From positions 67,750-131,749 of the forward strand of contig CAINDG010000038.1 of NCBI GenBank assembly GCA_903847315.1: a DNA stretch of 64,000 nucleotides, written 5' to 3'. The DNA comes from an uncultured Planctomycetota bacterium. Its GTDB lineage: Bacteria > Planctomycetota > Phycisphaerae > Sedimentisphaerales > UBA12454. The notes beneath the pieces were generated by a model, which did no database searches, was not told the origin of the DNA, and saw only the letters and a program-made list of their open reading frames with translations. Shown piece by piece: positions 1 to 64,000 of this stretch. The translations under genes and the position numbers were made by a program. Numbering within the stretch: the first letter of the stretch is position 1; every line of letters begins with the position of its first letter.

Positions 1-170
1 TGTACAGCAGAAATGTTGCGCATAGTAAATACCCTGACGCGGATAGGCAGATTAACATCCTGTTGCGGAGCTGATAATACGCGGACATTCAGAGCGGATA
101 GGATTAGACATAAAGACAGCATCGCACCTTTCAGCCGATGCCTTTTGTTCCGCTCTTTAATAAAGGGCAT
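1..170 (-). CDS. Secreted protein, N-terminal fragment (ORF runs off the window start)
   Basis: Not in the ORF track because it is partial. ATG at 170-168 has GGAG 6 nt upstream. 56 stop-free codons reach position 1: MPFIKERNKRHRLKGAMLSLCLILSALNVRVLSAPQQDVNLPIRVRVFTMRNISAV. The basic n-region plus hydrophobic core looks like a signal peptide. It lies on the same strand, 146 nt downstream of the GspC/PilP-like gene. Confidence 0.4.
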   Translation of the reverse strand, partial: MPFIKERNKRHRLKGAMLSLCLILSALNVRVLSAPQQDVNLPIRVRVFTMRNISAV

Positions 171-316
171 CTGGGTCTCCGAACATCGTTTTGCCCTGCC
201 TTGAGGGCTTATATATTGTTTTATCGGACAAAATGGCATAAGATGCTTAAAAATAATATAGTTAGCTTGATTTTCCCGCCTCCCTGCGGCTGAACGTAAT
301 TTTTATCCTACCGGCC

Positions 317-1282
317 TTATCTTCTTCTTGACCGTTCCGGCAAATTTGAATCCTGTGTTGGCTGTTTTTTCAGAGAATTGCTATCGCCTGGGGCATTAGA
401 ATCCTGTGCCTCTTTTTCAAGTGATTGCAAAAGCTTTCCCAGTACGCCAAGCTCATTTGCCTCCCGGGCCGTAATACCTAAAGAATTGGGGTCTTGCTTA
501 AGTTTTCTGATCCATTCGATACTCTCTTGTGCCGACTGACGTTGCTGCTCTTCAGGACTAATTTCTGGTTTAGACGGTATGTTGGGCTCTGGTTTTGGCG
601 CAGCAACCGTTTTAACATTAGCATCGGGAATTCCCGCATTATCAGTATTGATAACAGGGGTTTTGGCGGGAACCGGCTCAACAGATTCTACCTGCCCGGT
701 TTCTTTTTTTACTCCACCCCAAAGATTAAGAGGTTTATCGCTATTAAGAGTTCCGCTGTAAGATTTAACCAAATTCGGCTTTGTCTGACGCTCGGCTGTA
801 AGTTCATAACTTTTTCCGTTATCGTTAATCAGAACACTGCCGTCGCCAACCTTTTCTATTGTTAGATAACCTATTTTGCTGCCTTGCTTTACCCAATGCA
901 CGCCCTTGCCAACTTCGTCTATAAGAGCCCAGGAATCGGCTTCGCTGTCAGCGTAATAACTGGTGCCAATAAGCTTAAACTTGGCAGTTATAGCGGCTTT
1001 TGGATGAGGAGTTTCGGCTGAAGGTTTCACTACCGGCTCAGGCGGAGGAGGCGGGTTAATACGCAGCGCAAATGCTTTGGCCTGCTTGAGTAACGGCGTC
1101 TCCTGGTCGGCATTAATGGTTTTTTTGCCGCTGGAATCGGCCTGCATTTTATCGGCTATACCCTGAGTTTTAAGCAGATTTTCAACCTTTTCATTGGCCA
1201 AAGACGAATTGACTGTAAATACAAAAAAGCCCAAAACAAAAAGGGCTGCTGAAAAGCTCGTTATCTTCTGAATTTTAAACAT
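317..1282 (-). CDS. Secretion-associated protein: N-terminal membrane anchor, Pro-rich linker, GspC-HR/PilP-like beta domain
   Basis: 321 aa. Hydrophobic N-terminus SFSAALFVLGFFVFTV and a PPPPPEPVVKP linker. The segment KFKLIGTSYYADSEADSWALIDEVGKGVHWVKQGSKIGYLTIEKVGDGSVLINDNGKSYEL matches the pattern of T2SS protein C / PilP domains by eye; no HMM was run. Confidence 0.4.
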   Translation of the reverse strand: MFKIQKITSFSAALFVLGFFVFTVNSSLANEKVENLLKTQGIADKMQADSSGKKTINADQETPLLKQAKAFALRINPPPPPEPVVKPSAETPHPKAAITAKFKLIGTSYYADSEADSWALIDEVGKGVHWVKQGSKIGYLTIEKVGDGSVLINDNGKSYELTAERQTKPNLVKSYSGTLNSDKPLNLWGGVKKETGQVESVEPVPAKTPVINTDNAGIPDANVKTVAAPKPEPNIPSKPEISPEEQQRQSAQESIEWIRKLKQDPNSLGITAREANELGVLGKLLQSLEKEAQDSNAPGDSNSLKKQPTQDSNLPERSRRR

Positions 1283-1370
1283 TTTATGAAAGTTCCATAA
1301 TAAACGCCGATAAAATATCTACACCTAATTTGACATCGGAAAACCACTTAAGTTCCCTGCAATCTAAATT

Positions 1371-1468
1371 AAAAGTGAAAAGTGAAGAGTGAAGCGTGAA
1401 AAGTTGTTAAAGTCGTTAAAGGCGTTAAAGGCTAACGAGTGAAAAGTGAATAGTGAATAGTGAAAAGT
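1371..1468. repeat. Short tandem word repeats: (A/C)GTGAA(A/G/T) heptamers flanking three GTTAAAGnC nonamers
   Basis: 1371-1404 aaaaGTGAAAAGTGAAGAGTGAAGCGTGAAAAGT. 1405-1432 tGTTAAAGtcGTTAAAGgcGTTAAAGgc. 1437-1468 GAGTGAAAAGTGAATAGTGAATAGTGAAAAGT. Confidence 0.85.
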
Positions 1469-1483
1469 AATATAACTCCATTG

Positions 1484-1576
1484 TTTACGTTGTTGGAAAT
1501 GCTATCCCCGCAGTTTTTTCAAAACTAAGCGCGGGGATACACATAACTTCTTATTTTACGTTGTAGGAAATGTTAT
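1484..1576. repeat. 22-nt direct repeat pair flanking a hairpin
   Basis: DR1 at 1484-1505 is TTTACGTTGTTGGAAATGCTAT and DR2 at 1555-1576 is TTTACGTTGTAGGAAATGTTAT (20/22 identical). Between them TATCCCCGC (1503-1511) pairs with GCGGGGATA (1531-1539). An inner AGTTTT/AAAACT stem lies at 1512-1526. Confidence 0.85.
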
Positions 1577-1617
1577 AAGTCATTATTATTTTTAGAGAAT
1601 AAAGGGGTTATGGCGAT

Positions 1618-1659
1618 TTTTTTCAGCCAAAAGCGCAGTTTTTTCAGCCAAACGCGCAA
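1618..1659. repeat. Tandem 21-nt duplication
   Basis: TTTTTTCAGCCAAAAGCGCAG (1618-1638) is followed directly by TTTTTTCAGCCAAACGCGCAA (1639-1659), 19/21 identical. Confidence 0.85.
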
Positions 1660-1849
1660 GTTGGGTCAAAATGAGGGTACTTTTTGCCACAGAACTCGAA
1701 TATTTTCGCTTAAAATTGGAAAAAATCGGATTTTTTTAGGGGTTTTTTAGCTTTTTTGTCAAATTTCGCGCACTACGACTTGCGCGCTTTTGGTTATTCG
1801 GATGAAAGATAGCCACCAAGGCACTAAGACGCGAAGACAAAAAAGATAT

Positions 1850-2875
1850 TTAGCAAAGATTTACACTTTTGCATATTGGACAACCACCGAGGCAAATCTT
1901 TCTATGAGAACAATCCGGGCAATTATCTGCAAACAATTTCTCTCGGAATTCTCTAAACATATTTGAATTCTGCCATGTGTCTAGAATGTTACCATCATTG
2001 ACAGGAACACCTACCTTAGTTGGTTCCATGAACGAGCATGGATACATTCGCATATCTTCTGATATGAACATTGAAAATCTAGCTGCTTCACATGCATCGT
2101 AGAATGATGGTTTAATGTTTGTAAAATATGCAAGGCCAGACACCATACAACTATCGAAACCAATTCGAAAAGATTGTTCTCGATTTTGTACTAATTCGAA
2201 AAAACATTCTAAATCTTTTTTGTTTACTGATGAAAGTTGTTTTGAAGTTTGTCTGCCAATTGGTTTATAGTTTAAAAATATAATAGCATTTACACCAGAA
2301 AGAAATGGCGGAGGTTCTTTCAGCCAAGAAATTGCGGTACCTATGCTCAGAGAATCAAGAACGAAATGAATATTTGTCTTCATACCGACATTGATAAGCT
2401 TTTTTAAAGCCGCCTCAAACTCATTATAAGGACTGTATGCGCTTACGGCAACGGCGCCACAGTATTTACATGATGCTTTAATTACATCAGAGAATAACCC
2501 TCGCCCGTTTGACGTATAAGAAGGAATAATGCCATATTTCTCTCTGGTCAGTTTCAGGATTTCAGCAAACTTCGGATGCTGATTGGGGTTTCCACCTCCA
2601 AGAGCAACTTGTAAAACTCCCATTGCAGCCGCTTGCTTCATTATAATTTCGTAATTTGCAAGACTTATATGTTTACCTTTAGTGCTTGAATTACGATAAC
2701 AGATTAAACAATTTCGATCACACCATCCAGTTATAGATATATCCATCAACTCAGGTCCATGTTGAGACCATTTAGGCTCAAGGAATCCTTGTTCCTCAAT
2801 CCTAGCGAAAAAGCCTGTATGAAGATTAAATACAGTGGTGTAGTGTTCATTGGCGAAATGTTTAATATGGAGCAT
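1850..2875 (-). CDS. Radical SAM enzyme with C-terminal SPASM (auxiliary 4Fe-4S) domain; gene 4 of the island operon
   Basis: 341 aa. CX3CX2C motif WCDRNCLICY (C52/C56/C59, nt 2699-2722). GGGNP resembles the GGE-type SAM motif. C-terminal CPDCSHRKICLGGC is the CX2CX5CX3C SPASM signature (nt 1880-1921), with extra Cys at 335 and 341. The ATG lies 6 nt after the upstream stop. Confidence 0.85.
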   Translation of the reverse strand: MLHIKHFANEHYTTVFNLHTGFFARIEEQGFLEPKWSQHGPELMDISITGWCDRNCLICYRNSSTKGKHISLANYEIIMKQAAAMGVLQVALGGGNPNQHPKFAEILKLTREKYGIIPSYTSNGRGLFSDVIKASCKYCGAVAVSAYSPYNEFEAALKKLINVGMKTNIHFVLDSLSIGTAISWLKEPPPFLSGVNAIIFLNYKPIGRQTSKQLSSVNKKDLECFFELVQNREQSFRIGFDSCMVSGLAYFTNIKPSFYDACEAARFSMFISEDMRMYPCSFMEPTKVGVPVNDGNILDTWQNSNMFREFREKLFADNCPDCSHRKICLGGCPICKSVNLC

Positions 2876-2881
2876 AAAATA

Positions 2882-3301
2882 CTACCAACCACACTCCAAA
2901 GCATTTATATATAATTCAGGACGATCTATTTCGAAGATCTCAGTACACAAAAAGCTCTCTGGCGATTCACCCTCGCTGCGTAAAGTACCAATGTAAACAT
3001 CCATACCCACTTCGAGAGCATGCTCTGCTCGTTTAGCGGTTGATGGAGAGTGAATGTGTCGTTTCAGTAAAGACTTAATATCTGATGTTGGCCCCCAATA
3101 TTCGGATTTAGCTGCATCTTGTACATTTTCCATCTTTGAACAGAGCAACTCAAACAATTCCTTTCCAAAGGATTCTAAATGTGAACCTTGCTTTATCCCC
3201 AAGGCTTCTAGAAATACTTCCTTATTCGGTTTTCCTTTAGAGATGATAATAAATGAAGTCGATGAACTATTCGTAACATAATCAAATCTAATTTTCATCA
3301 T
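2882..3301 (-). CDS. Orphan 139-aa protein; gene 3 of the island operon
   Basis: No family recognised. N-terminus is MMKIRFDYVTNSSSTSFIIIS and the C-terminus ends ...ELYINALECGW. The ATG at 3301 overlaps the preceding gene by 14 nt and has GGAGAAG immediately upstream. Confidence 0.7.
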   Translation of the reverse strand: MMKIRFDYVTNSSSTSFIIISKGKPNKEVFLEALGIKQGSHLESFGKELFELLCSKMENVQDAAKSEYWGPTSDIKSLLKRHIHSPSTAKRAEHALEVGMDVYIGTLRSEGESPESFLCTEIFEIDRPELYINALECGW

Positions 3302-3737
3302 CTTCTCCTATGAGTTCAGCATTTAAGGTTTTCAAAATAACCTTGCGACCATTTTCCGTGTCTTCCCAAAGCGTATCTATTTGATAATCTCTGCCCCACC
3401 GAAAACTTTTAAGTAAAAGCAAGCAATTATGTGATTTAACCAATTTAGATATTTCTGACAAATAGATTTCATCGATAGCATATTTATGATAAAGGAAGCT
3501 TAGTATATTTGTGTACTCTTCCTTGTAAAATTTTAAATATTCGGCTCTTAAATCAATAGATGTATCAATAAAATATGCATATATTCTTTCAACAAGTTCT
3601 GACATATATGTCCCCGGTATTACATTGGCATTTTTTAAAATATTTTTAAGCTTGGGACGATTTTTTGAAATAACAATAATTCCATTATTTGTCCTTACAA
3701 GAAAAATTTTTCCATTTTGTTGCATTTTCTCTTTCAT
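3288..3737 (-). CDS. Orphan 149-aa protein with acidic C-terminal tail; gene 2 of the island operon
   Basis: No family recognised. It ends ...AELIGEDDEN. The ATG lies 3 nt after the NTPase stop (TAA-agt-ATG, 3743-3735). Confidence 0.7.
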   Translation of the reverse strand: MKEKMQQNGKIFLVRTNNGIIVISKNRPKLKNILKNANVIPGTYMSELVERIYAYFIDTSIDLRAEYLKFYKEEYTNILSFLYHKYAIDEIYLSEISKLVKSHNCLLLLKSFRWGRDYQIDTLWEDTENGRKVILKTLNAELIGEDDEN

Positions 3738-3740
3738 ACT

Positions 3741-6668
3741 TTAAATACAATCCTTTTTAAAACCTCGAAGATGTTGCATAATATGGTTGTTCATAATCTG
3801 TGTTGCAATTTTTGGACGGCGTTGCTTAAATTCCCAAAAGATATCCTGAACTGGGTGCATATAGTCATATCCTTCTATATTCCAAAGATATAACAAAATC
3901 CTAACTAAACCTTTATATGCAGCATCCCATTTATTACCAAGTAATAATGGTTTTAGATGTTCTACAAGTCTATCAATAGGATAAATTCCCAGATATTTGT
4001 CGAATGTATATTTACACAAAAATTGAAAAGTATCGTCATTCACGGTATCGAAAATATCAAATAAAAGGAAGATATTTGCATGTGGGTATATTTGAGAATC
4101 GTACCGACAAAGCAAGTTGGCAACAATATGCGGCGCTGTAGGATTATTCTGATTACATGCTTCTTTTAACACTTTGTCATCGTCCGCAGTGATTGCTTCT
4201 TCATCCAGTTCAAAGATATGTTCATAAAAGACATTTTGGTACCATGGTAAATATTTTATTATATCAATAGCGTTATTTTCTTTTTTTTGTCGTAAAGCGA
4301 AAAAGAGATATTCTTGTAATCCTTCTGCTACAGTGAGCTTAGGAACAGTTAATTTTTCGACGAGATGTTTAAATTTAGCAGCATCTTCTTTTAAAACAAT
4401 ATTTATAAGGTAGTTAGAAATCAGAAAATCTCTACAAGTATCGAATGTAAAATTTATGACTTCATTTTGGACAAATATTTTATTTGTATCGATGTCTTTT
4501 CTTAGCAAAATGTCTTCATCTATCAACTCTAGTAGTAACTTTGATTGATCTGTGTCAAAAATCGAAAATGGCACATCTGAATAAATATTTTGCTTTATCA
4601 TCCAACTGATAATCTTTTTTAGGATAGCCCAATAAGGTCTTTGTTTTCCTATAGGAGTATTTATTGAAGGGGTCTGATCATTAAAATCGCCGAATTTCTT
4701 CTGGAAATATTTATGAAAGATTTCTTCCCGTCTTATATGACGGATAAATGGAATTCGTTTCAATGATTTTGCGGTATGGTCGCCATAAGCCTCACAGAAA
4801 ACTCTTAACAAAAAGGGGTCATTTTCAAATTGTTTAAAAGCATGTTCCGATATTCTATTGGCATATATTTTGAAAAATTTTAAATAACCCCTAACTAATC
4901 GTTGTTTGTGTTCTTCAGACATATGCCGATGGATTTCGCGTTCTATAATCATTTTGTTTGCGAAACTGCTTTTGAGCAAATTTCCAAATCTGATGTCAAA
5001 ATATTCTGAGCGGCAAGTTAATATTACCCGAATATGAGAGTATTCAATACATTTTTCGATAAATCTTTCTATTTCAGATGAAAAGACCTTTATTTCTGGA
5101 TGTTCATTGATAGCATCAAACAAAATAATACCTGCTGTGCCTCTTCTTCTTGCTTCTTCATTTATATCCTGCAATACAGTATCAAATAAACCATTATTTC
5201 CATATATACCTCGTGCAAAATAATTTTGCAGTTCACCATGACTAACATTTGCTAATTCCTTGCCAGTAAAAAAGACGCACGGAATACTACGTTTGGTAAG
5301 ACAATTTTCGGCTAAGTCGCATACGAAATTAGTTTTTCCTTGGCCCGCCTTTGAAACAATGGCGAATACTTTAGCTTTAGCTATTTCACTTTTTTCAAGA
5401 AAAAGTTCCTTAACATGTTCGTTAAGAGAGTGTGCTTTGTCACAAAAATGCCATGAAGTTTCTTCAATAATATGCCTTTTTAATTTTGGAGCTTGACGGA
5501 TTAGGGATGTGCGACTTTTACGGTCCAATGCAGATAATTTTCGGGAAATATTCTCTACAATTTTTTGAAAACGAATAATGTTTTTATCTGTATGTTCAAA
5601 GTTAAATTTGAATTTTTTAAAATTTAAATTGAATTCTAGAGGTTTGAGCCCCGAATGCTTAAGTAAACGATTAATTTCATACAAATTGATACTTTCGAAT
5701 TCATAGAGTAACTTTTCCAAAAAAAGAGCTGGATGACAGAATATTCTTGCTTTTTCTTTGACATCACCTACTTCAATAAATATTTCCGGAATGTATTTTT
5801 TGCTGTTTTTTTCAGCGGCAATGCGATTTTGCAGACGTTTGGTCAAAATAGCCGTGATACTTTCTCCGGCTTGTTGTAGGACTGGTACTTTAAAAGTTGC
5901 TTCTGCCGAAATCCTTTCCGCTAAAGAGTTTCTTGTAATCTCTCCACCATTTATTGCAAAGTCGGTAGCCATTTTATACAAAATGGCATGTAAACTCGTT
6001 GCCTTACGAAAATCTTTGTCACCAACGGTTTCTTGTAGGAGATGAATACAATCTAAAGTGTCGCGTCCTGTTCTTGCGGTAAAATCGAAAGATAGAACAA
6101 TAAAATGTTTTAGTAAATGATGAACTTGAATTTTGGTTGGTTTTTTCCCAATTACTTTTTTTATTCCTGCTTCAAATGCATTCAATATATTTGTTTTAGT
6201 TTTAAACTTCAGCGTTTTCTGGTAAAATGCGTCGGGAGTGGATGATGTTTTAGCCCATTCAAGCAATTCCGCAACATGCCTTTTGACAGTTGAATTATTA
6301 CACACTTCACCAATTGCCAATCCTACACTATCATCATTCTTAAAATTTTTATCGGATAATTGATCCCAAACTTCGTTTACTACTTTGATAAAATCATCGT
6401 TCTTTGAAAATGTGATATTGTGTTTAACTTGCAAACATAATCGCTTTTTTATGCCTGTCGAAGTTTCACAATACAAAACAATATCATCAATGGGACAATC
6501 TCTATTTTTTTGTTGTAAACCAACTTCTTTGATTAAAGCATCTGGCATGCCACGAGGTGCTTCTTGACGCATGAGTCGGAGCAAGTAATAAATAGCTACT
6601 AGGCGGTCGAAGTAATCTCCACCACCACCCATAGAAAACGGATTTACTGCTGCTGCTTTCTTAGCCAT
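3741..6668 (-). CDS. NACHT-like STAND P-loop NTPase with PD-(D/E)xK-like (Cap4/DUF4297-like) N-terminal module and long helical C-terminal region; gene 1 of the island operon
   Basis: 975 aa. Walker A is SKAGQGKT (aa 439-446, nt 5331-5354). Walker B is IILFDAINE (aa 514-522, nt 5103-5129). A downstream RVILTCRSE block resembles the NACHT TSRP segment. The N-terminus has GGGGDYFDRLVAIYYLLRL, then PIDDIVLY..(x)..LCLQVKH (aa 59-83, nt about 6423-6491), a D..QxK arrangement like restriction-fold nucleases. About 350 C-terminal aa are unassigned. Confidence 0.8.
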   Translation of the reverse strand: MAKKAAAVNPFSMGGGGDYFDRLVAIYYLLRLMRQEAPRGMPDALIKEVGLQQKNRDCPIDDIVLYCETSTGIKKRLCLQVKHNITFSKNDDFIKVVNEVWDQLSDKNFKNDDSVGLAIGEVCNNSTVKRHVAELLEWAKTSSTPDAFYQKTLKFKTKTNILNAFEAGIKKVIGKKPTKIQVHHLLKHFIVLSFDFTARTGRDTLDCIHLLQETVGDKDFRKATSLHAILYKMATDFAINGGEITRNSLAERISAEATFKVPVLQQAGESITAILTKRLQNRIAAEKNSKKYIPEIFIEVGDVKEKARIFCHPALFLEKLLYEFESINLYEINRLLKHSGLKPLEFNLNFKKFKFNFEHTDKNIIRFQKIVENISRKLSALDRKSRTSLIRQAPKLKRHIIEETSWHFCDKAHSLNEHVKELFLEKSEIAKAKVFAIVSKAGQGKTNFVCDLAENCLTKRSIPCVFFTGKELANVSHGELQNYFARGIYGNNGLFDTVLQDINEEARRRGTAGIILFDAINEHPEIKVFSSEIERFIEKCIEYSHIRVILTCRSEYFDIRFGNLLKSSFANKMIIEREIHRHMSEEHKQRLVRGYLKFFKIYANRISEHAFKQFENDPFLLRVFCEAYGDHTAKSLKRIPFIRHIRREEIFHKYFQKKFGDFNDQTPSINTPIGKQRPYWAILKKIISWMIKQNIYSDVPFSIFDTDQSKLLLELIDEDILLRKDIDTNKIFVQNEVINFTFDTCRDFLISNYLINIVLKEDAAKFKHLVEKLTVPKLTVAEGLQEYLFFALRQKKENNAIDIIKYLPWYQNVFYEHIFELDEEAITADDDKVLKEACNQNNPTAPHIVANLLCRYDSQIYPHANIFLLFDIFDTVNDDTFQFLCKYTFDKYLGIYPIDRLVEHLKPLLLGNKWDAAYKGLVRILLYLWNIEGYDYMHPVQDIFWEFKQRRPKIATQIMNNHIMQHLRGFKKDCI

Positions 6669-6721
6669 GTTTAACTTTTACCTGCGAGTATTTCATAGTT
6701 TCCGTACCTCGGATTGATGTA

Positions 6722-6751
6722 ATTATACGGTGGAGATAAGGGAAAAGGCAA
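6722..6751 (-). promoter_or_regulatory. Putative sigma70-type promoter of the island operon
   Basis: Minus strand reads TTGCCT (6751-6746), an 18-nt spacer, then TATAAT (6727-6722). This sits about 55 nt upstream of the ATG at 6668. An AGGT SD-like sequence lies 12 nt before the ATG. Confidence 0.35.
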
Positions 6752-6861
6752 AGGGAAAACCTCCGGAATTATTGTTGCCGTAACGGTAGTTTCGGGTAAA
6801 TTAAGATAATGACAAAGAAACCAATAGAACAAATAATTGACGAATTGAAGCAATAGGAAAG

Positions 6862-6881
6862 AGACGCACGGCCGTGCGTCT
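6862..6881. repeat. Perfect 20-bp palindrome (REP-like hairpin or operator candidate)
   Basis: AGACGCACGGCCGTGCGTCT is its own reverse complement. It lies in the divergent intergenic region, 13 nt upstream of the ATG at 6895. Confidence 0.9.
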
Positions 6882-6894
6882 GTACAGGTGAGAA

Positions 6895-7497
6895 ATGACG
6901 AAACACCCTGAAGATGTTTTATATAAATTAAAAATGGATGTTGAAAACGAGTTTTTTGCGGAGAATCCAATTAAAAAATTTCCGGAGGATTTTTTAAGCG
7001 GCCGAATGAAAAAAGAATTGGCGAAACGTATTTCTTATCCTCGTCTTTTCAAATCAAATATCAGGCTTACCAAGGACCATCGGATTAGGTATAAGAAGAA
7101 AATAAGCATTGCAGAAGCGATGGCGGGGACTGCGCTGGTTGGGGCGATGGAGGGAAAGTCGAAAGCGAAGTATGTGGAGATAGGACTGCCGGCGGGCAGG
7201 CTTAAATTAAAGATGGAAAGGAAAGTTCAAATCTGCTTTGAAAGCGGAGCGGTACTTATGGAGTTTTCAAGTTTAGAGCGGGCGAAATATGTGCTTTACT
7301 CAAGGAAGATCCGTTCGACAAGCTCAGGACAGGCCGTATATAAAGTGCCAAAGAGCGAAATTGCGGTCAAAAGGGCTGTGGCGAGATACGAAAAGTATCG
7401 GGCAGAAATACGGGAGAAACTTGTAAAGGCGTTTATGGCGAGAAATGTGGAAAGAGGAGCTGCAGAAGGGTTTGCGGGGTTAGTGATTGAAGAGTAA
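6895..7497 (+). CDS. Hypothetical protein (200 aa)
   Basis: Long ORF with AGGTGAG 6 nt upstream of the ATG. No recognisable motifs. It is divergent from the island operon and intermediate in composition. Confidence 0.55.
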   Translation: MTKHPEDVLYKLKMDVENEFFAENPIKKFPEDFLSGRMKKELAKRISYPRLFKSNIRLTKDHRIRYKKKISIAEAMAGTALVGAMEGKSKAKYVEIGLPAGRLKLKMERKVQICFESGAVLMEFSSLERAKYVLYSRKIRSTSSGQAVYKVPKSEIAVKRAVARYEKYRAEIREKLVKAFMARNVERGAAEGFAGLVIEE

Positions 7498-7578
7498 ATA
7501 GAGGCGAGGTAAACTATCGCCTTTCATTGGATAATCTGGTAAGATACTTTTGTAAAAACTGTCGGGACAAGAGAATAT

Positions 7579-9123
7579 ATGGCGAAAGAAAATCAGGAAC
7601 GAAAACAAAAAGATTACGTGGGCCTGGCGATAGTGATTTATCTTATAGCCGGGTTCTCCATACTCAAATACTATCGCTACCTAATCGATCCCGATGCCGT
7701 AAGCTATATTGGTATCGCCCAAAAATATTTGGCGGGCAACTTCGGCGACGCCATTAACGGATACTGGAGTCCGCTGCTGAGCTGGCTGCTGGCGCCTTTG
7801 CTCTTTATCGGGATAGAGCCGCTGCTTGCGATAAGGATATTGAATTTGCTTATCGGCCCCGTGGTAATCCTGGTCATGGCTTTAATATTGCGTCAATTTT
7901 CGATATCCGCCGGCGTCAGAAGAGCGATATTATTAATCACTATCCCCGCAACGTTATCATTTGCTATGGTAACTGTCACGCCAGATTTGCTGATAACATT
8001 GATAATACTGATTTATTTTCTGATTGTGTTTAAAACAGATTACGCGGCCACAAAACGCAACGGGATACTTTGCGGGTTTTGGGGCGGACTCGCTTATCTA
8101 ACAAAAAGCTACTGCTTCCCATTTTTCATAAGTCATTTTGTTTTAATGAATCTTTTTTGCTGCCTGAAATATCAGGACAGGGAGACGAGATTAAAAGTCG
8201 TTACTAATTTTATCTGCGGACTGGCCGTTTTCGGCGTAATCAGCGGTATATGGATAACGACTTTGAGCCTGAAATACCATAAGCTGACGTATTCAACGGC
8301 GGGAAACTATAATATATCCCTCATACATCCCAAAGAAGGCGAAAGCAAGCATCCTATGCTTTACCAGGGATTGCTTGTGCCGCCGAATCCAACCGCGATA
8401 AGTATGTGGGAGGACCCTTCGTTTATAAAAATCTCAAAATGGAGTCCGTTTGAATCGCCGGACGCATTCAAATATTATCTGAATCATATTGGAAAGAATA
8501 TCGGCAAAACTTACGACTTCTTCAAAGAGATTTCAATTTGGGTTATACCTATAATTATCGCAGGGATTTTATTTTTATTACAAAAACCGGAAAAGATTCT
8601 CACACAACACCAGATACTCTATCCCATTGTAAGCATATTTTTGTACGCCCTGGGATATAATCTGGTTATGGTGGAACGAAGGTATTTATGGCCAATATTT
8701 TTCCTGATATTGATTTTGGGCGGTTATATAACAGATAAATTATTTCAAAGCAGTTTTTTTACGAAAACACGAAAAGCCGGTTTGTATATTTTATTTATTA
8801 TTCCATTTATATACGGGCCGATTGTGCCGGGATTACTATCCACGGCAGATGCAAACAAAACTTATTATTCTTTAAGCCAGTATATGAAAACATCTATTCG
8901 TCCCGGCGACCGGATTGCCTCGAACGACGAGTGGGAGCCGTCTTTATATGCGGCTTACTACCTGAATGTGCAGTACTACGGGATTCCAAAAAATAATATC
9001 GACAAGCAAATTTTGTATGAAGAATTGCGCAAGTATAACATCAACCGTTACCTGATATGGGACAGGAAAGTACTCAATGGTGTTGAAGATCTACACGTAA
9101 ACGTGGGAACTATTCAATGGTAA
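7579..9123 (+). CDS. Polytopic membrane protein, GT-C / glycosyltransferase family 39 (ArnT/PMT-like)
   Basis: 514 aa with more than 10 hydrophobic segments. The first-loop DPDAVSYIGIAQ region and overall layout resemble GT39/PMT_2 proteins by eye. Confidence 0.5.
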   Translation: MAKENQERKQKDYVGLAIVIYLIAGFSILKYYRYLIDPDAVSYIGIAQKYLAGNFGDAINGYWSPLLSWLLAPLLFIGIEPLLAIRILNLLIGPVVILVMALILRQFSISAGVRRAILLITIPATLSFAMVTVTPDLLITLIILIYFLIVFKTDYAATKRNGILCGFWGGLAYLTKSYCFPFFISHFVLMNLFCCLKYQDRETRLKVVTNFICGLAVFGVISGIWITTLSLKYHKLTYSTAGNYNISLIHPKEGESKHPMLYQGLLVPPNPTAISMWEDPSFIKISKWSPFESPDAFKYYLNHIGKNIGKTYDFFKEISIWVIPIIIAGILFLLQKPEKILTQHQILYPIVSIFLYALGYNLVMVERRYLWPIFFLILILGGYITDKLFQSSFFTKTRKAGLYILFIIPFIYGPIVPGLLSTADANKTYYSLSQYMKTSIRPGDRIASNDEWEPSLYAAYYLNVQYYGIPKNNIDKQILYEELRKYNINRYLIWDRKVLNGVEDLHVNVGTIQW

Positions 9124-9599
9124 CGAAACTTGAAGATATAAAAAAACTGATAATATGCTGCGGAGCGGTTTTGGCGGTCGGGTTTGCGGGGGCATTTTTT
9201 ACAAACTCCGGGCTCGACTGGTATCAGGGACTTGCGAAACCAGTCTTTACTCCGCCTAACCGGATATTCGGGCCGGTCTGGACGATTCTTTATCTATTGA
9301 TGGGCATAGCCCTGTTTTTAGTGTGGCGAAAAGGATTTGCAAACGCGGCGGGCAAGACGGCGCTGGCGGCGTTTATCCTGCAGTTTGTTTTTAACGCGCT
9401 TTGGACGCCGATTTTTTTCTGGGCGAAACAACCTTTGATTGCGCTTGGCGATATCGTAATATTGTGGCTGGCGATAATAGCAACTATAGTCAGCTTCTGG
9501 AAGGTTTCGAGGGCGGCGGGGATTTTACTTGTGCCATATATAATATGGGTGAGTTTCGCGGCTGTTTTAAACGCCGTGATTTGTATGCTTAACCGCTAA
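9117..9599 (+). CDS. tspO: TspO/MBR family tryptophan-rich sensory protein
   Basis: 160 aa with five TM segments. WYQGLAKPVFTPPNRIFGPVWTILYLLMG matches the TspO signature. It overlaps the upstream gene by 7 nt. Confidence 0.85.
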   Translation: MVTKLEDIKKLIICCGAVLAVGFAGAFFTNSGLDWYQGLAKPVFTPPNRIFGPVWTILYLLMGIALFLVWRKGFANAAGKTALAAFILQFVFNALWTPIFFWAKQPLIALGDIVILWLAIIATIVSFWKVSRAAGILLVPYIIWVSFAAVLNAVICMLNR

Positions 9600-9612
9600 G
9601 ACGAAAAACAAA

Positions 9613-9888
9613 TCAGAAACCGCTGTTTTGCAAATCGCCCATCTGCTTCATCAAAGACTGGTATAAATCTATGGATTTGATGCAGAGCCAAATAGTAACA
9701 ATGATAGCTACCACGCTTACAATCCACTTTGTCATGGGTTTATAGCGAGGGTTATACCAGATAAGGGGCAGTGCCAAAGGACCAACACCCAAAAAAGCGA
9801 TTACAACCCAATAAGTGGTAAAATACCATTTGACTTTCGGCTGAGCTTTTTCGTCAAAGTCCTTGCCGCAAAAAGGACATTTTATCAT
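9613..9888 (-). CDS. Zinc-ribbon membrane protein (hypothetical)
   Basis: 91 aa. MIKCPFCGKDF (a CxxC half-ribbon) followed by two hydrophobic helices. Confidence 0.55.
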   Translation of the reverse strand: MIKCPFCGKDFDEKAQPKVKWYFTTYWVVIAFLGVGPLALPLIWYNPRYKPMTKWIVSVVAIIVTIWLCIKSIDLYQSLMKQMGDLQNSGF

Positions 9889-9903
9889 AAAAATCCTTTT
9901 TTA

Positions 9904-11016
9904 TTATTTTTCGGGTTTGTAAAAACCCCTACAGGGAATAGTAATCTCTTCCTTGCCCTTTATTTTGATGTGCAGCATATCGGCAAAAATCCTGGAATCT
10001 TTCGGTTGCGGGGGCGTGGTTATTTCCACATCAAACTGAAACTTGTTTGCCGTCTTATCCTGCTTAACAACCTTGACAGTCCCATTATCAGCGGCGACCG
10101 ACTCGATTTCTATCGGCTGATTGTAATTGTTGATAAGATATATAGACCTTTTTTCCACCTGGCCGGCAGTTACACTTCGCAGGATAATCACGGACGGGGA
10201 AGTCTCAAACTCCTTGAGACAGGTAAACCTGACCGTTATTTCCTGACACTTGGGGTGATTTAAAACGAAAACTATATTACCATTCAAACCATTCAAATTT
10301 TTACGGAGATTATTCATATTCACTATCGGCTTGAAAACGTGCTTTTCCGAAACATCATTCGGGTCACAGGCAATAGATATGATGTCAGCAGTAGAAGTAA
10401 CCTTAAGTACGGCAAATTTTCCCTTTTCAAGACTGGTAAGCGTTATCGGGGTGCCGACATTTGGGTCCAGCAGTGATAAAGCTATCTGGTCCGGAGAAGT
10501 CTCAACCTCAAACTGGACATAAGCTTTGATTTCCAGATCGGCCCTTGGGGTGTTTGAATCATTACTGAAAACCATAACGTGCTGGGCAGCATCGCCCTTA
10601 AAATTCGGAGCGTGATATTCAACGACGATTTCGCCCGATTCGCCCGGGGCGTATTCCTTCTTCTGTAAATCCGGGACCGTACACTTACAACTGCCCTGGG
10701 CACGGTCGATTTTAAGAATATCTTTTCCGACATTTGTAAAAGCAAATTTGCAGGTATTAAGACTGTTGGGAGAAACCTTGCCGAAATTGTGACTGAGACT
10801 ATCAAACTTTATTCTGGCCTTCGAGGGGGGAGCGACCTGGGGCTGATTGACTTCGCTCTTTGCCGGCTCCGCCGGTTTTGCCGGTTCTGTCTTTTTCGCA
10901 GGTTCGGCTTTGTCCGGCTTGCTAAAAAGCTTCAGACCCTTGGCCTGAGAAAAGGCAACAAAAAACAAACATAAAATCAATCCAATAACCAGAACTTTTG
11001 AAAATCTGCCGTTCAT
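9904..11016 (-). CDS. Secreted DUF1573 domain protein
   Basis: 370 aa with a signal peptide and a PAKKTEPAKPAEPAK low-complexity linker. FDSLSHNFGKV..FAFTNVGKDILKIDRAQGSCKCTV..PGESGEIVVEY fits the DUF1573 pattern. Confidence 0.7.
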   Translation of the reverse strand: MNGRFSKVLVIGLILCLFFVAFSQAKGLKLFSKPDKAEPAKKTEPAKPAEPAKSEVNQPQVAPPSKARIKFDSLSHNFGKVSPNSLNTCKFAFTNVGKDILKIDRAQGSCKCTVPDLQKKEYAPGESGEIVVEYHAPNFKGDAAQHVMVFSNDSNTPRADLEIKAYVQFEVETSPDQIALSLLDPNVGTPITLTSLEKGKFAVLKVTSTADIISIACDPNDVSEKHVFKPIVNMNNLRKNLNGLNGNIVFVLNHPKCQEITVRFTCLKEFETSPSVIILRSVTAGQVEKRSIYLINNYNQPIEIESVAADNGTVKVVKQDKTANKFQFDVEITTPPQPKDSRIFADMLHIKIKGKEEITIPCRGFYKPEK

Positions 11017-11173
11017 AATAAATTCTCCAATTAAAAAACTCTGAAAAAATTGAAGATATTATTGTAGCACAAAAAAATCTGTATATCAACAATAAATTGG
11101 CGAAGTTAAAACCCTTGAGAAAGCTCCGGCACTGTGGTAAATTACCTCAAAATATAAACAAATGAGGTAAAAA

Positions 11174-12451
11174 ATGAATGTATTATTGGTCGGAAACGGC
11201 GGACGTGAACACGCGATAGCGTGGAAACTGGCACAATCCAAAGAACTTAAAAAACTCTTTATAGCGCCCGGCAACCCGGGGACAGCCAAATGCGGCATAA
11301 ATATCGACATAAAAGCCGATGACTGCGATAAACTTCTGGCCTTTGCCAAAGAAAACAAGGTCGGCCTTGCGATTATAGGGCCGGAAGACCCGCTGGCGGC
11401 AGGAATCGTTGACAGATTCGAGAAGGCGGGCATAAAAGTGTTCGGGCCAAGCGGAGCGGCGGCACAACTGGAGGCGGACAAGGCCTTCGCCAAACAAATT
11501 ATGAAGGCAAATTCGATACCCACAGCGGAGAGCAGAATATTCGATAATTTTCAGGATGCCAAGGCTTATATCGCAAGCAGAGATGAGGCGGTTGTGGTAA
11601 AGGCCACAGGACTGGCAAAAGGAAAAGGAGTTTTTGTCTGCGACGAGCCGTCAGAGGGGATTATCGCCGCTGAAAAAATTATGGAGGGAAAAATTTTCGG
11701 CAAGGCAGGCGAAAAAATCTTAGTCGAAGACAAACTGCTCGGACAGGAGGCGTCGATACTTGCATTTGTCGATGGAAGAAATATTTATGTTCTGGAAACT
11801 TCGCAGGACCATAAGGCAATCGGCGACGGAGACACAGGCCCCAATACCGGCGGTATGGGAGCATACAGCCCTGCGCCTGTCGTTACGGATAAACTGATGG
11901 ACCAGATTACGCGGGAAATACTTGTGCCCGCGGTAGATGGTATGAATAAAAACGGCACACCATACAAAGGCGTACTCTATGCGGGGGTTATGATTACACA
12001 GGGCGGGCCGCGAGTATTGGAATTTAATGTGCGGTTCGGCGACCCGGAAACGCAGCCTGTTCTGGCAAGACTCAAAAGCGATTTGCTCGAAGCGATGATT
12101 GCGACCTGCGACGGGACGCTCGATAAAATCACACTCGAATGGGACGATAGGGCCGCGGTATGCGTCGTTATGGCGTCAGGCGGATACCCGGACGATTATG
12201 AAAAAGGAAAAGTCATAACCGGTCTTGAGGATGCGGACAAATTGCGGGATGTTATCGTATTTCACGCGGGAACCGCGGAGAAGAACGGAAAAATCGTAAC
12301 CGCAGGCGGAAGAGTGCTTGGCGTAACGGCATTGGGGAACAAAATCGCCGATGCAAAGGCGAAGGCATACGAAGCGGTCGAAAAAATAAAATTCGAAAAG
12401 GCATATTACAGAAAAGATATCGCCGACAAAGCAATAAAAGTAAAAAAGTAA
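11174..12451 (+). CDS. purD: Phosphoribosylamine-glycine ligase
   Basis: 425 aa. MNVLLVGNGGREHAIAWKL N-terminus and ATP-grasp core (GPNTGGMGAYSP, VLEFNVRFGDPE). Confidence 0.95.
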   Translation: MNVLLVGNGGREHAIAWKLAQSKELKKLFIAPGNPGTAKCGINIDIKADDCDKLLAFAKENKVGLAIIGPEDPLAAGIVDRFEKAGIKVFGPSGAAAQLEADKAFAKQIMKANSIPTAESRIFDNFQDAKAYIASRDEAVVVKATGLAKGKGVFVCDEPSEGIIAAEKIMEGKIFGKAGEKILVEDKLLGQEASILAFVDGRNIYVLETSQDHKAIGDGDTGPNTGGMGAYSPAPVVTDKLMDQITREILVPAVDGMNKNGTPYKGVLYAGVMITQGGPRVLEFNVRFGDPETQPVLARLKSDLLEAMIATCDGTLDKITLEWDDRAAVCVVMASGGYPDDYEKGKVITGLEDADKLRDVIVFHAGTAEKNGKIVTAGGRVLGVTALGNKIADAKAKAYEAVEKIKFEKAYYRKDIADKAIKVKK

Positions 12452-12462
12452 AAGAATTCTAA

Positions 12463-15400
12463 ATGTCAAACAACGAAGCACACAAATTCCATCCCGATTT
12501 CGGGAATAATACTCAGGGACGATACTACGCGGCCAGGAAAAAAAGGGTTATCCGCTGGATAATAGCGATTGTCGCCGTTGTTTTTTTGTGGTTTTTGTAT
12601 AACTGGGGCGGCAATCTGTTAAAACCGATTGCCATAAATCAGATTAAACAACTGACCGGCGCCAGGGTCGATATCGATACGGTTGAGTTCCGGCTGAGCG
12701 GAAAGATAACCCTTGGAAATATACGTATCGGGCCGCTGGAAAAAACAACTCCCGACAACGCGATACTGACCGCCAAAAAGCTCGACGCGTATTTCGCTCC
12801 GACAAGTTTCCTGAAATTCAAGCCGCAATTAAAAAGTCTGAAAATCGAAGACTTCAGCCTTAATATCCAATATAACGGCGATGAAAAACAGTGGAATGTC
12901 GCAGCACTGAAACTGCCGGCGCAGGGCAAAGGCGAATTTTTGCCTGAACTGATATTCAGGCGAGGCGAAATAAAATTTACACAAATCAATAAAGGCGCAG
13001 AAATAAAAACCGTTGCCTGCAATATCGGCGGCGGCAATGCCAAGGCAACCAATGAGAACGAGGTTTACCATTTTGCGGTAACCGAGGAAAACGGCAGAGA
13101 AGATACAGGTAACAGGATACTTATAAAATGGGCACAAAAAGAAATACAGGAAATTGAAATCGAAGGCTATCTGCCGAAGCTTAAGATGACCCTGTTCGGC
13201 AGTAAATGCAATATAAACAGTTTTTACTCAAAAATTACTTCCGATAAGGAAAAAGTAACCTTCGAAAAAGCTACTATCGCAATCGGCCCGGAGACTGTGA
13301 TAGACGTTAACGGAACGGTAAGAGATTTTTCAGACCCCTCATTTGTTTTCGGCGTAAGGATGAAAAATCTAAATGTCCGGCACGAGCCTGCGGACAACTG
13401 TTTTGCGCACGGAAGCAGGATTTTTGAAAGTTTCATTCCCCTGCTGCAGATTTTCTTCGACAATTTCAACCCGCAGGGACTGCTCGACCTTGACGTCATA
13501 CTGACCGGCAAAGCGTCGCAGATAGCAAAGACGCATTGCAACGGATACCTGGGCTGCAAAGACATCTCCATCAAATATTTTGAGTTTCCATATCTCGTTG
13601 AACATCTGGCCGGAAAAATCGACGTGACCGAAACCAGTATGACAATGAAAGACCTCAAGGCATCGCACGGCAAAGTCGATATCACGATGAAAGGATACTG
13701 CAATGGATTCGGCGAAACGATGGACAGCAACGTCGTTCTTTCGAGCAATAATATGCTTTTGGACGAAGAACTTTACACCGCCCTGCTGGAATATCATAAA
13801 AAACTCTGGTATATCTTCGCACCGACAGGAGCTGTTTCGGGAGATTTTATCTACTCGGCAAAACCGCCTAACATAAGACGGCTGCGGTTGTACGCCAACC
13901 TGCTGGACGTATCGATTATGTGCCAGTATTTTCCGTATCCGATAACGGGGATTACCGGCAAAATATCCGTCGATGAAGGCCTGATAGAATTAAAAGATGT
14001 TTTAAGCCATCAGGCCAACGGAACTATTAAAATGCAGGGAAGAATAACCAAGTCAAATACGCCCCACCCTGAATATAATTTCAAAATCCAGGCCAATGAC
14101 GTAGCTATCGACAACAAATTAATAAGCGCCTTTCCGCAGGAACAGAAAAAATTCTTCAGCAACTTCGATATGCAGGCGAAAGGCGATGCGAATATTTATA
14201 TTCATTCGATCGAGAACAACGAAATGCCGATTGACTATACGGCCAAGCTCAATATAAAGGCAGATTCCGTAAAGCATCCGATGCTGCCTGAACCGCTGAA
14301 AAACGTGGTACTGGATGCAAATCTTACGCCGACGGCGTTAGAAGTAAAAAAATTCAATGCGGATTTCAATACCAGTCCCATCAGTGCCGCGGGAATTATA
14401 TGGACAGGCTCCGGCAAAGAACCGCTTGGCTACTGTATGCGGATAACGGCTGAGAAACTGACTCTCGACAGTAATTTCATCAAACCATTTATCGGAGACG
14501 AGAGCGTAAAGATGCTGGAAGATTTCCAGTTCAAAGGAAATGTAAATATTGACGCTGCGATTGGGAAAAACGCCAAGGCAAAATGTCCGGAATACGAAAT
14601 ATCCGTTGATTGCCTCAGCGACACCGCAGTTCTGAACAAATTGAATCTGCCGCTGAAAGATATTTCCGGGAAAATAATCGTAAGGCCGGAAAATATCGAA
14701 CTTGTTTCGCTGTCGGCTTCGCCTGCCGGTGATTTCCCATCGGAAAGTCCGGGGAAAATCACGCTGGACGGAAAAATAAAAATGACCAAGGGTGAAGTCG
14801 ATTCGGCAGAACTTAAACTGAACGCCATCGACCTGAATCTTGATAAAAGATTTATCACGTTCCTGGGAAAAGCGGAAAGTTATTACACGAAACTAACGCC
14901 TGAAGGAAAATTCGACCTGAGTTTCGACAGGATAAAATTTTATAAAAGCGACGCCGGCGACAAAATGCTCGACCTCGACGGAACCGCTATGTTCAAAAAC
15001 TGCTCTATCGGAAAATCAAAGACGATTTCCAAAATATACGCGGCGCTAAATATCAACGCTGAGTACGCTATCGGCAAAGAAATGAAGAACTGCAGATTGC
15101 GTCTCGATATGCAAAGTCTTGCGTTCAAGGAAAGACCGATTAAAAATCTCAAACTGTCGATTCCTTATGATATCAACGACCCGAAAATTGTCGTCAAAGG
15201 TTTCGTAGGCGATTGCTTTGGCGGAAAAATTTCAGGCGACGCCATATTCGAGACCGACAGCAACGGCAATTTTGCGAATTACAAGGTTGACATAGCTCTT
15301 ATAGGGGTCGGCACCGAACAGTTTGTCTCTGCCGGGGCGGACACAACAGCAGATACAGGCGGAGCAATAAACGGCGAACTGCATATAGAGGGAGATATGC

Positions 15401-15834
15401 AAAAGCCGCAGGCAGCACGAGGAAGACTTATCGCCCAGGCAACAGGCATTAAGCCCCGTCAGACGGGAGTAGTGGCGCAAATAAGAACCGCGATATTCGA
15501 GACGGTTAAAAAAGACCTCGCGTTCGACAATATAAAAATCCAGGCGTTTGTAAAGGGAAGCGTACTTGAAATAAGCAGATTCGACCTGTACGGACCAACG
15601 GCATCGCTGAGAGGAACGGGAACTTACGAGCCTGCAACGGATTCGGTAAATATCAAATTCACCGCATACAGCGCCGCGGGAAAAGAAGAGCCGGGCTTTA
15701 TCGAATCTCTTACAGCAGGGTTCGGGCCGGCGTTTTTAAAGGTCGAAATGACGGGGAAACTCGAAAAACCGGAAATAAAAGTCATACCGCTGCCGATTTT
15801 TCAGCAATCGCTCGAAATAATCGGGACGAAATAA
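12463..15834 (+). CDS. AsmA/TamB-like large envelope protein
   Basis: 1123 aa. A single N-terminal TM (WIIAIVAVVFLWFLY) is followed by LTGARVDIDTVEFRLSGKITLGNIRI, typical of AsmA-family N-termini. The rest looks beta-rich. Confidence 0.5.
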   Translation: MSNNEAHKFHPDFGNNTQGRYYAARKKRVIRWIIAIVAVVFLWFLYNWGGNLLKPIAINQIKQLTGARVDIDTVEFRLSGKITLGNIRIGPLEKTTPDNAILTAKKLDAYFAPTSFLKFKPQLKSLKIEDFSLNIQYNGDEKQWNVAALKLPAQGKGEFLPELIFRRGEIKFTQINKGAEIKTVACNIGGGNAKATNENEVYHFAVTEENGREDTGNRILIKWAQKEIQEIEIEGYLPKLKMTLFGSKCNINSFYSKITSDKEKVTFEKATIAIGPETVIDVNGTVRDFSDPSFVFGVRMKNLNVRHEPADNCFAHGSRIFESFIPLLQIFFDNFNPQGLLDLDVILTGKASQIAKTHCNGYLGCKDISIKYFEFPYLVEHLAGKIDVTETSMTMKDLKASHGKVDITMKGYCNGFGETMDSNVVLSSNNMLLDEELYTALLEYHKKLWYIFAPTGAVSGDFIYSAKPPNIRRLRLYANLLDVSIMCQYFPYPITGITGKISVDEGLIELKDVLSHQANGTIKMQGRITKSNTPHPEYNFKIQANDVAIDNKLISAFPQEQKKFFSNFDMQAKGDANIYIHSIENNEMPIDYTAKLNIKADSVKHPMLPEPLKNVVLDANLTPTALEVKKFNADFNTSPISAAGIIWTGSGKEPLGYCMRITAEKLTLDSNFIKPFIGDESVKMLEDFQFKGNVNIDAAIGKNAKAKCPEYEISVDCLSDTAVLNKLNLPLKDISGKIIVRPENIELVSLSASPAGDFPSESPGKITLDGKIKMTKGEVDSAELKLNAIDLNLDKRFITFLGKAESYYTKLTPEGKFDLSFDRIKFYKSDAGDKMLDLDGTAMFKNCSIGKSKTISKIYAALNINAEYAIGKEMKNCRLRLDMQSLAFKERPIKNLKLSIPYDINDPKIVVKGFVGDCFGGKISGDAIFETDSNGNFANYKVDIALIGVGTEQFVSAGADTTADTGGAINGELHIEGDMQKPQAARGRLIAQATGIKPRQTGVVAQIRTAIFETVKKDLAFDNIKIQAFVKGSVLEISRFDLYGPTASLRGTGTYEPATDSVNIKFTAYSAAGKEEPGFIESLTAGFGPAFLKVEMTGKLEKPEIKVIPLPIFQQSLEIIGTK

Positions 15835-15837
15835 TTT

Positions 15838-16431
15838 TTAATGCTTAAACCAAATCGACATCGCCTGCTTGAGTATGCAAGGCAGCAGATACAGCAAACA
15901 ATGAAGCTCGGCGATTACCGATGCGGTAAAGTTCTCGTTTTTTAGACCTAAATTTTTTAAGTGCAGGCTGCGGGGAATCCAGCGGGGAATATCAGACATA
16001 AATTTTTGATAAGGTTCGCCATAACGAGCAAGAAGATGCATCTCCTCATAATGAACGACAAAAGAATATACCGCTGCGCTCCAAACCAGAGTAATGGGGA
16101 CAAGCCAGAGAAGCTTAAAAAGTATAGTCATCCCCAAAAAAATTATAATAGTGCCGACATAGACGGGATTTCTTACAAACTGATACGGACCGGCGAGAGT
16201 CAAATCCTTATGAACCTTCAGCCGATACCGTAAATGCTGCTGTGCCCAGACGCGAATAGCCATACCGATAAAAAACACGCAGAGGCCGACCGGCCAGATA
16301 TATGCATTCTCCGTCTGGCCGCGAAACCAGAAAGTCGCGAAAACCAAAGGCACCGCGACGAGAAAACCTCTTAAAAGATAAACCAGTTTCCATGCCGACA
16401 TCTTAGAAATATCTCTATTTGTATCATTCAT
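15838..16431 (-). CDS. Isoprenylcysteine carboxyl / phospholipid methyltransferase family membrane protein
   Basis: GPYQFVRNPVYVGTIIIFLG ... HYEEMHLLARYGEPYQKFMSDIPRWIP is the ICMT/PEMT signature. I moved the start to the ATG at 16431 (alternative 16401). The track start at 16533 would overlap the thiC promoter and riboswitch. Confidence 0.75.
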   Translation of the reverse strand: MNDTNRDISKMSAWKLVYLLRGFLVAVPLVFATFWFRGQTENAYIWPVGLCVFFIGMAIRVWAQQHLRYRLKVHKDLTLAGPYQFVRNPVYVGTIIIFLGMTILFKLLWLVPITLVWSAAVYSFVVHYEEMHLLARYGEPYQKFMSDIPRWIPRSLHLKNLGLKNENFTASVIAELHCLLYLLPCILKQAMSIWFKH

Positions 16432-16480
16432 ATATATTAAACTGCCAGAATTGCGGTGAAATTGCAAACATTTTTTCCCC

Positions 16481-16509
16481 TTGACCTGCTTATGCGGCAG
16501 ATTTATACT
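16481..16509 (+). promoter_or_regulatory. Putative sigma70 promoter of the thiC leader
   Basis: TTGACC (16481-16486), a 17-nt spacer, then TATACT (16504-16509), immediately upstream of riboswitch P1. Confidence 0.55.
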
Positions 16510-16510
16510 C

Positions 16511-16700
16511 TTTTTCGCAGGGGTGCCCCACACCTATTTGTACTGTGCAGAAAACAGTAAAAATCGAAACGGCATCGACTGTTGCAGCGAATTATCTTTT
16601 AGGCTGCCTGGTACAAATAGGTGTGGGGCTGAGAAAATACCCTTTGAACCTGAACAGGATTATCTGCCCCCGGCAGAATGCCTGCGTAGGAAGCGATAAA
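16511..16700 (+). promoter_or_regulatory. TPP (THI-box) riboswitch with extended P3 and an L5 insertion
   Basis: GGGGTGC (16521-16527), then an 18-bp P3 stem CCCCACACCTATTTGTAC (16526-16543) pairing with GTACAAATAGGTGTGGGG (16611-16628). Next come CTGAGA (16629-16634), ACCC, and GAACCTGAACAGGAT[tatCTGCCcccGGCAGa]ATGCCTGCGTAGGAAG. The order matches the thiM-type consensus GGGGUGC-P3-CUGAGA-ACCC-ACCUGA..GG.UAAUGCC.GCGUAGGGAA. Confidence 0.85.
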
Positions 16701-16711
16701 AAAAAGATTTT

Positions 16712-16747
16712 AAAAGGTCGCTTTCAGCGGAGGCGACCTTTTTTATT
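16712..16747 (+). terminator. Intrinsic terminator (riboswitch expression platform)
   Basis: GGTCGC (16716-16721) pairs with GCGACC (16733-16738) around an 11-nt loop, followed by TTTTTT (16739-16744). It ends 10 nt before the thiC ATG. Confidence 0.75.
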
Positions 16748-16756
16748 GGAAGAAAT

Positions 16757-18061
16757 ATGACGACACAAATTAAATCGGCTCGCGGCGGTATTATTACAAA
16801 AGAAATGAAAGCTGTCGCAAAAACAGAGAACATCTCTGCGCAGAGCGTCCGCAAGGAAATCGCTGCCGGCAAAGTCGTCATCCCCGCAAATAAAATACAT
16901 ATCAAAAATAATCTAAAACCAATCGGTATCGGCAGAGCTGCAACCATAAAAGTCAATGCCAATATTGGCACAAGCAGCGCAAGCTCATCGGTCAAAAACG
17001 AACTTAAAAAATTAAAAGCAGCCCTTGATGCCGGCACTGATACCGTAATGGATTTAAGCACCGGCGGAAACCTCGATAAAATCCGCACGGAAATAATTGA
17101 CAACTGCCCTGTGCCTTTCGGAACTGTGCCAATCTACGAAATGATTATCGGCAGAGATGTGGAAGATATAAATTCCAAAATTATCCTTAAAACAATCGAA
17201 AAACAGGCCGAGCAGGGAGTCGATTTCTTCACCATTCACGCAGGCGTATTGAAGCAATATCTGCCGATGGCTGTTAAAAGAGTCTGCGGAATTGTAAGCA
17301 GAGGCGGAGCGTTAATCGCAAAATGGATGGCACTGCACAACAAGCAAAATCCGTTTTATGAATTGTTCGACGATATCTGCGACATTATGGCAGAGTATGA
17401 CGTTTGTTTTTCCTTAGGCGATGGGCTGCGGCCCGGCTGTATCGCCGATGCGACAGATAAGGCGCAAATTGCGGAATTAAAAACGCTGGGCGAATTGACG
17501 CTGCGGGCGAGAGAAAAAAATTGTCAGGTGATGGTCGAAGGGCCGGGGCATGTTCCATTTAACCAGATACAAAAAAATATGGAGCTTCAGCGGAAATACT
17601 GCCATAACGCGCCTTTCTATGTGCTTGGGCCGCTGGTAACGGATATCGCGCCGGGCTACGACCACATAACAAGCGCAATCGGCGGGACGGCGGCGGGCTA
17701 CTGGGGCGCATCGTTTTTGTGCTATGTAACGCCGAAAGAGCATTTGGGACTGCCTGATATTGAAGATGTAAGACAAGGAGTTATCGCAGCCAAAATAGCC
17801 GCCCATGCGGCCGATGTCGCAAGAGGATTTCCAAACTGTGCGGACAGAGATAAAAAATTAAGTATCGCAAGGGCAAATTTCGACTGGAAAAATCATATAG
17901 CCCTGTCGCTGGACCCGAAAACCGCAAACAAATTTCATCAACAGGCGTGCGCTAAAAGCAAAAAAACTTCCGCCGATGACGATTTCTGTACGATGTGCGG
18001 AAAAAACTGGTGCAGTTTGAGAATAAATAAAGAACTGGCGGAAATGTACGGAAAAAAATAA
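16757..18061 (+). CDS. thiC: Phosphomethylpyrimidine synthase
   Basis: 434 aa. Conserved ThiC core and C-terminal CTMCGKNWC (CX2CX4C) cluster motif. A TPP riboswitch lies upstream. Confidence 0.95.
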   Translation: MTTQIKSARGGIITKEMKAVAKTENISAQSVRKEIAAGKVVIPANKIHIKNNLKPIGIGRAATIKVNANIGTSSASSSVKNELKKLKAALDAGTDTVMDLSTGGNLDKIRTEIIDNCPVPFGTVPIYEMIIGRDVEDINSKIILKTIEKQAEQGVDFFTIHAGVLKQYLPMAVKRVCGIVSRGGALIAKWMALHNKQNPFYELFDDICDIMAEYDVCFSLGDGLRPGCIADATDKAQIAELKTLGELTLRAREKNCQVMVEGPGHVPFNQIQKNMELQRKYCHNAPFYVLGPLVTDIAPGYDHITSAIGGTAAGYWGASFLCYVTPKEHLGLPDIEDVRQGVIAAKIAAHAADVARGFPNCADRDKKLSIARANFDWKNHIALSLDPKTANKFHQQACAKSKKTSADDDFCTMCGKNWCSLRINKELAEMYGKK

Positions 18062-18078
18062 AGAAGGACTAACGGTAT

Positions 18079-19752
18079 ATGCTGCCAAAATTTATATTTG
18101 AAATGAACGATGTCAGCAAGAGCTTCGGCAAACAGGAAGTTCTAAAAAATATTTCACTGTCGTTTTTTTATGGCGCAAAAATCGGCGTTATCGGCGAAAA
18201 CGGTTCAGGCAAAACCACGCTCCTGAAAATAATGGCAGGTCTCGATAAAGATTTTCAGGGCGAGACGAAACTTGCCGCAAATATGAAACTGCGATACGTC
18301 GCCCAGGAACCACAGCTTGAATTGGAAAAGACCGTTAGGGAAAATCTGCTTACCGCGATAAAACCAACACTCGATATGGTCGAGCGGTACAACGAAATTT
18401 CGCATCAGCTTGCCGAGCCGCAGTCCGATGAGCAAATGAATAAACTGCTTGGGGAACTGGCGGTTTATCAGGATAAAATCGATGCCTGCGATGGCTGGGA
18501 AACCGACAGGCTCATCGATATTGTTTCCGACGCGATGGTCCTGCCGCCCGATGATACACCCGTCGGCAGATTGTCCGGCGGTGAGCGAAGACGCGTTGCG
18601 CTGTGTATGGCTCTGCTGGAAAAACCGGATTTGCTCCTGCTCGACGAGCCGACAAACCACCTCGACGCTGAAACCGTCCAATGGCTCGAAATGGCTCTTC
18701 GCGAATATTACGGCACGGTGATTATCGTAACTCACGACCGATATTTTCTCGATAACATTACAAAATGGATTCTCGAACTCGATAAGTGCAGAGGGCTTCC
18801 GTTCGAGGGGAATTATTCCTCCTGGTTAAAACAAAAGACCGAGCTTCTTCGCGTAACGGAAAAGAAGGAATCGCAGCGGCAGAAGACTCTGGCCCGTGAA
18901 CTTGAATGGATTAACACCTCCGCCAGAGCACGCAATAAGAAAAACCAGGCGCGTATAAATGCTTACGGCAATTTGGTCAGCCAGTCCGACGAAGACAGGC
19001 AAAGTGAAATACTGATACAAATACCGTCAGGTCAGCGGCTCGGCAACAAAGTGATTTCGTTTGCCGGAGTCTGCAAAAAATTCGGCGATAGTCCGCTCAT
19101 CGACAGCTGCTCATTTGAACTGCCCGTAAACGCAATCGTCGGCGTAATCGGCCCAAACGGCATCGGTAAAACAACGCTTTTCAGATTGATAACCGGCCAG
19201 GAAAAACCCGACAGCGGCAAAATCGAAATCGGTGCGACCGTCTCAATCGGCTATGTTGACCAGCACCGCGATGCTCTCGATGACGGCAAAACAATCTTCG
19301 AGGAAATCTCCGACGGCAAGGATTCTATCGTTGTCGGCGGCGTTTCTGTCGCTTCACGCGCCTATGTCGCTAAATATAATTTCTCCGGCACACAGCAGCA
19401 GAAAAAAGTTTCAGAATGCTCAGGCGGCGAACGAAACAGAATCCATCTGGCCAAAATGCTCCGGCAAGGCGGCAACCTTTTACTGCTCGATGAACCGACA
19501 AACGACCTCGACGTCAGCACTATGCGGATTCTTGAGCAGTCGATAATCAACTTTCAGGGCTGCGCGATGGTAATCAGCCACGACAGATTTTTCCTCGATA
19601 GAATATGTACGCATTTGCTTGTTTTTGAAGGCGATGGCAAAACCAAGTGGTTTGTGGGCAATTTCGCCGCTTACGAGGAAAAGATACAGGCCGAGAATCC
19701 CGACCGCCTCGCCCACCGCCGCGGAAAATACAAGCAGCTTAAATTGAGATAG
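18079..19752 (+). CDS. ettA: ABC-F ATPase, energy-dependent translational throttle EttA type
   Basis: 557 aa with two ABC cassettes and no TM domain: GENGSGKTT/LSGGERRR/LLLLDEPTNHLD and GPNGIGKTT/CSGGERNR/LLLLDEPTNDLD. The N-terminus is similar to EttA. Confidence 0.85.
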   Translation: MLPKFIFEMNDVSKSFGKQEVLKNISLSFFYGAKIGVIGENGSGKTTLLKIMAGLDKDFQGETKLAANMKLRYVAQEPQLELEKTVRENLLTAIKPTLDMVERYNEISHQLAEPQSDEQMNKLLGELAVYQDKIDACDGWETDRLIDIVSDAMVLPPDDTPVGRLSGGERRRVALCMALLEKPDLLLLDEPTNHLDAETVQWLEMALREYYGTVIIVTHDRYFLDNITKWILELDKCRGLPFEGNYSSWLKQKTELLRVTEKKESQRQKTLARELEWINTSARARNKKNQARINAYGNLVSQSDEDRQSEILIQIPSGQRLGNKVISFAGVCKKFGDSPLIDSCSFELPVNAIVGVIGPNGIGKTTLFRLITGQEKPDSGKIEIGATVSIGYVDQHRDALDDGKTIFEEISDGKDSIVVGGVSVASRAYVAKYNFSGTQQQKKVSECSGGERNRIHLAKMLRQGGNLLLLDEPTNDLDVSTMRILEQSIINFQGCAMVISHDRFFLDRICTHLLVFEGDGKTKWFVGNFAAYEEKIQAENPDRLAHRRGKYKQLKLR

Positions 19753-20085
19753 GTTTTATAATCACTGATTCCGCTGGTTTCACCGATAACTGATAACTGC
19801 TTTCATAACTCGTTTATTTTAAGGCTGTTAGGCGAATAATCGCCAAAAATGCAACAAAGATTTCACCACGAAGACGCTGTTTAAGGCAGCAGACAGGGAA
19901 TATTGAAAAAATAAAAGGCAACTCGATGAAAATTTTGATATAATTGTGAAATTAAAACGCTTGGTTGCGTAGCCAAGCGTTTGACTCGTGCTACATAGTA
20001 TACTCTCTTCTTCGCTCTGCATAACGGGCTTCGCAGAGCAGGAACACAAGTATAGTGTCCCCAGAATTCTGAAGGAGGAAATATA

Positions 20086-20814
20086 TTGAGCTTCTGGAAA
20101 AGACTTGTTAACAAAATGATGGCCTCTTCCAAAAAGCCGACCTCCCAAAAGGCAAAAAGAACTCGGCAGGAAAAGAAAAAGTCGTCAAATGTTCAAACTC
20201 TCAGCACCCATGATCCGGTGTGTAACATAGTCCATGGGTTATTGATCCAGCGTGATGGAACGTGGGTTCGAGTAGGAGACCAAGACCAAAATGCTAAGGC
20301 AGCATGGCCTTGCTTCGTCGAATGGAAGTTATTCTTGGGGAGCAAGTTCCGCGGTGCGTTAGTTTTTCAAGATGCGGATTATCTGACCAGCTTCTTCCAG
20401 TCAGAAATATCTTTAGACTCCTTAGAATCCTTGGGAGGATTCAAAGTACTAAACTTATCAAACGTAGGTGAGAATCGACTGTTTGATAGTTTAAACAAGA
20501 GTAACACATTCTTTTTGTTGACGGTGCCGTTACTAGAAGCGATTCACAGTCGTGCAGTCACCATGAGGTGTGGGGGAAAGAAAGACACCAGTGGTTTGGT
20601 AACTCTTTGGCGTCCTATGCATGTAGTAATTTTGGTACGCAATCCTTCAAAGATAACTGTGAGTAAAATTGACCGTCGCAGTACAAAACCATGTTGTGCA
20701 TCACTTAGTTCTCTAATGGGTTTGGTAGGACTTCTGCGAGAGGGCAAGGAAATGCGTCTCGATGAGAAGAGTTGTATGGAAGCACAGAAAGTTTTGAAAC
20801 GTTTTGATATATAA
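20086..20814 (+). CDS. Orphan hypothetical protein (242 aa) with basic N-terminus, AT-rich
   Basis: TTG start with GAAGGAGG 7 nt upstream. No recognisable motif. Sampled line 20401 is 33% GC. Confidence 0.55.
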   Translation: MSFWKRLVNKMMASSKKPTSQKAKRTRQEKKKSSNVQTLSTHDPVCNIVHGLLIQRDGTWVRVGDQDQNAKAAWPCFVEWKLFLGSKFRGALVFQDADYLTSFFQSEISLDSLESLGGFKVLNLSNVGENRLFDSLNKSNTFFLLTVPLLEAIHSRAVTMRCGGKKDTSGLVTLWRPMHVVILVRNPSKITVSKIDRRSTKPCCASLSSLMGLVGLLREGKEMRLDEKSCMEAQKVLKRFDI

Positions 20815-20890
20815 GCGCGGCATTATAGGCCAGTTTAATTAAGTTCTATATTTTTTATCTCTGTGTCCTCTGTGAACTCTGTGGCTAATT

Positions 20891-22018
20891 TCAAACTTTC
20901 AACAGCGGAACTTCGTCGCTTTTGAGCAGTGAAGTTAAAATTTCGCAGCCAGATTCGGTAATCAGCACATCATCCTCAATTCTTATTCCGAATTTGCCGG
21001 CGAGGTAAACGGCAGGCTCAACCGTAATAACATTGCCGTTCTGCAAAGATGCCTTTGAAAGAAATGAAACCCTCGGTTGCTCATGAACATCCAAACCTAT
21101 GTCGTGGCCAAGGCCGTGGCCGTAAGGCGGCAGTTTCGACGCCGTGATAATTTCCTTTGCTGACGCATCGGCTTTTTTCGCCTCAATGCCGGATTTCAAA
21201 ACGTTTATTGCATTAGTCTGCGAATCAAGTACTGTTTTATAAACTTTGGCGTAAAAATTATTTACCTTTCCGACAGCGAAACATCTGGTTATATCACAGC
21301 AATAGCCATTAAATTTGGCGCCGTAATCGATAAGAATTGTATCGATTTTCTTTAATTTTCTCATCGTTGGCCGATGATGCGGCATCGCGGAATTACTTCC
21401 GAAGGCAACGCTAGTTTCAAAGGCAAGATTTGCGCCTGCTTTTTTCATTTCAAATTCGAGCATCGCGGCAACTTCGGTTTCGCTTATGCCGATATGAATT
21501 TTTGGCAAAACTTTAGCAAGCGATTTTTCCGAGATTTCAATCGCCTTTTTAATCGCAGCGATTTCAGATTCGTCTTTTACGGCCCTGACGGATTCGACAA
21601 GATTTTTTACAGGTTTGACGCGGACGGCAAGTTTTTTTCGCAGGATTTTAAATACAGTCAGTTCGATTTTATCTTCAACCGCGACAGTTTTAACGGCGCG
21701 AAATTCTTTCAACAAACCGCTGACAGCGTCTATCATCGAGCCTTTTCGCTGGTAAATTTTGCAGGCGGGACATTCTTTTTTTGCCTGGAGCGTATATCTG
21801 CTGTCGGTAACAAGGACGATTTGTTTGCCTGTCAAAATCAGCCAACTGTCGTCGCCGCCAAAGCCGCTCAGATACGAAACGTTCGAGCCGGCAGTTACTA
21901 TCAGGGTGTCGGCTTTTTGAGTCCTGAGCAGTTTCCTGACTTTTTCTATTCGATTTTTCAAAATATCGGTTTTCATTTGCGTTTTTGGCCAGCGTTTATT
22001 ACTTGTATCCGGCTCCAT
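20891..22018 (-). CDS. M24 family Xaa-Pro aminopeptidase/dipeptidase
   Basis: Creatinase-like N-domain plus pita-bread domain with HGLGHDIGLDVHEQP and VITVEPAVY..GIRIEDDV. An alternative start is the ATG at 21976 (MKTDILKN). Confidence 0.85.
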   Translation of the reverse strand: MEPDTSNKRWPKTQMKTDILKNRIEKVRKLLRTQKADTLIVTAGSNVSYLSGFGGDDSWLILTGKQIVLVTDSRYTLQAKKECPACKIYQRKGSMIDAVSGLLKEFRAVKTVAVEDKIELTVFKILRKKLAVRVKPVKNLVESVRAVKDESEIAAIKKAIEISEKSLAKVLPKIHIGISETEVAAMLEFEMKKAGANLAFETSVAFGSNSAMPHHRPTMRKLKKIDTILIDYGAKFNGYCCDITRCFAVGKVNNFYAKVYKTVLDSQTNAINVLKSGIEAKKADASAKEIITASKLPPYGHGLGHDIGLDVHEQPRVSFLSKASLQNGNVITVEPAVYLAGKFGIRIEDDVLITESGCEILTSLLKSDEVPLLKV

Positions 22019-22077
22019 AAGACATTAAAATACCACTTTTACCTGACGATTTCGAGACTTTTTTATAAAGAAAGAAT

Positions 22078-23259
22078 ATGCTTTTACCCTTAAGGACGAA
22101 TATCAAGCCATGGCGAACGCCATATATGAATTATGCGTTAATAGCCGTCAACGTGATTATCTTCGCTTTGATGTACGCCGGCAGTGGAAAATCGCTTCAA
22201 AAATGGGCTGACATCTATATGCTTACGCCGGCGTATCCGTTTATATGGCAGTTTATCACATACGCGTTTCTTCACAGCAGCCTCATGCACATTCTGGGCA
22301 ATATGTTTTTCCTTTATCTTTTCGGAAATAATGTAAACGACAGGCTCGGCCATATCGGCTATTTGCTGTTCTATCTGGCGGGAGGAGTGTTTAGCGCAAT
22401 CGGGCATATTCTCGCCGCCTCGTTCTTTGGCGCAAGCGTGGCAACGCCGGTGCTTGGCGCAAGCGGAGCAATTTCGGCGGTGATTGGAGCATATCTCGTC
22501 TTGTATCCGCAGACACTCATAACCGTTGTTTACTGGTTATTCTTTATAGGAACAATAGAAATACCGGCAATATACCTGATAATTATCAAAATGATTTTCT
22601 TCGATAATATCATTTCGAGAAGCGCGCAGAACGTCGCTTATGATGCTCATCTTTCCGGTTACGCATTTGGGATATTGGCGATACTGCTGCTGCGGGCGGT
22701 GAACCTGCTGGAGCCGGACCAGTTCGATTTGTGGTCGATGATGAGACGATGGAAGCACAGGAATGTCTATCAGAATATGGCTGCCGAGGGTGTTGACCCG
22801 TTCGGGGGCAGAATCAGCAAAAAAATTGAGGCGATAGAAGTAAAAACCGAAGAGCAAAAACAGGCGGAAGAGAAAGTTCTCTCGCTGCGTCAGGAAATAA
22901 TGACACGCATAGGTCAGGGTAATCTGGCCTCGGCGGCAGATTTGTACCTGGAGCTGGTAAAAGAAAACGTCACCCAGCCTCTGCCAAGACAGTCGCTGCT
23001 GGATATCGCCAACCAATTTATGTCCGCAGGGAAATGGTCCGATGCGGCGGCGGCTTATGAAAAATTTATGGCATTTTACAGCGGCTGCGAATATTCCGAG
23101 CAGGTAATGCTAATGCTCGGAATCATTTACGGCAGGTATCTCGCGGACCCCAAAAAGGCTATGGAATATCTTAAAAAGGCCTACGGGAAACTCAGCGACG
23201 CAGGTCAGAAAAAGATGTGCGAAAACGAGATGCAGCGCATAGAATCGCAAAAGAAATAA
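22078..23259 (+). CDS. Rhomboid family intramembrane serine protease with C-terminal TPR-like helical domain
   Basis: 393 aa. HILGNMFFLYLFG, the catalytic GASGAISAVIGAY and HLSGYAFG. Confidence 0.85.
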   Translation: MLLPLRTNIKPWRTPYMNYALIAVNVIIFALMYAGSGKSLQKWADIYMLTPAYPFIWQFITYAFLHSSLMHILGNMFFLYLFGNNVNDRLGHIGYLLFYLAGGVFSAIGHILAASFFGASVATPVLGASGAISAVIGAYLVLYPQTLITVVYWLFFIGTIEIPAIYLIIIKMIFFDNIISRSAQNVAYDAHLSGYAFGILAILLLRAVNLLEPDQFDLWSMMRRWKHRNVYQNMAAEGVDPFGGRISKKIEAIEVKTEEQKQAEEKVLSLRQEIMTRIGQGNLASAADLYLELVKENVTQPLPRQSLLDIANQFMSAGKWSDAAAAYEKFMAFYSGCEYSEQVMLMLGIIYGRYLADPKKAMEYLKKAYGKLSDAGQKKMCENEMQRIESQKK

Positions 23260-23335
23260 TTGACAATAAACCGGCCTTTGCGATAATTAAACATCAGAAA
23301 AAAGCCATTAATCTCCTCACGGAAAGGGAAGAAAT

Positions 23336-24568
23336 ATGAAACGGATTAGACTTTTCAAGTTAGCGATATTATTAATAGTTTCTATATCTGTAATCGCGAC
23401 AGCGGAAGAAGGAAAAAGACCCGCAGCGATGGGGGCTCCCGAAACTGCGCCGGCTGAAGTAAACCAGGCCCAGTTTCCCTATGTCGGCGAAATTACAGGC
23501 GCCGACCTTAATATCCGCTCAGGGGCCGGAATGAATTACTACAGCTGCGGAAAAATTTCGGCGCCGGCAAGGGTCGTCGTCGTCGGACAAAAATTCAGCT
23601 GGTCGCAAATCCTCCCGCCTCAGGGAAGTTTCTCGTGGATTTTCAGACAATCGGTGCAAACCGATGTCAATAACACCGGCGTGGGCACAGTCAACAGCGA
23701 TAACGTCCGCGTTTACGCAGGCGCAGACGACCGCGACGCGATGGTGAGCGACAGCTTGCAGGTTGCACTTAACAAAGGACAAAAGGTACGCATAATCGGC
23801 GCAGCCGTCGGAGACTATTACAAAATCAGGCCGCCGCAGGGAGCAGCACTGTGGACGAGCAGTCAATATATAAAATTCGTCCGCAAGGCCGATGAAATAG
23901 ATATAAAAGTACCGAAAGCCACCGACGCAAACTCAGGCTCCGCAACGCCGGGCGTGCTTATGGAGCAGGTCCCTGCCACCAGCAGACAAATGGAACAATA
24001 TTACAGCATTGCGAAAAAGTTAGACGAAGAAAAAGCAAAACCGCTCGCTGAACAGGATTTTTCAAAAATCAGGGCTGAACTCGAATCGCTCGCGGCAGAT
24101 GCCAATAGCGGCAAAGCAGGACAATATTCAAAATATCTTCTTAAAACTGTAACACGATGCGAACTTGCAAAAGAATCCATAGGCGTGGTAGAAGGCCAAA
24201 AAACAGAACTGAATAAGCAGCTGGAAGATATTCAAAAAGGTCAGGAACAGCAAAAACAGGGTATTACAAACCATAGCAAATACGGCATAATCGGGATATT
24301 TAAACAGTCCCTCGTTTACGCGGAACAGCCGACCGCTAAACGGTTTCTCGTTGTCGATAGCAATGATACCCCCATCTGCTACGCGGAAGCAACCGGCGCC
24401 ATTGCAGACGCCAACCTGGCGGAATACTTCGGCCAGAAGGTCGGGCTGGCAGGCGAAATCACAAGCGATATCCTGAGCAATTTCGTATTGATTAAATTTA
24501 CAGAAATAGAACTCTACGAAAAGATAGCCGCAGAGACCCCTGCTTCAGAGAACACAGAGAAAAAATAA
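23336..24568 (+). CDS. Secreted SH3-domain protein
   Basis: 410 aa with a signal peptide. Two bacterial-SH3-like segments (ADLNIRSGAGMNYYSCGKI..; DNVRVYAGADDRD..KGQKVRIIG..GDYYKIRPP). Confidence 0.5.
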   Translation: MKRIRLFKLAILLIVSISVIATAEEGKRPAAMGAPETAPAEVNQAQFPYVGEITGADLNIRSGAGMNYYSCGKISAPARVVVVGQKFSWSQILPPQGSFSWIFRQSVQTDVNNTGVGTVNSDNVRVYAGADDRDAMVSDSLQVALNKGQKVRIIGAAVGDYYKIRPPQGAALWTSSQYIKFVRKADEIDIKVPKATDANSGSATPGVLMEQVPATSRQMEQYYSIAKKLDEEKAKPLAEQDFSKIRAELESLAADANSGKAGQYSKYLLKTVTRCELAKESIGVVEGQKTELNKQLEDIQKGQEQQKQGITNHSKYGIIGIFKQSLVYAEQPTAKRFLVVDSNDTPICYAEATGAIADANLAEYFGQKVGLAGEITSDILSNFVLIKFTEIELYEKIAAETPASENTEKK

Positions 24569-24594
24569 CAAAATACAGGAAAAATTCTATCTGA

Positions 24595-24623
24595 CCCCGC
24601 TGATACCTCGGCGGGGTTTTTTT
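24595..24623 (+). terminator. Intrinsic terminator
   Basis: CCCCGC-tgatacctcg-GCGGGG followed by TTTTTTT. Confidence 0.8.
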
Positions 24624-24705
24624 ATCACCCAAATTCAATGCAGTGGAGCTATTATCGCGGATTTTGTGATTTTTTCAGGATATTTACAGATATTTAATAT
24701 TATTG

Positions 24706-24733
24706 TTGACTTTTTTAATTCAGTTAATACAAT
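24706..24733 (+). promoter_or_regulatory. Putative sigma70 promoter of the csp gene (about 100-nt leader)
   Basis: TTGACT (24706-24711), a 16-nt spacer, then TACAAT (24728-24733). Confidence 0.45.
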
Positions 24734-24841
24734 GGGTTTTTTGGTGTGTATCCTTTCATCTCTCAAGAGTATACTTCCAATTAATTAAAACCAGAGAGAT
24801 ATTATTTAAAAGAGCCTATATAAAGGCCAAGGAGCAGTAAA

Positions 24842-25045
24842 GTGAGTACAGGTACAGTAAAATGGTTCAATTCAGACAAGGGATATGGTTTTATTACTCC
24901 GGATGACGGCGGCAATGATTTGTTCGTCCATCACTCAGAAGTTAAGACCACAGGCTACGCAAACCTCAGTGAAAACCAGAAGGTTAACTTTGAGGTCGGA
25001 CAGGGCAAAAAAGGCCCATGTGCCAACAACGTAACCCCAGTCTAA
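24842..25045 (+). CDS. Cold-shock protein, CspA family
   Basis: 67 aa. GTG start with AAGGAG upstream. [17 protein letters not shown] (RNP1) and DLFVHHSEV (RNP2). Confidence 0.95.
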
Positions 25046-25070
25046 GCAACAACAATTGCATGAATCGTAT

Positions 25071-25099
25071 GGCCCTGCTAATTAGCGGGGCCTTTTTTT
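25071..25099 (+). terminator. Intrinsic terminator
   Basis: GGCCCTGC-taatta-GCGGGGCC (one G-U pair) followed by TTTTTTT. Confidence 0.75.
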
Positions 25100-25136
25100 G
25101 CGCATATTCTTAACCGCCAGGACACAAAGCGAATTT

Positions 25137-26867
25137 TTAATTTTTAATTTTTAATGATGAATTGTGGAGTTTTTGCTTTTCGGCCAGAGCGATATTGAGA
25201 TTATCCCTTGCAATCGAATAATTCGGATTGATTTTGATTGCCTGGTTAAAATGCGCGATGGCATCATCTAATCTGCCCTGCCGGGATAATATTATGCCAA
25301 GGTCGTTGTAGGCGAGAAAATTTTTAGGCTCCAGACGCAGGACCTGCTGGTACTCTTTTGCGGCTTCTTCAAATTTGCCGCTGTCAACCAGAGCAACGCC
25401 GAGATTAAGATGTATGACGGCGCTGTCGGGCGAGATTTTTAGGGCTTTGTTATAAAGCGAAATAGCCTGGTCAAATTGGCCTTTGGCCACCAGAGCTGCG
25501 CCAAGATTGGGATAAATCGTGATGAGGCTGGGGTTTATTTCGAGCGCCTTATTATAACAGTCAATAGCCTCGTCAATCCGGCCCGACTTGAAAAGAGCAA
25601 TTCCAATATTATTCGCCATATAATTATTTCCGGTTACATTTATCGCATGCTGACAAAGCGATATGCTGTCTTTCCAGTATTGCAGTTGAATGCAGGTACT
25701 TACGGTCAATAGAGATAAAACTATCAGCGCGGCCGGCCAAAGCACGATTTTTCGATGCGGCCATTTTGACAACAATTCAGGTATGCCCCATGCGATGATA
25801 ATGAATAAACCCGTCAGAGTAATATAGCTGTAGCGGTCGGCCATTGCCTGAGCGCCTACCTGCACAAAACCGATGATGGGCACAAACGTTCCAAGGAACC
25901 AGAACCATCCAGTGGCAAGGTATTTATGGTTTTGAGCCAGACGAAGAATAACGATTGTTACGGCAAGCAGAAAACCGGCTGACATTACGGCATATAAAAC
26001 TGAGACGTTTTGGCCGGGATGCGGATAAAATACGGCCAACCGGCACGGCCAGAGCATTTTCTCAATATATTCCAGATAGGAAATAAGAGCATTGGAAATC
26101 CGCACTTTTAGAGGAAACGCGTCAAGTGATACTACCGCTTCACTGCTCCGCTGCACAAGAAAGGTAATAACGCTTGAAACAGCAGAAATAATAATGAAAG
26201 GAATTTTTTCCAGAATTAACCGATAAAATACCCGCCATTGAAAGCTGTTGATACGATTAAGCGGCCAATAGTCCAGCAGTAAAAGCACAAACGGCAAAGT
26301 AACAAGCATAGGTTTTGCCATAAGACCGAGAGCAAAAATCAATAGCGTCAGCAGATAACGGGAAATATTTGGTTGTTTGACATATCGCAGATAAGCAGCC
26401 ATTGTGAGCAGCCAAAAGAAAGCGCTCAGGACATCTTTGCGTTCAGCCACCCAGGCAACAGATTCAACGTGAAGCGGATGAAGGGCAAACAAAGCCGCTA
26501 CAAACGCACTTTGCCAAATCGCATTTGTCATTTGTTTCAGGATAATGAAAAGGAGCAGAGTATTAATAATGTGAAAAAGAAGATTAGTAAGGTGATGGCC
26601 GCCTGCATTAGAGCCAAAAAGCTGCCAGTCTAATATATGTGAAAGCCAGGTTAATGGATGCCAGTTGGCAGAATGGCTGGTAGTAAATGCCCATTCGATA
26701 GCTTTGGGTATGATACCAGCCTGGACATTTGGGTTTTCAGAAACGTAGCTGAAATCGTCAAAACTAACGAACTCGAAACTGCGCACCCGATGATAAACGG
26801 CAAAAGTAACTAATGCTAATATCAGGCAAATTAAAAGAATCCGGCTTTTATCTGATTTTTTAACCAT
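25137..26867 (-). CDS. Polytopic membrane protein with C-terminal TPR repeats (TMTC/DUF1736-like GT-C candidate)
   Basis: 576 aa. N-terminal FVSFDDFSYVSENPNV..WHPLTWLSHILDWQLFG, about 10 TM segments, then four or more TPR units (AIDCYNKALEINP, AISLYNKALKISP, EYQQVLRLEP, AIAHFNQAIKINP). Confidence 0.65.
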   Translation of the reverse strand: MVKKSDKSRILLICLILALVTFAVYHRVRSFEFVSFDDFSYVSENPNVQAGIIPKAIEWAFTTSHSANWHPLTWLSHILDWQLFGSNAGGHHLTNLLFHIINTLLLFIILKQMTNAIWQSAFVAALFALHPLHVESVAWVAERKDVLSAFFWLLTMAAYLRYVKQPNISRYLLTLLIFALGLMAKPMLVTLPFVLLLLDYWPLNRINSFQWRVFYRLILEKIPFIIISAVSSVITFLVQRSSEAVVSLDAFPLKVRISNALISYLEYIEKMLWPCRLAVFYPHPGQNVSVLYAVMSAGFLLAVTIVILRLAQNHKYLATGWFWFLGTFVPIIGFVQVGAQAMADRYSYITLTGLFIIIAWGIPELLSKWPHRKIVLWPAALIVLSLLTVSTCIQLQYWKDSISLCQHAINVTGNNYMANNIGIALFKSGRIDEAIDCYNKALEINPSLITIYPNLGAALVAKGQFDQAISLYNKALKISPDSAVIHLNLGVALVDSGKFEEAAKEYQQVLRLEPKNFLAYNDLGIILSRQGRLDDAIAHFNQAIKINPNYSIARDNLNIALAEKQKLHNSSLKIKN

Positions 26868-26913
26868 CTAATCAAGAAAACCAAGTTTTGAAAAAATCCT
26901 GACGTTTTAAATT

Positions 26914-27729
26914 CTACTTCACTGCGATAATATCGACAAGTTTCCTGTGGACTGTTTTGTTCGCGGCTAAGACCTCAATAGTCTGGCCGTTATAAGTTTT
27001 CATATCGACAGGCCAGATTTCTTTGCCTTTCCAATCAGTAACGATTCCGCCTGCGGACTGGATCAAATACGCCCCTGCCGCTATGTCCCAAAGTTTGGGT
27101 TTTTGTACCGCGGCGGCAATAAACGAGCCTTTCGCGACATAAGCAAGGTGCATAGCCGTCGTGCCAAGACCCCGGCAGCGAAGAGTTTTCATCAGGAAAG
27201 TTATCCACGAAGGCACACCATCGGTGAATATGCTTTCAATGCCGATGGTTTGGAAAAGATGAATATCGTTATCATTTACTGAAATTTTTGTGCCGTTATA
27301 TTGCGGAGGCAGGTCTCCGGCGACTGTGAACATCGAATCGGTCGAGGGCTCAAAGATAACGCCGAGAACCGGCCTGCCCTGATGGATTACGCCGATGCTT
27401 ACTGCAAAATTTAAAATCCGCTGTGAAAAATTATTTGTGCCGTCGATTGGGTCTATGACCCACCATATATCAACGCCTGAGGGGGCCTGTTTGAAGAGTT
27501 TATTGTCTTTGCCTTCCTCGGCTACGATACCGTGGTTGGGAAAGTTTTGCATAATGGCATCGATTATAATCTTCTGGCATCGCGGGTCGGCTTCGGTAAC
27601 GATTTCAGAGGGGCTTTTCGCATAGGATTTTACATGGTTTATTTCGTCAAGGGCGTATCGGCCTGCAAGTCTTGCAGCGGAAACAGCCGTCTGGAGCATC
27701 TGGTTTAAAGTTTTATTGTCAAGAGCCAT
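26914..27729 (-). CDS. Inositol monophosphatase family protein (SuhB-like)
   Basis: VAEEG and WVIDPIDGTNNF motifs. I chose the ATG at 27729 (MALDNKTL) as the start; the track ORF begins 45 nt upstream. Confidence 0.85.
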   Translation of the reverse strand: MALDNKTLNQMLQTAVSAARLAGRYALDEINHVKSYAKSPSEIVTEADPRCQKIIIDAIMQNFPNHGIVAEEGKDNKLFKQAPSGVDIWWVIDPIDGTNNFSQRILNFAVSIGVIHQGRPVLGVIFEPSTDSMFTVAGDLPPQYNGTKISVNDNDIHLFQTIGIESIFTDGVPSWITFLMKTLRCRGLGTTAMHLAYVAKGSFIAAAVQKPKLWDIAAGAYLIQSAGGIVTDWKGKEIWPVDMKTYNGQTIEVLAANKTVHRKLVDIIAVK

Positions 27730-27899
27730 CAGGAAAACCTTTCTCTGTCTTTGTGTAACGTGATAACATATCACAGGAAGTTTAAAATTAAAAATTTAAA
27801 ATTAAACGCACTTTTTGCGAATAATTTTTTATTTTTTTGCTTTTTATCTTTTTGTACCTGCTTGACATAATATTTTATCATCAGTAACCTTAAATCCAA

Positions 27900-28352
27900 A
27901 TGACGGAACAAAAAAAATCAGGATGGTTTGCCAAATCCACGCTGGAGGACCGGCTGATTTTTCTGTCGATTTTTTTATCGATTTGCTTTGTGTTTTTGCT
28001 TTTTTACCTTGTAAAAGCCGGTTTTATCCGCATCGGTCCTGCCAGTGGATGTGCATTTAAGAGAAATTTCGGAATCCCCTGCCCAACGTGCGGATGGACA
28101 ACAGCAATAGGCCTTTTTGTGACAGGCGGAACAATAAAAGCCTTCTTTGTGCAACCTGCTGCGACGATGAGTTGCATTATTCTGGTTTTGGTTGCGTTTT
28201 TTTCTTTACTTAGTGCTGTACTGGGGATAAACTTCTCTTTCCTGCCGCCGGTTAGACTGTGGCAACCAAAGTACATAATAATAGCAGGTGCGGTAATTCT
28301 GGGCGGCGGCTGGGCGGTAACGATAGCCAGGGCGCTGGCGGAACTGCCGTAA
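27900..28352 (+). CDS. DUF2752-like membrane protein
   Basis: 150 aa. CAFKRNFGIPCPTCGWTTA followed by TM helices. Confidence 0.6.
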   Translation: MTEQKKSGWFAKSTLEDRLIFLSIFLSICFVFLLFYLVKAGFIRIGPASGCAFKRNFGIPCPTCGWTTAIGLFVTGGTIKAFFVQPAATMSCIILVLVAFFSLLSAVLGINFSFLPPVRLWQPKYIIIAGAVILGGGWAVTIARALAELP

Positions 28353-28404
28353 GAAAAACAGGCCTCTGATAAATCAGGGTGTTAAACAAAATTTTAATAA
28401 AGAG

Positions 28405-29088
28405 ATGTCTATGACTAAAAAAAATATCCTTATAACAATATGTATCGCAGCGGCGACCGTTTTTGCGGCAGGCTGCTCGACTGTGGGCGGTTTGGGAGGA
28501 AATCTTGCATCTGAAAGAGATTCCGAAAAGATAACGCCTGCGGAATTCAAGCTGGCCGAGACGGAAGGCAAAATCGTTGTCTTCGTTATTCAGCCGGGCT
28601 GGATAAAAAGCCCAATGGATTTACGAATTTTACTGACAACTTCAATCAACGCCGCACTTGTAGCAAAGGTGGAAATAAAAAAGGAGCGATTGACCGAATA
28701 CGCGGACATCCAGAAAATCCGGATGACGATGGCGGAAGACAAAAAAGACGACCCTGTTGAAATCGTGCAGAAACTAAATGCCCAATATGTGCTGGCGGTA
28801 CAGATAACCGATTTTGATTTGAGTACGTTCGCCGAGAAAAACTTTTATAATGGAATGATGCTGACAAAAACCTGTCTTTACGACGCAAAAGGCGAGAAGA
28901 TATGGCCGAGCAGTGAAGGATGCAGAGAAGTAACGGTAGGCTTCGAGACTGAAGCCGGTACGATGCAATCCTCCGTTGAAAGGCTGTCAAACGCGGCGGC
29001 TTTCTGCATCACAAGATATCTATATAACTGCAAACTCGCCAATTTCCATATTACTGAAGAACAAAAAGAACTTGATACGTATAAATGA
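28405..29088 (+). CDS. Lipoprotein (hypothetical)
   Basis: 227 aa. Signal peptide ending in the lipobox VFAAGC. Confidence 0.6.
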   Translation: MSMTKKNILITICIAAATVFAAGCSTVGGLGGNLASERDSEKITPAEFKLAETEGKIVVFVIQPGWIKSPMDLRILLTTSINAALVAKVEIKKERLTEYADIQKIRMTMAEDKKDDPVEIVQKLNAQYVLAVQITDFDLSTFAEKNFYNGMMLTKTCLYDAKGEKIWPSSEGCREVTVGFETEAGTMQSSVERLSNAAAFCITRYLYNCKLANFHITEEQKELDTYK

Positions 29089-29115
29089 TAAAAAAACACT
29101 TATAAGGAGAAAGAA

Positions 29116-30708
29116 ATGATTAAGATTCTTATTACCGACAAGCTGGCAAAAGAAGGTATTGAACTGCTCAAATCGATGAAAGACGTTGAGCCGGTAGTAA
29201 AGACCGGAATCAGTCCTGAAGAACTGATATCCATAATCGGAGAGTATGATGGACTTATCGTAAGAAGCGAGACGAAAGTAACGGCTAAGGTTCTGGAAAA
29301 GCCGGGCAAACTTCGCGGCATCGCAAGAGCGGGAGCCGGCGTCGATAATATCGATGTGCCGATGGCGACAAAAAAAGGCATACTGGTAATGAACACGCCG
29401 GGCGGAAATACGCTCAGCGCGGCAGAACATACAATGGCGCTGATGCTGGGGATGAGCAGACATATCGCGCCGGCAAGCACCAAATTTAAAGGCGGGGTAT
29501 GGGACAAGAAAAGCTTTATGGGCAACCAGCTTAACAATAAAGTCCTGGGCATAATCGGACTGGGACGAATCGGAATGGCAGTGGCGAAGATGGCAACGGG
29601 GTTCAATATGAAAATCCTGGGATATGACCCTGTCGCGACGCCGCCGGATGCGGAAAAACTCGGAATTCAAATTACCGATAACCTCGAAAAAATCTTCAAG
29701 GAAGCCGACTATATCACGGTACATGTACCGAAAAACGACAAAACGCTAAATATGATAGGCGAAGCACAGCTTAAGATGATGAAACCGACGACAAGACTTA
29801 TTAATTGCGCACGCGGCGGAATCATAAATGAGGACGCGCTGTATGACGCACTCGAGAACAAGACAATCGCGGCGGCGGCATTGGATGTATTTACGGAAGA
29901 ACCGCCGGTGAAAAACAAGAGATATGAAAAAATCGCCAATCTGCTTGTTACGCCGCACCTTGGAGCAAGCACAGAAGAGGCACAGGTTGAGGTTGCAATC
30001 GAGGCGGCACAAATTCTGGCCGATTTTCTGAAAACCGGAGCAATCAAAAACGCGGTCAATGCACCGGCAACCGGCGGAGCAACACCGCCTGTCGTAAATC
30101 TCTATGCAACACTGGCGAAAAGAATCGGGACGCTTGTTGGCGCTATCGGCGGCGGACAGATAAAGAAGGTCGAGCTGCAATATCGCGGCGCTATCGCAGA
30201 ACACAGCGTCGGCCTGATAACCAGCTCATTCCAGATTGGTCTGCTGCAGCCATATTCGGATGACCCGGTTAATATAGTAAACGCATCGGCGCTGGCAAAG
30301 GAAAAAGGCATCAGCATCGATGTAACTAAAAATCCGGAAGCGAAAAACGTCGCTTCGGGATTCGGCGCAAAAGTTACGACGGCAAATGGCACCTGCACCT
30401 TTACAGGTACGGTTTTCAGTGATAAGATAATGCGAATTATCGAAATCAACGGATTCGACGTGGAACTGACGCCTGCTGATAACATAATGATTATCTTCAA
30501 TGACGACAAGCCCGGCGTTATCGGCGCAGTCGGCACTGTTCTGGGCAAACACGGCATCAATATCCAGACGATGGGCGTAGGCCAAAAGGCCGCTGAGAAA
30601 AAAGCGATTCTGGCAGTCAGCCTCGACGCTATGCCGGACGAGAAAGCAGTAAAAGAAATAAAAGAGCTTGGATTTGTTAACGAAGTCCATTTGTGCAAAC
30701 TGGGCTAA
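29116..30708 (+). CDS. serA: D-3-phosphoglycerate dehydrogenase with ACT domain
   Basis: 530 aa. GIIGLGRIG NAD fold, the RGGIINE..TPHLGAST catalytic region, and a C-terminal ACT-like segment (MIIFNDDKPGVIGAVGTVLGKHGINI). Confidence 0.9.
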   Translation: MIKILITDKLAKEGIELLKSMKDVEPVVKTGISPEELISIIGEYDGLIVRSETKVTAKVLEKPGKLRGIARAGAGVDNIDVPMATKKGILVMNTPGGNTLSAAEHTMALMLGMSRHIAPASTKFKGGVWDKKSFMGNQLNNKVLGIIGLGRIGMAVAKMATGFNMKILGYDPVATPPDAEKLGIQITDNLEKIFKEADYITVHVPKNDKTLNMIGEAQLKMMKPTTRLINCARGGIINEDALYDALENKTIAAAALDVFTEEPPVKNKRYEKIANLLVTPHLGASTEEAQVEVAIEAAQILADFLKTGAIKNAVNAPATGGATPPVVNLYATLAKRIGTLVGAIGGGQIKKVELQYRGAIAEHSVGLITSSFQIGLLQPYSDDPVNIVNASALAKEKGISIDVTKNPEAKNVASGFGAKVTTANGTCTFTGTVFSDKIMRIIEINGFDVELTPADNIMIIFNDDKPGVIGAVGTVLGKHGINIQTMGVGQKAAEKKAILAVSLDAMPDEKAVKEIKELGFVNEVHLCKLG

Positions 30709-30736
30709 AAGATAAATAGACCAAATAAAGAAATAT

Positions 30737-32509
30737 TTGAATACAGTCAAGGATATGCCAACAAAGATAACACGTCAGACAAATCAAATGAACTTTGGGT
30801 TTGCCGAGCAGGCGGAGTCTGAAACGAAAAATAAAAAATCGAAAAAAAGCGTAAAAGCAAAGAAAAAGACTGAAAGCCGCTCGGAATCAGCGAAGGAAAC
30901 TACCGCTAAAACCAAACCCGTTGCCGCTGCGGCAACCGCAGAGACAATGGCGGCGAAACAGCGGGATATCAGTATAAGCGAATTCTTCGCCAAAAACAGA
31001 CACCTGCTGGGCTTCGATAATACGCGAAAGGCACTACTGACGGCTGTAAAAGAAGCGGTGGATAATTCGCTGGACGCCTGCGAAGAAGCTCATATCCTGC
31101 CTGAAATACTCGTAACCATAAAACAGCTTACCGAGAAAAAATTTACGATAATAATACGGGACAATGGGCCGGGAATCGTCGATAAGCAAATTCCAAATAT
31201 TTTCGCCAAGCTGCTGTACGGCAGCAAATTTCACAGTTTAAAAATGAGCCGCGGCCAGCAAGGCATCGGCATATCGGCTGCGGGAATGTATGGCCTGTTG
31301 ACGACGGGCGAGCCTGTGCAAATAATTTCCAGAACGGATAAACACAAAAAGGCATCTCACTGCCATGTGCTGATTGACACAAGCAAAAACAAACCGCAGG
31401 TAGTTCTCGATGAAGCCTGCGATTTTGAGTTGCCGAAAGGCACACAGGTAATAATAACACTTGAAGGAAAATACCAGAAGGGGAAACAATCCGTCGATGA
31501 ATACATCGCCCAGACGGCGATGGCCAACCCGCATGCCACAATAATTTATAATGCAGCGGACGGTACGACATACGAATACAAGCGGCAAAGCAATAAATTG
31601 CCGTTTATGCCGATTGAAATAAAACCGCATCCCTATGGCGTCGAACTGGGCTTGCTTTATAAAATGGCAAGAGAAAGCATAGCCAAGCGTCTTTCGGCGT
31701 TTCTGCAGCATGATTTTTCGCGGGTAAGCTCAAGACTGGCAGGCGAAATCTGCAAGAAGGCTAATCTTTCTAAAAATATGCGGCCGACAGCTTTGAGTTT
31801 AAAAGAGGCCGAAGCGATGCATACCGCCATCAACGAGACAAAAATAATGGCGCCGCCTGTAAACTGCATCGGACCTATCGGCGAAAATGAACTCGAACAG
31901 GGACTGAAAAGAACTGTCGAGGCGGAATTTTACGCTGCGTGCACAAGAAAACCGACCGTTTACCGGGGCAATCCGTTTCTTATCGAGGCCGCAATCGCAT
32001 ACGGTTTTAAAACCGAGCAGGATAACGGGAACGGCGACGACGACAAGGATAAACAACCGCAAATGGAGCTGAAACGGTTTGCGAACCGAGTGCCCCTGCT
32101 CTATCAGCAGGGAGCGTGCGCTATTCACAAAGCGGTTACCGAAATCAACTGGCGAAATTACAGCCTGTCGCAATCGAAAGGCGCTTTGCCGACGGGGCCA
32201 ATCGTCCTGATGGTGCATATCGCATCGGTATGGGTGCCGTTTACATCGGAAAGCAAAGAGGCGATAGCGCATTACCCGGAAATAATAAAAGAAATAAAAC
32301 TTGCGGTGCAGGAATGCGGGCGTAAACTTGGTATGCATCTGCGAAGACAAAACCGCATCCGGCAGGAACTGGTAAAAAGAAGCTATATCGAAATTTACCT
32401 GCCATATATTGGCGAAGCACTGCAGGAAATACTTTCACTTAAAGATGTACAGGTAAAAACAATAGTTTCGAGACTTAAAGAAGTACTCGAAAAGACAAGA
32501 CAAATCTAA
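30737..32509 (+). CDS. top6B: DNA topoisomerase VI subunit B
   Basis: GHKL N-box EAVDNSLDACEE. DNGPGI, SRGQQGIGISAA and ISISEFFAKNRHLLGF. Transducer-type HIASVWVPFTSESKEAIAHYPEI. The start is uncertain: the track ATG adds a Lys-rich extension of about 70 aa, and an internal ATG at 30947 (MAAKQRDISISEFF) is also possible. Confidence 0.85.
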   Translation: MNTVKDMPTKITRQTNQMNFGFAEQAESETKNKKSKKSVKAKKKTESRSESAKETTAKTKPVAAAATAETMAAKQRDISISEFFAKNRHLLGFDNTRKALLTAVKEAVDNSLDACEEAHILPEILVTIKQLTEKKFTIIIRDNGPGIVDKQIPNIFAKLLYGSKFHSLKMSRGQQGIGISAAGMYGLLTTGEPVQIISRTDKHKKASHCHVLIDTSKNKPQVVLDEACDFELPKGTQVIITLEGKYQKGKQSVDEYIAQTAMANPHATIIYNAADGTTYEYKRQSNKLPFMPIEIKPHPYGVELGLLYKMARESIAKRLSAFLQHDFSRVSSRLAGEICKKANLSKNMRPTALSLKEAEAMHTAINETKIMAPPVNCIGPIGENELEQGLKRTVEAEFYAACTRKPTVYRGNPFLIEAAIAYGFKTEQDNGNGDDDKDKQPQMELKRFANRVPLLYQQGACAIHKAVTEINWRNYSLSQSKGALPTGPIVLMVHIASVWVPFTSESKEAIAHYPEIIKEIKLAVQECGRKLGMHLRRQNRIRQELVKRSYIEIYLPYIGEALQEILSLKDVQVKTIVSRLKEVLEKTRQI

Positions 32510-32535
32510 ATTAGACAGAAGGAAGAAAAGAAATA

Positions 32536-33906
32536 ATGACACAGGAATTAATTATATCTATCAGCGGAATGAGAGGCATTATAGGAGAAAATCTCAACGC
32601 TTCCATCGCGGCAGCATACGCATGCGCCTTCGGGACATTTCTCAAGAATTCAAAAGGCAAACAAAAACTTACTATCGCCATCGGCACAGACAGCAGGCCA
32701 AGCGGAGATATGCTTAAATTGGCCGTAGCGGCTGGATTGTGCTCGATTGGCGCGGATGTAATCGATTTAGGTATGGTAACCACTCCCACAGTAGGCATTA
32801 TGGTCAGGGAATTGGTATGCGACGGCGGCATGGTCATTACCGCTTCGCATAACCCGATTGAATACAACGGAATCAAGCTGCTTACAAGCAAGGGCATCGC
32901 CCCGCCGGCGGGAATGGCGGAAAAAGTAATATCGATTTTCCACGACGCAAAATTCAAATTTGCCGACGCGGTAAACTGCGGAAAAATTTCCATAGACCAC
33001 GGCGGCGATTCGGTTCATATCAAAAAAGTCCTTGCCTGTGTGGACAGAAAAGCGATAGCATTAAAAAGATTCAAGGTTGTTCTGGATAGTATAAACGGAG
33101 CGGGTACAAGACCGGGCAAGAAACTTCTCGCATCTTTCGGCTGTCATACTATCGCTATCAACGACGAGGCGAACGGTCTGTTTGCCCATAAACCCGAACC
33201 GCTGGCGGAAAATCTGGAGCAGTTGTGTCAGGCTGTGAAAAAAACAGGTGCCAATATAGGCTTTGCGCAGGACCCCGATGCCGACAGGCTCGCAATCGTA
33301 GATGAAAACGGCAGATATATCGGCGAAGAATACACGCTCGCTCTGGCCGCGAAGTATATTTTCAGTCATGAAAAAGGCACTGCAGCCGCAAATCTTTCCA
33401 CGTCGCGTATGATTGACGATATCGCCCAACAGGCAGGATGCAGGGTTATTCGAACGCCGGTCGGCGAGGCAAACGTGGCAGGTGCGATGATTAAAAACAA
33501 CTGCGTAATCGGCGGCGAAGGAAACGGCGGAGTCATCGACCTAAGAGTCGGCCCTGTGCGGGATAGTCTTATCGCCATCGCTTTTATACTGCAGCTTTGC
33601 ACTGAAACAGGTAAAAAAATCAGTCAGCTTGTCGATGAGATACCGGCTTATCAAATGATAAAGCAAAAATTTGCCGCAGATAAAAAAGAGGCCGGCAAGA
33701 TAATCATACAGGTAAAAAAAATATTCAAAAAAGCCCAAGTCGATGAAAGCGACGGATGCAGATTTGATTTCGAGGACGGCTGGATTCATCTGCGGACAAG
33801 CAACACCGAGCCTGTGATGAGACTAATCGCGGAATTCAAAGAAGATGTGGAGCCGAAAAAATATTTAGATAAAATTACGGCTATAATAGAAAAAGTTACA
33901 GGTTGA
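32536..33906 (+). CDS. Alpha-D-phosphohexomutase (phosphoglucosamine/phosphomanno-mutase type)
   Basis: 456 aa. SGMRG, the catalytic TASHNPIEYNG, the metal loop FAQDPDADR and GGEGNGG. Confidence 0.85.
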   Translation: MTQELIISISGMRGIIGENLNASIAAAYACAFGTFLKNSKGKQKLTIAIGTDSRPSGDMLKLAVAAGLCSIGADVIDLGMVTTPTVGIMVRELVCDGGMVITASHNPIEYNGIKLLTSKGIAPPAGMAEKVISIFHDAKFKFADAVNCGKISIDHGGDSVHIKKVLACVDRKAIALKRFKVVLDSINGAGTRPGKKLLASFGCHTIAINDEANGLFAHKPEPLAENLEQLCQAVKKTGANIGFAQDPDADRLAIVDENGRYIGEEYTLALAAKYIFSHEKGTAAANLSTSRMIDDIAQQAGCRVIRTPVGEANVAGAMIKNNCVIGGEGNGGVIDLRVGPVRDSLIAIAFILQLCTETGKKISQLVDEIPAYQMIKQKFAADKKEAGKIIIQVKKIFKKAQVDESDGCRFDFEDGWIHLRTSNTEPVMRLIAEFKEDVEPKKYLDKITAIIEKVTG

Positions 33907-33909
33907 TAA

Positions 33910-34797
33910 ATGTCCAAGCAGCAAAAAAACGACGAGGCTTTTGAACAAATCATAAAAGTTACCTGGCTCGGGATAATAATCAACGTCACTCTCGTGATTG
34001 CCAAAATTATTACGGGCATCCTAGTATCGTCTATGGCGATGATAGCTGACGGGTTTCATTCTCTTTCGGACCTCGTGACAGATTTTGCGATTATTCTCGG
34101 CGTGCGCATAAGCAAAAAAGAACCAGACGAAGACCATCCTTACGGTCACGGCTGGGCTGAAAATTTTATAACTTTTTTTACTGCCGTTCCGCTGGCTGTC
34201 GCGGGCGGATATATGGTTATCAAGGCGGTTCACAGCATTGCAGACCACGTAATGACAAAAATTGGCTATCCGGTTCTGACTGTCGCCGTAATCGCCATAA
34301 TTCTTAAAGAATATTCATTCGTTATAACCAAAAAAGTAGCTGTTAGATTATCCAGCTCAATGCTTTACGCCAACGCCTGGGACCATCGCTCCGACGCGCT
34401 AAGTTCGCTTGCGGTAGCAATAGGAGCAATATCTTCAATGTTCGGCCTTGCTTACGCAGACCAGATAGCTGCGATTGTTGTTGGACTGATGATTGTTTTC
34501 GTGGCAATTAAAATATTAAAAGACTCACTCGGGCAGTTTACGGCAAGAGCTGTTGACGAAAAAACACACCAGCAGATAAAACAAATTATCTCATCGCAGC
34601 CGCAAATCCGCAACTGGCACAAACTGCGGACAAGAACGGTCGGCAGAGAACTGTTTATGGATTTGCATATTCTTGTTGACCCGACATTAAATATAACCCA
34701 GGCTCACGATATCGCGGAGGCACTTGAAAACGAATTGCACCAGCAAATTTCTCAGCCGGTAAATATTGTCATTCATATCGAACCGAATGGCGGGTAA
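33910..34797 (+). CDS. Cation diffusion facilitator family transporter
   Basis: 295 aa with six TM segments. HSLSDLVTD and a C-terminal ...VIHIEP. Its 3' end overlaps addA convergently by 25 nt. Confidence 0.85.
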   Translation: MSKQQKNDEAFEQIIKVTWLGIIINVTLVIAKIITGILVSSMAMIADGFHSLSDLVTDFAIILGVRISKKEPDEDHPYGHGWAENFITFFTAVPLAVAGGYMVIKAVHSIADHVMTKIGYPVLTVAVIAIILKEYSFVITKKVAVRLSSSMLYANAWDHRSDALSSLAVAIGAISSMFGLAYADQIAAIVVGLMIVFVAIKILKDSLGQFTARAVDEKTHQQIKQIISSQPQIRNWHKLRTRTVGRELFMDLHILVDPTLNITQAHDIAEALENELHQQISQPVNIVIHIEPNGG

Positions 34798-37700
34798 ACC
34801 TGTACGGCAACGGCAGGAGCAAGAAAGTACAACCAGCCGGAAACATTTTTGGCGCCAAGGATATCGCCTGCCGCTTTGCAGTACCATTTCAACTGCGGCG
34901 CATAATGTTCACCTTTCTGCTGTGTCTGCGAAGAACTGATATGGTCAGTCTTAAAATCAATTATAACGATTCCGTCCGGCGTTTTAATCAGCATATCAAT
35001 AATGCCCTGAACGATGATTTTTTCATCGCCGCAATTTTTTAAATCGGGATACAACTCCGCAACAGATGCGGCGTAAGTAAACGGCCATTCCCTCATCACG
35101 GTATTGCTGCCGCTTTGCAAAAGTTTGCCTAAATCGCTGTTAAAAAATTTCAAAATCGACGAAATGTTAATTTTTTCTGCGGCTTGTTTTGTTATATAAC
35201 CCTTTTCAAACAAATCTGTTATGGTTCCGCTGATTATATTTTTGTCAACAGGAACAGTCAAATCCATATTCTTAATGACAAGATGAGTTGCGATGCCGAT
35301 GACGAGACTATTAGTTCTGTCGGTCAGTTTTTCAAATGATTCAAATGAAAAACTGTAATCGGCTCCGGCAAATTGTTTTTCTTCCTGCATAAGAGATGTT
35401 ACGGACTGCTTTGCTTTTATCCCGGCAGCTTTTTCAAACTGATACCGCCAGCTCAAATTTTTCGCGATGCCTTCAAGTAAAGCTTTGTCCGGCAAAGGCG
35501 ATTTGATTGTTTCATATCTGCTGACAGGATGTTTCTTCAGGAACTGTTTTTCAAGCTGCGAAATCTCATCGGGTCTGCATATTTTCAAATCGAAAAGATT
35601 GTCCTCTTTGCCTGTAATTTTCACCGGCAGTTCGAAATGAGAGTTTAATTTTTTATACGGCGCAAGGGACAATAGTATCCAGTCAAGCTCGCTTTTTGCA
35701 TCTTCTATCAGCCAATCAGGCAGTTTTTCAGAATCGCAAAGAGCCGCGTTGCTCAACAGCCGGATACAATTTTTTGATTCGGCTGCGCCGGAGACAATTA
35801 ACTTGTCTTTCGCACGCGTCATAGCGACATATAAAATTCTCATCTCCTCGGCAAGATTTTGTCCGGCCTGTTTTTGGCTGATTACCTGCCAGGTAAGCGA
35901 AGATAATTTTGTGCCGCTGTTTTCATCGATGATTTTAAGGCCGATAGTGTTCTGATTATCCGTTATGCAGTCGGTAGAATTGAAGCCGCCCTGAAATTTT
36001 CTGCTGGCCTCGGCCAAAATTACGATTGGAAACTCCAATCCTTTGCTTTTGTGCACACTCATTATCCTTACGGCGTTTGCGGCGGAGCTGTCGGGCTCGG
36101 CCGGAGCCCAGTCGCCGCCGGATTCGAGAAGTTTTTGCAGAAAATCAACGAACCGGGAAAGAGAAATAATATTAAAGCTGGATGTAAAGTTTTCAAATTG
36201 TATCGCCCGCTGATGCAGTTTCAATAAATTCGCCCGTCTTTGCGAACCGCCGGGCAGAGCGGAAACAAAAGATAATAAATCCGTCTGAGAATAAATCTGC
36301 CAGATTAAATCCGCAAGCGAACCGCGGCGGGCAAGAGTGCGCCAATCGTCAAGTTGCCGCAAAATATCAGAAATTTTCTTTTGTAAATTTTCGTCATCAG
36401 CTTTTTCAGCGACGGACTGGAGCAGCGAATAAAAATCGGTTTGTGATTTTTGATGCGATTTTATCTGCGAAAGTTCCGTATCAGAAAGGCCGAAAATCGG
36501 ACTTCTCAAAACAGAAGCAAGTGGAATGTCCTGGCAGGGATTATCCAAAACCTGCAGCAATGAAAGCATATCGTTAATTTCCGTGGCCGCAAAATAGCCT
36601 GCGGAACTGTCGCTAACGACAGGAATATTCGCAGAGCGAAGTATCTGAACATAATTATTCGCGCGCTGCTCAAATGCCCTGGTCAGAATTACAATATCGC
36701 TCCACCGGCACGGCCGGTAAGTATTGCCTGTTTTGTCATAGACCTGAAATTTTTCAATTTCCACAAGCTCTTTTATCCGGCGAGCAACCGTCAAGGCTCT
36801 GCAATTTATCGCTTCCGAAGAAACACTGTCATCCTCTTTTTCATCATTCTGTTCCTGTTCCGCGGGGTCCTGGTCAACGATAATCAGCTCCACATCTGGT
36901 TTTTGAACCTTGTCCGCGGAAGCGTTAAAAGGCTTCAAAGCGGCATTTTCGTCATAATCCACCGCCGCGACAGAAGCAGTCATAATGCGGGAGAAAACTT
37001 CATTGACGAAATTTAAAATACCGGCTCTTGAACGGAAGTTTTCATTCAAGTCGACACGGGATTTCGACCGGTCGATTTCGGTTTTGCCGAGACGTTCGAC
37101 AAACAGCCCGCAATCTGCGCCTCGCCAGGCGTAAATGCTCTGCTTGACATCGCCGACAACAAAAACTTTCGCCAGACCCGACAAGAGGTCGATTATCCTC
37201 TGCTGAACAGGGTTAATATCCTGATATTCATCAACAAAAATATATTTGTATTTTTTCTGCAGCTGCAAAGCAATATCGGACGGCCTGCCGCTATCAACGT
37301 CTTTGTTTTCAGACAACAACCTTAACATATATTGCTCAAGGTCGGCAAAATCGACGCTGCTCAATTGTTGCTTTCGCTGCTGATAGGCCAGACCGAATCT
37401 TTTGACAAGCTCAATTAAGACTTTTGTCTGCGAAGAACAGGCACCTGCGATAAGACCGGCGTAATCAGGATTGAGTATCGCAAGTTCAGAAAGTTTTTTG
37501 AAACCATCAATCGCTTTTCTCGCGGCAGCCTGAATAAACTCCTTTATTCCGTCTTCAAGACCTTTCGGTTTATTATCCCATTTAAATCCATCGAAACTGT
37601 TGAGAAATTCAATAAAAGATTCCAAATCGTCCTTTTGGAGAAAGTCAATCGCCAGTGTTACTGTCGGCAGACAATGACCTTCTATCTGATGTTTCCAATG

Positions 37701-38414
37701 ACCATCGGTAATTTTTTCATCGAGCTTTAAAGACCATTCAAACTGTTCTTTGAAAGTCTTGAGCTTATCGAGAATAATCTGCTTTTGACTTTTAACGGCA
37801 TCAGAAGAAACAGAAATTATCGCATCGTTCAAAATAACCGCTCTGTCGAACCAGTTTTGGCGTGATACGACAGAATCGAGGAAGTCGCTGATTTTAATAA
37901 TACAATTCAGGAAATTATTCTTTGGATTCGATATCGCCCTGTTCTGCAAAAGCTGCTGCATACCCTGCGGAAAATCGTCCCAGGCCTGTTCGATAACCTG
38001 CTGGAGAATTTCGGCTTTTATAAGTTTGCTTTCATCGCCGTCCATCACCCTGAAAGCGGGGTTGAGATTGAGACGATGAAAATGCTGAGCGATAACGCGT
38101 TTGCAGAATGAATGAATCGTGCTTATATCGGCGCCGTCGAGCATTAACAGCTGTTTGCGAAGATGAGCATTTTTCCCCTGCTGGGCAGAATCGCGCAGAT
38201 GCCGGGCTATACGCGTATTCATTTCGCCGGCGGCGGCATCTGTAAAAGTCAAAACGAGAATATCCGAAACGTCAGGACACAATTCCGGCATGCCGAGAAT
38301 CCTGACCGCCCGCTGAGACAGCACAGTGGTTTTGCCCGTGCCTGCGGAGGCGGCAACGGTTATATCGCCGCTTTGCGATTCGATTGCCTGCTTTTGTCCT
38401 TTAGTCCAGTTCAT
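34773..38414 (-). CDS. addA: ATP-dependent helicase/nuclease subunit A (UvrD-like helicase plus PD-(D/E)xK nuclease)
   Basis: 1213 aa. AASAGTGKTT, FVDEYQDINP and a C-terminal GIIDMLIKTPDGIVIIDFKTD. It overlaps addB by 4 nt. Confidence 0.9.
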   Translation of the reverse strand: MNWTKGQKQAIESQSGDITVAASAGTGKTTVLSQRAVRILGMPELCPDVSDILVLTFTDAAAGEMNTRIARHLRDSAQQGKNAHLRKQLLMLDGADISTIHSFCKRVIAQHFHRLNLNPAFRVMDGDESKLIKAEILQQVIEQAWDDFPQGMQQLLQNRAISNPKNNFLNCIIKISDFLDSVVSRQNWFDRAVILNDAIISVSSDAVKSQKQIILDKLKTFKEQFEWSLKLDEKITDGHWKHQIEGHCLPTVTLAIDFLQKDDLESFIEFLNSFDGFKWDNKPKGLEDGIKEFIQAAARKAIDGFKKLSELAILNPDYAGLIAGACSSQTKVLIELVKRFGLAYQQRKQQLSSVDFADLEQYMLRLLSENKDVDSGRPSDIALQLQKKYKYIFVDEYQDINPVQQRIIDLLSGLAKVFVVGDVKQSIYAWRGADCGLFVERLGKTEIDRSKSRVDLNENFRSRAGILNFVNEVFSRIMTASVAAVDYDENAALKPFNASADKVQKPDVELIIVDQDPAEQEQNDEKEDDSVSSEAINCRALTVARRIKELVEIEKFQVYDKTGNTYRPCRWSDIVILTRAFEQRANNYVQILRSANIPVVSDSSAGYFAATEINDMLSLLQVLDNPCQDIPLASVLRSPIFGLSDTELSQIKSHQKSQTDFYSLLQSVAEKADDENLQKKISDILRQLDDWRTLARRGSLADLIWQIYSQTDLLSFVSALPGGSQRRANLLKLHQRAIQFENFTSSFNIISLSRFVDFLQKLLESGGDWAPAEPDSSAANAVRIMSVHKSKGLEFPIVILAEASRKFQGGFNSTDCITDNQNTIGLKIIDENSGTKLSSLTWQVISQKQAGQNLAEEMRILYVAMTRAKDKLIVSGAAESKNCIRLLSNAALCDSEKLPDWLIEDAKSELDWILLSLAPYKKLNSHFELPVKITGKEDNLFDLKICRPDEISQLEKQFLKKHPVSRYETIKSPLPDKALLEGIAKNLSWRYQFEKAAGIKAKQSVTSLMQEEKQFAGADYSFSFESFEKLTDRTNSLVIGIATHLVIKNMDLTVPVDKNIISGTITDLFEKGYITKQAAEKINISSILKFFNSDLGKLLQSGSNTVMREWPFTYAASVAELYPDLKNCGDEKIIVQGIIDMLIKTPDGIVIIDFKTDHISSSQTQQKGEHYAPQLKWYCKAAGDILGAKNVSGWLYFLAPAVAVQVYPPFGSI

Positions 38415-41400
38415 TTGATTGTTTCAAAAAATTCCGTCTTTGAAATTTTCTTAACTTCCGCATAATCGTTTATCTGCCAGTCGAACCGGCAAAGCGATTT
38501 ATACGGACAATACGTACAGGCGATATTTTTTACATACCTGTAAGGTTTTACGTCAATTTCGCCTACAAGTATCCTGCCGCCAAGTTCTTTGAGCTTGTTT
38601 TCAGCAAAAGATAAAACTGCCGCAAAATGCTCGTCAGTCAAAAGCGAACTTGTTTCATAGGCGCTGAATTGCTTTTCCTTCTGTGTTATCCTGAAATTGT
38701 AAAAAGCGCTGTAGCCGGTTTGGATTTTGCCGTCGATAAGCTGGAAAAATTCGCCGTTGAAAATGCCTTTGGGTTTTCTTCTGATTTTTTCAGATTTTTT
38801 CTCAATTTCGCTCAAATCCGCCGAGTTCGGCGAGGTTTGAATCTGAAAATAAAACGCACTGAGAGGAATAAGATTTTTATATCCCAAAACAGTCAGATTT
38901 TTTACCGCGAGCAGATAAATTGGTAATTGCAAATCGAGACCTGCTGAAAACAGTGGCCAGTTAATTTTAGTTTCCGATGTTTTGTAATCGATAACCAGAC
39001 AATAGTTTGCGCCTGCTTTGGAAGCTATGTCGATTCTGTCGATTTTACCTTCGATGTGAAGTTTTTTGCCGTTTTCCAGTTTTATCTCAATGGCAGGCAA
39101 AGAATATTTGTCGCCAAAACCAATTTCAGATGCAATCTGAGAAAAACTTCCGGCAGAAGCAATCTGAGCAAATTCCAATACGGCGTTTTTGACCATCTGA
39201 GCGGCTGAAAGGATAATAAAACTGTTATGCTTCGTTCTCGCATTGAAACTTTTCAGAAACGAATCTTCAATAAGAAGTTTTTCAACTGCTCTGTCTGTAA
39301 GTCCTCCCAGCAAATCAGAGTCAGCATCGGAAAGACTGTGTTCTATGCTTTTGAGATTGTTAAATAATAATTCCAGAACTTTGTGAAAGAAAAGACCAAG
39401 ACTGAAAGGCTCCAATTCGAAAGTTTGTCTTTCCTCCAGCTCCAGGATATGTTTTGCGAAATACTGATATGGACAGCTTGCGAAAGACCTCAGCTTTGTT
39501 GCGCTGGCAGAAAGAATGTTCCTGACCGACAAATTATCAAGCCGGGCAATATTCTTATAATCTATCGCCGATTTAATCTTCCTTATATTGTCATTCCCGC
39601 AGGAATCAGAGCCGCGAATGTAAATGAGCGGTATTTCATCAATCAGCCATTTGCATCTGGCGTCCAAAGAATCGTCAGGCGATAAATTATCTCTGCCGAG
39701 ACGCGAGGCAAGCAGAGTAGTTAAATCGGAATTGCTTAAAATACTTTCAAAAGAATCGCTGCTTCCGAAATATTCTTTTTCCTGTAAGTCGTTGAATAAC
39801 GATTTTAACTGGCTGACAAGGAAACTGGGCTCAATCTTAGAACCTTTTTCGTTCCACATCGGATATGTAATATATAAATAATTGCTCGGACGCGTAAAAG
39901 CGATATAAGCAAGGTATCTGCGTTCGATAAGCTGCGATGAGCCTATGCGAGAAAGCTCAAATCCCGCATCTAAAGTAACTTTACGGTCGGCGTCGCTGAG
40001 AATATTGTCGTAATGAACCGGAATGGGAAACTGCTGCTGGGTTGCGCCGATGAGAAAAACCGCTTTCAGGTCGGGATGCCTGCTTCTTTCAATCGAGCCA
40101 ACAAGAACCTGGTCGAGTGCGGGCGGAATCAGGGCTACCGTCATATCGGAAAACGCGGAACTGATTATCGCGGCATACTGCTTTGCTGAAAATGAAGCGT
40201 TTTTGAAAATATAAGCGAAATCGTCCATCAACTGCGTAAACTGCGAGAAAAACTGCTGATGCAATTGCGCCTCATCGAGCCTGTTTGCCTCAAGTGCAGC
40301 TTTTGTCCAATCAGTCAATTGTCCTCTGACGTTCAGGCTATCGAGAAAATTAAAAAGTGCACTGCAAAATTTCTCGGCATCGATTGAACCGCTGCTTTGC
40401 AGCAAAGCCCTGAACTGCAAAAGATGTTCCGTCGCTTTGCGGCGGATTTTTTCTATTTGTTCATTATTGTAATCATCGTCAGGCGGCGCGAAATCCCATT
40501 CCTCGACGCCAAGCCAATCGTTTCCTTCAACTCCAAAGGCAAGGCAATAATTTTCAAGCTGGTCAACTTCATCCCGGCTTACAGGAACTAAATCGCTCTT
40601 TAGATAATTTATTACATCATTTGTAGTAAACCTGTCTGTCGCAATTTTCAGCGCACTTGTTATCAACTCAACTGCCGGGTATTGCTGAAGGTCTCGCCTG
40701 CGGTCGATAAAGAAAGGAATGCCGAAATCGCTGAATATCGCCTGTATGAAATGGCGATACTGGTCAATATCCGAAGCGATAACGGCTATATCGCGCCAGC
40801 GAAAACCTTTGTCCCTGACAAGGGAGCAAATCTGCCTGGCAACGTAATCGACTTCAAGCCTTGCCTTCGCACAGGCGGTAATTTTAATATTGTCCTGTGC
40901 TGAAACAGGCGGAATATCATCGAAACTGAAAATGTTTTTTTCAAGATGAGCCAGCGATTGTGAATTTTTGAAACGAGCCGGCTGGGTAAGGACAACAGGT
41001 TTTTCAACATTCAATTTTAACGACTTAATCAGGCCAAGAAGGTCGGCATAAGTTTTTGCCGTAGGCTCAAAGATGCCGGTATAGTCGTTCTCTGCTGCGG
41101 CGGGGTCAAGACACAGAGCAATTTTAGACGAAGCGGAAACTTTTAAAAGCTCCGTCAACAAAAGCATTTCAGAAGTAGTAAACCCCGCGAAACCATCGAC
41201 CCATAACAGGCAATTTTTGAGAAACGGCGTGCCGGCGACAGAATCTCTGGCAAGATTTAACTGGTTGTCGTTATTGAGGAAATTGCCTTCGACAAAGGCA
41301 AGATATTGTTTGTAAATCAGATTTATATCGGCAAGTTTGGAACAGGTCAGTTCCGAGGCGCCTGAACTTTTAAGATTTTCAAGAAGCCTGCCGACATCGT

Positions 41401-41815
41401 CAGGCGATTTGCCGAACTGCTGGAGCTCGGTTATGGCGTTCGCGACGCCGGCGGATGCAATGGAAGAAAAAATTGAAAGTTTTTCAGCATTTTCGCAAAG
41501 CAGTCTGTGAACAATCATATCCCTTGCCTGTGCGGTAAGCGGCCTCGCGGCAAGGTTCTTGCCGAAAATCAGATAACAGAGTCTTTGAAAAGACAGGATA
41601 TGTAATCGGCTGAAGCCTTTTATTCTCTTGTCCGAAAGGATTGCCCTTTCAGCCTGGTATGTCGCCTGCTCAGGAACAAGAAAGACAAGGTTTTGTTCAC
41701 TTTTATTTAGCCCCCAGCTCTGCCGGGGGTTCGCCTCAAGCAGACAATCGGTTATCTGCTTTATACAAAGCGTTGTCTTGCCAGTCCCGCTCCTGCCTAA
41801 TATAAATTGAACCAT
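38411..41815 (-). CDS. addB: ATP-dependent helicase/nuclease subunit B
   Basis: 1134 aa. GRSGTGKTT. C-terminal nuclease and Fe-S motifs CPYQYF, DRIDI..LVIDYKTS and CTYCPYKSLC. It contains an in-frame copy of the GC hairpin repeat (aa 27-39). Confidence 0.9.
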   Translation of the reverse strand: MVQFILGRSGTGKTTLCIKQITDCLLEANPRQSWGLNKSEQNLVFLVPEQATYQAERAILSDKRIKGFSRLHILSFQRLCYLIFGKNLAARPLTAQARDMIVHRLLCENAEKLSIFSSIASAGVANAITELQQFGKSPDDVGRLLENLKSSGASELTCSKLADINLIYKQYLAFVEGNFLNNDNQLNLARDSVAGTPFLKNCLLWVDGFAGFTTSEMLLLTELLKVSASSKIALCLDPAAAENDYTGIFEPTAKTYADLLGLIKSLKLNVEKPVVLTQPARFKNSQSLAHLEKNIFSFDDIPPVSAQDNIKITACAKARLEVDYVARQICSLVRDKGFRWRDIAVIASDIDQYRHFIQAIFSDFGIPFFIDRRRDLQQYPAVELITSALKIATDRFTTNDVINYLKSDLVPVSRDEVDQLENYCLAFGVEGNDWLGVEEWDFAPPDDDYNNEQIEKIRRKATEHLLQFRALLQSSGSIDAEKFCSALFNFLDSLNVRGQLTDWTKAALEANRLDEAQLHQQFFSQFTQLMDDFAYIFKNASFSAKQYAAIISSAFSDMTVALIPPALDQVLVGSIERSRHPDLKAVFLIGATQQQFPIPVHYDNILSDADRKVTLDAGFELSRIGSSQLIERRYLAYIAFTRPSNYLYITYPMWNEKGSKIEPSFLVSQLKSLFNDLQEKEYFGSSDSFESILSNSDLTTLLASRLGRDNLSPDDSLDARCKWLIDEIPLIYIRGSDSCGNDNIRKIKSAIDYKNIARLDNLSVRNILSASATKLRSFASCPYQYFAKHILELEERQTFELEPFSLGLFFHKVLELLFNNLKSIEHSLSDADSDLLGGLTDRAVEKLLIEDSFLKSFNARTKHNSFIILSAAQMVKNAVLEFAQIASAGSFSQIASEIGFGDKYSLPAIEIKLENGKKLHIEGKIDRIDIASKAGANYCLVIDYKTSETKINWPLFSAGLDLQLPIYLLAVKNLTVLGYKNLIPLSAFYFQIQTSPNSADLSEIEKKSEKIRRKPKGIFNGEFFQLIDGKIQTGYSAFYNFRITQKEKQFSAYETSSLLTDEHFAAVLSFAENKLKELGGRILVGEIDVKPYRYVKNIACTYCPYKSLCRFDWQINDYAEVKKISKTEFFETIK
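41706..41733. repeat. GC hairpin repeat, copy A (inside addB)
   Basis: TTTAGCCCCCAGctctgCCGGGGGTTCG. Confidence 0.9.
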
Positions 41816-41843
41816 ATTTTTTTAATCGCTGATTATGCTGATT

Positions 41844-42254
41844 TTACAGCCTGCCAGTTTTATAATATAAACGCTTGATATAGGATATGATTACAACAAT
41901 CCCATATATTACTATCGTATAAAATATTATCGAAAACACATATCCTAAAATCATGAACAATAGGGAATCCGGCATACAAAATAGTCGTGCTAAAAAACTA
42001 CCTGGATAAAAGAGCATACTAAATACTTTATCAATTAATTTAGTCTCTAATGAAGAACTTAACTGACTACCCGCTAATATTCCAAATATCACAATGACCG
42101 TAGAGGGTATCGAACAAAGAAACAAAGTTCTCATTTTGGGAAAGTGTTTTTGCAAAAACCACATCAATATAATAAACAAAACCGGAGGAAATACGAGTCC
42201 GATTATGAACAGGGCAAAATATATTGGTATATCTTTCCTGTTAAAAGTACTCAT
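41844..42254 (-). CDS. Orphan four-TM membrane protein (136 aa), strongly AT-rich
   Basis: Four hydrophobic segments and no motif recognised. Sampled line 41881 is 25% GC. Confidence 0.5.
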   Translation of the reverse strand: MSTFNRKDIPIYFALFIIGLVFPPVLFIILMWFLQKHFPKMRTLFLCSIPSTVIVIFGILAGSQLSSSLETKLIDKVFSMLFYPGSFLARLFCMPDSLLFMILGYVFSIIFYTIVIYGIVVIISYIKRLYYKTGRL

Positions 42255-42306
42255 AAAAGCCCTCTTTCATAACTTCAATCAAATAAAATTGTTTGTAACG
42301 ATGAAG

Positions 42307-43029
42307 TTAACCTCTGCCTTTCGGTACGGGCAAACCTAATTCGGCCAGGACGGTTTTCATATCTTCCCAGACTTTTCGCCTGTTTTCATCGGAATAATTT
42401 CGCAAGAGATACGCCGGATGAAAAGTCGGCATAAGCTTTATCGGAGGTGAAAAATCATCGAAATTAAAATCGTGAAATCTGCCGCGAAGCTGACCTATCG
42501 GCTTATTTGTTTCCAAAAGTGTTTTTGCGGCAGGCGCCCCGAGTGCGACAATCACTTTCGGCCTGATTAACCCAAGTTGTCTTTTCAAAAACGGCAGGCA
42601 GCTTATAATCTCCTCTGGTCTCGGCTCACGATTCTCCGGCGGCCGGCACTTTACAATATTACATATATATACATCGCTTCTCTTTAATCCCATAGCGTTT
42701 GTAATAATCTTGTCTAAAAGCTGGCCTGACCTGCCGACAAACGGTCTGCCCTGGGCATCTTCATCTGCGCCTGGACCTTCGCCGACAAAGACTATCTGGG
42801 CGTGAGGATTGCCTTCGCCGGGTACTGAATTTGTACGAGTAGTGCCAAGTACGCATTTTCGACAGGTATCGACTTCTTTAGCAAGCTGTTTAAGTTCATT
42901 GATTATGTCTTTTTGGGGCTGCTGAGGTGCAGCAGCAGGTTTGTCGGATTTTATCGCAAAGCCTGTAAAATACTCCTCCAGCTGGACGTGCTGGTTAAAA
43001 ACCTTCTTTAAATCTCCTTTTTCTGCCAT
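42307..43029 (-). CDS. Uracil-DNA glycosylase, family 4
   Basis: CRKCVLG..GEGNPHAQIVFVGEGPGADEDAQGRPFVGRSGQLL..NIVKCRPPENR. I prefer the ATG at 43029 as the start, because the track TTG at 43065 abuts the gdhA terminator. Confidence 0.85.
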   Translation of the reverse strand: MAEKGDLKKVFNQHVQLEEYFTGFAIKSDKPAAAPQQPQKDIINELKQLAKEVDTCRKCVLGTTRTNSVPGEGNPHAQIVFVGEGPGADEDAQGRPFVGRSGQLLDKIITNAMGLKRSDVYICNIVKCRPPENREPRPEEIISCLPFLKRQLGLIRPKVIVALGAPAAKTLLETNKPIGQLRGRFHDFNFDDFSPPIKLMPTFHPAYLLRNYSDENRRKVWEDMKTVLAELGLPVPKGRG

Positions 43030-43064
43030 AAACGTGATTTTAATCGCAATTCGTTCATTGGGCA

Positions 43065-43100
43065 ATAAAAAAGGGCGTTTGCCGTAAGGTAAACGCCCTT
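43065..43100 (-). terminator. Intrinsic terminator after gdhA
   Basis: Minus strand reads AAGGGCGTTT-accttacggc-AAACGCCCTT followed by TTTTATT. Confidence 0.8.
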
Positions 43101-43122
43101 CTAAACTTAAGATTTTTAATTT

Positions 43123-44529
<1,407 letters not shown>

Positions 44530-44710
44530 TTAAAATGAAATTGAACTAATCAAGCTGTAATTGCCTAATGGTAGGCCTTAAAAGTGCATAAATCAAACTT
44601 TAAAAGATTATACTTTGTATAAGTAAAACTTATAATATTAATAAAAACCCGAATTAACGACCTGCCGACAGCGGCAAAATTAAAATAATGGCCTATTCGA
44701 AGGTAAAGCT

Positions 44711-47320
44711 ATGAAACCGAACGAAAGATTAAGCACAGGTTTGCCTGGGTTTGATAAGGTAATCAAACAGGTTTTGCCGGGAGATAATATCGTCTGGCAG
44801 GTGGACAGCCTCGATGATTTCAGACCGATTGTAGAGGCATACTGCGAAAACGCCCTGAGCAGCGGGTGGGAGCTTGTTTATTTCAGATTCGGAAAACATG
44901 CGCCGTTTGTAACCGCAGAGCAGGGAGCAAACGTCATTGAACTCGACGCCGAACAGGGATTCGAAACATTCACCACAAAAATTCACAACGTAATAAACCA
45001 GTTCGGCAAGGGACATTATTATCTTTTCGACTGTCTGAGCGAACTTGCGCAAGCATGGTGTAACGACAGAATGCTGGGCAACTTTTTTATGCAGGTCTGC
45101 CCATATTTATATTACGCTCAGACCGTAACGACTTTCGCCCTGCTTAGGAATTTTCATTCATACCACGCCATAAGACCCATACTCGATACAGCGCAGGTTA
45201 TATCCAACGTTTATAAATACAAAGGCGATATTTATGTTCATCCGCTAAAAGTGGACGCCAGATATTCAACTACAATGAATATGATACATCTGTGGAAGGA
45301 CGAAGATTTTCTGCCGGTGCGCGACAGCGGAACAATCACTGAAATTCTGACAAACGTAAGCAGCATCGAGCTTGACAGCGCAAATGAAAGGCTGGATTTC
45401 TGGGCCAGGACTTTTCTCGACGCCGAGCAGGTCTTAAAAGATTATGAAAATAAACAATGCACCGCGAGCGAGCTTGACAAACGGTTCGAGCAGGTGGCCA
45501 GGATGGCTGTTTCGCGTGATGAGCGAATTTTAAAAATGGTCCGTAAGTATCTGAATCTGGCCGATATTATACGCATAAGAAACAGAATGATAGGAACTGG
45601 TTTTATCGGCGGCAAAAGCGTCGGTATGCTGCTGGCAAGAGCAATACTGGAAAAAACAGACGACAAACTCAAACAAGTTCTCGAAGCGCATGATTCATTC
45701 TTCATCGGCTCGGATGTTTTTTACACATACCTTGTAAGAAATAAAATCTGGTGGATAAGACAGAAGCAGCGAATCAGCACCAACTTTCTGGACGGAGCGG
45801 CGGAGGGCAGGCAAAGGATCCTTCAGGGAGATTTTCCGGATTATATCATAAAGCAGTTCAGCGATGTGCTCGATTACTTCGGACAAAGCCCGATTATCGT
45901 CCGCTCAAGCTCGCTACTCGAAGATAATTATGGAAATGCCTTCGCGGGTAAATACGAAAGCTTTTTCTGCACAAACCAGGGAACAAGGCAGCAAAGACTT
46001 GCGGAATTTACCGACGCTGTAAGAAAAATATACGCAAGCAGTATGAGCGAAGACGCCCTTATGTACAGGGCAAAATGGGGACTTCTGGAAAAAGACGAGC
46101 CGATGGGGCTTTTGGTACAGAGAGTTTCCGGCGCACCGCACGGCAGATACTTTTTCCCGCAGGCGGCAGGCGTCGCCCTTTCGTACAATCCTTATGTATG
46201 GAATGAAAATATAGACCCTAAAGCGGGAATGATAAGGCTTGTATTCGGATTGGGCACAAGGGCTGTTGACAGGCACGACGACGATTACGCGAGAATCGTC
46301 GCACTGAACGCACCGGCAAGAAGGCCTGAAACAAGCGAGACGGCGAGAAAATACACGCAGCAAAAGGTTGACTGCATAGACCTCGAAGCGAGAGAATTTA
46401 TTTCAAGGCCGTTTGCGGAAATAGCGACTGCTCCGGCAGAAGACAATCTGCAACTGGAACTTTTCGCGTCCCGCGACAGGGAGATGGAAAAACGTGCTGC
46501 GCAGTTAGGCCGAAAAGAAATATTCAGCTGGTCGATAACCTTTGAAAAACTCCTGACAAAAACCAATTTCGCAAAAGATATGAGAGAAATGCTGAAAACT
46601 CTTCAAGACATTTATGACTCGCCGGTAGATGTGGAATTTACGGTAAACTTTCTGAGCGAAACGGATTATAAAATAAACCTTCTCCAGTGCAGACCGCTGG
46701 AACAAAAGGGAGGCAAAACGATAATAAATCCGAATATGGAAAAAGAATCAAAGGATTTGATTATCGACGCGTTGGGGCCGGTTGTAGGACAAAGCAGACA
46801 TATTATCATAGACCAGATAATCTATATTTCACCGGAACAGTATATAAAACTGAAAATTTCAGACCGATATGAATTGGCAAGACTTATCGGCAGATTGAGC
46901 CATATTGAGACCGAAAAAGGCAAAACAATAATGCTGTTGGGACCGGGCAGATGGGGGACAAGCACGCCATCGCTGGGAGTGCCGGTATCGTATCCGGAAA
47001 TAAATACAATCAGCGTACTGGTGGAAATAGTAATGCTGAATAAGGAAATGTCAGCGGATATCTCGCTTGGTACACATTTCTTTAACGACCTGATTGAAAG
47101 CGATACGCTGTACCTTGGGCTATTGTCTCACAGGCAGAGTAATACCTTCAGGACGGATTTCTTTGAAAATTCGCCGAATATGCTGACTGAAATCTTCCCG
47201 GATTCTCAGGCATGGACAAGCGTTTTAAAGGTAATAGACCCGCAAAAGGCCTGTCCCGGCAAGAACCTGAACCTTTACGCCGACGCCATAGAACAAAAAT
47301 TTATTTGTTATTGTAAATAA
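44711..47320 (+). CDS. PEP/pyruvate-binding (PPDK_N-like) domain protein with a degenerate KaiC/RecA-like N-terminal region
   Basis: 869 aa. IGGKSVGMLLA, IVRSSSLLEDNYGNAFAGKYESF, LVFGLGTRAVD and VEFTVNF..INLLQCRPL match the ATP-grasp N-domain of PEP synthase and PPDK. The N-terminus LSTGLPGFDKVI..LPGDNIVWQV lacks a Walker A. No phosphohistidine (TSHAAI-type) segment was seen. Confidence 0.65.
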   Translation: MKPNERLSTGLPGFDKVIKQVLPGDNIVWQVDSLDDFRPIVEAYCENALSSGWELVYFRFGKHAPFVTAEQGANVIELDAEQGFETFTTKIHNVINQFGKGHYYLFDCLSELAQAWCNDRMLGNFFMQVCPYLYYAQTVTTFALLRNFHSYHAIRPILDTAQVISNVYKYKGDIYVHPLKVDARYSTTMNMIHLWKDEDFLPVRDSGTITEILTNVSSIELDSANERLDFWARTFLDAEQVLKDYENKQCTASELDKRFEQVARMAVSRDERILKMVRKYLNLADIIRIRNRMIGTGFIGGKSVGMLLARAILEKTDDKLKQVLEAHDSFFIGSDVFYTYLVRNKIWWIRQKQRISTNFLDGAAEGRQRILQGDFPDYIIKQFSDVLDYFGQSPIIVRSSSLLEDNYGNAFAGKYESFFCTNQGTRQQRLAEFTDAVRKIYASSMSEDALMYRAKWGLLEKDEPMGLLVQRVSGAPHGRYFFPQAAGVALSYNPYVWNENIDPKAGMIRLVFGLGTRAVDRHDDDYARIVALNAPARRPETSETARKYTQQKVDCIDLEAREFISRPFAEIATAPAEDNLQLELFASRDREMEKRAAQLGRKEIFSWSITFEKLLTKTNFAKDMREMLKTLQDIYDSPVDVEFTVNFLSETDYKINLLQCRPLEQKGGKTIINPNMEKESKDLIIDALGPVVGQSRHIIIDQIIYISPEQYIKLKISDRYELARLIGRLSHIETEKGKTIMLLGPGRWGTSTPSLGVPVSYPEINTISVLVEIVMLNKEMSADISLGTHFFNDLIESDTLYLGLLSHRQSNTFRTDFFENSPNMLTEIFPDSQAWTSVLKVIDPQKACPGKNLNLYADAIEQKFICYCK

Positions 47321-47321
47321 T

Positions 47322-48218
47322 ATGCAGATTGAAACATTACAGATTTTTTGCGATTTAGCGGAACTGAAAAGTTTTTCCCGCGCGGCGGAGAAAAATATGA
47401 TAAGCCAGTCCGCGGTCTCGCAGCAATTGGCGCAGCTTGAAAAATCATTTAATACTCCTTTAATTGACCGGCATAAAAAATCGTTCGGCCTGACTCCGGC
47501 GGGAGAACTATTTTATAATACGAGCAAGGACCTGCTGAGCCGATATGAAAATTTTCAGAGCAGTTTAAATTATCTGAAAAATTCAGCCAAAAGCAAAATC
47601 AGCATAGCGGCTATTTACAGCATAGGAATGTACAGTCTCCAGAGTTATATAAAGAAATTCATCGCGATTCATCCGGAGGTTCATCTGGATATCGAATATC
47701 TCGACGATGCAGAGATTTATAACAGGCTGCTGCTGGGCAAAATCGACATCGGACTGGTTGCCCTGCCGAGAACAAACCCGGATATTCAGGTATTTGATTT
47801 TGTTTCCGAGCCGCTGGTATTTGTTTGCAGCCCGCAGCATCAGTTCGCTAAAAAAAGCTCCATCGATGTTTATATGCTGCAATATCAGCCTTTCATCGCA
47901 TTTGAACGAAATCTGCCGACGAGAAACTGCATAGACCAGTTTTTGCTGCGATATAATGTAGCGGTAAAGCCTGTAATGGAATTCGACAATGTCGAAATAA
48001 TTAAACGCGTTGTGGAAATAAACGCAGGCGTGAGTATAATGCCGGAAACAACAATAAAAAATGAATTGGCAAACGGAACATTAAAAACAATACCATTCTA
48101 TAATCCAGAATCACCAAGATTCAAAAGACAGACAGGCATAATAATCCGAAAAAACCGGGCGATGAACGATAATTTAAAAGCATTTATCGAGATACTCTGC
48201 GGGAAACGCGTTAAATAA
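47322..48218 (+). CDS. LysR family transcriptional regulator
   Basis: 298 aa. N-terminal wHTH LQIFCDLAELKSFSRAAEKNMISQSAVSQQLAQLE plus a substrate-binding domain. Confidence 0.9.
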   Translation: MQIETLQIFCDLAELKSFSRAAEKNMISQSAVSQQLAQLEKSFNTPLIDRHKKSFGLTPAGELFYNTSKDLLSRYENFQSSLNYLKNSAKSKISIAAIYSIGMYSLQSYIKKFIAIHPEVHLDIEYLDDAEIYNRLLLGKIDIGLVALPRTNPDIQVFDFVSEPLVFVCSPQHQFAKKSSIDVYMLQYQPFIAFERNLPTRNCIDQFLLRYNVAVKPVMEFDNVEIIKRVVEINAGVSIMPETTIKNELANGTLKTIPFYNPESPRFKRQTGIIIRKNRAMNDNLKAFIEILCGKRVK

Positions 48219-48221
48219 ACA

Positions 48222-48812
48222 ATGAAAATTAAGGCAGTAATATTCGACCTTGACGGCACAATAACAAAGCCATATCTTGATTTTGACAAAATAAGACAAG
48301 AGATGGGACTTGCCGCCGATGCAGGGCCGCTACTGGAAATAATGGAGAAAATGAATCCTGCCGAGAGAAAAAAAGCGGAAAAAATTCTGTACAAATACGA
48401 GCAGGCGGCAATCGAACATTCCACCCTGAATAAAGGCGCAGCGGAAACACTTAAACAACTGAGAAAAATGAAAATACCAATCGGCATCCTGACGCGTAAT
48501 ACCCGTTCAAACGCCTCGGCTGTGGCTCAAAAGCATAATATCAAATTCGACGCGGTGGTTGACCGTAACGATGGGCCTGTAAAACCAGACCCGTTCGGAG
48601 TAAAAAAACTCTGCAAGCATTTTAAAGTCAAGCCGCAGGAAGCACTCGTCGTAGGAGATTATCTGTTTGACCTGCAAAGTGCAAAGGCGGCAAAAGCTAT
48701 CGCAGTTTTAATGAAAAATTCAGAAAAATCCCGGCAGTTTTCCTCCTTTGCGGATTATACCATTGACAGTTTGACAGAAATAATAGATATAATAGTCAGT
48801 AGAAAAAAATGA
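48222..48812 (+). CDS. HAD superfamily hydrolase
   Basis: 196 aa. AVIFDLDGTIT, ILTRN and VGDYLFD motifs. Confidence 0.85.
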   Translation: MKIKAVIFDLDGTITKPYLDFDKIRQEMGLAADAGPLLEIMEKMNPAERKKAEKILYKYEQAAIEHSTLNKGAAETLKQLRKMKIPIGILTRNTRSNASAVAQKHNIKFDAVVDRNDGPVKPDPFGVKKLCKHFKVKPQEALVVGDYLFDLQSAKAAKAIAVLMKNSEKSRQFSSFADYTIDSLTEIIDIIVSRKK

Positions 48813-49531
48813 AAAATGGAATTGTAATATTGATTGTTCTTTTTGTGTGTCAGCGATTCGTTTGGGCCGGCGAGCCCAACGACAGCGTTCTATCTGCATC
48901 AAAAGAAGTTATTAAAACAATAGAGAAACTAAATTCGGCTGTCGGCAAACTCAAACAACTAACCGCTCAAATTGAATACACGCATGCTCAGCCTTTATTC
49001 GAAACACAGACGATCCGGACCGGCAGGATTTTTTATATTAAAGATACAAATAATTCTGCACTGAGAATAAATTTCCTGACTATAAAGCAAGATGAGTCGA
49101 ATGAGCAGAATTACAGGGAAGATTATATCTTCGATGGGAGAAAAATAACAAAAATCGATTATCAGGGCAAATCGGCGACTACAGAACAGGTTGCCAAAGA
49201 AAAACCAATCGAGCCTTTTGAACTTGTGCAGGATTATTTTCCCATTATCGGCCTGTCAAAGCCTGATGAAATGACCGGGCAGTTTAATATAACCGCTTTA
49301 AAAAACACTCTTCGTCTGATACCAAAAGAAAATTCCAAGTTTTTCAAAACATACAAACAAGTTGAAATAACAATAAATCCTGAAAATTATCTTCCATTTG
49401 ATTTTTCAGCAATAACCGGCGAAGACGAAAAGATAACAATCAAACTATCTCAAATCGATACTTTGGCTGTTGTTAAAAAAACTGTGTTCGATGTAAATAT
49501 ACCCGCTGATTTTACGCAGATGCAAAAATAA
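48809..49531 (+). CDS. Secreted LolA-like / lipoprotein-sorting-fold protein (hypothetical)
   Basis: 240 aa with a signal peptide. Weak resemblance by eye to LolA/DUF2092-type proteins. It overlaps the HAD gene by 4 nt. Confidence 0.35.
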   Translation: MKNGIVILIVLFVCQRFVWAGEPNDSVLSASKEVIKTIEKLNSAVGKLKQLTAQIEYTHAQPLFETQTIRTGRIFYIKDTNNSALRINFLTIKQDESNEQNYREDYIFDGRKITKIDYQGKSATTEQVAKEKPIEPFELVQDYFPIIGLSKPDEMTGQFNITALKNTLRLIPKENSKFFKTYKQVEITINPENYLPFDFSAITGEDEKITIKLSQIDTLAVVKKTVFDVNIPADFTQMQK

Positions 49532-49539
49532 AGAATTGT

Positions 49540-50517
49540 TTACTCGCTGTCTACTTCCGGGCACATCATTATATATTCACGAATCGCATCCATATTGGCC
49601 ATTGCTACCGCGATTTTGTCGTCTGCCGCTCCATAATAAAGATAGAGGCGGTTATTTTCCTCATTGACTGTTGCGCCGGTAACAAAAACGACATCGCTCA
49701 CGTCGCCGATTCTTTCGTAATCAGCCCACGGGCCGAGAACCCATTCTTCACTTCTGCGAAGAACCTTCCACGGCTCCTCAATGTCCAGCAAAGCTATGCC
49801 GATTCGATATATCTGGCCCGCAGCGGTGGCTCTTACACCATGATAAAAAATCAGCCAGCCTTCAGGAATCTCTATCGGCTGACAGGCAAGACCTACCCTC
49901 TGGCCGTCCCAGAAGGCGTGACGAGTCCTCATCAAAACTCTATGGTCGCCCCAGTGTTTCAAGTCCGGCGACATACTAATCCAGATGTGCGCTTCGCCCT
50001 GAACTATCGGGCGATGAATGAGAGCAAATCGGCCATCGAACCTGCGGGGAAAGAGGCAGGCGTCTTTGTCCTCAGGCGGAAGCATCGGACCCATTCTGGC
50101 GAATGTATGGAAATTCTTGGTGATAGCCAGCGAGACCAAAGGACCGCCCTCGCTGAATGACACGTAAGTTATCGCGAAATGTCCCTGCTCCTCGAGCCAA
50201 ACGATGCGCGGGTCTTCCAGTCCCCATCGCTCCTCGCGAGTATCATGGTCGGCCTCCATAGTCGGCTTTTCATCAATCTGCCAGTTTGTAAGGCCGTCCT
50301 TGCTCTTGCACAAAGTCAGATGCGAAAATCCTCTCATATCCTCAACACGTGCGAGCAGCAATGTACCGTCAGGCAGTTTTATCGCGGCGGGATTGAAAAC
50401 CGAATTAACCGGATAAGGCCAGTCTTTCGCCTCGAGTATCGGATTGCCTTCATACCTTCTGAAAAGGTCGTGAGCGAGTTGTTCCCGAGAGATATCGGCC
50501 ATTAGTCGTTCCTTCAA
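49540..50517 (-). CDS. Glycoside hydrolase family 130 (mannoside phosphorylase-like)
   Basis: 325 aa. NPILEAKDWPY..SVFNPAA, WGLEDPRIVW, KDACLFPRRFDGRFALIHRP and YLYYGAADDKIAVA. Confidence 0.8.
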   Translation of the reverse strand: MKERLMADISREQLAHDLFRRYEGNPILEAKDWPYPVNSVFNPAAIKLPDGTLLLARVEDMRGFSHLTLCKSKDGLTNWQIDEKPTMEADHDTREERWGLEDPRIVWLEEQGHFAITYVSFSEGGPLVSLAITKNFHTFARMGPMLPPEDKDACLFPRRFDGRFALIHRPIVQGEAHIWISMSPDLKHWGDHRVLMRTRHAFWDGQRVGLACQPIEIPEGWLIFYHGVRATAAGQIYRIGIALLDIEEPWKVLRRSEEWVLGPWADYERIGDVSDVVFVTGATVNEENNRLYLYYGAADDKIAVAMANMDAIREYIMMCPEVDSE

Positions 50518-50682
50518 ACCTTAACTAAAAACAGTATTTGCGCAAAATTTCCACTAATCAATTCGGCAAAAAAAGACCTCTGCTGAAGCCGGATTTGACG
50601 GTTTTCAAAGAAAATTACCGGACTAGCGATTTAGGTCTTATAAAAAATGCCTCACTAAAATCAAAATCAAGTTACCGCATAT

Positions 50683-50710
50683 TTGACAAAATTCCATCTT
50701 CTGCTATAGT
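50683..50710 (+). promoter_or_regulatory. Putative sigma70 promoter of the MBL hydrolase gene
   Basis: TTGACA (50683-50688), a 16-nt spacer, then TATAGT (50705-50710). Confidence 0.4.
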
Positions 50711-50756
50711 CCGGCAAAGGCGGATGGATTCCCCTCTTTAAAAAAGGATTTGTAAA

Positions 50757-51401
50757 ATGCATATTGATAAACTGATTTTAGGCGAATATGAAAACAACTC
50801 ATATATAGTTCGCAGAGATGAAAAAACAACAACCTGCGTTATAATCGATACTGGTTTGAGCTCGGAACCTTTGATAGATTTTCTAAAGAAAAAAAATCTC
50901 AATCCCCAGGTACTTATTCTCACTCACGGACATGGCGACCATATCGCAGGAGTCAGCCTGCTACGAAAGAATTTCAGCGAAATAAAAGTCTGTATTCATA
51001 AAGCCGATTCTCATATGCTCACAGATTCGGTGAGTAATTTTTCAAGTTTTTTGGGAAAAAAGATAGAAAGCCTGCCGGCAGATATCATCTTTGACAAAGA
51101 AGAGGAAATTGAATTCGCCAATCTCAAGTTTAAGCTTATTCATACGCCCGGCCATACGCCAGGCGGGATTTGCCTTTATAACAGCGAAGAAAAAATTCTC
51201 TTTAGCGGCGATACGCTTTTCGCTGGGTCGGTCGGAAGAACGGATTTTTCCGGCTACGATGAAGAAAAGTGTTTCAAGCAGATTATCAGTAATATCAGAA
51301 ATAAACTGCTTATTCTGCCGGATGATACGGCTGTGCTGCCGGGACATGGGCCGGCCTCCACAATCAAGCGGGAAAAACTATACAATCCTTATTTGAGATG
51401 A
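50757..51401 (+). CDS. MBL-fold metallo-hydrolase (glyoxalase II-like)
   Basis: 214 aa. LTHGHGDHIAG, HTPGHTPGG and GDTLF. Confidence 0.85.
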   Translation: MHIDKLILGEYENNSYIVRRDEKTTTCVIIDTGLSSEPLIDFLKKKNLNPQVLILTHGHGDHIAGVSLLRKNFSEIKVCIHKADSHMLTDSVSNFSSFLGKKIESLPADIIFDKEEEIEFANLKFKLIHTPGHTPGGICLYNSEEKILFSGDTLFAGSVGRTDFSGYDEEKCFKQIISNIRNKLLILPDDTAVLPGHGPASTIKREKLYNPYLR

Positions 51402-51416
51402 AAAATATAAAAACTC

Positions 51417-51444
51417 TTGTCAAAAACAGGGAATTTCTTATAAT
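51417..51444 (+). promoter_or_regulatory. Putative sigma70 promoter of rpmH
   Basis: TTGTCA (51417-51422), a 16-nt spacer, then TATAAT (51439-51444). Confidence 0.45.
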
Positions 51445-51480
51445 AACTCCGAAAAAGAACTAATCGAGCCCGGAGGCACA

Positions 51481-51618
51481 ATGGAAAATCATCGTATCAG
51501 TAAGATTAAAAAGAAACGCAAAAGCGGATTTCTGGCGAGAATGAGAACCAAAAGCGGCAGAAATATCATGAAAAGAAGAAGACGCATAGGCAGGTCGCTG
51601 AAACTAAGAAAAACATAG
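51481..51618 (+). CDS. rpmH: 50S ribosomal protein L34
   Basis: Not in the ORF track (45 aa). GGAGG at 51472-51476. The translation MENHRISKIKKKRKSGFLARMRTKSGRNIMKRRRRIGRSLKLRKT matches the L34 consensus (..KRKR.HGFRARM.TK.GR.VL.RRR.KGRK.L). Confidence 0.9.
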   Translation: MENHRISKIKKKRKSGFLARMRTKSGRNIMKRRRRIGRSLKLRKT

Positions 51619-51626
51619 ACAAATAT

Positions 51627-52280
51627 TTATAGCAGGTTTTTAAATACTTCTCCGAAATTATCGCATACCTTTGCGCCGCAGGCAATGAGTCTTTCTTTTG
51701 CCTGATGGCCGGCGGGCAAAAGCAGACAATCGGCACCCAATTGACAGGCAACCTGATAATCGTGCGTCGTATCGCCTATCAGAAGAATTTCCTTTCCGCC
51801 AACCGCAAGATTTTTCAACAGTTTCCTGCCGGCATCTATCTTGCTATGGGCATAGTAATCATCGAGGCCTGCTATATTCTCAAAAAAATCTTTAAGGCCG
51901 AACACTTTGAGCGCCTCGATTAGAGAAGATTCCTGCGAAGCGGAGAGAACCGATTGCAAAAGACCTTTTGTTTTTAATTTTTTTATAATATCAACAACCC
52001 CGTCCCGCAGACGGCATTTATCGCGCTGCGACTCATAAGCACAGATATATTCACGGGCAATATCGTCAAAAGACTCTTTGGTAAAGTCGAAACCGAGCTT
52101 TACATAATAATCAATTACAGGAAAATCAAAATCCATCTGGTATTGGGCGAGTGTCATCGTTTTCATTTGACGGCGGACAAGCATCCGGTTGAGGATTTCG
52201 ACACAGAGCCAGGCGTCGTCCAGCAGTGTGCCGTTCCAGTCCCAGATAATATGTTTGTATTTGGCGAAATCTGAAATCAT
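51627..52280 (-). CDS. HAD superfamily hydrolase (phosphoglycolate phosphatase-like)
   Basis: 217 aa. IIWDWNGTLLDD, SASQ and IGDTTHD motifs. Confidence 0.75.
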   Translation of the reverse strand: MISDFAKYKHIIWDWNGTLLDDAWLCVEILNRMLVRRQMKTMTLAQYQMDFDFPVIDYYVKLGFDFTKESFDDIAREYICAYESQRDKCRLRDGVVDIIKKLKTKGLLQSVLSASQESSLIEALKVFGLKDFFENIAGLDDYYAHSKIDAGRKLLKNLAVGGKEILLIGDTTHDYQVACQLGADCLLLPAGHQAKERLIACGAKVCDNFGEVFKNLL

Positions 52281-52321
52281 TCGGCAGGAGATTCTGACAG
52301 ATTTGATAAATTAATTCAAGG

Positions 52322-54592
52322 CTAATTATTGACAGACGCTTTTCGTGAATTCTGATCTGACGGGGCATTCGATTCGGCAGGTACAGCTTTCAAAAGTTTT
52401 TGCCAACTATCGAGCCGACTCGACCATAACGGACGCGGGGCGTTAACCGGAACTTTTATAGTAGAAAGAGCAAGTAAAATTTGTTTTGCCACCTCTTTTT
52501 CCTGTTTCTCCGAAAAATACCTGTCGAGCACTTTCGAAATCTCCGCATCCGGTCCGATATCAGACGAAAGCAGGACATTGGCCAAAAGCTGCTTGGCAGA
52601 TTCAGTCTGGCCCGCGCGTAAATTCACATCAAGCAGTTTAGCGGTCAACTGTTCTTTTTCATTAGGGTCTGTAGCAACAAGTAAAAGCATTCCATAATAT
52701 TTTGTCGCCAGGCCGTACAGCGAACTGGCAGCGTAGTGCTCGGCAAGCGTGCGCCGCAGGGAAGTCAGCGTATTTACGTCCTGCTCGGCCTCGGCTTTCT
52801 TCTCGGCTGTTTCAAACAATATCCTGGCTCTTGCAAGAAGAAATTCGTCTTTTTTCAACTTTGCCTGATTGGACAATTGCTGCGCCCATGAAACCAGAAC
52901 ATCGGTCTTGCAGTATTGGAAGATATTCATCATCGCATCGGCGGCGTGCTGCCGTTCATCGTCTGAGGTGGCAGTAGTCACCAGGGTGCCAAGCCAGTCA
53001 AGGTCCTGCTGGGTGCCAATCTGGCCGGCTACTGCGATAAGTTCATCGCGTATTTTGCTGCTCGAATGACTGGTAAAGCCCTTGCTTTTTAGTATTTCAA
53101 AAGCTCCGGCCCGATCAATCCTAAGAAGGCCGGTAGCGGCAGGCGTCGCAATCTGATCGTTTTTGTCATCTATAGCCCCAAGAAAAATATCTTTGAACAC
53201 TTCGCCGGCAATAGTTTTGTAAAAACTGTCATTGCCGCATAATCGTGCCATCTCTTCTATAAGGCGGGCCTTTTTCTGTTCTTCCTTTGTCTGACGATAA
53301 CTGGCAGCAATAAGTTCGAAGTAAGGTTTTACCTGCGATGCCTCAAGGCCGTCCTGCAAAAGCAGGTTTCGTATAACCTCCGCGGCAGTTACGGGATTTG
53401 TATCCTTGAAAAACTCGGCGGCGATATTCAAGGCCTCGATTCTGACCTGCGGGTCTATTTTTACTTCGGCTCCGGGCGAAAGGGCAAAATTACAGACATG
53501 GCCCATCGCGACAAGTATCTCGGTTTTGACATCGGCATTTGTTTCTGTCTTTAGCTGCGCAAGCAGTGCATCTGCCGAATTGATATTGGTCAGCAGTCCG
53601 AGCAGTTTTGCCGCGGCAAGTCTCACCATAGGGTTTGGGTCGGAAACGAGTAAAATAAGAGGTTTTTGCAGAACATCGAGAGGCAAAGGTTTGCCGCTCT
53701 TTTGCCACATATTAATTTTTTCAATTGCCCAAAGCCTTACTGAGCTGTGCTCAAAGGTAAGATTTTCAGAGACGAATTTTGCGCGTGCGCTGTCATCCGT
53801 TGTCGCCTGATAAGTATTGTCCAGGGCCGTCAGATATCTTTTCTGCCATTTTGTAACTTCATCGTTATACAGACTTATCTTGTCCTGCTGGGAAAGCAGT
53901 CTTTCACGAATAATATCCACTCGGCCTCTTTCGATATCCCTGCGGATTCTTCGCCATTCCTGTTTGTCTTTGGTGCCTGGCATCCATTCCTGCAGCGCAT
54001 CCGATGCAGCCGAGACAACTACACTGTCTTCACTGTCAAGCAGAGTTATAAGCAGCAGGATGGTTTCTTTGTCAGGACGAATCTGAAAAGCATAAATCGC
54101 ATTCTTTTTCGCCGCAGCCGGAAGGCTTGAGGTTCTTATTATTTCCTCAAGATGGTCTTTAACCTCTCTGTATGTGAAAATCAAAGAGGCCTGAGCCGCG
54201 AGGTTTGCCACTTCAGCGTTCTGACCCTTAATAATATTCATCAGAGGGTCCATAAAATCCCCTCTGTCGGAAATAAGCTGTGACAAACTCCTGAACCGGA
54301 TTATGGCCTTGCAGACAGAACTTTGAGCGGCAATATTATCGGTCGAGGAAAGGGCTTCGAGAAGAACGCCTCTTGCCTGCGTACCGGGATTTTTCAAAAG
54401 TTCAACTGCCGTATCTATCCGTATTTGCTCGTCATTTGAATTAAAAAGCGTCCATTTATTGATTTTCAGCTGACTGCTGTTTTCCTGCGGAGCTTGACTG
54501 TCCGCATAAAGCGAAGAAGTAAGGCTAAAAAGCAGGAACAACAATAAAATTATGTCTTTGGTGTCCGGTTTTTTGGGGTAAATCGAGTTCAT
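52322..54592 (-). CDS. Secreted HEAT-repeat protein
   Basis: 756 aa with a signal peptide. Recurrent HEAT/PBS-lyase-like units (..VRLWAIEKI.., ..PMVRLAAAKLLG.., ..ARGVLLEALSS..). Confidence 0.55.
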   Translation of the reverse strand: MNSIYPKKPDTKDIILLLFLLFSLTSSLYADSQAPQENSSQLKINKWTLFNSNDEQIRIDTAVELLKNPGTQARGVLLEALSSTDNIAAQSSVCKAIIRFRSLSQLISDRGDFMDPLMNIIKGQNAEVANLAAQASLIFTYREVKDHLEEIIRTSSLPAAAKKNAIYAFQIRPDKETILLLITLLDSEDSVVVSAASDALQEWMPGTKDKQEWRRIRRDIERGRVDIIRERLLSQQDKISLYNDEVTKWQKRYLTALDNTYQATTDDSARAKFVSENLTFEHSSVRLWAIEKINMWQKSGKPLPLDVLQKPLILLVSDPNPMVRLAAAKLLGLLTNINSADALLAQLKTETNADVKTEILVAMGHVCNFALSPGAEVKIDPQVRIEALNIAAEFFKDTNPVTAAEVIRNLLLQDGLEASQVKPYFELIAASYRQTKEEQKKARLIEEMARLCGNDSFYKTIAGEVFKDIFLGAIDDKNDQIATPAATGLLRIDRAGAFEILKSKGFTSHSSSKIRDELIAVAGQIGTQQDLDWLGTLVTTATSDDERQHAADAMMNIFQYCKTDVLVSWAQQLSNQAKLKKDEFLLARARILFETAEKKAEAEQDVNTLTSLRRTLAEHYAASSLYGLATKYYGMLLLVATDPNEKEQLTAKLLDVNLRAGQTESAKQLLANVLLSSDIGPDAEISKVLDRYFSEKQEKEVAKQILLALSTIKVPVNAPRPLWSSRLDSWQKLLKAVPAESNAPSDQNSRKASVNN

Positions 54593-54676
54593 ATTCTTAA
54601 TTCGTCTTTTTTGTAATATACGCTTTAACAGTATTTTATGTTCTGCAAGAATGATTTCAAATAAAAATAATAATTA

Positions 54677-55783
54677 TCAGTAATTTAGCAATTTTTGTGC
54701 GATTTGAGCCGCTGCATCGGGTCGGGCAAGGCCGGCACAACTTTGCCTCATTTTGGAACGCTTTTCATCCGAGCTGATAAGCTCGCAAAGGACAGGCCAT
54801 AAAAGCTTTGCGGTCTTTTCCGTATCGCATAAATCTTCGACTAAACAGGCACAACCGGCCTCGACAAGGAATTGTGCATTTAATTTCTGATGTTCGTCGG
54901 CATGGTAAGGATAAGGCAGACATATCGCAGGAGTGCCGGAGGCGGCAAACTCCGCAATACTCATCGCGCCTGCCCTGCCGATGACAATGTCCGCCGCGGC
55001 GAGCAAATTCGGCATATCATCGTAATAATCCAGAACCTTATTGGTTATCTTCGTCTGATTATAAAGCGTCCGGACAGAGTCGTAATGGATAATACCGGCC
55101 AGATGAACAATCTGCCAACTGGACGCAAAAACTTCCAGCCTGTCCAAAATATAGCCGATAACATTATTTATATTTGCCGCCCCGCCGGATGCCCCTGTTA
55201 TAAGCAGAATATTTTTTTTCGGACTTAAACCCAGCGTCTCAACTACCTTATTTTTGTCGGGATTAAAAAAATCCTCTCGCAGTGGACAGCCTGTTACCGT
55301 AACTTTCTTATTATTCAAGCCGAAATAATGGCTGGTTTTTTCGAATTGAACGAAAATATCTTTCGCATAACGGGCAAGAAAGCTATTTGCCTTGCCCGGC
55401 ACCGCATCAATATTAAGCATCGCAACCGGTATTTTCAAATCCCATGCGGCCAGAACTGGCCCTGCGGAAACAAAACCGCCCATACTGAAAAGAACGGCTT
55501 TTTCCGGTTTATCGCCCAGTATTGTCTGTTTCACAATTTTTTTAGAGGTGAAAATAGACCTTAAAAATAAAAAAAACTGGTAAGGATTCTTTGAAAACCC
55601 CCTGGCCGGCAAAGGAATAAAACGCAAACCTGTTCCGGCAAGAATTCTCGCGTCTATCGGCCTGTCGCTGCAGAAAAAAGTTATCTTACAGGACGGCTCG
55701 GCTTTTAAAAGCTCCTGCGCCACCGTAACAGCCGGATAAATATGACCGCCGGTGCCTCCGCCGGCAAAATAAAAATGCCTCAT
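54677..55783 (-). CDS. murG: UDP-N-acetylglucosamine-N-acetylmuramyl-(pentapeptide) pyrophosphoryl-undecaprenol GlcNAc transferase
   Basis: 368 aa. FAGGGTGGHIYPA and the ..RAGAMSIAE.. C-domain. It is adjacent to ftsW. Confidence 0.9.
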   Translation of the reverse strand: MRHFYFAGGGTGGHIYPAVTVAQELLKAEPSCKITFFCSDRPIDARILAGTGLRFIPLPARGFSKNPYQFFLFLRSIFTSKKIVKQTILGDKPEKAVLFSMGGFVSAGPVLAAWDLKIPVAMLNIDAVPGKANSFLARYAKDIFVQFEKTSHYFGLNNKKVTVTGCPLREDFFNPDKNKVVETLGLSPKKNILLITGASGGAANINNVIGYILDRLEVFASSWQIVHLAGIIHYDSVRTLYNQTKITNKVLDYYDDMPNLLAAADIVIGRAGAMSIAEFAASGTPAICLPYPYHADEHQKLNAQFLVEAGCACLVEDLCDTEKTAKLLWPVLCELISSDEKRSKMRQSCAGLARPDAAAQIAQKLLNY

Positions 55784-55893
55784 CCCGCACCTTCAAAATA
55801 TTCGATAAAACATTTCGGAAAAATGGATAGTTTATCAAAAAAAAGGATTATATTCATTTTAAGGAAAATTGAATAGATAAGAAGGTGCGGGAT
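55782..55893. repeat. 112-bp element with perfect 13-bp terminal inverted repeats (MITE-like), copy 1, between ftsW and murG
   Basis: ATCCCGCACCTTC (55782-55794) and GAAGGTGCGGGAT (55881-55893) flank an 86-nt AT-rich core. The left arm overlaps 2 nt of the murG ATG and the right arm overlaps 1 nt of the ftsW stop. Confidence 0.9.
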
Positions 55894-57053
55894 CATACCG
55901 CTTCACTCCTTCGAGCTATGGCCGCAAGAATCCCCGCGGCGGCGGCGGTAAGAAACAGATGGGTTCCGCCGGCGCTTATAAAAGGAAGAGCGATGCCCTT
56001 TGTGGGTAAAAGACGGGTAACAACGCCAAGATTCATTGCCGCTTGCGCAGTAATTGACAGGACAATTCCAAATGCGAGCAATTTGCCGAAGTCGTCATTG
56101 CATCTGCGAATTATGATAATGCCAAGCACAATAAAAAGTGAAAACAGCAAAATCAGGAAGCAGACGCCGACAAAACCGAGCTCTTCGGCGATTATCGCAA
56201 AAATAAAATCGGTGGTATCCTCCGGCAGATGGCCATACTTGCTGACGCCGCTGCCCAGGCCCTTGCCTAAAATTCCGCCGGTTGAAACGGCAATAAGAGA
56301 CTGCTTGATTTGATAGCCGGAGGTCTGTGCTGTCGAATCGCCCGGCCGGATGAAAGACTTTATTCTTTCAATTCTCTCAGGAGAAGAAAATATCGCAAGG
56401 GCAAAAACAATAACCAAAACCGGCAATGGCGTGAGGAAATGCCACCATTTTCCGCCCGCTACAAATAAAATCACAAGACCGACAAATGTTACAAATACAG
56501 CGGTGCCGAAATCCTGAATGAGTATAAGTACCGCCATAACACCTATAAGCGAACAAATCGGAACAAATCCTTTTAGAAAATCCTTAAGCTTTTCGCCAAG
56601 CATTACCGACACCGCGGGAACAAATAAAACAAGCGACCACTTCGCAAGTTCCGACGGCTGAAAACTGATTTCCACCGGCCCCAGCGGTATTCTCAACCAG
56701 CGGCGGGCATTGTTAATCTCCACTCCTATGCCGGGGATAAGCACTGCGATAATCAATACAAGACTAATGCCGACAAGATAAACCGTGGGGTTTTTAGCCC
56801 AGCTTGCAAGAGTATTGTCGGACAAAGCAAGTTTTCGATAATCAAACAGACTAAAACCAACCGCAAATAGAATCGCTGCAAGAAAAAACAATGTCTGGCG
56901 AAATTCAGGATACGAATAAAATCTGGTAAGGTCGTATTCAACATCGATTCTGGCGCTCGCGCTGAAAACAAAAATCGCTCCAATCGCCATAAGCGTAACC
57001 GCAAGGCAAACTGTTATATTCGCAATCGTTTGGTTGTCAGGTATTATCTTCAC
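55893..57053 (-). CDS. ftsW: FtsW/RodA/SpoVE family peptidoglycan glycosyltransferase
   Basis: 386 aa and polytopic. GLGSGVSKYGHLPEDTTDFIFAIIAEELGFVG. It lies upstream of murG. Confidence 0.85.
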   Translation of the reverse strand: MKIIPDNQTIANITVCLAVTLMAIGAIFVFSASARIDVEYDLTRFYSYPEFRQTLFFLAAILFAVGFSLFDYRKLALSDNTLASWAKNPTVYLVGISLVLIIAVLIPGIGVEINNARRWLRIPLGPVEISFQPSELAKWSLVLFVPAVSVMLGEKLKDFLKGFVPICSLIGVMAVLILIQDFGTAVFVTFVGLVILFVAGGKWWHFLTPLPVLVIVFALAIFSSPERIERIKSFIRPGDSTAQTSGYQIKQSLIAVSTGGILGKGLGSGVSKYGHLPEDTTDFIFAIIAEELGFVGVCFLILLFSLFIVLGIIIIRRCNDDFGKLLAFGIVLSITAQAAMNLGVVTRLLPTKGIALPFISAGGTHLFLTAAAAGILAAIARRSEAV

Positions 57054-57158
57054 GACAAAAGATTATCCGCAAAACAAAACAAATAATCAATCACAAAACT
57101 AAAAAGACACATTGTAGTTTTTGATAGACTTAAACGCCAATAAAACTATAATCCGTAT

Positions 57159-57656
57159 ATGCCGATGACACCATTTCATTTCGGACCTTCAGGACTAATT
57201 GGGTATATTTTCAGAAAATGGATAGACCTGCCGGTGTTTGTGCTTGCAAACGTGGCAGTGGATACTGAAGTACTGCTGGTAAGATGTATGCAACTCGGCT
57301 GGCCTTATCACAGGCTCGGCCATACTTTTCTCATAGGTTCAGCCATCGGGGCAGTATGGGGATTGATTGCTTACGCTGGGCTGCCGGTTCTGAACCGGCT
57401 TATGAAAAAAATCAGGATACCATACCAGACAAACATCTTTAAAATGGTTATTTCGGGAATTCTGGGAGTCTGGCTTCATGTGTTTATTGATGGAATTTAT
57501 CATTACGACGTAAAGCCTTTCTGGCCGATAAGAAAAAATTGCCTGTGGAGATTACTATCGCAAAATCAGGTTAAATGGATATGTATCATCTGCCTTGTAA
57601 TATTTGCGATACTGTACGTGCTGTCGCTGAAAAAACAATCCGCCAAAAAACAATAA
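57159..57656 (+). CDS. Membrane protein, possibly a DUF457/YdjM-like metal-dependent hydrolase
   Basis: 165 aa. YHRLGHTFL and HVFIDGIYHYDVKPFWP resemble the His-rich motifs of that family by eye only. Confidence 0.4.
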   Translation: MPMTPFHFGPSGLIGYIFRKWIDLPVFVLANVAVDTEVLLVRCMQLGWPYHRLGHTFLIGSAIGAVWGLIAYAGLPVLNRLMKKIRIPYQTNIFKMVISGILGVWLHVFIDGIYHYDVKPFWPIRKNCLWRLLSQNQVKWICIICLVIFAILYVLSLKKQSAKKQ

Positions 57657-57659
57657 CTT

Positions 57660-58409
57660 TTATTTTTCCGGCTTAATATATATTTTAAGCTGCTTATCTT
57701 CAAAGACTACTTGTTCTTTGCCGTCATAGATTATTGTTTTACTGCTTGTGCTTACGGCGTTTTGGCCGATTGGAACGGTTATCGTAAAGTTGTACATATC
57801 GGCATTTTCTTTTTTACCGGCAAACTGCCATTTTATTTCCACAGGCGCCCGCTCTTTCGGACCGCAGGTCATACCCATTGTAATCGCCAAATCATTCGCC
57901 TTAAACTGCTCAGGCGTAAATAAAGCCTCGGCACAGTTATCCGCGGGATTGGCCTTATCGTTGACGATGCAAATCCATCCATTAACAGCCGGTTTCTCAC
58001 CGGCCGGAATCGGCGACACAATGCCGGAGTGCATTTTTAGTTTTTTGTGCAAAGAAATTGTCGTCGCGGAATTAATGAACAAAAGCACCCCGATAACCGT
58101 CAGCAGAACCGCAAGACCCGCCGATGAAGTCGCTATACCGGAAATCGCAAAGCTTTTACCCCGGAGTTGCCCGCCGGACCTATTGATGCGATTAAGCGCG
58201 ATTATTCCGAAAACAAGGCTGATTATCCATACAACGCCGAACACTCCCAGCAATGGAAAACTGCTTATGCTCAGTATCATTGAGGTAATAGCCATACCGC
58301 TGGTTCTAATCGGCTTGCTGTAAACAAACACTCCGCCGCAGCTTTGGCAAATCGCAGCGTTTTCAAGATTTTCCGCACCGCATTTTTGACAGTACATTTT
58401 CCACCTCAC
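57660..58409 (-). CDS. Zinc-ribbon plus DUF4190-like membrane protein
   Basis: 249 aa. YCQKCGAEN..CQSCGG ribbon, then two TM helices with the LNRINRSGGQLRGKSFAISGI pattern. Confidence 0.6.
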   Translation of the reverse strand: MRWKMYCQKCGAENLENAAICQSCGGVFVYSKPIRTSGMAITSMILSISSFPLLGVFGVVWIISLVFGIIALNRINRSGGQLRGKSFAISGIATSSAGLAVLLTVIGVLLFINSATTISLHKKLKMHSGIVSPIPAGEKPAVNGWICIVNDKANPADNCAEALFTPEQFKANDLAITMGMTCGPKERAPVEIKWQFAGKKENADMYNFTITVPIGQNAVSTSSKTIIYDGKEQVVFEDKQLKIYIKPEK

Positions 58410-58459
58410 CTAAAAATATATCGTAATCATTTTAATATAGCGACAAAGGATATTCAACC

Positions 58460-61075
58460 TTATTGTTTTCGCAGAAAATCCTTTATTTCGTTGAGCAGAT
58501 TAATCGCCTGTATCGGCGTAAGATTATTAACATCAAGGCCTTTGAGCTTTTCGAGAACATCTTTTTCCTTCTGGTCGAAAAGCTGGGCAGAATCGGGCTC
58601 TTTCGTTCTCTGTTTTGTGAGTTTATCGCCCGAGGCTTCTTTTTGGAAAGTATTTTCCAGCTCGGCGAGAATTTCTTTACTGCGTTCGAGAATAGATTTT
58701 GGAATACCGGCAAGTTTCGCAACGTGTATGCCGTAACTTTTGTCTGTGCCGCCGGGAACAATCTTGTGCAGAAATACCACCTCGTCCATCCATTCACGAA
58801 CCGCTACATTGCAATTCTTGACATTGACTAAAAGTTCTGCGAGAGCCGTAAGTTCGTGATAATGCGTCGCGAAAAGCGTTCTGCATTTAATTTTATTCGC
58901 GATATGCTCCGTAATCGCCCATGCAAGAGACAGGCCGTCATAAGTGCTTGTTCCCCTGCCGACCTCATCGAGAATCACAAGAGATTTTTCAGTGGCGTTG
59001 TTGACGATATTTGCCGTTTCTGTCATCTCGACCATAAAAGTCGATTGCCCTCTGACAATCTCATCAGAAGCGCCGACACGCGTAAAGATTCTGTCAACCA
59101 GCCCTATCGTCGCCTGCTTTGCGGGAATAAAACTTCCCGTCTGAGCAAGCAATACAAGCAGTGCCGTTTGCCTGATATAAGTGCTTTTACCGCTCATATT
59201 GGGGCCTGTGATAATTATTACATCGCCTTTATCTGCGCCAAGTTCGACATCGTTCGGCACAAATTCGCTTCCCAAAATTTCAGCAAGAACAGGATGCCTG
59301 CCGTCATTGATAATCAACTCTGTGCCGTTTGTTATCCGCGGCCTTGTATAATTTTGCGACAAGGCCAAATGTGCGAAAGCACAAAGACAATCGACTGTCG
59401 CGACAACTTCCGCAAGCGATTGAATCTTGTCAATATATTCTGCGCACTGAACACGAAGCTGTTCAAATAGCCGCTGCTCAAGTTCAAGACTCTTTTCGCC
59501 CGCGGTAAGAATTTTCTCTTCATATTTCTTTAATTCATCCGTTATATACCGCTCTGCATTTTTTATCGTCTGCTTGCGAACATAATCGGCAGGTGCTTTA
59601 TCCGCGTAAGAATTGGTAATTTCGATATAATAGCCGAAAACATTATTAAATCCGACTTTGAGATTTGTTATGCCGGTGCGTTCAATCTCCTTCTGCTGGT
59701 ACTGCGCAAGCCAGGCCCTGACATCCTTCGATATATTCCGTAACTCGTCAAGTTCAGGATTAAAACCTGCCCTTATCACTCCGCCGTCGCGAAGATGATT
59801 GGGACAGACCGGCTCAATCGCCGACTCCAAAACCTGTGCAAGCTGCGGCATACAATCGCAATTCTGCGAAAGTTTCACGAAAATATCGGCAGTTAACTCT
59901 GAAAGCAGTTTTTTAAGCGGCTCTGCTTTTTTCAGACTTTGCGAAAGAGCCAAAAGGTCTCTTGGGCCTGCCCTTTGCGTACTAATCCTCGCGGCTATTC
60001 TTTCGAGGTCGGCAAAATTTTTCAAAATGCCGCGTATCTGCTCAAGTGCGTTCTTTTTCTCAATCAATTCTTCAACAGCGCCTTGTCTTAACTCTATTGA
60101 CCCCGCATCACACAAAGGCATACATATCCAGTATCGCAGCATCCTGCCGCCCATTCCCGTCAGCGTCCGGTCTATCGTTTCAATCAAAGAACCCCTGCCG
60201 CCGCGAATCGTCGAAAGAACTTCGAGACTTCGCAGCGTCGTCTGGTCTATCTGAAGAAATTTTTTCTGCTCGACAAGTTTTATCCCGGAAATATGACCCA
60301 GCGCGGTCTTCTGCGTCTCTTTCAAATATTCAATTACCGCACCGGCGGGACTGATAACGCCGCTGCCGTCTTTTATGCCGAACCCTTCAAGCGTCTTGGT
60401 ACCGAATTGGCTTATAAGCCTCTTATAAGCATCGTAAGGCTCAAAATACCATCCGGGCCGATATGTTATCGCTGTATTGCCGGATTGCTCAATCTGTGCC
60501 GCGAGCTTTTTAATCTCCTCGCTGAAAAGTTCGCCGCGCCCGTCAGGCAAAATACATTCTGCCGGCGAAATCCTGAGAATTTCATCGACCACAGCGTTTT
60601 CAGGAACAACACGTGCGAAAAAATGACCTGTCGAAACATCCACCCAGCTTATCGCGGCTGTTTTTGCATTGAGACTTACCGCACAAAGAAAATTGTCCTG
60701 CTTTTCTTCCAGCAGCATATCGTCTGTAAGTGTGCCGGGCGTGATAATCCGGATTACATCGCGTTTCACAACGCCCTGCGCAAATTTTGGATTTTCGATT
60801 TGTTCGCAGACGGCAACTTTGTAGCCTGCCTTAATCATTTTTTTAAGATAGCCGTCAACCGCGTGGAAAGGAACACCCGCAAGCGGCACAGGATTTTCGC
60901 CTTTACTTCTGCTGGTCAGTGTCAGCCCGCAGACCTGCGAGCAGGTTTTAGCATCCTCGAAAAAAGTCTCATAAAAGTCCCCCATCCTGAAAAACAATAT
61001 GCAGTCAGGGTATTTCTTCTTGAAGTTGTCGTATTGCTTCATCGCCGGCGTTAATTTGTCCTGCTGGATATTCAT
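58460..61075 (-). CDS. mutS: DNA mismatch repair protein MutS
   Basis: 871 aa. TPAMKQY..FFRMGDFYE, GPNMSGKST and DEVGRGTSTYDG. Confidence 0.95.
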   Translation of the reverse strand: MNIQQDKLTPAMKQYDNFKKKYPDCILFFRMGDFYETFFEDAKTCSQVCGLTLTSRSKGENPVPLAGVPFHAVDGYLKKMIKAGYKVAVCEQIENPKFAQGVVKRDVIRIITPGTLTDDMLLEEKQDNFLCAVSLNAKTAAISWVDVSTGHFFARVVPENAVVDEILRISPAECILPDGRGELFSEEIKKLAAQIEQSGNTAITYRPGWYFEPYDAYKRLISQFGTKTLEGFGIKDGSGVISPAGAVIEYLKETQKTALGHISGIKLVEQKKFLQIDQTTLRSLEVLSTIRGGRGSLIETIDRTLTGMGGRMLRYWICMPLCDAGSIELRQGAVEELIEKKNALEQIRGILKNFADLERIAARISTQRAGPRDLLALSQSLKKAEPLKKLLSELTADIFVKLSQNCDCMPQLAQVLESAIEPVCPNHLRDGGVIRAGFNPELDELRNISKDVRAWLAQYQQKEIERTGITNLKVGFNNVFGYYIEITNSYADKAPADYVRKQTIKNAERYITDELKKYEEKILTAGEKSLELEQRLFEQLRVQCAEYIDKIQSLAEVVATVDCLCAFAHLALSQNYTRPRITNGTELIINDGRHPVLAEILGSEFVPNDVELGADKGDVIIITGPNMSGKSTYIRQTALLVLLAQTGSFIPAKQATIGLVDRIFTRVGASDEIVRGQSTFMVEMTETANIVNNATEKSLVILDEVGRGTSTYDGLSLAWAITEHIANKIKCRTLFATHYHELTALAELLVNVKNCNVAVREWMDEVVFLHKIVPGGTDKSYGIHVAKLAGIPKSILERSKEILAELENTFQKEASGDKLTKQRTKEPDSAQLFDQKEKDVLEKLKGLDVNNLTPIQAINLLNEIKDFLRKQ

Positions 61076-61083
61076 AGGTGATA

Positions 61084-62244
61084 TTATACAACAAATTCGC
61101 CTTTTAACAACTCTTGTATAAGCCCCTCAATTTGCTGTTTTGTGTCCGCGGAAACAGCTTTTTCTAATATTTTTTTCTGCCTGTCTGTAAAACAGACGGT
61201 CTTTCTAATGTCGAAATCGACAACGCCGAGGGTTTGTTCTATTTCATCAATAAGTTCTTTTACTCCGCTGCCGGTTTTTGCGCTGATTTTCAAACCATCG
61301 ACAAGTAAATTATTCGCCAAATCACATTTGTTATAAACAACAAGTTTGTTTAGCCCCCGCACCTGTGGCGGGGGTTCGTTATCCCCGCGAAAACAGCAAT
61401 CCAGCACATACAATACCAAATCACAATTTTTTATTAATTCAATAGCTTGTTTCTGTGATTGTGCTTCAACTATATTTTTTTCACTTAACGTCTCATCGAG
61501 ACCGGCCGTATCGAAAAATTCCGCTTGTATTCTTTTCAATCGGATTTTCGCACTGAGCCAGTCCCGCGTTGTGCCTGCGATATCCGTTACAATCGCTTTT
61601 TCTTTTCCGCAAAGACGATTAAACAATGTGCTTTTGCCGCTGTTGGGCGGGCCCGCAATGACAATCTTTGCGCCATTAATAAAAAAGTTAGAAATCTTAC
61701 TATCGCTCAAAACCTGCTCTGCGCCTGCTTTAATATCGTCAATCTGCATTGTGTTAATATTTTTCAGCCACCACTGGCAGCTCTGCAAAAGACCCATCTT
61801 CGTCTGATGACGGATTATCTTCGCTCCGTAAATTGTCGCAGCTTTTGTTTCCGCGATATCAGCCTCTATCGCAATTGTGTTATCGCCGTGTTTCTGCCTG
61901 CCCAAGTATGTTAGAATTTCCTGCGGCTCTGCAATCTCTGCCCCCTGCTTTTTCAGCAGTTCAAGAATATTTTCAACAATAATCGGATTGCCATGACAGT
62001 TTATACTGAAACAATCTGCCTGTTCACAGCCGATTATCACCTCGTCAATCGGAGTATTGCCGTCAAAGATATTGCCGTGAAGAATTGAACCGATTGAAAA
62101 AACTGGAGGTTTGTCGCTTAATGGTTTAAAAATTTTCTTTAAAATATTCTCGCAATCAGTCCCAACAAGCTGAATGCTCGATATCGCACTGGCGGCTTTT
62201 GCCGTCATCAGAGCCGCTATACATTTATGTTTTTTCGCCGACAT
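61084..62244 (-). CDS. MnmE/TrmE-like GTPase (divergent, lacks the C-terminal CIGK motif)
   Basis: GPPNSGKSTLFNRL, DTAGL and NKCDL form the G domain. The N-domain resembles MnmE (CIAALMT..ISSIQLVG; IDEVII..INCHGNPIIVENILELL). I moved the start to the ATG at 62244. The track start at 62394 would overlap coaX by 170 nt. It contains hairpin repeat copy B in frame. Confidence 0.65.
   Translation of the reverse strand: MSAKKHKCIAALMTAKAASAISSIQLVGTDCENILKKIFKPLSDKPPVFSIGSILHGNIFDGNTPIDEVIIGCEQADCFSINCHGNPIIVENILELLKKQGAEIAEPQEILTYLGRQKHGDNTIAIEADIAETKAATIYGAKIIRHQTKMGLLQSCQWWLKNINTMQIDDIKAGAEQVLSDSKISNFFINGAKIVIAGPPNSGKSTLFNRLCGKEKAIVTDIAGTTRDWLSAKIRLKRIQAEFFDTAGLDETLSEKNIVEAQSQKQAIELIKNCDLVLYVLDCCFRGDNEPPPQVRGLNKLVVYNKCDLANNLLVDGLKISAKTGSGVKELIDEIEQTLGVVDFDIRKTVCFTDRQKKILEKAVSADTKQQIEGLIQELLKGEFVV
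61349..61378. repeat. GC hairpin repeat, copy B (inside the mnmE-like gene)
   Basis: TTTAGCCCCCGCacctgtgGCGGGGGTTCG, with a 7-bp stem. Confidence 0.9.
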
Positions 62245-63022
62245 ATTTCTTATACGCAAGGACAATTCCTTTGACCACAAGGTTATCGACAAATGAATCT
62301 GCAAAATCGCATCCGCTCCTGATAATTTCCATATTTCCGCCGGTAACAACCGTCTGCGGCCATTTGCCCAGATGCTCCGAATAGAGCCTTCCAATTATTT
62401 CAAGAGCGCCTATCGCGGAATAATACAAGCCGTTATTAATTGCCTCGGCGGTATTTTTGCCGAATGGTTTTTTCGGAATTTTGACTTTGCCGATTTTAGG
62501 CAGTCCTGCCGTGTACCTGTTCAGCGCCTCAGCCGATATATCGAAGCCCGGCATAATAGTGCCGCCCAGAAAAACGCCTTTGTCATCGACAACATCAATC
62601 GTTACCGCTGTGCCGAAATCGGCGACAATAACCGCATCTTCGACAACGCTGTACGCCGTAAATGCCGCCAGAATCCTGTCAACGCCAATCTGCCCCGGCC
62701 CGTCAACGTCAAGCTCCATCGGCAGCGGTACATCTTTGCCGAATCCTATCTCAAGAATTTTTTCGCCCAATTGTTCCTGTACAATTTTTTTTACTGTATC
62801 CATCCAGTCGGGTTTTACGCTTGCGATAACAATTACGCCGTCGCGTTTTGTCTTATCTCTGCTGGCTTTCGCCAATGGAATCCTGTCCCAGTAGTTTTTC
62901 AAAACCGCGGCAATTTCTTCTGGCTTATCGCCCTTGGTCTTTTCAATCGTCGCTTCCGCGTCACCGATAAAAAGCCCCGCCGTTATATTCGTATTACCTA
63001 TATCTATCGCGATAATGTTCAT
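62225..63022 (-). CDS. coaX: Type III pantothenate kinase
   Basis: 265 aa. MNIIAIDIGNTNITAGLF and the GVDR..DFGTAVT pattern. Confidence 0.9.
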   Translation of the reverse strand: MNIIAIDIGNTNITAGLFIGDAEATIEKTKGDKPEEIAAVLKNYWDRIPLAKASRDKTKRDGVIVIASVKPDWMDTVKKIVQEQLGEKILEIGFGKDVPLPMELDVDGPGQIGVDRILAAFTAYSVVEDAVIVADFGTAVTIDVVDDKGVFLGGTIMPGFDISAEALNRYTAGLPKIGKVKIPKKPFGKNTAEAINNGLYYSAIGALEIIGRLYSEHLGKWPQTVVTGGNMEIIRSGCDFADSFVDNLVVKGIVLAYKKYVGEKT

Positions 63023-63132
63023 CCCGCACCTTCTTTTTATTCAATTTTATTTAAACCTGTTATAATTCTATTATTTTTTCGATTAATTAAAAAATATACG
63101 CAATATATCGAATATTTAGAAGGTGCGGGATT
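63021..63132. repeat. 112-bp element with perfect 13-bp terminal inverted repeats, copy 2 (inverted relative to copy 1), upstream of coaX
   Basis: ATCCCGCACCTTC (63021-63033) and GAAGGTGCGGGAT (63120-63132) flank an 86-nt AT-rich core. The left arm overlaps 2 nt of the coaX ATG. Confidence 0.9.
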
Positions 63133-63198
63133 CATTCCGTCCCTTTCTAATGCCGGAAGCTTATCGGAAAACAGATAAATAATCAATCACAAAAGAAA

Positions 63199-63294
63199 CA
63201 GAGCCGCGACCGTAAGCGAGCGGTATGTTTTCGCGTTTTATTTAGCCCCCGGTTTTACCGGGGGTTCAGAGCCGCGACAGTTATGGAGCGGTAT
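63199..63294. repeat. Composite repeat: 28-nt direct repeats flanking GC hairpin repeat copy C
   Basis: CAGAGCCGCGACCGTAAGCGAGCGGTAT (63199-63226) and CAGAGCCGCGACAGTTATGGAGCGGTAT (63267-63294) are 24/28 identical. Between them lies TTTAGCCCCCGGttttaCCGGGGGTTCA (63241-63268). Confidence 0.9.
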
Positions 63295-63583
63295 TTTAAT
63301 ATTGTTTAGCCGTCGCCGGCACGGCGATGTCGTTTGCCCCGTGAGATGCCGTTTCGGCTATCTCATCGGGGTCATTGCGAGGCTTGCCCGCCGTAGGCGT
63401 GGCCGAAGCCGAAGCAATCTCAGTTAAGGCCATTCCCTTATATCGCAGTTTTGACACATAATATATGTTATGGGACAAGCATCGGAAATCCCATTTCGTC
63501 ATTTCGAGCGGAGGTCCTTTATGGCCGGAGTCGAGAAATCTCTGAAATTTCAAATCTTAAATTCGTCCCTCCTGCTCTACTGT

Positions 63584-64000
63584 TCACCTGTTCTCCGCTT
63601 CGGCTATACTATTCGGCTCTTTGGCATTGGGATCTGTCAGGAATATTTTTGACCTTGCCGCCATCGCACTGCCATACTCTGCATGCAGAGGATTGTTATG
63701 GTCAGCGTTCGGGACTAATCTGAATAACCACTTAAAGGTTGTCTGTAGTTTTAGAGCTTCGGCTTTGGCTATTCCATAGAAACGCTTGGCCATCCATACC
63801 CTGTCATATTCATGAAATTGACCTTCTTTCGGCATGGTTTTAGACATCAGGTCTCTGGCGCCCATAAGAATTACCATCTCTTTTGCAAACGATTTTTTAA
63901 GAGACTCTTTTGTGACGTATGTGCCTTTAAGCCCTTCATAAGGTATCTTATCAAAAACTGGTGCTGTATAATCGCCCGCCCCATTGGCGATTGCCAGTGA
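63584..64000 (-). CDS. Hypothetical protein, C-terminal fragment (ORF enters from beyond the window end)
   Basis: 139 stop-free codons run from position 64000 to the stop at 63584 (SLAIANGAGDYTAPVFDKIPYEGLKGTYVTKESLKKSFAKEMVILMGARDL...). The track shows only the part after an internal Met. No family recognised. Confidence 0.55.
   Translation of the reverse strand, partial: SLAIANGAGDYTAPVFDKIPYEGLKGTYVTKESLKKSFAKEMVILMGARDLMSKTMPKEGQFHEYDRVWMAKRFYGIAKAEALKLQTTFKWLFRLVPNADHNNPLHAEYGSAMAARSKIFLTDPNAKEPNSIAEAENR

Follow-up and report, generated by a model that had tools for sequence, protein, structure and literature searches.

A STAND protein with a predicted Cap4/LmuA-like nuclease domain is encoded in a conserved four-gene cassette with a radical SAM/SPASM enzyme and two small proteins

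Proteins of the Avs/NLR-like type are generally portrayed as one polypeptide whose large C-terminal sensor binds a phage protein. Does the 975-aa STAND protein encoded in our window, a 64,000-nucleotide stretch of a contig from an uncultured Planctomycetota bacterium, work in this way, or does it depend on the genes beside it? Its family retains the NTPase switch and swappable toxic heads, yet has a small sensor domain, and its genes are bound to those of three partners, two of them small proteins and the third a radical SAM/SPASM enzyme. The initial annotation had read the protein as an effector, an NTPase and a sensor in one chain, possibly complete by itself, which left three downstream genes unexplained. 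The minus-strand open reading frame at 3741–6668 is the sole long one there and translates into 975 aa, laid out as a nuclease, a helical linker, an NBD, helical and winged-helix domains (HD and WHD) and a small C-terminal helical domain, with a full-length AlphaFold model of pLDDT 89.8 and pTM 0.75. A scripted check found the quoted residue strings exactly where the initial annotation had placed them, namely GGGGDYFDRLVAIYYLL at aa 14–30, PIDDIVLYCETSTGIKKRLCLQVKH at aa 59–83, SKAGQGKT at 439–446, IILFDAINE at 514–522 and RVILTCRSE at 547–555.

At the N-terminus lies a domain (aa 1–256; 5901–6668, minus strand), delimited there because homologues carry other N-termini, that is Cap4-like by predicted fold (pLDDT 90) and a predicted nuclease. 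Foldseek searches of aa 1–256 against the PDB returned LmuA (9hr5, E 5e-6), Cap4 (6vm6/6wam, ~1e-4) and HamA (8zue, 3e-4), the Cap4/LmuA alignments having a probability of 1.0 and a TM score of ~0.5 over ~257 columns at 10–12% identity. The modeled topology is alpha-beta-beta-beta-alpha-beta (helix 17–33, strands 45–51, 63–68 and 74–82, helix 91–104, strand 114–120); D61/D62 precede strand 2 and Q80-x-K82 falls within strand 3, which are the canonical PD-(D/E)xK places. This predicted catalytic core, D61-D62 ... Q80-V-K82 (6423–6488, minus strand), was compared among 140 representatives, one per 50%-identity cluster of the N-terminal domain family. D61 and D62 were present in 140/140 and Q80 in 134/140, while position 82 was K in 132 and R in the other 8. 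The acidic residue of the upstream helix was E in 135/140 and D solely in the window protein (D21, helix 1; nt 6606–6608, minus strand). Judged from this alignment, the acidic pair and QxK are not a product of chance, and the proposal of a PD-(D/E)xK nuclease fold of the Cap4/DUF4297 kind is upheld by the AlphaFold topology, the LmuA, Cap4 and HamA matches and the conserved E/D..DD..QxK pattern.

Pfam had no matching family for the query N-terminus or for 24 homologues at E<=1, DUF4297 included, and a profile of the domain had no meaningful match among PDB sequences, so the N-terminus is Cap4-like in fold while lying outside the DUF4297 sequence family. NCBIfam and PADLOC likewise had no family for this domain, and a PDB sequence search with the whole 975-aa protein gave no meaningful match. 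At least 2,861 cluster representatives have this nuclease domain as their N-terminal module, among them Avs4-like, PDC-M54A, TPR-GreAB-C-PIN and other NACHT proteins. Within the STAND family, a constant core is preceded by this nuclease, SMEK, trypsin, PNP_UDP, DUF4062 or lipase/PGAP1 domains. The N-terminal domain thus behaves as a swappable module, in agreement with the effector role first proposed for it. In most family members the STAND protein itself still bears a genuine effector domain; some have an N-terminal stub of 50–60 aa without one.

The NBD (aa 432–603; 4860–5375) contains Walker A GQGKT (nt 5331–5354, GQGKT itself being aa 442–446), Walker B IILFDAINE (nt 5103–5129) and the sensor-1 strand RVILTCRSE (nt 5004–5030), all on the minus strand, and across 58 homologues G444, K445, T446, D518 and R553 never vary. 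It is followed by the STAND helical and winged-helix domains (aa 604–775; 4344–4859, minus strand), which the model's secondary structure places at HD 604–700 and WHD 701–775 and which the Avs2 profile alignments cover, reaching aa 800–834. The protein therefore has the Walker A, Walker B, sensor-1 Arg, HD and WHD of STAND NTPases. PADLOC and NCBIfam Avs2 profiles matched it with E values of 1e-21 to 3e-23 over aa ~280–834, the best structural matches (Foldseek) were Avs4 (3e-7) and NLRC4 (2.5e-6), and precomputed Pfam annotation assigns NACHT to many family members, the query itself having a sub-threshold nSTAND3 match only. Together, these profiles, family annotations and folds identify an NTPase of the NACHT/Avs2 STAND kind, as first proposed, and not an ABC or replication AAA+ protein. 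Avs2 itself was considered as a class for the 975-aa protein and rejected, with NF041813 reaching 76 bits where its cut-off is 1,000 and aligning only over its positions 86–530 of 1,317.

Two further regions could receive partners. The helical bundle that links nuclease to NTPase (aa 262–431; 5376–5885, minus strand), outlined from the model and the conservation profile, contains the second most conserved stretch of the STAND family (aa 281–320), whose motif EKNSKKYIPxxFxE is present in most related loci. The accessory protein Avap2 docks on the corresponding bundle of KpAvs2 (PMC11564622), and by analogy the bundle of the window protein may play a parallel part. The second region is the C-terminus, where the initial annotation had placed a sensor of ~350 residues. 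Its helical nature holds, but not its extent, given that aa 604–775 are STAND HD and WHD in the model; the true domain (aa 776–975; 3744–4343, minus strand) is a helical repeat of ~ten short helices and ~200 aa, far below the >700 aa of Avs2 sensors, and the sensor claim was overstated. This domain can be aligned across the whole family at fixed length, with 2% gaps and 25% mean identity, and had no TPR, HEAT or other Pfam match. We regard it as a candidate ligand- or partner-binding domain.

The three downstream genes lie on the same strand. Gene B (149 aa, or 145 aa from Met in the public record; 3288–3737, minus strand) begins 3 nt past the STAND stop codon, is conserved beside STAND in related loci and has a conserved Tyr/Glu-rich helix, EYxKYYxxEY. 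Gene C (139 aa; 2882–3301, minus strand) overlaps gene B by 14 nt. Alignment of its product showed an invariant N-terminus, MKIxxD[FY]VTNSSSTSF, and a conserved Cys119, and Trp was the very last residue in 111 of 113 unique sequences. Neither B nor C matched a family in Pfam, NCBIfam or PADLOC, and the gene C profile returned only noise from the PDB. Gene D (341 aa; 1850–2875, minus strand) encodes a radical SAM enzyme with a SPASM domain, as indicated by Pfam Radical_SAM (E 1.4e-11, 45.3 bits, cut-off 29.5), Pfam SPASM (22.9, cut-off 21.5), TIGR04085 (33.8, cut-off 27), a C52xxxC56xxC59 motif invariant in the family alignment and a C-terminal Cys cluster. Its best NCBIfam matches were the peptide-maturase types GeoRSP, WgkB and mycofactocin, and it fell short of every equivalog model (GeoRSP, 61 bits vs 400). 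Prokaryotic viperin (pVip) was also considered for gene D and set aside, as a SPASM domain is present and the generic radical SAM core alone aligns (PADLOC pVip, E 1.6e-8 over aa 47–162; NF038283, 27.7 bits vs 180).

These genes form a near-obligate unit. The order STAND, ~145-aa protein B, ~137-aa protein C and radical SAM/SPASM enzyme D is kept, and the B-C-D trio stood directly downstream of STAND at each of the 79 genome loci with enough downstream DNA, locus L077 excepted. Starting from gene C instead, STAND was upstream in 48/48 loci and D downstream in 68/68. The cassette genes of the window overlap or lie 3–6 nt apart. The cassette is widely distributed, occurring in many bacterial phyla as well as archaea. 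Its tractable hosts include Agrobacterium tumefaciens Ach5, where it lies on the pAt plasmid (WP_038496262 to WP_038496256), along with Klebsiella aerogenes and Vibrio vulnificus, and five IMG/VR viral contigs carry all of it.

This linkage bears directly on whether the 975-aa protein could serve by itself as an Avs-type sensor-effector, binding a phage protein directly through its C-terminus, with B, C and D unrelated or optional. Most characterised Avs proteins do function as single genes (PMC13581612), and effector, NTPase and C-terminal helical domain are indeed united here in one protein that resembles Avs2 profiles. Nevertheless, we consider such self-sufficiency improbable, given that in bacterial phyla and archaea alike the linkage has hardly any exceptions whichever gene the test starts from, that the protein scores so far below the NCBIfam Avs2 cut-off, that its C-terminal domain is small and the profiles stop at ~740 of 1,500 positions, and that KpAvs2, the nearest characterised system, gave only weak defence by itself (PMC11564622). 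The suggestion that this gene alone could be a complete sensor-effector is thus not borne out; as part of a four-gene cassette that always contains B, C and the radical SAM enzyme D, the 975-aa protein is probably not self-sufficient.

Genomic context and effector content speak to the broader function of the cassette. The cassette region of the window is a low-GC island (30–37% vs 42–48% in the flanks). Neighbours at locus L001 were SIR2, AbiJ, Cas3 and QueC, those on the Ach5 pAt plasmid and in Klebsiella aerogenes were integrase, AlpA, HNH and VapB, and a PADLOC scan of 142 flanking ORFs matched AbiEii, HerA and a type I methyltransferase; the placement of the cassette within defence islands is anecdotal. 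STAND NTPases also serve as regulators, and gene D resembles cofactor and peptide maturases, so that one could picture instead a STAND regulator of the MalT/AfsR type in charge of radical SAM maturation within a biosynthetic or regulatory cluster. We find this very unlikely, as the STAND protein has no DNA-binding output domain, the contexts are mobile, low-GC and defence-rich, and the N-termini of the family (nucleases, trypsin, PNP, DUF4062 NADase, lipase) are toxic effectors of the sort typical for immune proteins (10.64898/2026.09.04.749371). A promoter-like TTGCCT-18-TATAAT found by consensus scan (6722–6751, minus strand), ~55 nt upstream of the STAND start codon, is weak evidence because promoter and terminator site counts in the region were no higher than in shuffled sequence.

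Phage relatives of D and C suggest what the accessory genes might do. Phages encode full-length D homologues with 35–40% identity, directly followed by arrays of 2–8 otherwise unrelated small proteins that carry the N-terminal motif of C and start with MKIRxDFVTNSSSSSF; one pattern scan of 2.9 million contigs recovered 64 such loci. T4-like phages with a distant D-like enzyme (RB43) lacked small-protein arrays. Because phage D genes occur with these motif arrays and the nearest curated families of D are SPASM peptide maturases, D and C are likely an enzyme-substrate pair, in which D probably modifies C post-translationally at or near MKIxxDFVTNSSSTSF.

On balance, we favor the reading that the genes from 6668 to 1850 on the minus strand are one anti-phage abortive-infection cassette of the Avs kind, in which the STAND protein would be an NTP-driven switch and executioner and B, C and D its partners. 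A trigger would cause oligomerisation of the NACHT-like NTPase, gathering the Cap4/LmuA-like nuclease domains and leading to DNA degradation. Oligomerisation-driven DNA degradation is known for Avs3, Avs4, Avs7 and KpAvs2. Protein C, or a B-C product in which B is possibly an adaptor, may dock on the STAND protein, either at its C-terminal/winged-helix region or at the bundle around aa 281–340, and so license or gate activation in the way that Avap2 and Avap1 do for KpAvs2. In an exploratory mirror-tree comparison, it was C rather than D whose distances more closely tracked those of the STAND winged-helix and C-terminal regions, a weak hint given the small values and non-independent pairs. Several points weigh against this reading, namely D21 in the window protein where the family has E, the missing DUF6375 signal in B and C, the anecdotal island evidence and a promoter match at chance level.

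The B-C-D trio could instead be an output arm, its modified peptide or protein being released once the STAND protein is active and acting as a toxin or an amplifying signal. Kaur et al. (2020, PMC7159879) described radical SAM-SPASM modules for peptide processing that are always coupled to STAND (AP-ATPase) proteins and suggested a toxin or signal role for them, and the conserved C-terminus of gene C ending in Trp and the effector-free stubs of some STAND proteins would agree with such a role. At the loci examined, however, the cassette has no peptidase, exporter or immunity gene, protein C is conserved at both ends and has the size of a folded protein, and most members already bear an effector on the STAND protein, which makes an output arm unlikely in our view.

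Returning to the cassette with C as a partner of the switch, a bolder version is possible, which we hold only tentatively. The STAND family may be a receptor whose ligand or co-receptor is the host protein C with its radical-SAM-modified N-terminal tag, the cassette being built around a phage-type modification system. It might then detect tag-bearing phage proteins, or phages might deploy tagged decoys against it, and a trigger or licence that depends on modification would then be on record for the first time in a bacterial NLR-like protein. A related guard/decoy scheme would have D keep C modified in healthy cells and the STAND protein sense a change in C when phages interfere, which could be by SAM depletion, by inhibition of Fe-S/radical SAM enzymes or through competing phage proteins with the same N-terminal motif. 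That phages carry the same enzyme family and many motif-bearing proteins is consistent with guarding, and a small conserved C-terminal domain is easier to reconcile with a conserved self ligand than with diverse phage proteins. The scheme is purely inferential, though, and phage contigs with arrays are few beside a cassette widespread in bacteria and archaea, so we rate guarding as quite improbable. For the favored cassette, the chemistry of D on C could explain the radical SAM partner of KpAvs2, reveal a new gating mode for NLR-like immunity and give a function to a widespread, unannotated phage small-protein family that shares the N-terminal tag.

In the literature on radical SAM and STAND defence, SMEK and NSSSSSF we found no published description of this four-gene cassette; the nearest reports concern KpAvs2/Avap1, the peptide-processing systems of Kaur et al. 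(2020) and the unrelated Ophion system. The closest known system is the KpAvs2-Avap1-Avap2 operon of Klebsiella pneumoniae (Bechon et al., 2024, PMC11564622), in which an Avs2-type STAND protein with an N-terminal PD-(D/E)xK-type nuclease and a bundle before the NTPase is likewise accompanied by a small protein and one of the radical SAM kind. KpAvs2 requires Avap2 and, against some phages, also its radical SAM partner Avap1, and defence takes the form of abortive infection in which DNA is degraded non-specifically (PMC11564622). A radical SAM accessory gene beside an Avs2-type STAND gene in the same operon is also what gene D provides, as a putative counterpart of Avap1. The KpAvs2 operon has three genes rather than four, a nuclease described as Mrr-like where the window domain best matches Cap4/LmuA, a long Avs2-type C-terminal sensor rather than one of ~200 aa, and Avap partners in ~5% of Avs2 homologues, in contrast to the near-obligate partners here. 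Avap2 is DUF6375-like, whereas HMMER found no DUF6375 (PF19902) match in 39 B and C sequences or in precomputed Pfam tables; Avap2 had been assigned with HHpred, a more sensitive method, and homology of B and C to the KpAvs2 accessory genes is unproven.

Classical Avs2 (AVAST type 2) shares an alignable NTPase/HD/WHD core and swappable N-terminal effectors with the window protein but possesses a terminase-binding sensor (model positions ~740–1500) that is absent here. PADLOC Avs2 models align up to ~742 of 1,504 positions, the alignments ending at aa 800–834, and the 975-aa protein ends ~140 aa later. Classical Avs2 is also a single-gene system, and the linkage of STAND, B, C and D argues against single-gene function for the window protein. 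The FxSxx-COOH/radical SAM-SPASM/AP-ATPase systems (Kaur et al., 2020, PMC7159879) similarly unite a radical SAM-SPASM enzyme, a small protein with a conserved terminus and a helical-repeat STAND protein. They differ in having zincin peptidase and vWA-MoxR partners, neither of which occurs in the window cassette, in their STAND clade (AP-ATPase vs NACHT/Avs2-like) and in taxonomic range, and the conserved motif of gene C is mainly N-terminal, unlike theirs. At the level of the effector, Cap4 (CBASS), LmuA (Lamassu) and the Cap4-type effectors of SeAvs3 and SeAvs7 share with the window domain a common fold and an acidic...QxK-type active site, and probably also their use as oligomerisation-activated effectors, while the window domain represents a sequence family separate from Cap4/LmuA, with at least 2,861 cluster representatives and an extra helical subdomain at aa 126–256.

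The minus-strand ORF at 3741-6668 encodes 975 amino acids, and a script check recovered each motif of the initial annotation at its assigned residues. This STAND gene heads a compact series of four genes on that strand; behind it come B (3288-3737, 149 aa), C (2882-3301, 139 aa), which shares 14 nt with the end of B, and D (1850-2875, 341 aa), which encodes a radical SAM/SPASM enzyme. The resulting cassette (1850-6668) has 30-37% G+C, and its flanks (42-48% G+C) contain housekeeping and type II secretion genes (TspO, GARS, DUF1573, and T2SS secretin, ATPase and platform genes). Such a low-GC island between higher-GC flanks would fit horizontal acquisition; the annotated immediate neighbors of the window cassette included neither an integrase nor a tRNA gene. 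The 567-bp spacer between D and a type II secretion C-like gene (1283-1849) contains short direct repeats, namely TTCAC[TG]-rich runs at ~1390-1480 and a duplicated 'GCG..TTTGGCTGAAAAAA' at ~1620-1655, as well as a GC-rich hairpin at 1767-1786. This spacer may carry the promoter or other regulatory elements of the secretion operon that lies downstream, or it may be a scar left when the island inserted.

The four-gene arrangement was not restricted to the window. Contigs of relatives with 46%, 42% and 33% identity had the same order of STAND, ~145-aa, ~137-aa and ~350-aa radical SAM genes, as did the surroundings of one relative with an unrelated N-terminus. A genome scan, limited to one genome per species, retrieved 79 loci spanning many bacterial phyla as well as Methanomicrobiales, Methanosarcina and a Micrarchaeota bin. 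Profile searches of six-frame ORFs placed B, C and D directly downstream in all loci with enough DNA except L077 (6425-8845), which had ample downstream DNA yet lacked all three; its STAND ORF was short (806 aa), and this locus may be a decaying copy. When metagenomes were searched in reverse, starting from C, all 48 loci with 1.5 kb or more of upstream sequence had a STAND gene there, and all 68 with 600 bp or more of downstream sequence had D. Given this two-way linkage, the initial proposal that the STAND gene alone could form a complete sensor-effector is not supported, and B, C and D belong to the system.

The restriction-fold-like N-terminus proposed initially was borne out by structure prediction. 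Homologues sharing only residues ~270-975 set the domain boundary at ~255-265, and an alignment of 25 full-length relatives had conserved G16-G17, E21 (Asp21 in the window protein), Q52, D61-D62, Q80, K82 and H83. The AlphaFold model of residues 1-256 based on this alignment (pLDDT 90.2) had a PD-(D/E)xK core with helix 17-33, strands 45-51, 63-68 and 74-82, helix 91-104 and strand 114-120, in which the acidic pair just precedes strand 2 and QxK lies in strand 3. Foldseek searches of the PDB with this domain matched LmuA of Lamassu (9hr5, E 4.7e-6), Cap4 (6vm6/6wam, E about 1e-4) and HamA of Hachiman (8zue, E 3e-4). Given that neither Pfam families, including DUF4297, nor PDB sequences matched it, the domain is Cap4-like in fold but constitutes a sequence family apart. 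Searching exhaustively with its profile, we recovered 2,861 cluster representatives of this family (1,850 at E<=1e-10); in the best 150 of these 2,861 the domain was N-terminal, and its fusion partners included Avs4-like proteins of ~1,700 aa, the PADLOC candidate PDC-M54A, a TPR-GreAB-C-PIN protein, other NACHT proteins and short AAA proteins. Among 140 representatives, D61 and D62 were invariant, Q80 was retained in 134, position 82 was Lys in 132 and Arg in 8, and position 21 was Glu in 135, with the window protein as the sole Asp. Judged from sequence, this residue conservation and these fusions are the behavior expected of an active, portable effector nuclease. The Asp21 codon (6606-6608) falls in helix 1 of that core, and close relatives with 76% identity have Glu.

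The NTPase also matched the earlier reading as a STAND module, its best profile and structural matches favoring a STAND over an ABC protein or a replication AAA+ protein. PADLOC Avs2 models covered residues ~280-834 (E 3e-23 to 5e-17), and the NCBIfam Avs2 model matched residues 354-800 with 76 bits, compared to an equivalog cut-off of 1,000 bits. Pfam NACHT matches were precomputed for many family members; the window protein had only a weak nSTAND3 match. The full-length AlphaFold model, built on a 58-sequence alignment (pLDDT 89.8, pTM 0.75), comprised the nuclease (aa 1-256), a helical bundle (aa 262-431), a nucleotide-binding domain (aa 432-603), a helical domain (aa 604-700), a winged helix (aa 701-775) and approximately ten short helices (aa 781-964). 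Its top Foldseek matches were Avs4 (8dgf, 3.4e-7) and NLRC4 (2.5e-6), followed at lower ranks by an NLRP-type chain, Cdc6/Orc1, SAMD9 and CED-4. Thus, the initial structural reading stood for the N-terminus and NTPase, but not for sensor length: half of the supposed 350-residue sensor consists of the STAND helical domain and winged helix, leaving a true C-terminal domain of ~200 aa. This domain matched no repeat family, and its family-wide alignment had 2% gaps and a mean pairwise identity of 25%, comparable to that of the linker. Given its short length and that the Avs2 profile alignment ended at approximately model position 740 of 1,500, the window protein lacks a sensor of the large, shape-complementary type by which Avs2 and other characterized Avs families are defined (PMC13581612).

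The N-terminal head was swappable among homologous loci. The window-type nuclease was present in only 14 loci and SMEK, which PMC10810196 lists with the nuclease domains found in partners of short Argonautes, in 27, while the remaining heads were trypsin-like, PNP_UDP, DUF4062, lipase/PGAP1, or a 50-60-aa stub. Since heads vary while the trio of B, C and D persists, the trio goes with the core and C-terminus of the STAND protein and not with the effector. Stub-headed L023, L037, L044, L048, L052 and L061, which have no effector domain, retain the trio; a separate upstream gene may encode their effector, or output may be supplied by the trio. SMEK-headed cassettes occurred in cultured, genetically tractable bacteria, namely Agrobacterium tumefaciens Ach5 (L231, pAt plasmid, NZ_CP011248.1 20854-25306), Klebsiella aerogenes (L232) and Vibrio vulnificus (L234), annotated as nothing more than a "SMEK domain-containing protein", two hypothetical proteins and a "radical SAM protein". 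Integrase, AlpA, HNH and toxin-antitoxin genes adjoined the cassettes in these bacteria, one metagenomic copy was located among SIR2, AbiJ, Cas3 and QueC genes, and flanking ORFs of other loci matched AbiEii, HerA and type I methyltransferase.

The nearest curated relatives of D were peptide or cofactor maturases (GeoRSP, WgkB and mycofactocin), and we rejected its assignment as a viperin, since only the generic radical SAM core aligned and D has a SPASM domain. Neither B nor C matched Pfam, NCBIfam, PADLOC or PDB entries. Conservation in B was confined to a Tyr/Glu-rich helix, while C had an invariant MK[IV]xxD[FY]VTNSSSTSF N-terminus, one Cys conserved at 99%, and a terminal Trp in 111 of 113 unique sequences. 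An IMG/VR scan with C identified the complete cassette on five viral contigs, as well as ~55 phage loci with ORFs resembling C in the first ~20-30 residues only, many on contigs longer than 100 kb (up to 416 kb). Most of these phage loci (L171-L229; for example, L181 6503-9923, L187 3553-8785 and L193 448-8393) had a D homologue (35-40% full-length identity, scoring 200-280 bits with the D profile) and, after it, a tandem run of 2-8 small ORFs of 95-215 aa. These ORFs all started with MK[IV]RxDFVTNSSSSSF and were otherwise mutually unrelated; some belonged to phrog_7397, of no known function. No STAND or B homologue was found at these array loci, and we found no literature on the N-terminal motif or on phage arrays of D with tagged ORFs. 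The co-occurrence of D and tagged ORFs in phages offers the strongest indication that D-family enzymes may act on the N-terminal tag, with C as the putative substrate or partner of D. Three phage D-like ORFs were about twice the normal length (~630-790 aa; L193 448-2793, L186 1428-3314 and L219 3514-5880), and in L193 the extra sequence, inside the enzyme, resembled an intein-type insertion. A distant D homologue (27% identity, 95% coverage), annotated as hypothetical or radical SAM, was also present in T4-like phages such as RB43 (L230, HE858210.2 92307-93452), KP15 and relatives (166 records besides L230) infecting Klebsiella, Enterobacter, Cronobacter, Citrobacter and Escherichia, with no adjoining array of tagged small proteins.

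By homology with Avs3, Avs4, Avs7 and KpAvs2, we infer that the STAND protein would oligomerize in a nucleotide-dependent manner, assembling its Cap4-like domains into an active nuclease that would degrade DNA and abort infection, while a D-C-(B) module would supply or gate the activating input. This module could contact the bundle segment at aa 281-320, which only Walker A exceeds in conservation, or the winged-helix/C-terminal region, which tracked C somewhat better than D in an exploratory mirror-tree analysis (partial rho ~0.40 vs 0.16-0.25). The trio could act as licence, co-sensor, guard or output.

The widespread four-gene STAND cassette, probably radical-SAM-dependent, is most likely a variant of the Avs kind, with no system name in the records or libraries examined, and a 2026 survey of ~90 Avs families makes no mention of radical SAM or SMEK partners. 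One precedent comes from AP-ATPase STANDs, which are coupled to a "FxSxx-COOH" peptide-processing module of the radical SAM-SPASM type (PMC7159879), and the closest characterized system is the KpAvs2 operon, in which Avs2 with an N-terminal nuclease is accompanied by Avap1, a radical SAM protein, and by Avap2, which is DUF6375-like (PMC11564622). KpAvs2 alone protects weakly, Avap1 is needed for defense against some phages, and Avap2 binds KpAvs2 at the bundle of helices that separates its nuclease from its NTPase, though the accessory roles of both proteins are not understood (PMC11564622). The window cassette shares this accessory-gene logic, but differs from the KpAvs2 operon in its truncated sensor, in having two small proteins instead of one, with no DUF6375 signal detected by HMMER in B or C, and in that its partners are essentially obligate, while Avap partners occur in ~5% of homologues.

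Follow-up and report, generated by a model that had tools for sequence, protein, structure and literature searches.

Transposases of the IS200/IS605 family (for example those of IS608 and ISDra2) are Y1 HUH enzymes that recognise hairpins in single-stranded DNA. Elements of this family insert 3' of a specific target of 4-5 nt, which is not part of the element and stays behind when the element is excised. To our knowledge, transposition of a REP by a RAYT has not been demonstrated in vivo in any system, and we know of no dedicated transposase for RPE-1 of Rickettsia. REPs carrying a GTAG or a CGTC tag were described in more than 80 species, including the planctomycete R. baltica (Di Nocera et al. 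2013; PMC3733652). The same survey reported REP dimers, clusters and REPtrons, tags whose TAG serves as a stop codon, and REPs located in frame within genes, many of them repair genes (recB, uvrA, dnaE2); replication and repair genes were enriched for REPs. The Rickettsia elements RPE-4 and RPE-6 were placed among the CGTC-type REPs, which have no dedicated transposase (PMC3733652).

The hairpin unit examined here, referred to as element A, is very probably a REP-type element. The REP/RAYT system to which it would belong occurs widely in the Planctomycetota, with a RayT as the partner. The window, i.e. the whole 64-kb stretch of DNA that was analysed, was scanned for TTTAGCCCCC and GGGGGTTC with a spacer of N5-14, and three copies of TTTAGCCCCC-N9-11-GGGGGTTC were found, all on the plus strand (copy 1, 41706-41732; copy 2, 61349-61377; copy 3, 63241-63267). 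None of 100 dinucleotide-preserving shuffles of the window matched TTTAGCCCCC-N(5-14)-GGGGGTTC, and the chance expectation was 0. A preliminary description of this DNA had reported a unit of 28-30 nt in three copies and no further CCCCC..GGGGG pair of this type; the exact pattern scan confirmed the three copies, which were the only such pairs in the window. Copy 1 is located in addB and copy 2 (inner subtype GCACCTGTGGC) in the gene of an MnmE-like GTPase, where it encodes NEPPPQVRGLN in the loop between G3 and G4. The peptides previously read from the minus strand of these two genes were correct, the ORF translations giving CLLEANPRQSWGLNKSEQNLVFLVPEQ in addB and FRGDNEPPPQVRGLNKLVVYNKCDL in the MnmE-like gene. 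Copy 3 is intergenic, upstream of coaX, and has a perfect 8-bp stem. When folded as DNA, copy 1 was the weakest hairpin of the three, with an A.C mismatch and a free energy of -5.6 kcal/mol (z = -0.87), compared with -9.4 kcal/mol for copy 2 and -10.3 kcal/mol for copy 3. The density of element A, both in the window and in loci fetched through proteins, was approximately 0.047 per kb, about 35 times the 0.0013 per kb expected by chance; by extrapolation, a genome of this kind may carry a few hundred copies. A generic search of the window for TTAG-tagged hairpins returned five, against 0-3 in controls, none of which was convincing beyond chance.

When one genome of each bacterial and archaeal species was scanned for the exact pattern, element A was located at no fewer than 117 loci, 111 of which, among the matches listed, were titled Planctomycetota. 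The hosts included Pirellulales, Planctomycetaceae, Isosphaeraceae, Sedimentisphaerales, Phycisphaerales and Anaerohalosphaeraceae. Six loci among the matches listed lacked a Planctomycetota title: L099 is probably a chance match (its inner part is non-palindromic), four short contigs (L007, L108, L109 and L112) may be mis-binned, and L119 is titled merely 'uncultured bacterium'. There were 71 distinct inner sequences among 126 copies, and 56 of the 71 added at least three consecutive pairs to the C5/G5 stem, compared with 7.8% of shuffles. Every inner stem position showed all four Watson-Crick pair types. As the inner stem covaries and pairs at this rate, the hairpin itself is under selection. 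Some inner subtypes recurred in distant genomes, e.g. AGTTTTACT, GGTTTTACC, CAATTTATTG and GCACCTGTGGC. The four bases preceding the stem were TTAG in every copy. In the profile of the 126 copies, conservation reached three bases further 5' than the tag (W-T-R-TTTAG), and it ended right after GGGGGTTC. Element A is composed of an unpaired 5' tag W-T-R-TTTAG, five C:G pairs with three or four freely covarying pairs, a loop of 3-7 nt and, at the 3' end, TTC as a tail. Its core measures 27-29 nt, and 18 core bases are common to two classes of the phylum.

The 126 copies were for the most part extragenic, with 86 intergenic, 21 at an ORF edge and 19 (15%) inside ORFs, compared with 77% of random positions inside ORFs. 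Inverted partial partners adjoined many of the copies (GGGGCTAAATA next to TTTAGCCCC). With solid Pfam support, in-frame copies in related genomes were assigned to Mfd (L068), glutamate synthase (GltB), YidC and TilS, and further to a MacB-like permease, a 2-oxoacid dehydrogenase E2, a multihaem cytochrome and a glycosyltransferase. These intragenic copies were located mostly between domains, and their host genes were functionally unrelated. All four stop-free frames were used, and the choice of frame is therefore a matter of selective filtering and not a property of the element. The search for further copies that had been proposed thus yielded many beyond the three of the window, mostly intergenic, with a minority in frame in genes.

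A candidate partner gene was obtained by scanning the fetched loci for an HUH...Y motif, which identified two ORFs of about 150 codons abutting a copy of element A. Of the 117 pattern-selected loci, 8 had homologues of these ORFs by tblastn, each at most 130 nt from a copy. Together with L205, the eight pattern-scan loci (L071, L067, L084, L008, L010, L079, L069 and L012) gave nine rayT loci for examination. The eight RayT proteins shared an invariant H-x-H and the Tyr of an RIxY(V/I) motif close to the C-terminus. All eight matched Pfam Y1_Tnp (best E-value 1e-8) and the NCBIfam family 'REP-associated tyrosine transposase' (best E-value 2e-7); these matches were significant, yet most members scored under the curated cut-offs, which distinguishes the planctomycete RayT from known RAYTs. 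A profile built from the eight proteins matched structures of IS200-type TnpA (2F4F, 2EC2 and 2XM3). More than 6000 proteins of the collection searched belong to this family; JGI labels many of them 'REP element-mobilizing transposase RayT', and the NCBI organism names among the best 120 matches were all of Planctomycetota lineages. In the window itself, neither the motif scan nor tblastn detected a rayT, and the association with RayT was observed only in related loci. A RayT encoded on an ENA contig of 105.7 kb (P0334) belonged to a different sample.

REP/RAYT systems are marked by a RAYT gene that lies between inverted REPs of its own family. This arrangement was recorded in the nine related loci, with copies bracketing rayT in most of them. 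It was clearest in L205 and L067, where GAACCCCC..GGGGGCTAAA, about 10 nt, rayT and TTTAGCCCCC..GGGGGTTC follow one another, forming inverted copies with their tags toward the gene; in both loci the rayT stop codon is the TAG of a tag. In some other loci the flanking copies were same-oriented or tandem. The gene neighbourhood was also fixed, with rayT followed by trxB and trxA in L205, L084, L067 and L071, and preceded by rmuC in L205 and L084. Such a neighbourhood is concordant with a gene that is present once and passed on vertically, which would account for the wide conservation of the hairpin core.

The RayT partner and the inverted copies together indicate a REP/RAYT system whose tag, (T/G)TTAG, ends in TTAG where classical RAYT-associated REPs have GTAG. 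Like REPs in general, element A is an imperfect palindrome in the range of 20-40 nt with a stem kept by compensatory changes, and it is dispersed, repeated and mostly extragenic, as seen from its density and its low frequency in ORFs. It further resembles the GTAG REP/RAYT systems in its unpaired 5' tag ending in TAG, in covarying stems that define subfamilies, in clusters and inverted pairs, in the HUH/Y1 gene located between inverted copies, and in the occasional in-frame copies. The GTAG superfamily is defined by GTAG and its variants (GYAG, GYRG, GTRG, GTMG and GTGG), whereas the first base of the TTAG tag of element A, extended to W-T-R-TTTAG, is T and not G; element A was for this reason not filed in the superfamily but treated as analogous to it. 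GTAG REPs are shared within a genus or family, in contrast to the 18 core bases of element A, which are conserved across two classes. The GTAG-20/21 REPs of R. baltica encode other peptides than element A (PMC3733652).

The preliminary description had called the repeat RPE-like. As an analogy this was apt, since element A, like RPEs, is a selfish palindrome persisting in frame in essential genes as a loop insertion, and stop-free in-frame copies were found in intact conserved genes (addB, the MnmE-like gene, Mfd, GltB, YidC, TilS, E2 and others). Membership could not be upheld, as RPE-1 is 100-150 bp long and restricted to Rickettsia, whereas the unit described here is 27-30 nt long, occurs throughout the Planctomycetota, has no sequence relation to RPE-1 and is associated with RayT. 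Compared with IS200/IS605 elements, which comprise two different subterminal hairpins and genes, a single hairpin is the whole unit of element A, and the fixed trxB/trxA surroundings of rayT point to vertical inheritance rather than to a transposase gene hopping with its own ends. Literature searches with sequence strings and with RAYT and Planctomycetes as terms returned no description of a TTAG-tagged family. The phenomenon is therefore known. The novelty lies in a TTAG-tagged family whose core spans the phylum, in the RayT that goes with it, and in the copies within addB and the MnmE-like gene.

The addB gene (38411-41815, minus strand) encodes an AddB protein of 1134 amino acids with ADDB_N, UvrD_C and PDDEXK_1 domains, and its homologues point to the Phycisphaerae/Sedimentisphaerales (Planctomycetota). 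When the N-termini of 102 homologues were aligned, the segment EANPRQSWGL (9-10 residues) was found in the window protein between the helix following Walker A and the strand LVFLVPEQ, and practically all the others lacked it; loop length at this site varied somewhat among orthologues. The position in frame, after the Walker A helix and before LVPEQ, was as originally described, and the segment was lineage-specific. The closest homologue (P0001, locus L001) is 77% identical and has the empty site TGT CTG CTA AAT AAA, whereas the window has the filled site TGT CTG CT[T GAG GCG AAC CCC CGG CAG AGC TGG GGG CT]A AAT AAA, with exactly 30 bases more. On the plus strand these 30 nt are CCCCCAGCTCTGCCGGGGGTTCGCCTCAAG (hairpin and tail; 41711-41740), the minus strand of which encodes (E)ANPRQSWGL; as AG is present at both flanks, the exact junction can be placed in either of two ways, 2 nt apart. 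The 8-nt 5' tag TTATTTAG (41703-41710, plus strand), as delimited by the profile of 126 copies, is already present in the empty site of L001, where it is directly followed by CAGAC, and in the window the 30 nt lie in between. Sequence comparison thus identifies the addB copy as a true lineage-specific insertion.

A third addB lineage (P0002, locus L002; 73% identical) had another hairpin of the family in this position, with the stem CCCCCAAC/GTTGGGGG and the inner sequence AACTTTATGTT, which is the subtype of an unrelated genome (L083). The pairwise distances between the AddB proteins of the window, P0001 and P0002 were about equal, and the different A subtypes in two lineages therefore imply at least two events at one addB site. 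The insert is no assembly artefact, as the AddB protein including it was recorded identically on at least six contigs from several ENA assemblies. Aligned to B. subtilis AddB (3U44 chain B), the insert falls in the loop between RRA and KPIIFLVPDQ. An AlphaFold2 model of AddB residues 1-300 had a mean pLDDT of 89.4, which dipped to 55 only at residues 31-40, between the helix of residues 13-27 and the strand of residues 43-46. Both the alignment and the model place the insert in the N-terminal domain of AddB, in the loop that leads from the P-loop helix to strand 2. With the insertion, the further copies and this loop location, the original interpretation of a selfish or structural hairpin tolerated as a loop insertion was essentially borne out.

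The same gene has a second insertion (39590-39634, plus strand), in which a degenerate hairpin of another family, C, is followed by a hairpin of a third family, B (GTCATTCCCGCAGGAATC at 39590-39607 and AGAGCCGCGAATGTAAATGAGCGGTAT at 39608-39634, both on the plus strand). It encodes IPLIYIRGSDSCGND, and about 10 residues of it are missing from the nearest AddB relatives (L125, L127, L128 and L129); the addB of L126 has an intact family-C hairpin at this site. Intact family-C copies have the form (T/C)GTC-ATTCCCGC-GNRA-GCGGGAAT-CCA, with GAAA, GCAG or GCAA loops. Family C thus has the features of CGTC-tagged REPs (a CGTC/TGTC tag, an 8-9-bp stem opening with A-T and T-A, a loop of 4-5 nt and a CCA tail), and in this respect the family-C hairpin of the second addB insertion resembles RPE-4 and RPE-6. 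The other family-C copy in the window (GTTATCCCCGCGAAAACAGCAATCC, 61378-61402, plus strand) adjoins copy 2 and encodes ..CCFRGD; the intact form GTCATTCCCGCGCAGGCGGGAATCC occupies this site in L121 and L122. Both family-C copies in the window are degenerate.

Family B folds as CCGC-GA-NN-GTAA-NN-GA-GCGG with covarying NN positions. It occurs on either side of copy 3 on the plus strand, as AGAGCCGCGACCGTAAGCGAGCGGTAT (63200-63226, 14 nt upstream) and as AGAGCCGCGACAGTTATGGAGCGGTAT (63268-63294, abutting it), and directly 3' of A copies also in L028, L093 and L098. A TTTAG-tagged variant hairpin, TTTAGCCGTCGCCGGCACGGCGATGTCG (63305-63332, plus strand), completes the group, and also follows element A in L036 and L039. 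The intergenic hairpin cluster around copy 3 (about 63116-63370) is BIME-like. Rfam gave only chance-level matches for the whole window at gathering thresholds and for 63100-63450 by E-value. The scan for tRNA and tmRNA genes found none, which ruled out GGGGGTTCG as the remnant of a tRNA T-arm. A reading of the hairpins as terminators was rejected, as neither strand showed a conserved run of T following the hairpin and some copies are inside genes.

The MnmE-like GTPase is encoded on the minus strand at 61084-62244, in an ORF that extends over 61084-62394 with its probable start at 62244; its orthologues have TrmE_N, MMR_HSR1 and MnmE_helical domains. The loop from DLVLYVLD to NKCDL (G3 to G4) was highly variable among 120 orthologues, many of which encode hairpin-derived peptides at this position. 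Family A was read there in three frames (PPPQVRGLN, PRQSVGGAN and EPPAKPGAK), NPAIVMAGLTE or NPAKVLAGLTE came from a GTTAG-tagged variant and FRGNDNI from family C, and one orthologue (P0131) has a hairpin dimer in the loop. The hairpin origin of these peptides was confirmed in the DNA of six orthologues. Copy 2 is present in identical form and at the same place in an orthologue (P0108, locus L121), followed by a family-C hairpin that is intact in L121 and decayed in the window. Another orthologue (L120) has family C and no A copy; compared with it, the window has a net gain of 18 nt with 6 nt replaced, the site without A consisting of TTTATTTTG and 6 other bases, so that there is no clean pair of empty and filled sites. 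Because family C is shared and 6 nt were replaced besides the gain of 18 nt, copy 2 was not inserted into naive sequence: going by these alignments, the loop already held another repeat, and across the orthologues it is a recurrent insertion hot spot. The preliminary description had the element in the same frame in addB and in the MnmE-like gene. This holds for the 3' arm (GG GGG CTA AAx, read as G-L-N) and fails for the 5' arm, where the MnmE-like copy is 2 nt longer inside and the frame shifts (AAC CCC CGG in addB, GAA CCC CCG in the MnmE-like gene). A shared frame as a meaningful regularity was rejected, as all four stop-free frames occur across the family.

The mechanism proposed for element A is modelled on IS200/IS605 TnpA and the RAYT of E. 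coli (for background see also PMC6006769 and PMC3733652). The hairpin would form on single-stranded DNA, RayT would recognise hairpin and tag and cut next to the tag, and it would then join the hairpin 3' of a matching tag elsewhere, in the manner of IS200/IS605. In addB, the 30-nt copy would have landed 3' of the existing TTATTTAG, which on the other strand provides the codons for L-N-K. It survived as a 10-residue insert because its length is a multiple of three, its frame is stop-free and the loop is tolerant. The hairpin has since started to decay; that the addB copy is the weakest of the three hairpins in the window is what is expected of a passenger now under protein-level constraint. 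The insert is probably functionally neutral.

The complete 8-nt tag in the empty addB site, for which the chance at a given position is about 6e-5 with degenerate positions allowed, was seen in one clean pair. It makes the tag a candidate target or cleavage motif. As a lead, it fits insertion 3' of an existing tag, and equally a precise excision in the P0001 lineage; the former is suggestive of the target-3' joining of IS200/IS605. We regard it as a tentative possibility, on the doubtful side, that the tag is the target and lies outside the mobile unit, with only hairpin and tail moving and being joined 3' of W-T-R-TTTAG. If true, it would explain why different REP subtypes are found in the same addB and MnmE loops of different lineages.

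The same observation might indicate that the hairpins spread without RayT, by gene conversion or template switching seeded by the short homology of the tag, or through another enzyme, with RayT as a mere neighbour. Homology-primed copying predicts that a conserved end is partly present in the empty site, which was seen for family A (TTATTTAG) and for family B (GCGGTAT in L125, L127 and L129). The different A subtypes at one addB site in two lineages are also in line with such copying, and CGTC-type REPs set a precedent by lacking a transposase of their own (PMC3733652). However, an existing tag is predicted equally by IS200/IS605-type targeting, and the tight and repeated linkage of rayT to inverted A copies across two classes is the signature of a REP/RAYT system. 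Spread without RayT is therefore considered improbable, and spread by RayT is preferred.

It is more doubtful still that the hairpin has been retained in addB because it serves the locus, as a structure in mRNA or DNA that tunes AddB expression or marks the site; we consider this very unlikely. The excess of REPs in replication and repair genes (PMC3733652) and the A copy in the mfd gene of L068 would agree with such a function, as would the MnmE-like copy, over which the window and L121 are identical for 35 nt although the genes are 76% identical overall and the loop is otherwise very variable. Real as this identity is, perfect agreement was also seen in 24 of the 1136 29-nt windows of the same comparison, and the case for conservation of the copy beyond its surroundings was judged weak and rejected. 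Furthermore, of the three copies the one in addB is degraded furthest, the closest orthologue lacks it, and the intragenic copies lie in linkers of genes unrelated in function. An origin of the segment as ancestral coding sequence, by chance similarity or through faulty assembly has nothing in its favour beyond the somewhat variable AddB loop, and can be dismissed given the chance expectation of 0 copies, the lack of the peptide in about 100 AddB orthologues, the 30-nt empty site, the identical protein on several contigs and the recurrence of the same nucleotide unit in many unrelated contexts, at 117 loci or more.

As an insertion of a REP-type element most probably spread by RayT, the repeat accounts for the 10 unusual residues in a nuclease of recombination repair that is otherwise conserved. 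There is also a warning here for annotation: in planctomycete proteins such as AddB, the MnmE-like GTPase, Mfd, GltB, YidC and TilS, a short loop insert may be what a REP has left behind and not an adaptation. The addB site, with different REP subtypes in two lineages and empty in a third, and the MnmE-like loop, with its varied subtypes, form a natural data set on the gain and loss of REPs. If the tag is the target, protein loops that spell it (Leu-Asn-Lys, CTA AAT AAA) would be recurrent landing sites, and the empty and filled sites would be natural evidence on the spread of RAYT-associated REPs, a question still unsettled for REPs generally. A REP/RAYT pair with a phylum-wide hairpin core and a fixed rayT neighbourhood agrees with the idea that RAYTs are inherited vertically and reside in their genomes over long periods.

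In the MnmE-like GTPase, the G3-G4 loop (61340-61405 in the window) is an insertion hot spot. When its orthologues were compared (proteins P0107-P0226; loci L120-L124 from other genomes), this single loop was occupied in dozens of them by differing hairpin families, in differing frames and even as dimers. In-frame copies of element A, the TTTAG-tagged REP-type hairpin, were also present within well-supported genes of other Planctomycetota, including those for Mfd (L068), GltB (L022), YidC (L041), TilS (L013) and E2 (L101), and likewise in L030, L114 and L034; interdomain linkers were the usual site in these eight loci. In the GltB of L022, the peptide ERYLAPQSFGAAQ, which lies a few residues past the first hairpin-derived segment, seems to be a second one of this origin. 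Mfd is another protein of DNA repair.

A second conserved hairpin family, B, had the consensus CAGAG-CCGC-GA-NN-GTAA-NN-GA-GCGG-TAT, in which the NN pairs covary, the loop is GNRA-like and two mismatches are of the G/A type; it could be matched to no known family. Its copies were located at 39608-39634, 63200-63226 and 63268-63294 in the window, and in L028, L039, L069, L074, L093, L098 and L122 outside it. An A copy with family B directly after it was a frequent arrangement, and relatives whose addB site is empty already have GCGGTAT there, a portion of the family B 3' end. The third family, C, had the form (T/C)GTC-ATTCCCGC-GNRA-GCGGGAAT-CCA and was represented in the window at 39590-39607 and 61378-61402; intact copies were found in L014, L020, L028, L031, L039, L052, L055, L087, L096, L110, L112, L121, L122 and L126. 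Read within genes, it yields the peptide (F/L/C)RGND. Family C fits the published description of the CGTC-tagged REPs (Di Nocera et al. 2013, PMC3733652), a superfamily to which Rickettsia RPE-4/6 and Neisseria dRS3 belong.

The intergenic cluster upstream of coaX (63116-63370) comprised five or six hairpin modules, in the order TTTAG-tagged imperfect hairpin, B, A, B, TTTAG-tagged variant and a further inverted repeat (63337-63370), an arrangement similar to that of a BIME. All three A copies of the window were on the plus strand, in its negative-skew half: cumulative GC skew over 1-64000 rose to about 36 kb and fell beyond, with a peak near 32-36 kb that coincided with the main coding strand switch. 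Downstream of the gene for glutamate dehydrogenase, at 43071-43104 (minus strand), a GC-rich 12-bp hairpin followed by TTTTTT has the look of an ordinary intrinsic terminator, with TTTAG before it by coincidence. Two pairs of short direct repeats near the window start (1374-1576), AGTGAAAAGTGAA(G/T)AGTGAA.. at 1374 and 1438 and ATAACT..TTTACGTTGT.GGAAATG.TAT at 1472 and 1543, had no relation to the hairpin families.

At 6700-6860 of L069, at least three A copies were arranged in tandem with a period of 35 nt (unit GTTCGTTG-TTTAGCCCCCACTTTTAGTGGGGGTTC), immediately upstream of rayT, the gene for a HUH/Y1 transposase of about 150 aa. In four loci, L205 (1927-4980), L084, L067 and L071, trxB and trxA came after rayT; in two of these, L205 and L084, rmuC came before it. 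This shared neighbourhood suggests that rayT is a domesticated gene, inherited vertically.

Follow-up and report, generated by a model that had tools for sequence, protein, structure and literature searches.

A 112-bp inverted-repeat element at the ftsW-murG junction of a Planctomycetota bacterium, a probable start-codon insertion derived from a mobile GIY-YIG cassette

Between ftsW and murG of an uncultured Planctomycetota bacterium lies a short AT-rich segment bounded by inverted repeats, one of which holds the SD of murG and most of its start codon, and the question is what this segment is and how murG comes to be translated from it. The initial annotation offered two answers, a MITE-like insertion that brought its own promoter and RBS, or a cis-regulatory RNA switch that uncouples murG translation from ftsW readthrough. 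From the analysis of the window (the whole 64,000-nt stretch of DNA) and of public genomes, we consider it probable that the 112-bp element is a non-autonomous MITE-like derivative of a mobile GIY-YIG cassette that inserted in the ftsW/murG ATGA and supplies the SD and AUG of murG, with translation being relayed across it. The features of this copy (copy A) are as follows.

55782..55893, minus strand: copy A, non-autonomous element of 112 bp with 13-bp TIRs and an 86-nt AT-rich core
55881..55893, minus strand: gene-distal arm, AUCCCGCACCUUC in the mRNA, anti-SD-like, its first base being the A of the ftsW stop
55782..55794, minus strand: gene-proximal arm, GAAGGUGCGGGAU in the mRNA, with the SD GAAGGUG (55794-55788) and the AU of the murG AUG
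55893..55895, minus strand: ftsW stop codon TGA, forming the last three bases of the left-flank ATGA (which, with a 2-bp duplication, would be the original target ATGA)
55781..55783, minus strand: murG start codon ATG, from the element's terminal AT and the G of the duplicated target
54677..55783, minus strand: murG, the host gene whose translation starts from the element (NCBIfam 2.2e-68, aligned from residue 1)
55893..57053, minus strand: ftsW, the upstream host gene (NCBIfam 9.1e-96), with an ATGA overlap with murG in empty-site relatives
55780..55896, minus strand: 38-codon putative relay ORF MIPHLLIYSIFLKMNIILFFDKLSIFPKCFIEYFEGAG*, its ATG overlapping the ftsW stop (ATGA) and its TGA overlapping the murG start (ATGA)
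55802..55873, plus strand: remnant of the C-terminal coding part of the GIY-YIG parent gene, antisense to murG
55847..55875, minus strand: promoter-like TATTCA-17 nt-TATAAT toward murG, with a perfect -10 and a -35 matching TTGACA at 3/6 positions

The sequences ATCCCGCACCTTC (55782-55794) and GAAGGTGCGGGAT (55881-55893) are 100% complementary and lie 86 nt apart, and on the minus strand the order is ftsW stop TGA, distal arm, core and then GAAGGTGCGGG-ATG of murG. The initial annotation was therefore correct in describing perfect 13-bp inverted repeats around an 86-nt core (13/13 bp, with an imperfect extension to ~23 bp), and in placing the murG SD and the AT of its ATG within the proximal arm. 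With a length below 500 bp, copy A is of MITE size; it has no transposase gene, and its sole ORF is the 38-aa frame, which has no family match. The same pair of 13-mers recurs at 63021/63119, giving four exact matches in the window compared with 1.29 expected even with two mismatches allowed. This second copy (copy B) precedes coaX.

63021..63131, minus strand: copy B, same family, 111 bp, in the majority type I orientation, with flanks ATGA/.../GAA
62225..63022, minus strand: coaX (type III pantothenate kinase), its ATG formed at the copy B junction
63037..63135, minus strand: copy B upstream ORF MNPAPSKYSIYCVYFLINRKNNRIITGLNKIE*, starting at the left-flank ATG and ending at a TAA 17 nt upstream of the ATG of coaX

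Copy B was also matched by nhmmer (E = 1.8e-22) and by tblastn with residues 1-27 of protein P0016 (E = 2e-6). Outside the window, the 13-mer pair is present in 86 stretches of public genomes, and 92 unique copies with perfect arms were found in public MAGs, mostly of Phycisphaerae/Sedimentisphaerales. Since the pair recurs both in the window and in public genomes, it is not a product of chance. Single MAGs carry about 10-19 perfect-arm copies each (hand count), as is usual for a MITE.

Most of the copies are found at start codons. In 79 of the 92 perfect-arm copies an ATG is made at one end of the element and opens a reading frame of 80 codons or more (median 281). The flanks of these 79 are largely shared, with ATGA on the left in 66 and GAA on the right in 74. 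Within Planctomycetota MAGs 76/80 copies are at gene starts (binomial P about 1e-30), a fraction that is inflated by the ascertainment of copies through perfect arms and a P value that is optimistic because the copies are phylogenetically non-independent, orthologous insertions in different MAGs having been counted separately. A preference for ATGA together with the loss of intragenic insertions was ruled out as the cause, since it would predict ~35% (19/55 of the non-intragenic ATGA sites in the window) against ~95% observed. Imperfect-arm copies recovered by a profile search were at gene starts in 5 of 10 cases; of the other five, four were a variant with AC...GT arms flanked by GTCAA and one was cut by the end of the locus.

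The shared flanks are target sequence and not part of the element, since both core orientations have them and ATGA persists to the left of AC...GT arms. Among the 79 copies the core is in the type I orientation in 69 and in the type II orientation, to which copy A belongs, in 10, with the same flanks relative to the gene in both. Where the arms are AC...GT, the codon at the junction is GTG, and ATGA is kept on the left. The approximately 80 different insertion sites have only ATGA(A) in common.

That the element is an insertion follows from close relatives which keep an ftsW/murG ATGA overlap without it. The ftsW-murG element is present in two relatives (loci L068 and L115) and absent from seven loci (L099, L100, L101, L102, L106, L107 and L114), so that the occurrence in related spacers that the initial annotation had looked to is found, alongside empty sites. 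The ATGA overlap was the ancestral state. The closest comparison is between the empty L101 and the filled L115, whose MurG proteins are 99% identical. The junction in L101 reads ...gacgtATGAGGCAC and that in L115 reads ...gacgtATGA/ATCCC...GGGAT/GAAGCAC, with slashes at the element ends; ATGAGG in the former corresponds to ATGA/.../GAAG in the latter, which means that GA has been duplicated. In copy A one A is missing at the left junction. The target duplication measures 2 bp, and could reach 5 bp were the outermost bases of the arms assigned to the target. A 5-bp duplication of ATGAA was not adopted, and 13-bp TIRs with a 2-bp duplication fit better, because full-length elements with AC...GT arms carry ATGA on the left and GTGA on the right. 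The GTCAA-flanked variant, for its part, is ambiguous between the 2-bp and the 5-bp duplication. Taken together, the dispersed family, the short target duplication and the empty sites in relatives bear out the MITE-like insertion with its own RBS that the initial annotation had offered as one of its alternatives.

The origin of the element is found in its core. By its sequence, the core of copy A is an internal-deletion remnant of a cassette of ~300-340 bp with the same 13-bp arms. Type I copies translate to MNPAPSKYS.Y.VYLLKS...LYIGYTN...EGAG, with a partial match to Pfam GIY-YIG (E = 0.007); this sub-threshold match of short peptides served as a lead, which was confirmed through intermediates and full-length genes. 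Graded deletion intermediates of 38-80 aa are present in the database, and an exhaustive HMMER search with a 47-aa version gave four matches, one of which was P0014, the key intermediate of 80 aa. The full-length proteins (84-119 aa) match GIY-YIG with E values of 4.4e-14 to 6.5e-18, and the five that were scanned scored 53-65 bits with PF01541 (cutoff 22.6), assigning them by profile to the GIY-YIG superfamily. In 75 full-length sequences the catalytic residues Y15, Y26, G28, R36, H40, N41 and E72 are at least 95% conserved, and 42 of the 75 proteins have the arm-encoded MNPAPS and/or EGAG end. The remnant in copy A itself was detected by tblastn with residues 64-87 of P0064 (58% identity, E = 0.006), a protein for which a look-up returned nothing on record. 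The window contains no intact GIY-YIG cassette, its two copies being remnants only.

The full-length cassettes occupy the same kind of position as the short copies. Examples lie between the fumarase-C gene and ychF (L119, with perfect arms), between gcvPA and gcvPB (L090), between an RND adaptor and its pump (L093), between two ABC permeases (L096) and before nrdR (L117). The cassette ORF and the host gene that follows it share 4 nt in L090, L093, L096 and L117; in L098 and L119 the host ATG is still made by the right arm. The arms of full-length elements enclose a single ORF, that of the GIY-YIG protein, which matches no Pfam family other than PF01541 and PF10544, and no DDE, serine or HUH transposase was found within their TIRs. 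We infer that the nuclease may mobilise the element, although the ~90-aa protein consists of the catalytic domain only, with no evident DNA-binding domain, and the element may instead be moved by another enzyme.

With regard to the mode of spread, the copies in the ftsW-murG spacer deserve separate consideration. Those of the window, L068 and L115 have 87% core identity compared with a pairwise family median of ~64%, and each of the three filled lineages is accompanied by an empty sister. This patchy distribution would be explained equally well by transposition, by repeated precise loss or by spread through recombination. It could therefore be argued that the element moves not by cut/copy-and-paste transposition but by homing-type recombination, in which a nuclease break is repaired from the filled allele or strains exchange the region by homologous recombination, the short repeat being target microhomology. 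In favour of this, the three copies are one insertion lineage with empty sisters, one of them with a 99% identical MurG, and GIY-YIG enzymes are classic homing endonucleases, the phage seg genes being free-standing intergenic cassettes (PMC2988022). We nevertheless regard homing as unlikely, since the insertion sites number about 80 with only ATGA(A) in common, the protein has no DNA-binding domain with which to recognise a long site, and both the dinucleotide duplication in the filled/empty comparison and the combination of perfect TIRs with internally deleted derivatives that are commoner than intact genes are typical of transposons. Viral contigs were scanned for both mini-sized and full-length-sized arm pairs with no matches, which leaves a phage vector without support.

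If the element is a transposon-like insertion, the next question is how murG remains translated. In a read-through transcript the arm-arm duplex is predicted to have an energy of -24.3 kcal/mol and the local MFE is -35.5 kcal/mol (z = -2.9). The predicted mean probability of being unpaired for the region from the SD to the AUG is 0.05 in this transcript and 0.43 without the upstream arm, so that, computationally, the pairing proposed in the initial annotation would hide the SD together with the AU of the murG AUG, and a shorter transcript would leave the SD free. Across the family the arm region has a mean predicted pairing with a generic anti-SD of -9.8 kcal/mol. The frame that runs through the element is open in the window, L068 and L115, with lengths of 117, 117 and 144 nt, even though 1-nt indels and a nested insertion of 26 nt have occurred; by chance, a single copy would have an open 38-codon frame with a probability of about 0.14. 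It has been called as a gene in L088. Across the family, frames spanning the full element are found in 14/20 cases when the upstream gene ends at the left ATGA and in 11/52 otherwise (Fisher p = 2e-4, optimistic for the reason given above for the binomial test), and upstream of the left ATG the SD-like complementarity is -4.9 kcal/mol compared with -2.8 kcal/mol in a control region (Wilcoxon p = 2.8e-5). This suggests that the 38-codon frame would relay translation and open the arm-arm hairpin that hides the murG SD. The uncoupling of murG from ftsW in the initial annotation is thus probably backwards: the ancestral state is an ATGA overlap, and since the 38-codon open frame has an ATGA overlap at both ends, coupling appears to have been retained.

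The proposed sequence of events is then as follows. Elements of the AT-arm subfamily insert at ...AT/GA/A..., typically at a start codon followed by A or at an ATGA stop/start overlap in an operon, with at least GA being duplicated. Copy A landed in the ancestral ftsW/murG overlap, where the left target copy keeps the ftsW stop codon and an ATG, and the right arm gives a new SD (GAAGGUG), its terminal AU and the duplicated G rebuilding the murG AUG. In the read-through mRNA the two arms would pair, burying the SD and AUG of murG. Ribosomes ending ftsW would start again at the left ATGA and melt the hairpin as they read the 38-codon frame. At the right ATGA these relay ribosomes would stop and initiate once more, now on murG, such that the original translational coupling would survive the insertion. 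Full-length cassettes have the same layout, through which the initiation signals of the host gene would serve for translation of the nuclease. Of this scheme, the sequence comparisons establish that the element belongs to a family, descends from the GIY-YIG cassette, was inserted into sites that are empty in relatives, sits on the start codon and has an open frame and a predicted hairpin, and mobilisation by the nuclease and relay translation are the proposed parts.

A different role for the core is suggested by the promoter-like motif. The TATTCA-17 nt-TATAAT of the initial annotation is indeed present at 55875-55847, but its -35 is weak (3/6) and at copy A the motif was unreported by a consensus promoter scanner. 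The element could be mainly a portable promoter, with a transcription start at the core motif producing a murG mRNA that lacks the distal arm, has a free SD (the predicted 0.43) and is uncoupled from ftsW. The perfect -10 box, and the conservation of the motif in the three orthologous ftsW-murG copies (window, L068 and L115), speak for this and make an internal TSS at these copies possible. As a general property of the family, however, an own promoter finds little agreement with the data: the strict motif is found in 3/79 copies, and of 12 type I copies with a relaxed motif nine have it facing away from the abutted gene. The TATAAT may be incidental, because it is the reverse complement of C-terminal codons of the nuclease gene, and a promoter would leave the retention of the open frame through indels unexplained. 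We therefore consider the portable promoter improbable.

The RNA switch of the initial annotation fares worse. A cis-regulatory RNA dedicated to murG (a riboswitch, thermometer or protein-binding leader acting by SD sequestration) would account for the stable predicted hairpin over the SD and AUG and for the invariance of the arms among orthologous copies. However, some 80 genes of unrelated function have this element in front of them, with both orientations represented, close relatives whose loci are otherwise nearly identical do not have it, and its core derives from a protein-coding gene and has no conserved part resembling a ligand pocket, the median pairwise core identity being ~64%. Rfam covariance models gave no match at E up to 1 in the region 54500-64000 containing both window copies and, in loci with a ~103-nt variant of the element (E up to 0.1), matched only tRNAs and one sub-threshold sequence attributable to chance. 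A dedicated switch is accordingly very improbable. A functional small hydrophobic protein encoded by the 38-codon ORF, such as a divisome-associated membrane peptide, was rejected as scarcely credible, since although the frame is hydrophobic, open in three orthologues, bounded by ATGA overlaps at both ends and called as a gene in one assembly, its openness is conserved while its sequence and register are not: register and length shift between orthologues (MIPHLL... vs MNPAPS..., 38 vs 47 aa), Pfam gives no match at E up to 10, the frame is antisense to the nuclease-gene remnant and other copies encode unrelated peptides.

Returning to the start-codon insertion of a GIY-YIG-derived element, it is tempting to extend it to the family as a whole, though we do so tentatively and with less than even confidence. 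The arm-bounded cassettes could represent an unrecognised class of prokaryotic transposon whose sole protein is a ~90-aa GIY-YIG nuclease. Such a transposon would target the start codon (AT/GA/A), have its nuclease translated via the SD and ATG of the host, return a new SD and start in its right TIR, and maintain "translation-transparent" ATGA-to-ATGA frames where it comes to lie between coupled genes. The MITEs derived from it would have rewritten the initiation regions of dozens of genes per Phycisphaerae genome, with relatives in Omnitrophota and possibly in candidate-phyla bacteria. In the full-text literature, the coverage of which is incomplete, descriptions of TIR-bounded GIY-YIG cassettes or start-codon MITEs were not found.

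If the proposal is correct, it describes a selfish element that lives in operons at almost no cost by sitting on the start codon, borrowing the initiation signals of the host to express its nuclease and returning a ready-made SD and AUG to the host gene. Mobile DNA would then supply the initiation regions of murG, coaX, gcvPB, nrdR, ychF and ABC and RND transporter genes, and the expression of these genes could hinge on a common hairpin and on upstream translation. A GIY-YIG nuclease would join the enzymes of TIR-bounded bacterial elements, linking homing-like cassettes with MITEs. The recurrent "hypothetical proteins" of 38-60 aa and truncated "GIY-YIG endonucleases" in Planctomycetota and Omnitrophota MAGs would be explained, and the family would have to be regarded as a repeat able to confuse gene-start prediction. 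It would also provide a small natural model in which to study how termination-reinitiation proceeds across a hairpin that sequesters the SD.

Among known systems, the Correia elements of Neisseria and the ERIC/IRU sequences are ~100-150 bp long with TIRs, a short target duplication and many copies per genome, and they are co-transcribed with their neighbours such that the TIR hairpin in the mRNA can alter expression. The family of copy A resembles these in its small size, TIRs, short duplication and copy number. It differs in that its parent is a ~300-bp GIY-YIG-only cassette and not an IS with a DDE transposase, that insertion is on the start codon itself and not anywhere intergenic, the TIR holding the SD and two-thirds of the start codon, and that frames through the element tend to stay open between coupled genes. 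Rickettsia palindromic elements (RPEs) are short palindromic mobile repeats that are likewise tolerated by keeping reading frames open, but RPEs are integrated within ORFs and translated as a segment of the host protein, whereas the copy A family inserts at the gene boundary, leaving host proteins unchanged and supplying initiation signals.

The closest solved relatives of the full-length protein are UPF0213/YhbQ-like proteins and SLX1, with PDB entries 1zg2, 1ywl and 4xlg (E = 1.1e-7, 3.7e-7 and 1.6e-3, respectively). They are single-domain GIY-YIG proteins similar in size to the cassette protein, and have been regarded either as structure-specific nucleases or as products of normal cellular genes whose function is unclear. 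To our knowledge TIRs, start-codon insertion and deletion derivatives have never been attached to them, and none of the papers searched tied any of these features to UPF0213/YhbQ-like proteins or SLX1.

The seg genes (segA-G) of T4-like phages are free-standing, promoter-less GIY-YIG homing endonuclease genes located between conserved genes in the same orientation, some of which overlap the upstream stop codon, suggesting translational coupling (PMC2988022). Like these, the nuclease cassettes lie between conserved host genes and show presence/absence polymorphism between relatives. The cut made by SegA has a 2-nt 3' stagger (PMC2988022), which would fit the 2-bp duplication of the element family. 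The seg proteins, however, have DNA-binding domains and one cognate target each, and their genes are single-copy in phage genomes without TIRs or MITE-like derivatives, while the present family occupies many sites in chromosomes, has perfect TIRs, encodes a protein with the catalytic domain alone and was not matched in viral contigs. Finally, ATGA stop/start overlaps are known in operons as sites of coupling by termination-reinitiation (PMC6728339). An overlap of this kind joins ftsW and murG where the site is empty, and both junctions are ATGA again after insertion, so that the proposed relay would amount to two consecutive termination-reinitiation events; it would differ from ordinary ATGA coupling in that what lies between as a "gene" is left over from a mobile element and encodes no conserved peptide, and in that the downstream SD lies in a predicted 13-bp hairpin, which the relay ribosome would need to open.

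The ftsW-murG junction of the window holds a 112-bp element (copy A) bounded by 13-bp inverted repeats (arms), and the same 13-mers recur at 63021 and 63119 as the arms of a 111-bp element (copy B) placed before coaX. The features concerned are as follows.

55893..57053, minus strand, ftsW (TIGR02614, 9.1e-96)
55782-55893, copy A, arms at 55782-55794 and 55881-55893
54677..55783, minus strand, murG (TIGR01133, 2.2e-68, alignment starting at residue 1)
63021-63131, copy B
62225..63022, minus strand, coaX, starting at the copy B junction

On the minus strand the order is ...GCGGTATGA-TCCCGCACCTTC-(core)-GAAGGTGCGGG-ATG-AGG..., with arms complementary at 13 of 13 positions and 86 nt in between. 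Since the murG profile aligns from residue 1, the junction ATG is the real start. The A of the ftsW stop TGA is common to the distal arm, while the proximal arm contains GAAGGTG and the AT of the murG ATG. Re-reading of the arms and of the stop and start positions confirmed everything that the initial annotation had stated about this sequence. Copy B ends in GAAGGTGCGGG-ATG, this ATG being the start of coaX, and the two copies have the arms and 26-29 bp of subterminal sequence in common, with cores in opposite orientation relative to the downstream gene. Copy B has no gene upstream, and the frame opened by its left ATG is closed by a TAA that lies 17 nt short of the coaX ATG. Just upstream of it lies a 31-nt direct repeat (CAGAGCCGCGACNGT...GAGCGGTAT; 63199-63229 and 63267-63297, 68 nt apart, 84% identity) with no Rfam match, both units of which contain the only exact occurrences in the window of the 12-mer GTCGCGGCTCTG; one further match with 1 mismatch is found at 39607-39618 (0.15 matches expected in the window). 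Two neighbouring minus-strand ORFs had no NCBIfam match, namely one of 756 aa downstream of murG (52322-54592; precomputed Pfam, weak HEAT repeats only) and one of 249 aa between mutS and ftsW (57660-58409; precomputed Pfam, DUF4190 and a weak zinc ribbon).

The 13-mer pair, whose recurrence the initial annotation had left to be counted, was found as the exact pair in 86 stretches when one genome of each GTDB species was scanned, in addition to the second copy in the window. Most were from Phycisphaerae/Sedimentisphaerales MAGs, with ~10-19 perfect-arm copies per MAG (hand count of the listing), and a few were from Omnitrophota, Nitrospinota, Patescibacteria and one "Deltaproteobacteria" MAG; the nearest fetched genome to the window was HGW-Planctomycetes-1 (76-79% DNA identity). 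When oriented by the neighbouring gene the copies read ...ATGA/ATCCCGCACCTTC...GAAGGTGCGGGAT/GAA..., the flanks being near-invariant though outside the search pattern. Of the 92 unique copies, 79 have one end that forms an ATG from which an ORF of 80 codons or more runs (median 281 codons); the 92 were chosen by perfect arms, and orthologous copies from different MAGs were each counted. Of these 79, 66 have ATGA as the left 4-mer and 74 have GAA as the right 3-mer. The core lies in the majority orientation relative to the abutted gene (type I) in 69 and in the minority orientation (type II) in 10, with identical flanks in both, and therefore the flanks belong to the target rather than to the element. 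Copies in Planctomycetota MAGs were at gene starts in 76 of 80 cases, compared with 19 of the 55 non-intragenic ATGA sites of the window (binomial P ~1e-30). A profile search of 620 kb of fetched genome loci gave 10 further copies with imperfect arms, 5 of them at gene starts; of the others, one was cut by the end of its locus and four, lying elsewhere than at gene starts, were an AC...GT-arm variant with GTCAA as a flanking direct repeat. Copy A is firmly a decayed member of a repeat family with a start-codon position.

A metagenome scan with MurG gave 18 related loci. In seven of them (L099, with 85% MurG identity; L100, 80%; L101, L102, L106, L107 and L114) the element is absent and ftsW and murG overlap by ATGA; in L115 the element is present at the very place of this overlap. 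The MurG proteins of L101 (empty) and L115 (filled) are 99% identical, and the junctions read ...gacgtATGAGGCAC in L101 versus ...gacgtATGA/ATCCC...GGGAT/GAAGCAC in L115. The element at ftsW-murG is therefore an insertion, with empty sites in relatives. On the simplest reading the junctions show 13-bp TIRs with a 2-bp (GA) duplication of a target AT/GA/N. The arm variant ACCCC...GGGGT, which differs by one base, favours this size: its right junction is GTGA and its left flank still ATGA. As many as 5 bp (ATGAA, GTCAA) may have been duplicated. Copy A and its orthologue in L068 have one A fewer at the left junction (ATG/ATCCC) and cores that are 87% identical (family median 64%); the window, L068 and L115 copies are a single insertion lineage. 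Each of the three has an empty sister lineage, a pattern suggesting either precise loss on more than one occasion (for instance between the ATGA repeats) or lateral spread of filled alleles. The junction has also been broken independently by another sequence in L104 and L105 (68% MurG identity), where a different spacer of ~140 nt (~1350-1500), in which the arms are absent, contains repeats aaaatcaaaagtcaaagattaaaagtcaaaatt and a GC hairpin (ggattcggcctgaaggccgag).

The core can be traced to a nuclease gene. Type I copies read from the left-flank ATG give MNPAPSKYS-Y-VYLLKS-...-LYIGYTN-...-EQKEGAG*, and the best-preserved translations match Pfam GIY-YIG partially (E = 0.007, profile positions 2-24). 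Protein databases contain graded intermediates between such peptides and full-length nucleases, including 38-67-aa forms, two of which carry the JGI label "predicted GIY-YIG superfamily endonuclease", an 80-aa protein (P0014) in which the N-terminus MNPAPS...YIGYT is followed by the C-terminal half of a typical GIY-YIG protein, and other internal-deletion forms (P0008, P0082, P0094). Among 75 proteins of 84-119 aa, 42 have the arm-encoded MNPAPS and/or EGAG end within the called ORF. Five full-length proteins scanned against PF01541 scored 53-65 bits (cutoff 22.6), the catalytic Tyr, Tyr-x-Gly, Arg, His, Asn and Glu are kept in at least 95% of full-length sequences, and the nearest structures are UPF0213 (1zg2 and 1ywl) and SLX1. 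At the DNA level, full-length genes are flanked by the same arms as the 112-bp element, in six loci.

L119, 299-bp element with perfect AT-type arms; left ATGA is the stop of a fumarase-C gene, right junction GGGATGAAA the ychF start
L090, gcvPA-gcvPB interval, 4-nt overlaps on both sides
L093, RND adaptor / pump interval
L096, interval of two ABC permease genes, with a tandem mini-element behind the cassette
L098, before a host gene
L117, before nrdR

All six have the same orientation as the host gene. This bracketing argues firmly that the 112-bp element is an internal-deletion derivative, made of N-terminal and C-terminal codons and both arms of a GIY-YIG cassette of ~300-340 bp. The remnant in copy A runs along the plus strand and so antisense to murG (tblastn, P0064 residues 64-87, E = 0.006), and that in copy B has the same sense as the gene (P0016 residues 1-27, E = 2e-6); no intact cassette was found within the window. 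The GIY-YIG nuclease may be the mobility enzyme of the element. In L096 (3001-3407) the cassette, the mini-element (a called 45-aa ORF) and the host permease gene are chained by 4-nt overlaps, as tandem insertions at a single start codon. Micro-derivatives of barely more than two arms, such as ATCCCGCCCGACCGTGGTGCGGGAT nested in the L115 ftsW-murG copy (~1452-1477) and ATCCCGCACCTTC-TT-GAAGGTGCGGGAT in L023 (948-1050), suggest nested insertion or extreme internal deletion; arm-like match pairs 26-60 nt apart are found in L024, L033, L037, L046 and L061.

The proximal arm supplies a good SD: its predicted anti-SD pairing averages -9.8 kcal/mol across the family, with 4 nt between GGUG and AUG. 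Upstream of the left-flank ATG, SD-like pairing is -4.9 versus -2.8 kcal/mol in a control region (Wilcoxon p = 2.8e-5), which fits that ATG having been the original start codon. The arms are predicted to form an RNA duplex of -24.3 kcal/mol, and the predicted P(unpaired) of SD..AUG is 0.05 in the read-through transcript and 0.43 without the left arm. The arm hairpin of copy A is a firm prediction, and the predicted folding is in line with the earlier proposal that the arms can hide the murG SD and the AU of its start. An open frame also runs through the element.

55896..55780, minus strand, 38-codon frame from the ATGA ending ftsW to the ATGA starting murG

This frame is open in 3/3 orthologous copies (117, 117 and 144 nt), even though a nested insertion of 26 nt and indels of one base, with a net length that is a multiple of three, set them apart; the sequence and register of the peptide differ among them. 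The open frame through copy A has clearly been retained; for a single copy, the probability of an open frame by chance is ~0.14. Full-span frames are enriched where the upstream gene ends at the left ATGA (14/20 versus 11/52, Fisher p = 2e-4), and 8 of 10 antisense (type II) copies have an open frame. Since the type II core is antisense to the nuclease ORF, its openness is not inherited from that ORF. We propose a relay of two successive termination-reinitiation events. Ribosomes ending ftsW would start again at the left ATGA, read across the distal arm and melt the hairpin over the murG SD; after stopping at the right ATGA they would start a second time, on murG. Termination-reinitiation at ATGA overlaps is documented (PMC6728339). 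The same geometry in full-length cassettes would make the nuclease readable from the host gene's own SD and ATG (MNPAPS...), and by direct reading its internal ATG in L090 and L119 has no obvious SD of its own.

The initial annotation had offered two explanations of copy A. A MITE-like insertion is upheld by the dispersed family, the empty sites in relatives and the SD within the proximal arm. The promoter that such an insertion was thought to bring fares less well. The motif TATTCA-17-TATAAT is present and is kept in three ftsW-murG orthologues, but its -35 has 3/6 matches, it is absent from the scanner output, and the strict form occurs in 3/79 copies (a relaxed version in 17/79). In type I copies the relaxed motif faces away from the gene in 9 and toward it in 3, and the motif coincides with the reverse complement of the nuclease gene's C-terminal codons. 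An internal TSS at copy A is possible. The other explanation, a dedicated cis-regulatory RNA switch, is not supported: copy A is a member of a mobile family rather than a bespoke murG riboswitch, and no Rfam family matches it.

Related arms also bound other sequences. A subfamily of ~103 nt (L049:1333-1435, L007:6543-6645, L013:7555-7656, L015:3203-3305, L014:129-231, L031:1813-1915), binned to Nitrospinota, Patescibacteria and a "Deltaproteobacteria" MAG with mis-binning possible, has identical arms and flanks ATAA/.../AAA, but the core between the arms differs, being GC-rich and containing two hairpins (CCTGCGGGG...CCCCGCAGG and CCCCGCAGC..GCTGCGGGG). Five of the six are away from gene starts, the L007 copy adjoining a 209-codon ORF; alignment columns are on average 86% identical across phyla (as binned), RNAalifold gave 4 pairs with compensatory changes, and Rfam gave no match. 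The AC...GT-arm variant (L003:7146-7253, L062:3358-3465, L010:5171-5277, L033:1469-1567), away from gene starts, is flanked by the GTCAA repeat as ...GTCAAC/CCCGC...GCGGG/GTCAA.... The outer arm dinucleotide (AT or GT) equals the first two bases of the flanking repeat, which hints at a role of the arm ends in target choice or at a true duplication of 5 bp. In a Candidatus Kerfeldbacteria MAG (JAZDNT010000003.1; L086:3285-3395) the 13-bp arms, extended to ~18 bp (ATCCCGCACCTTCCTCTG and its complement), enclose a complete tRNA-Val(GAC) gene in place of the AT-rich core. Possible readings are a tRNA that has been mobilised, a stem used in processing, and capture of a tRNA by an element.

Copy A answers the description of a MITE, yet its parent is unlike a classical IS, since the sole ORF between the arms encodes a catalytic-domain-only GIY-YIG protein. 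No copy of the element was found in the viral contigs searched, and within the incomplete coverage of the full-text literature we found no description of TIR-bounded GIY-YIG cassettes, nor of MITEs sitting on start codons and supplying the SD. This is a mobile family with an unusual insertion strategy, apparently one not described before. Of the lifestyles described so far, the closest belongs to free-standing GIY-YIG (seg) genes, the homing endonuclease genes of T4-type phages. These are promoter-less cassettes between conserved genes, some overlapping the upstream stop codon, and their enzymes make 2-nt 3' staggered cuts (PMC2988022). Unlike the present family, seg genes are without TIRs or MITE derivatives; they are phage-borne, carry a DNA-binding domain and have one long target each.
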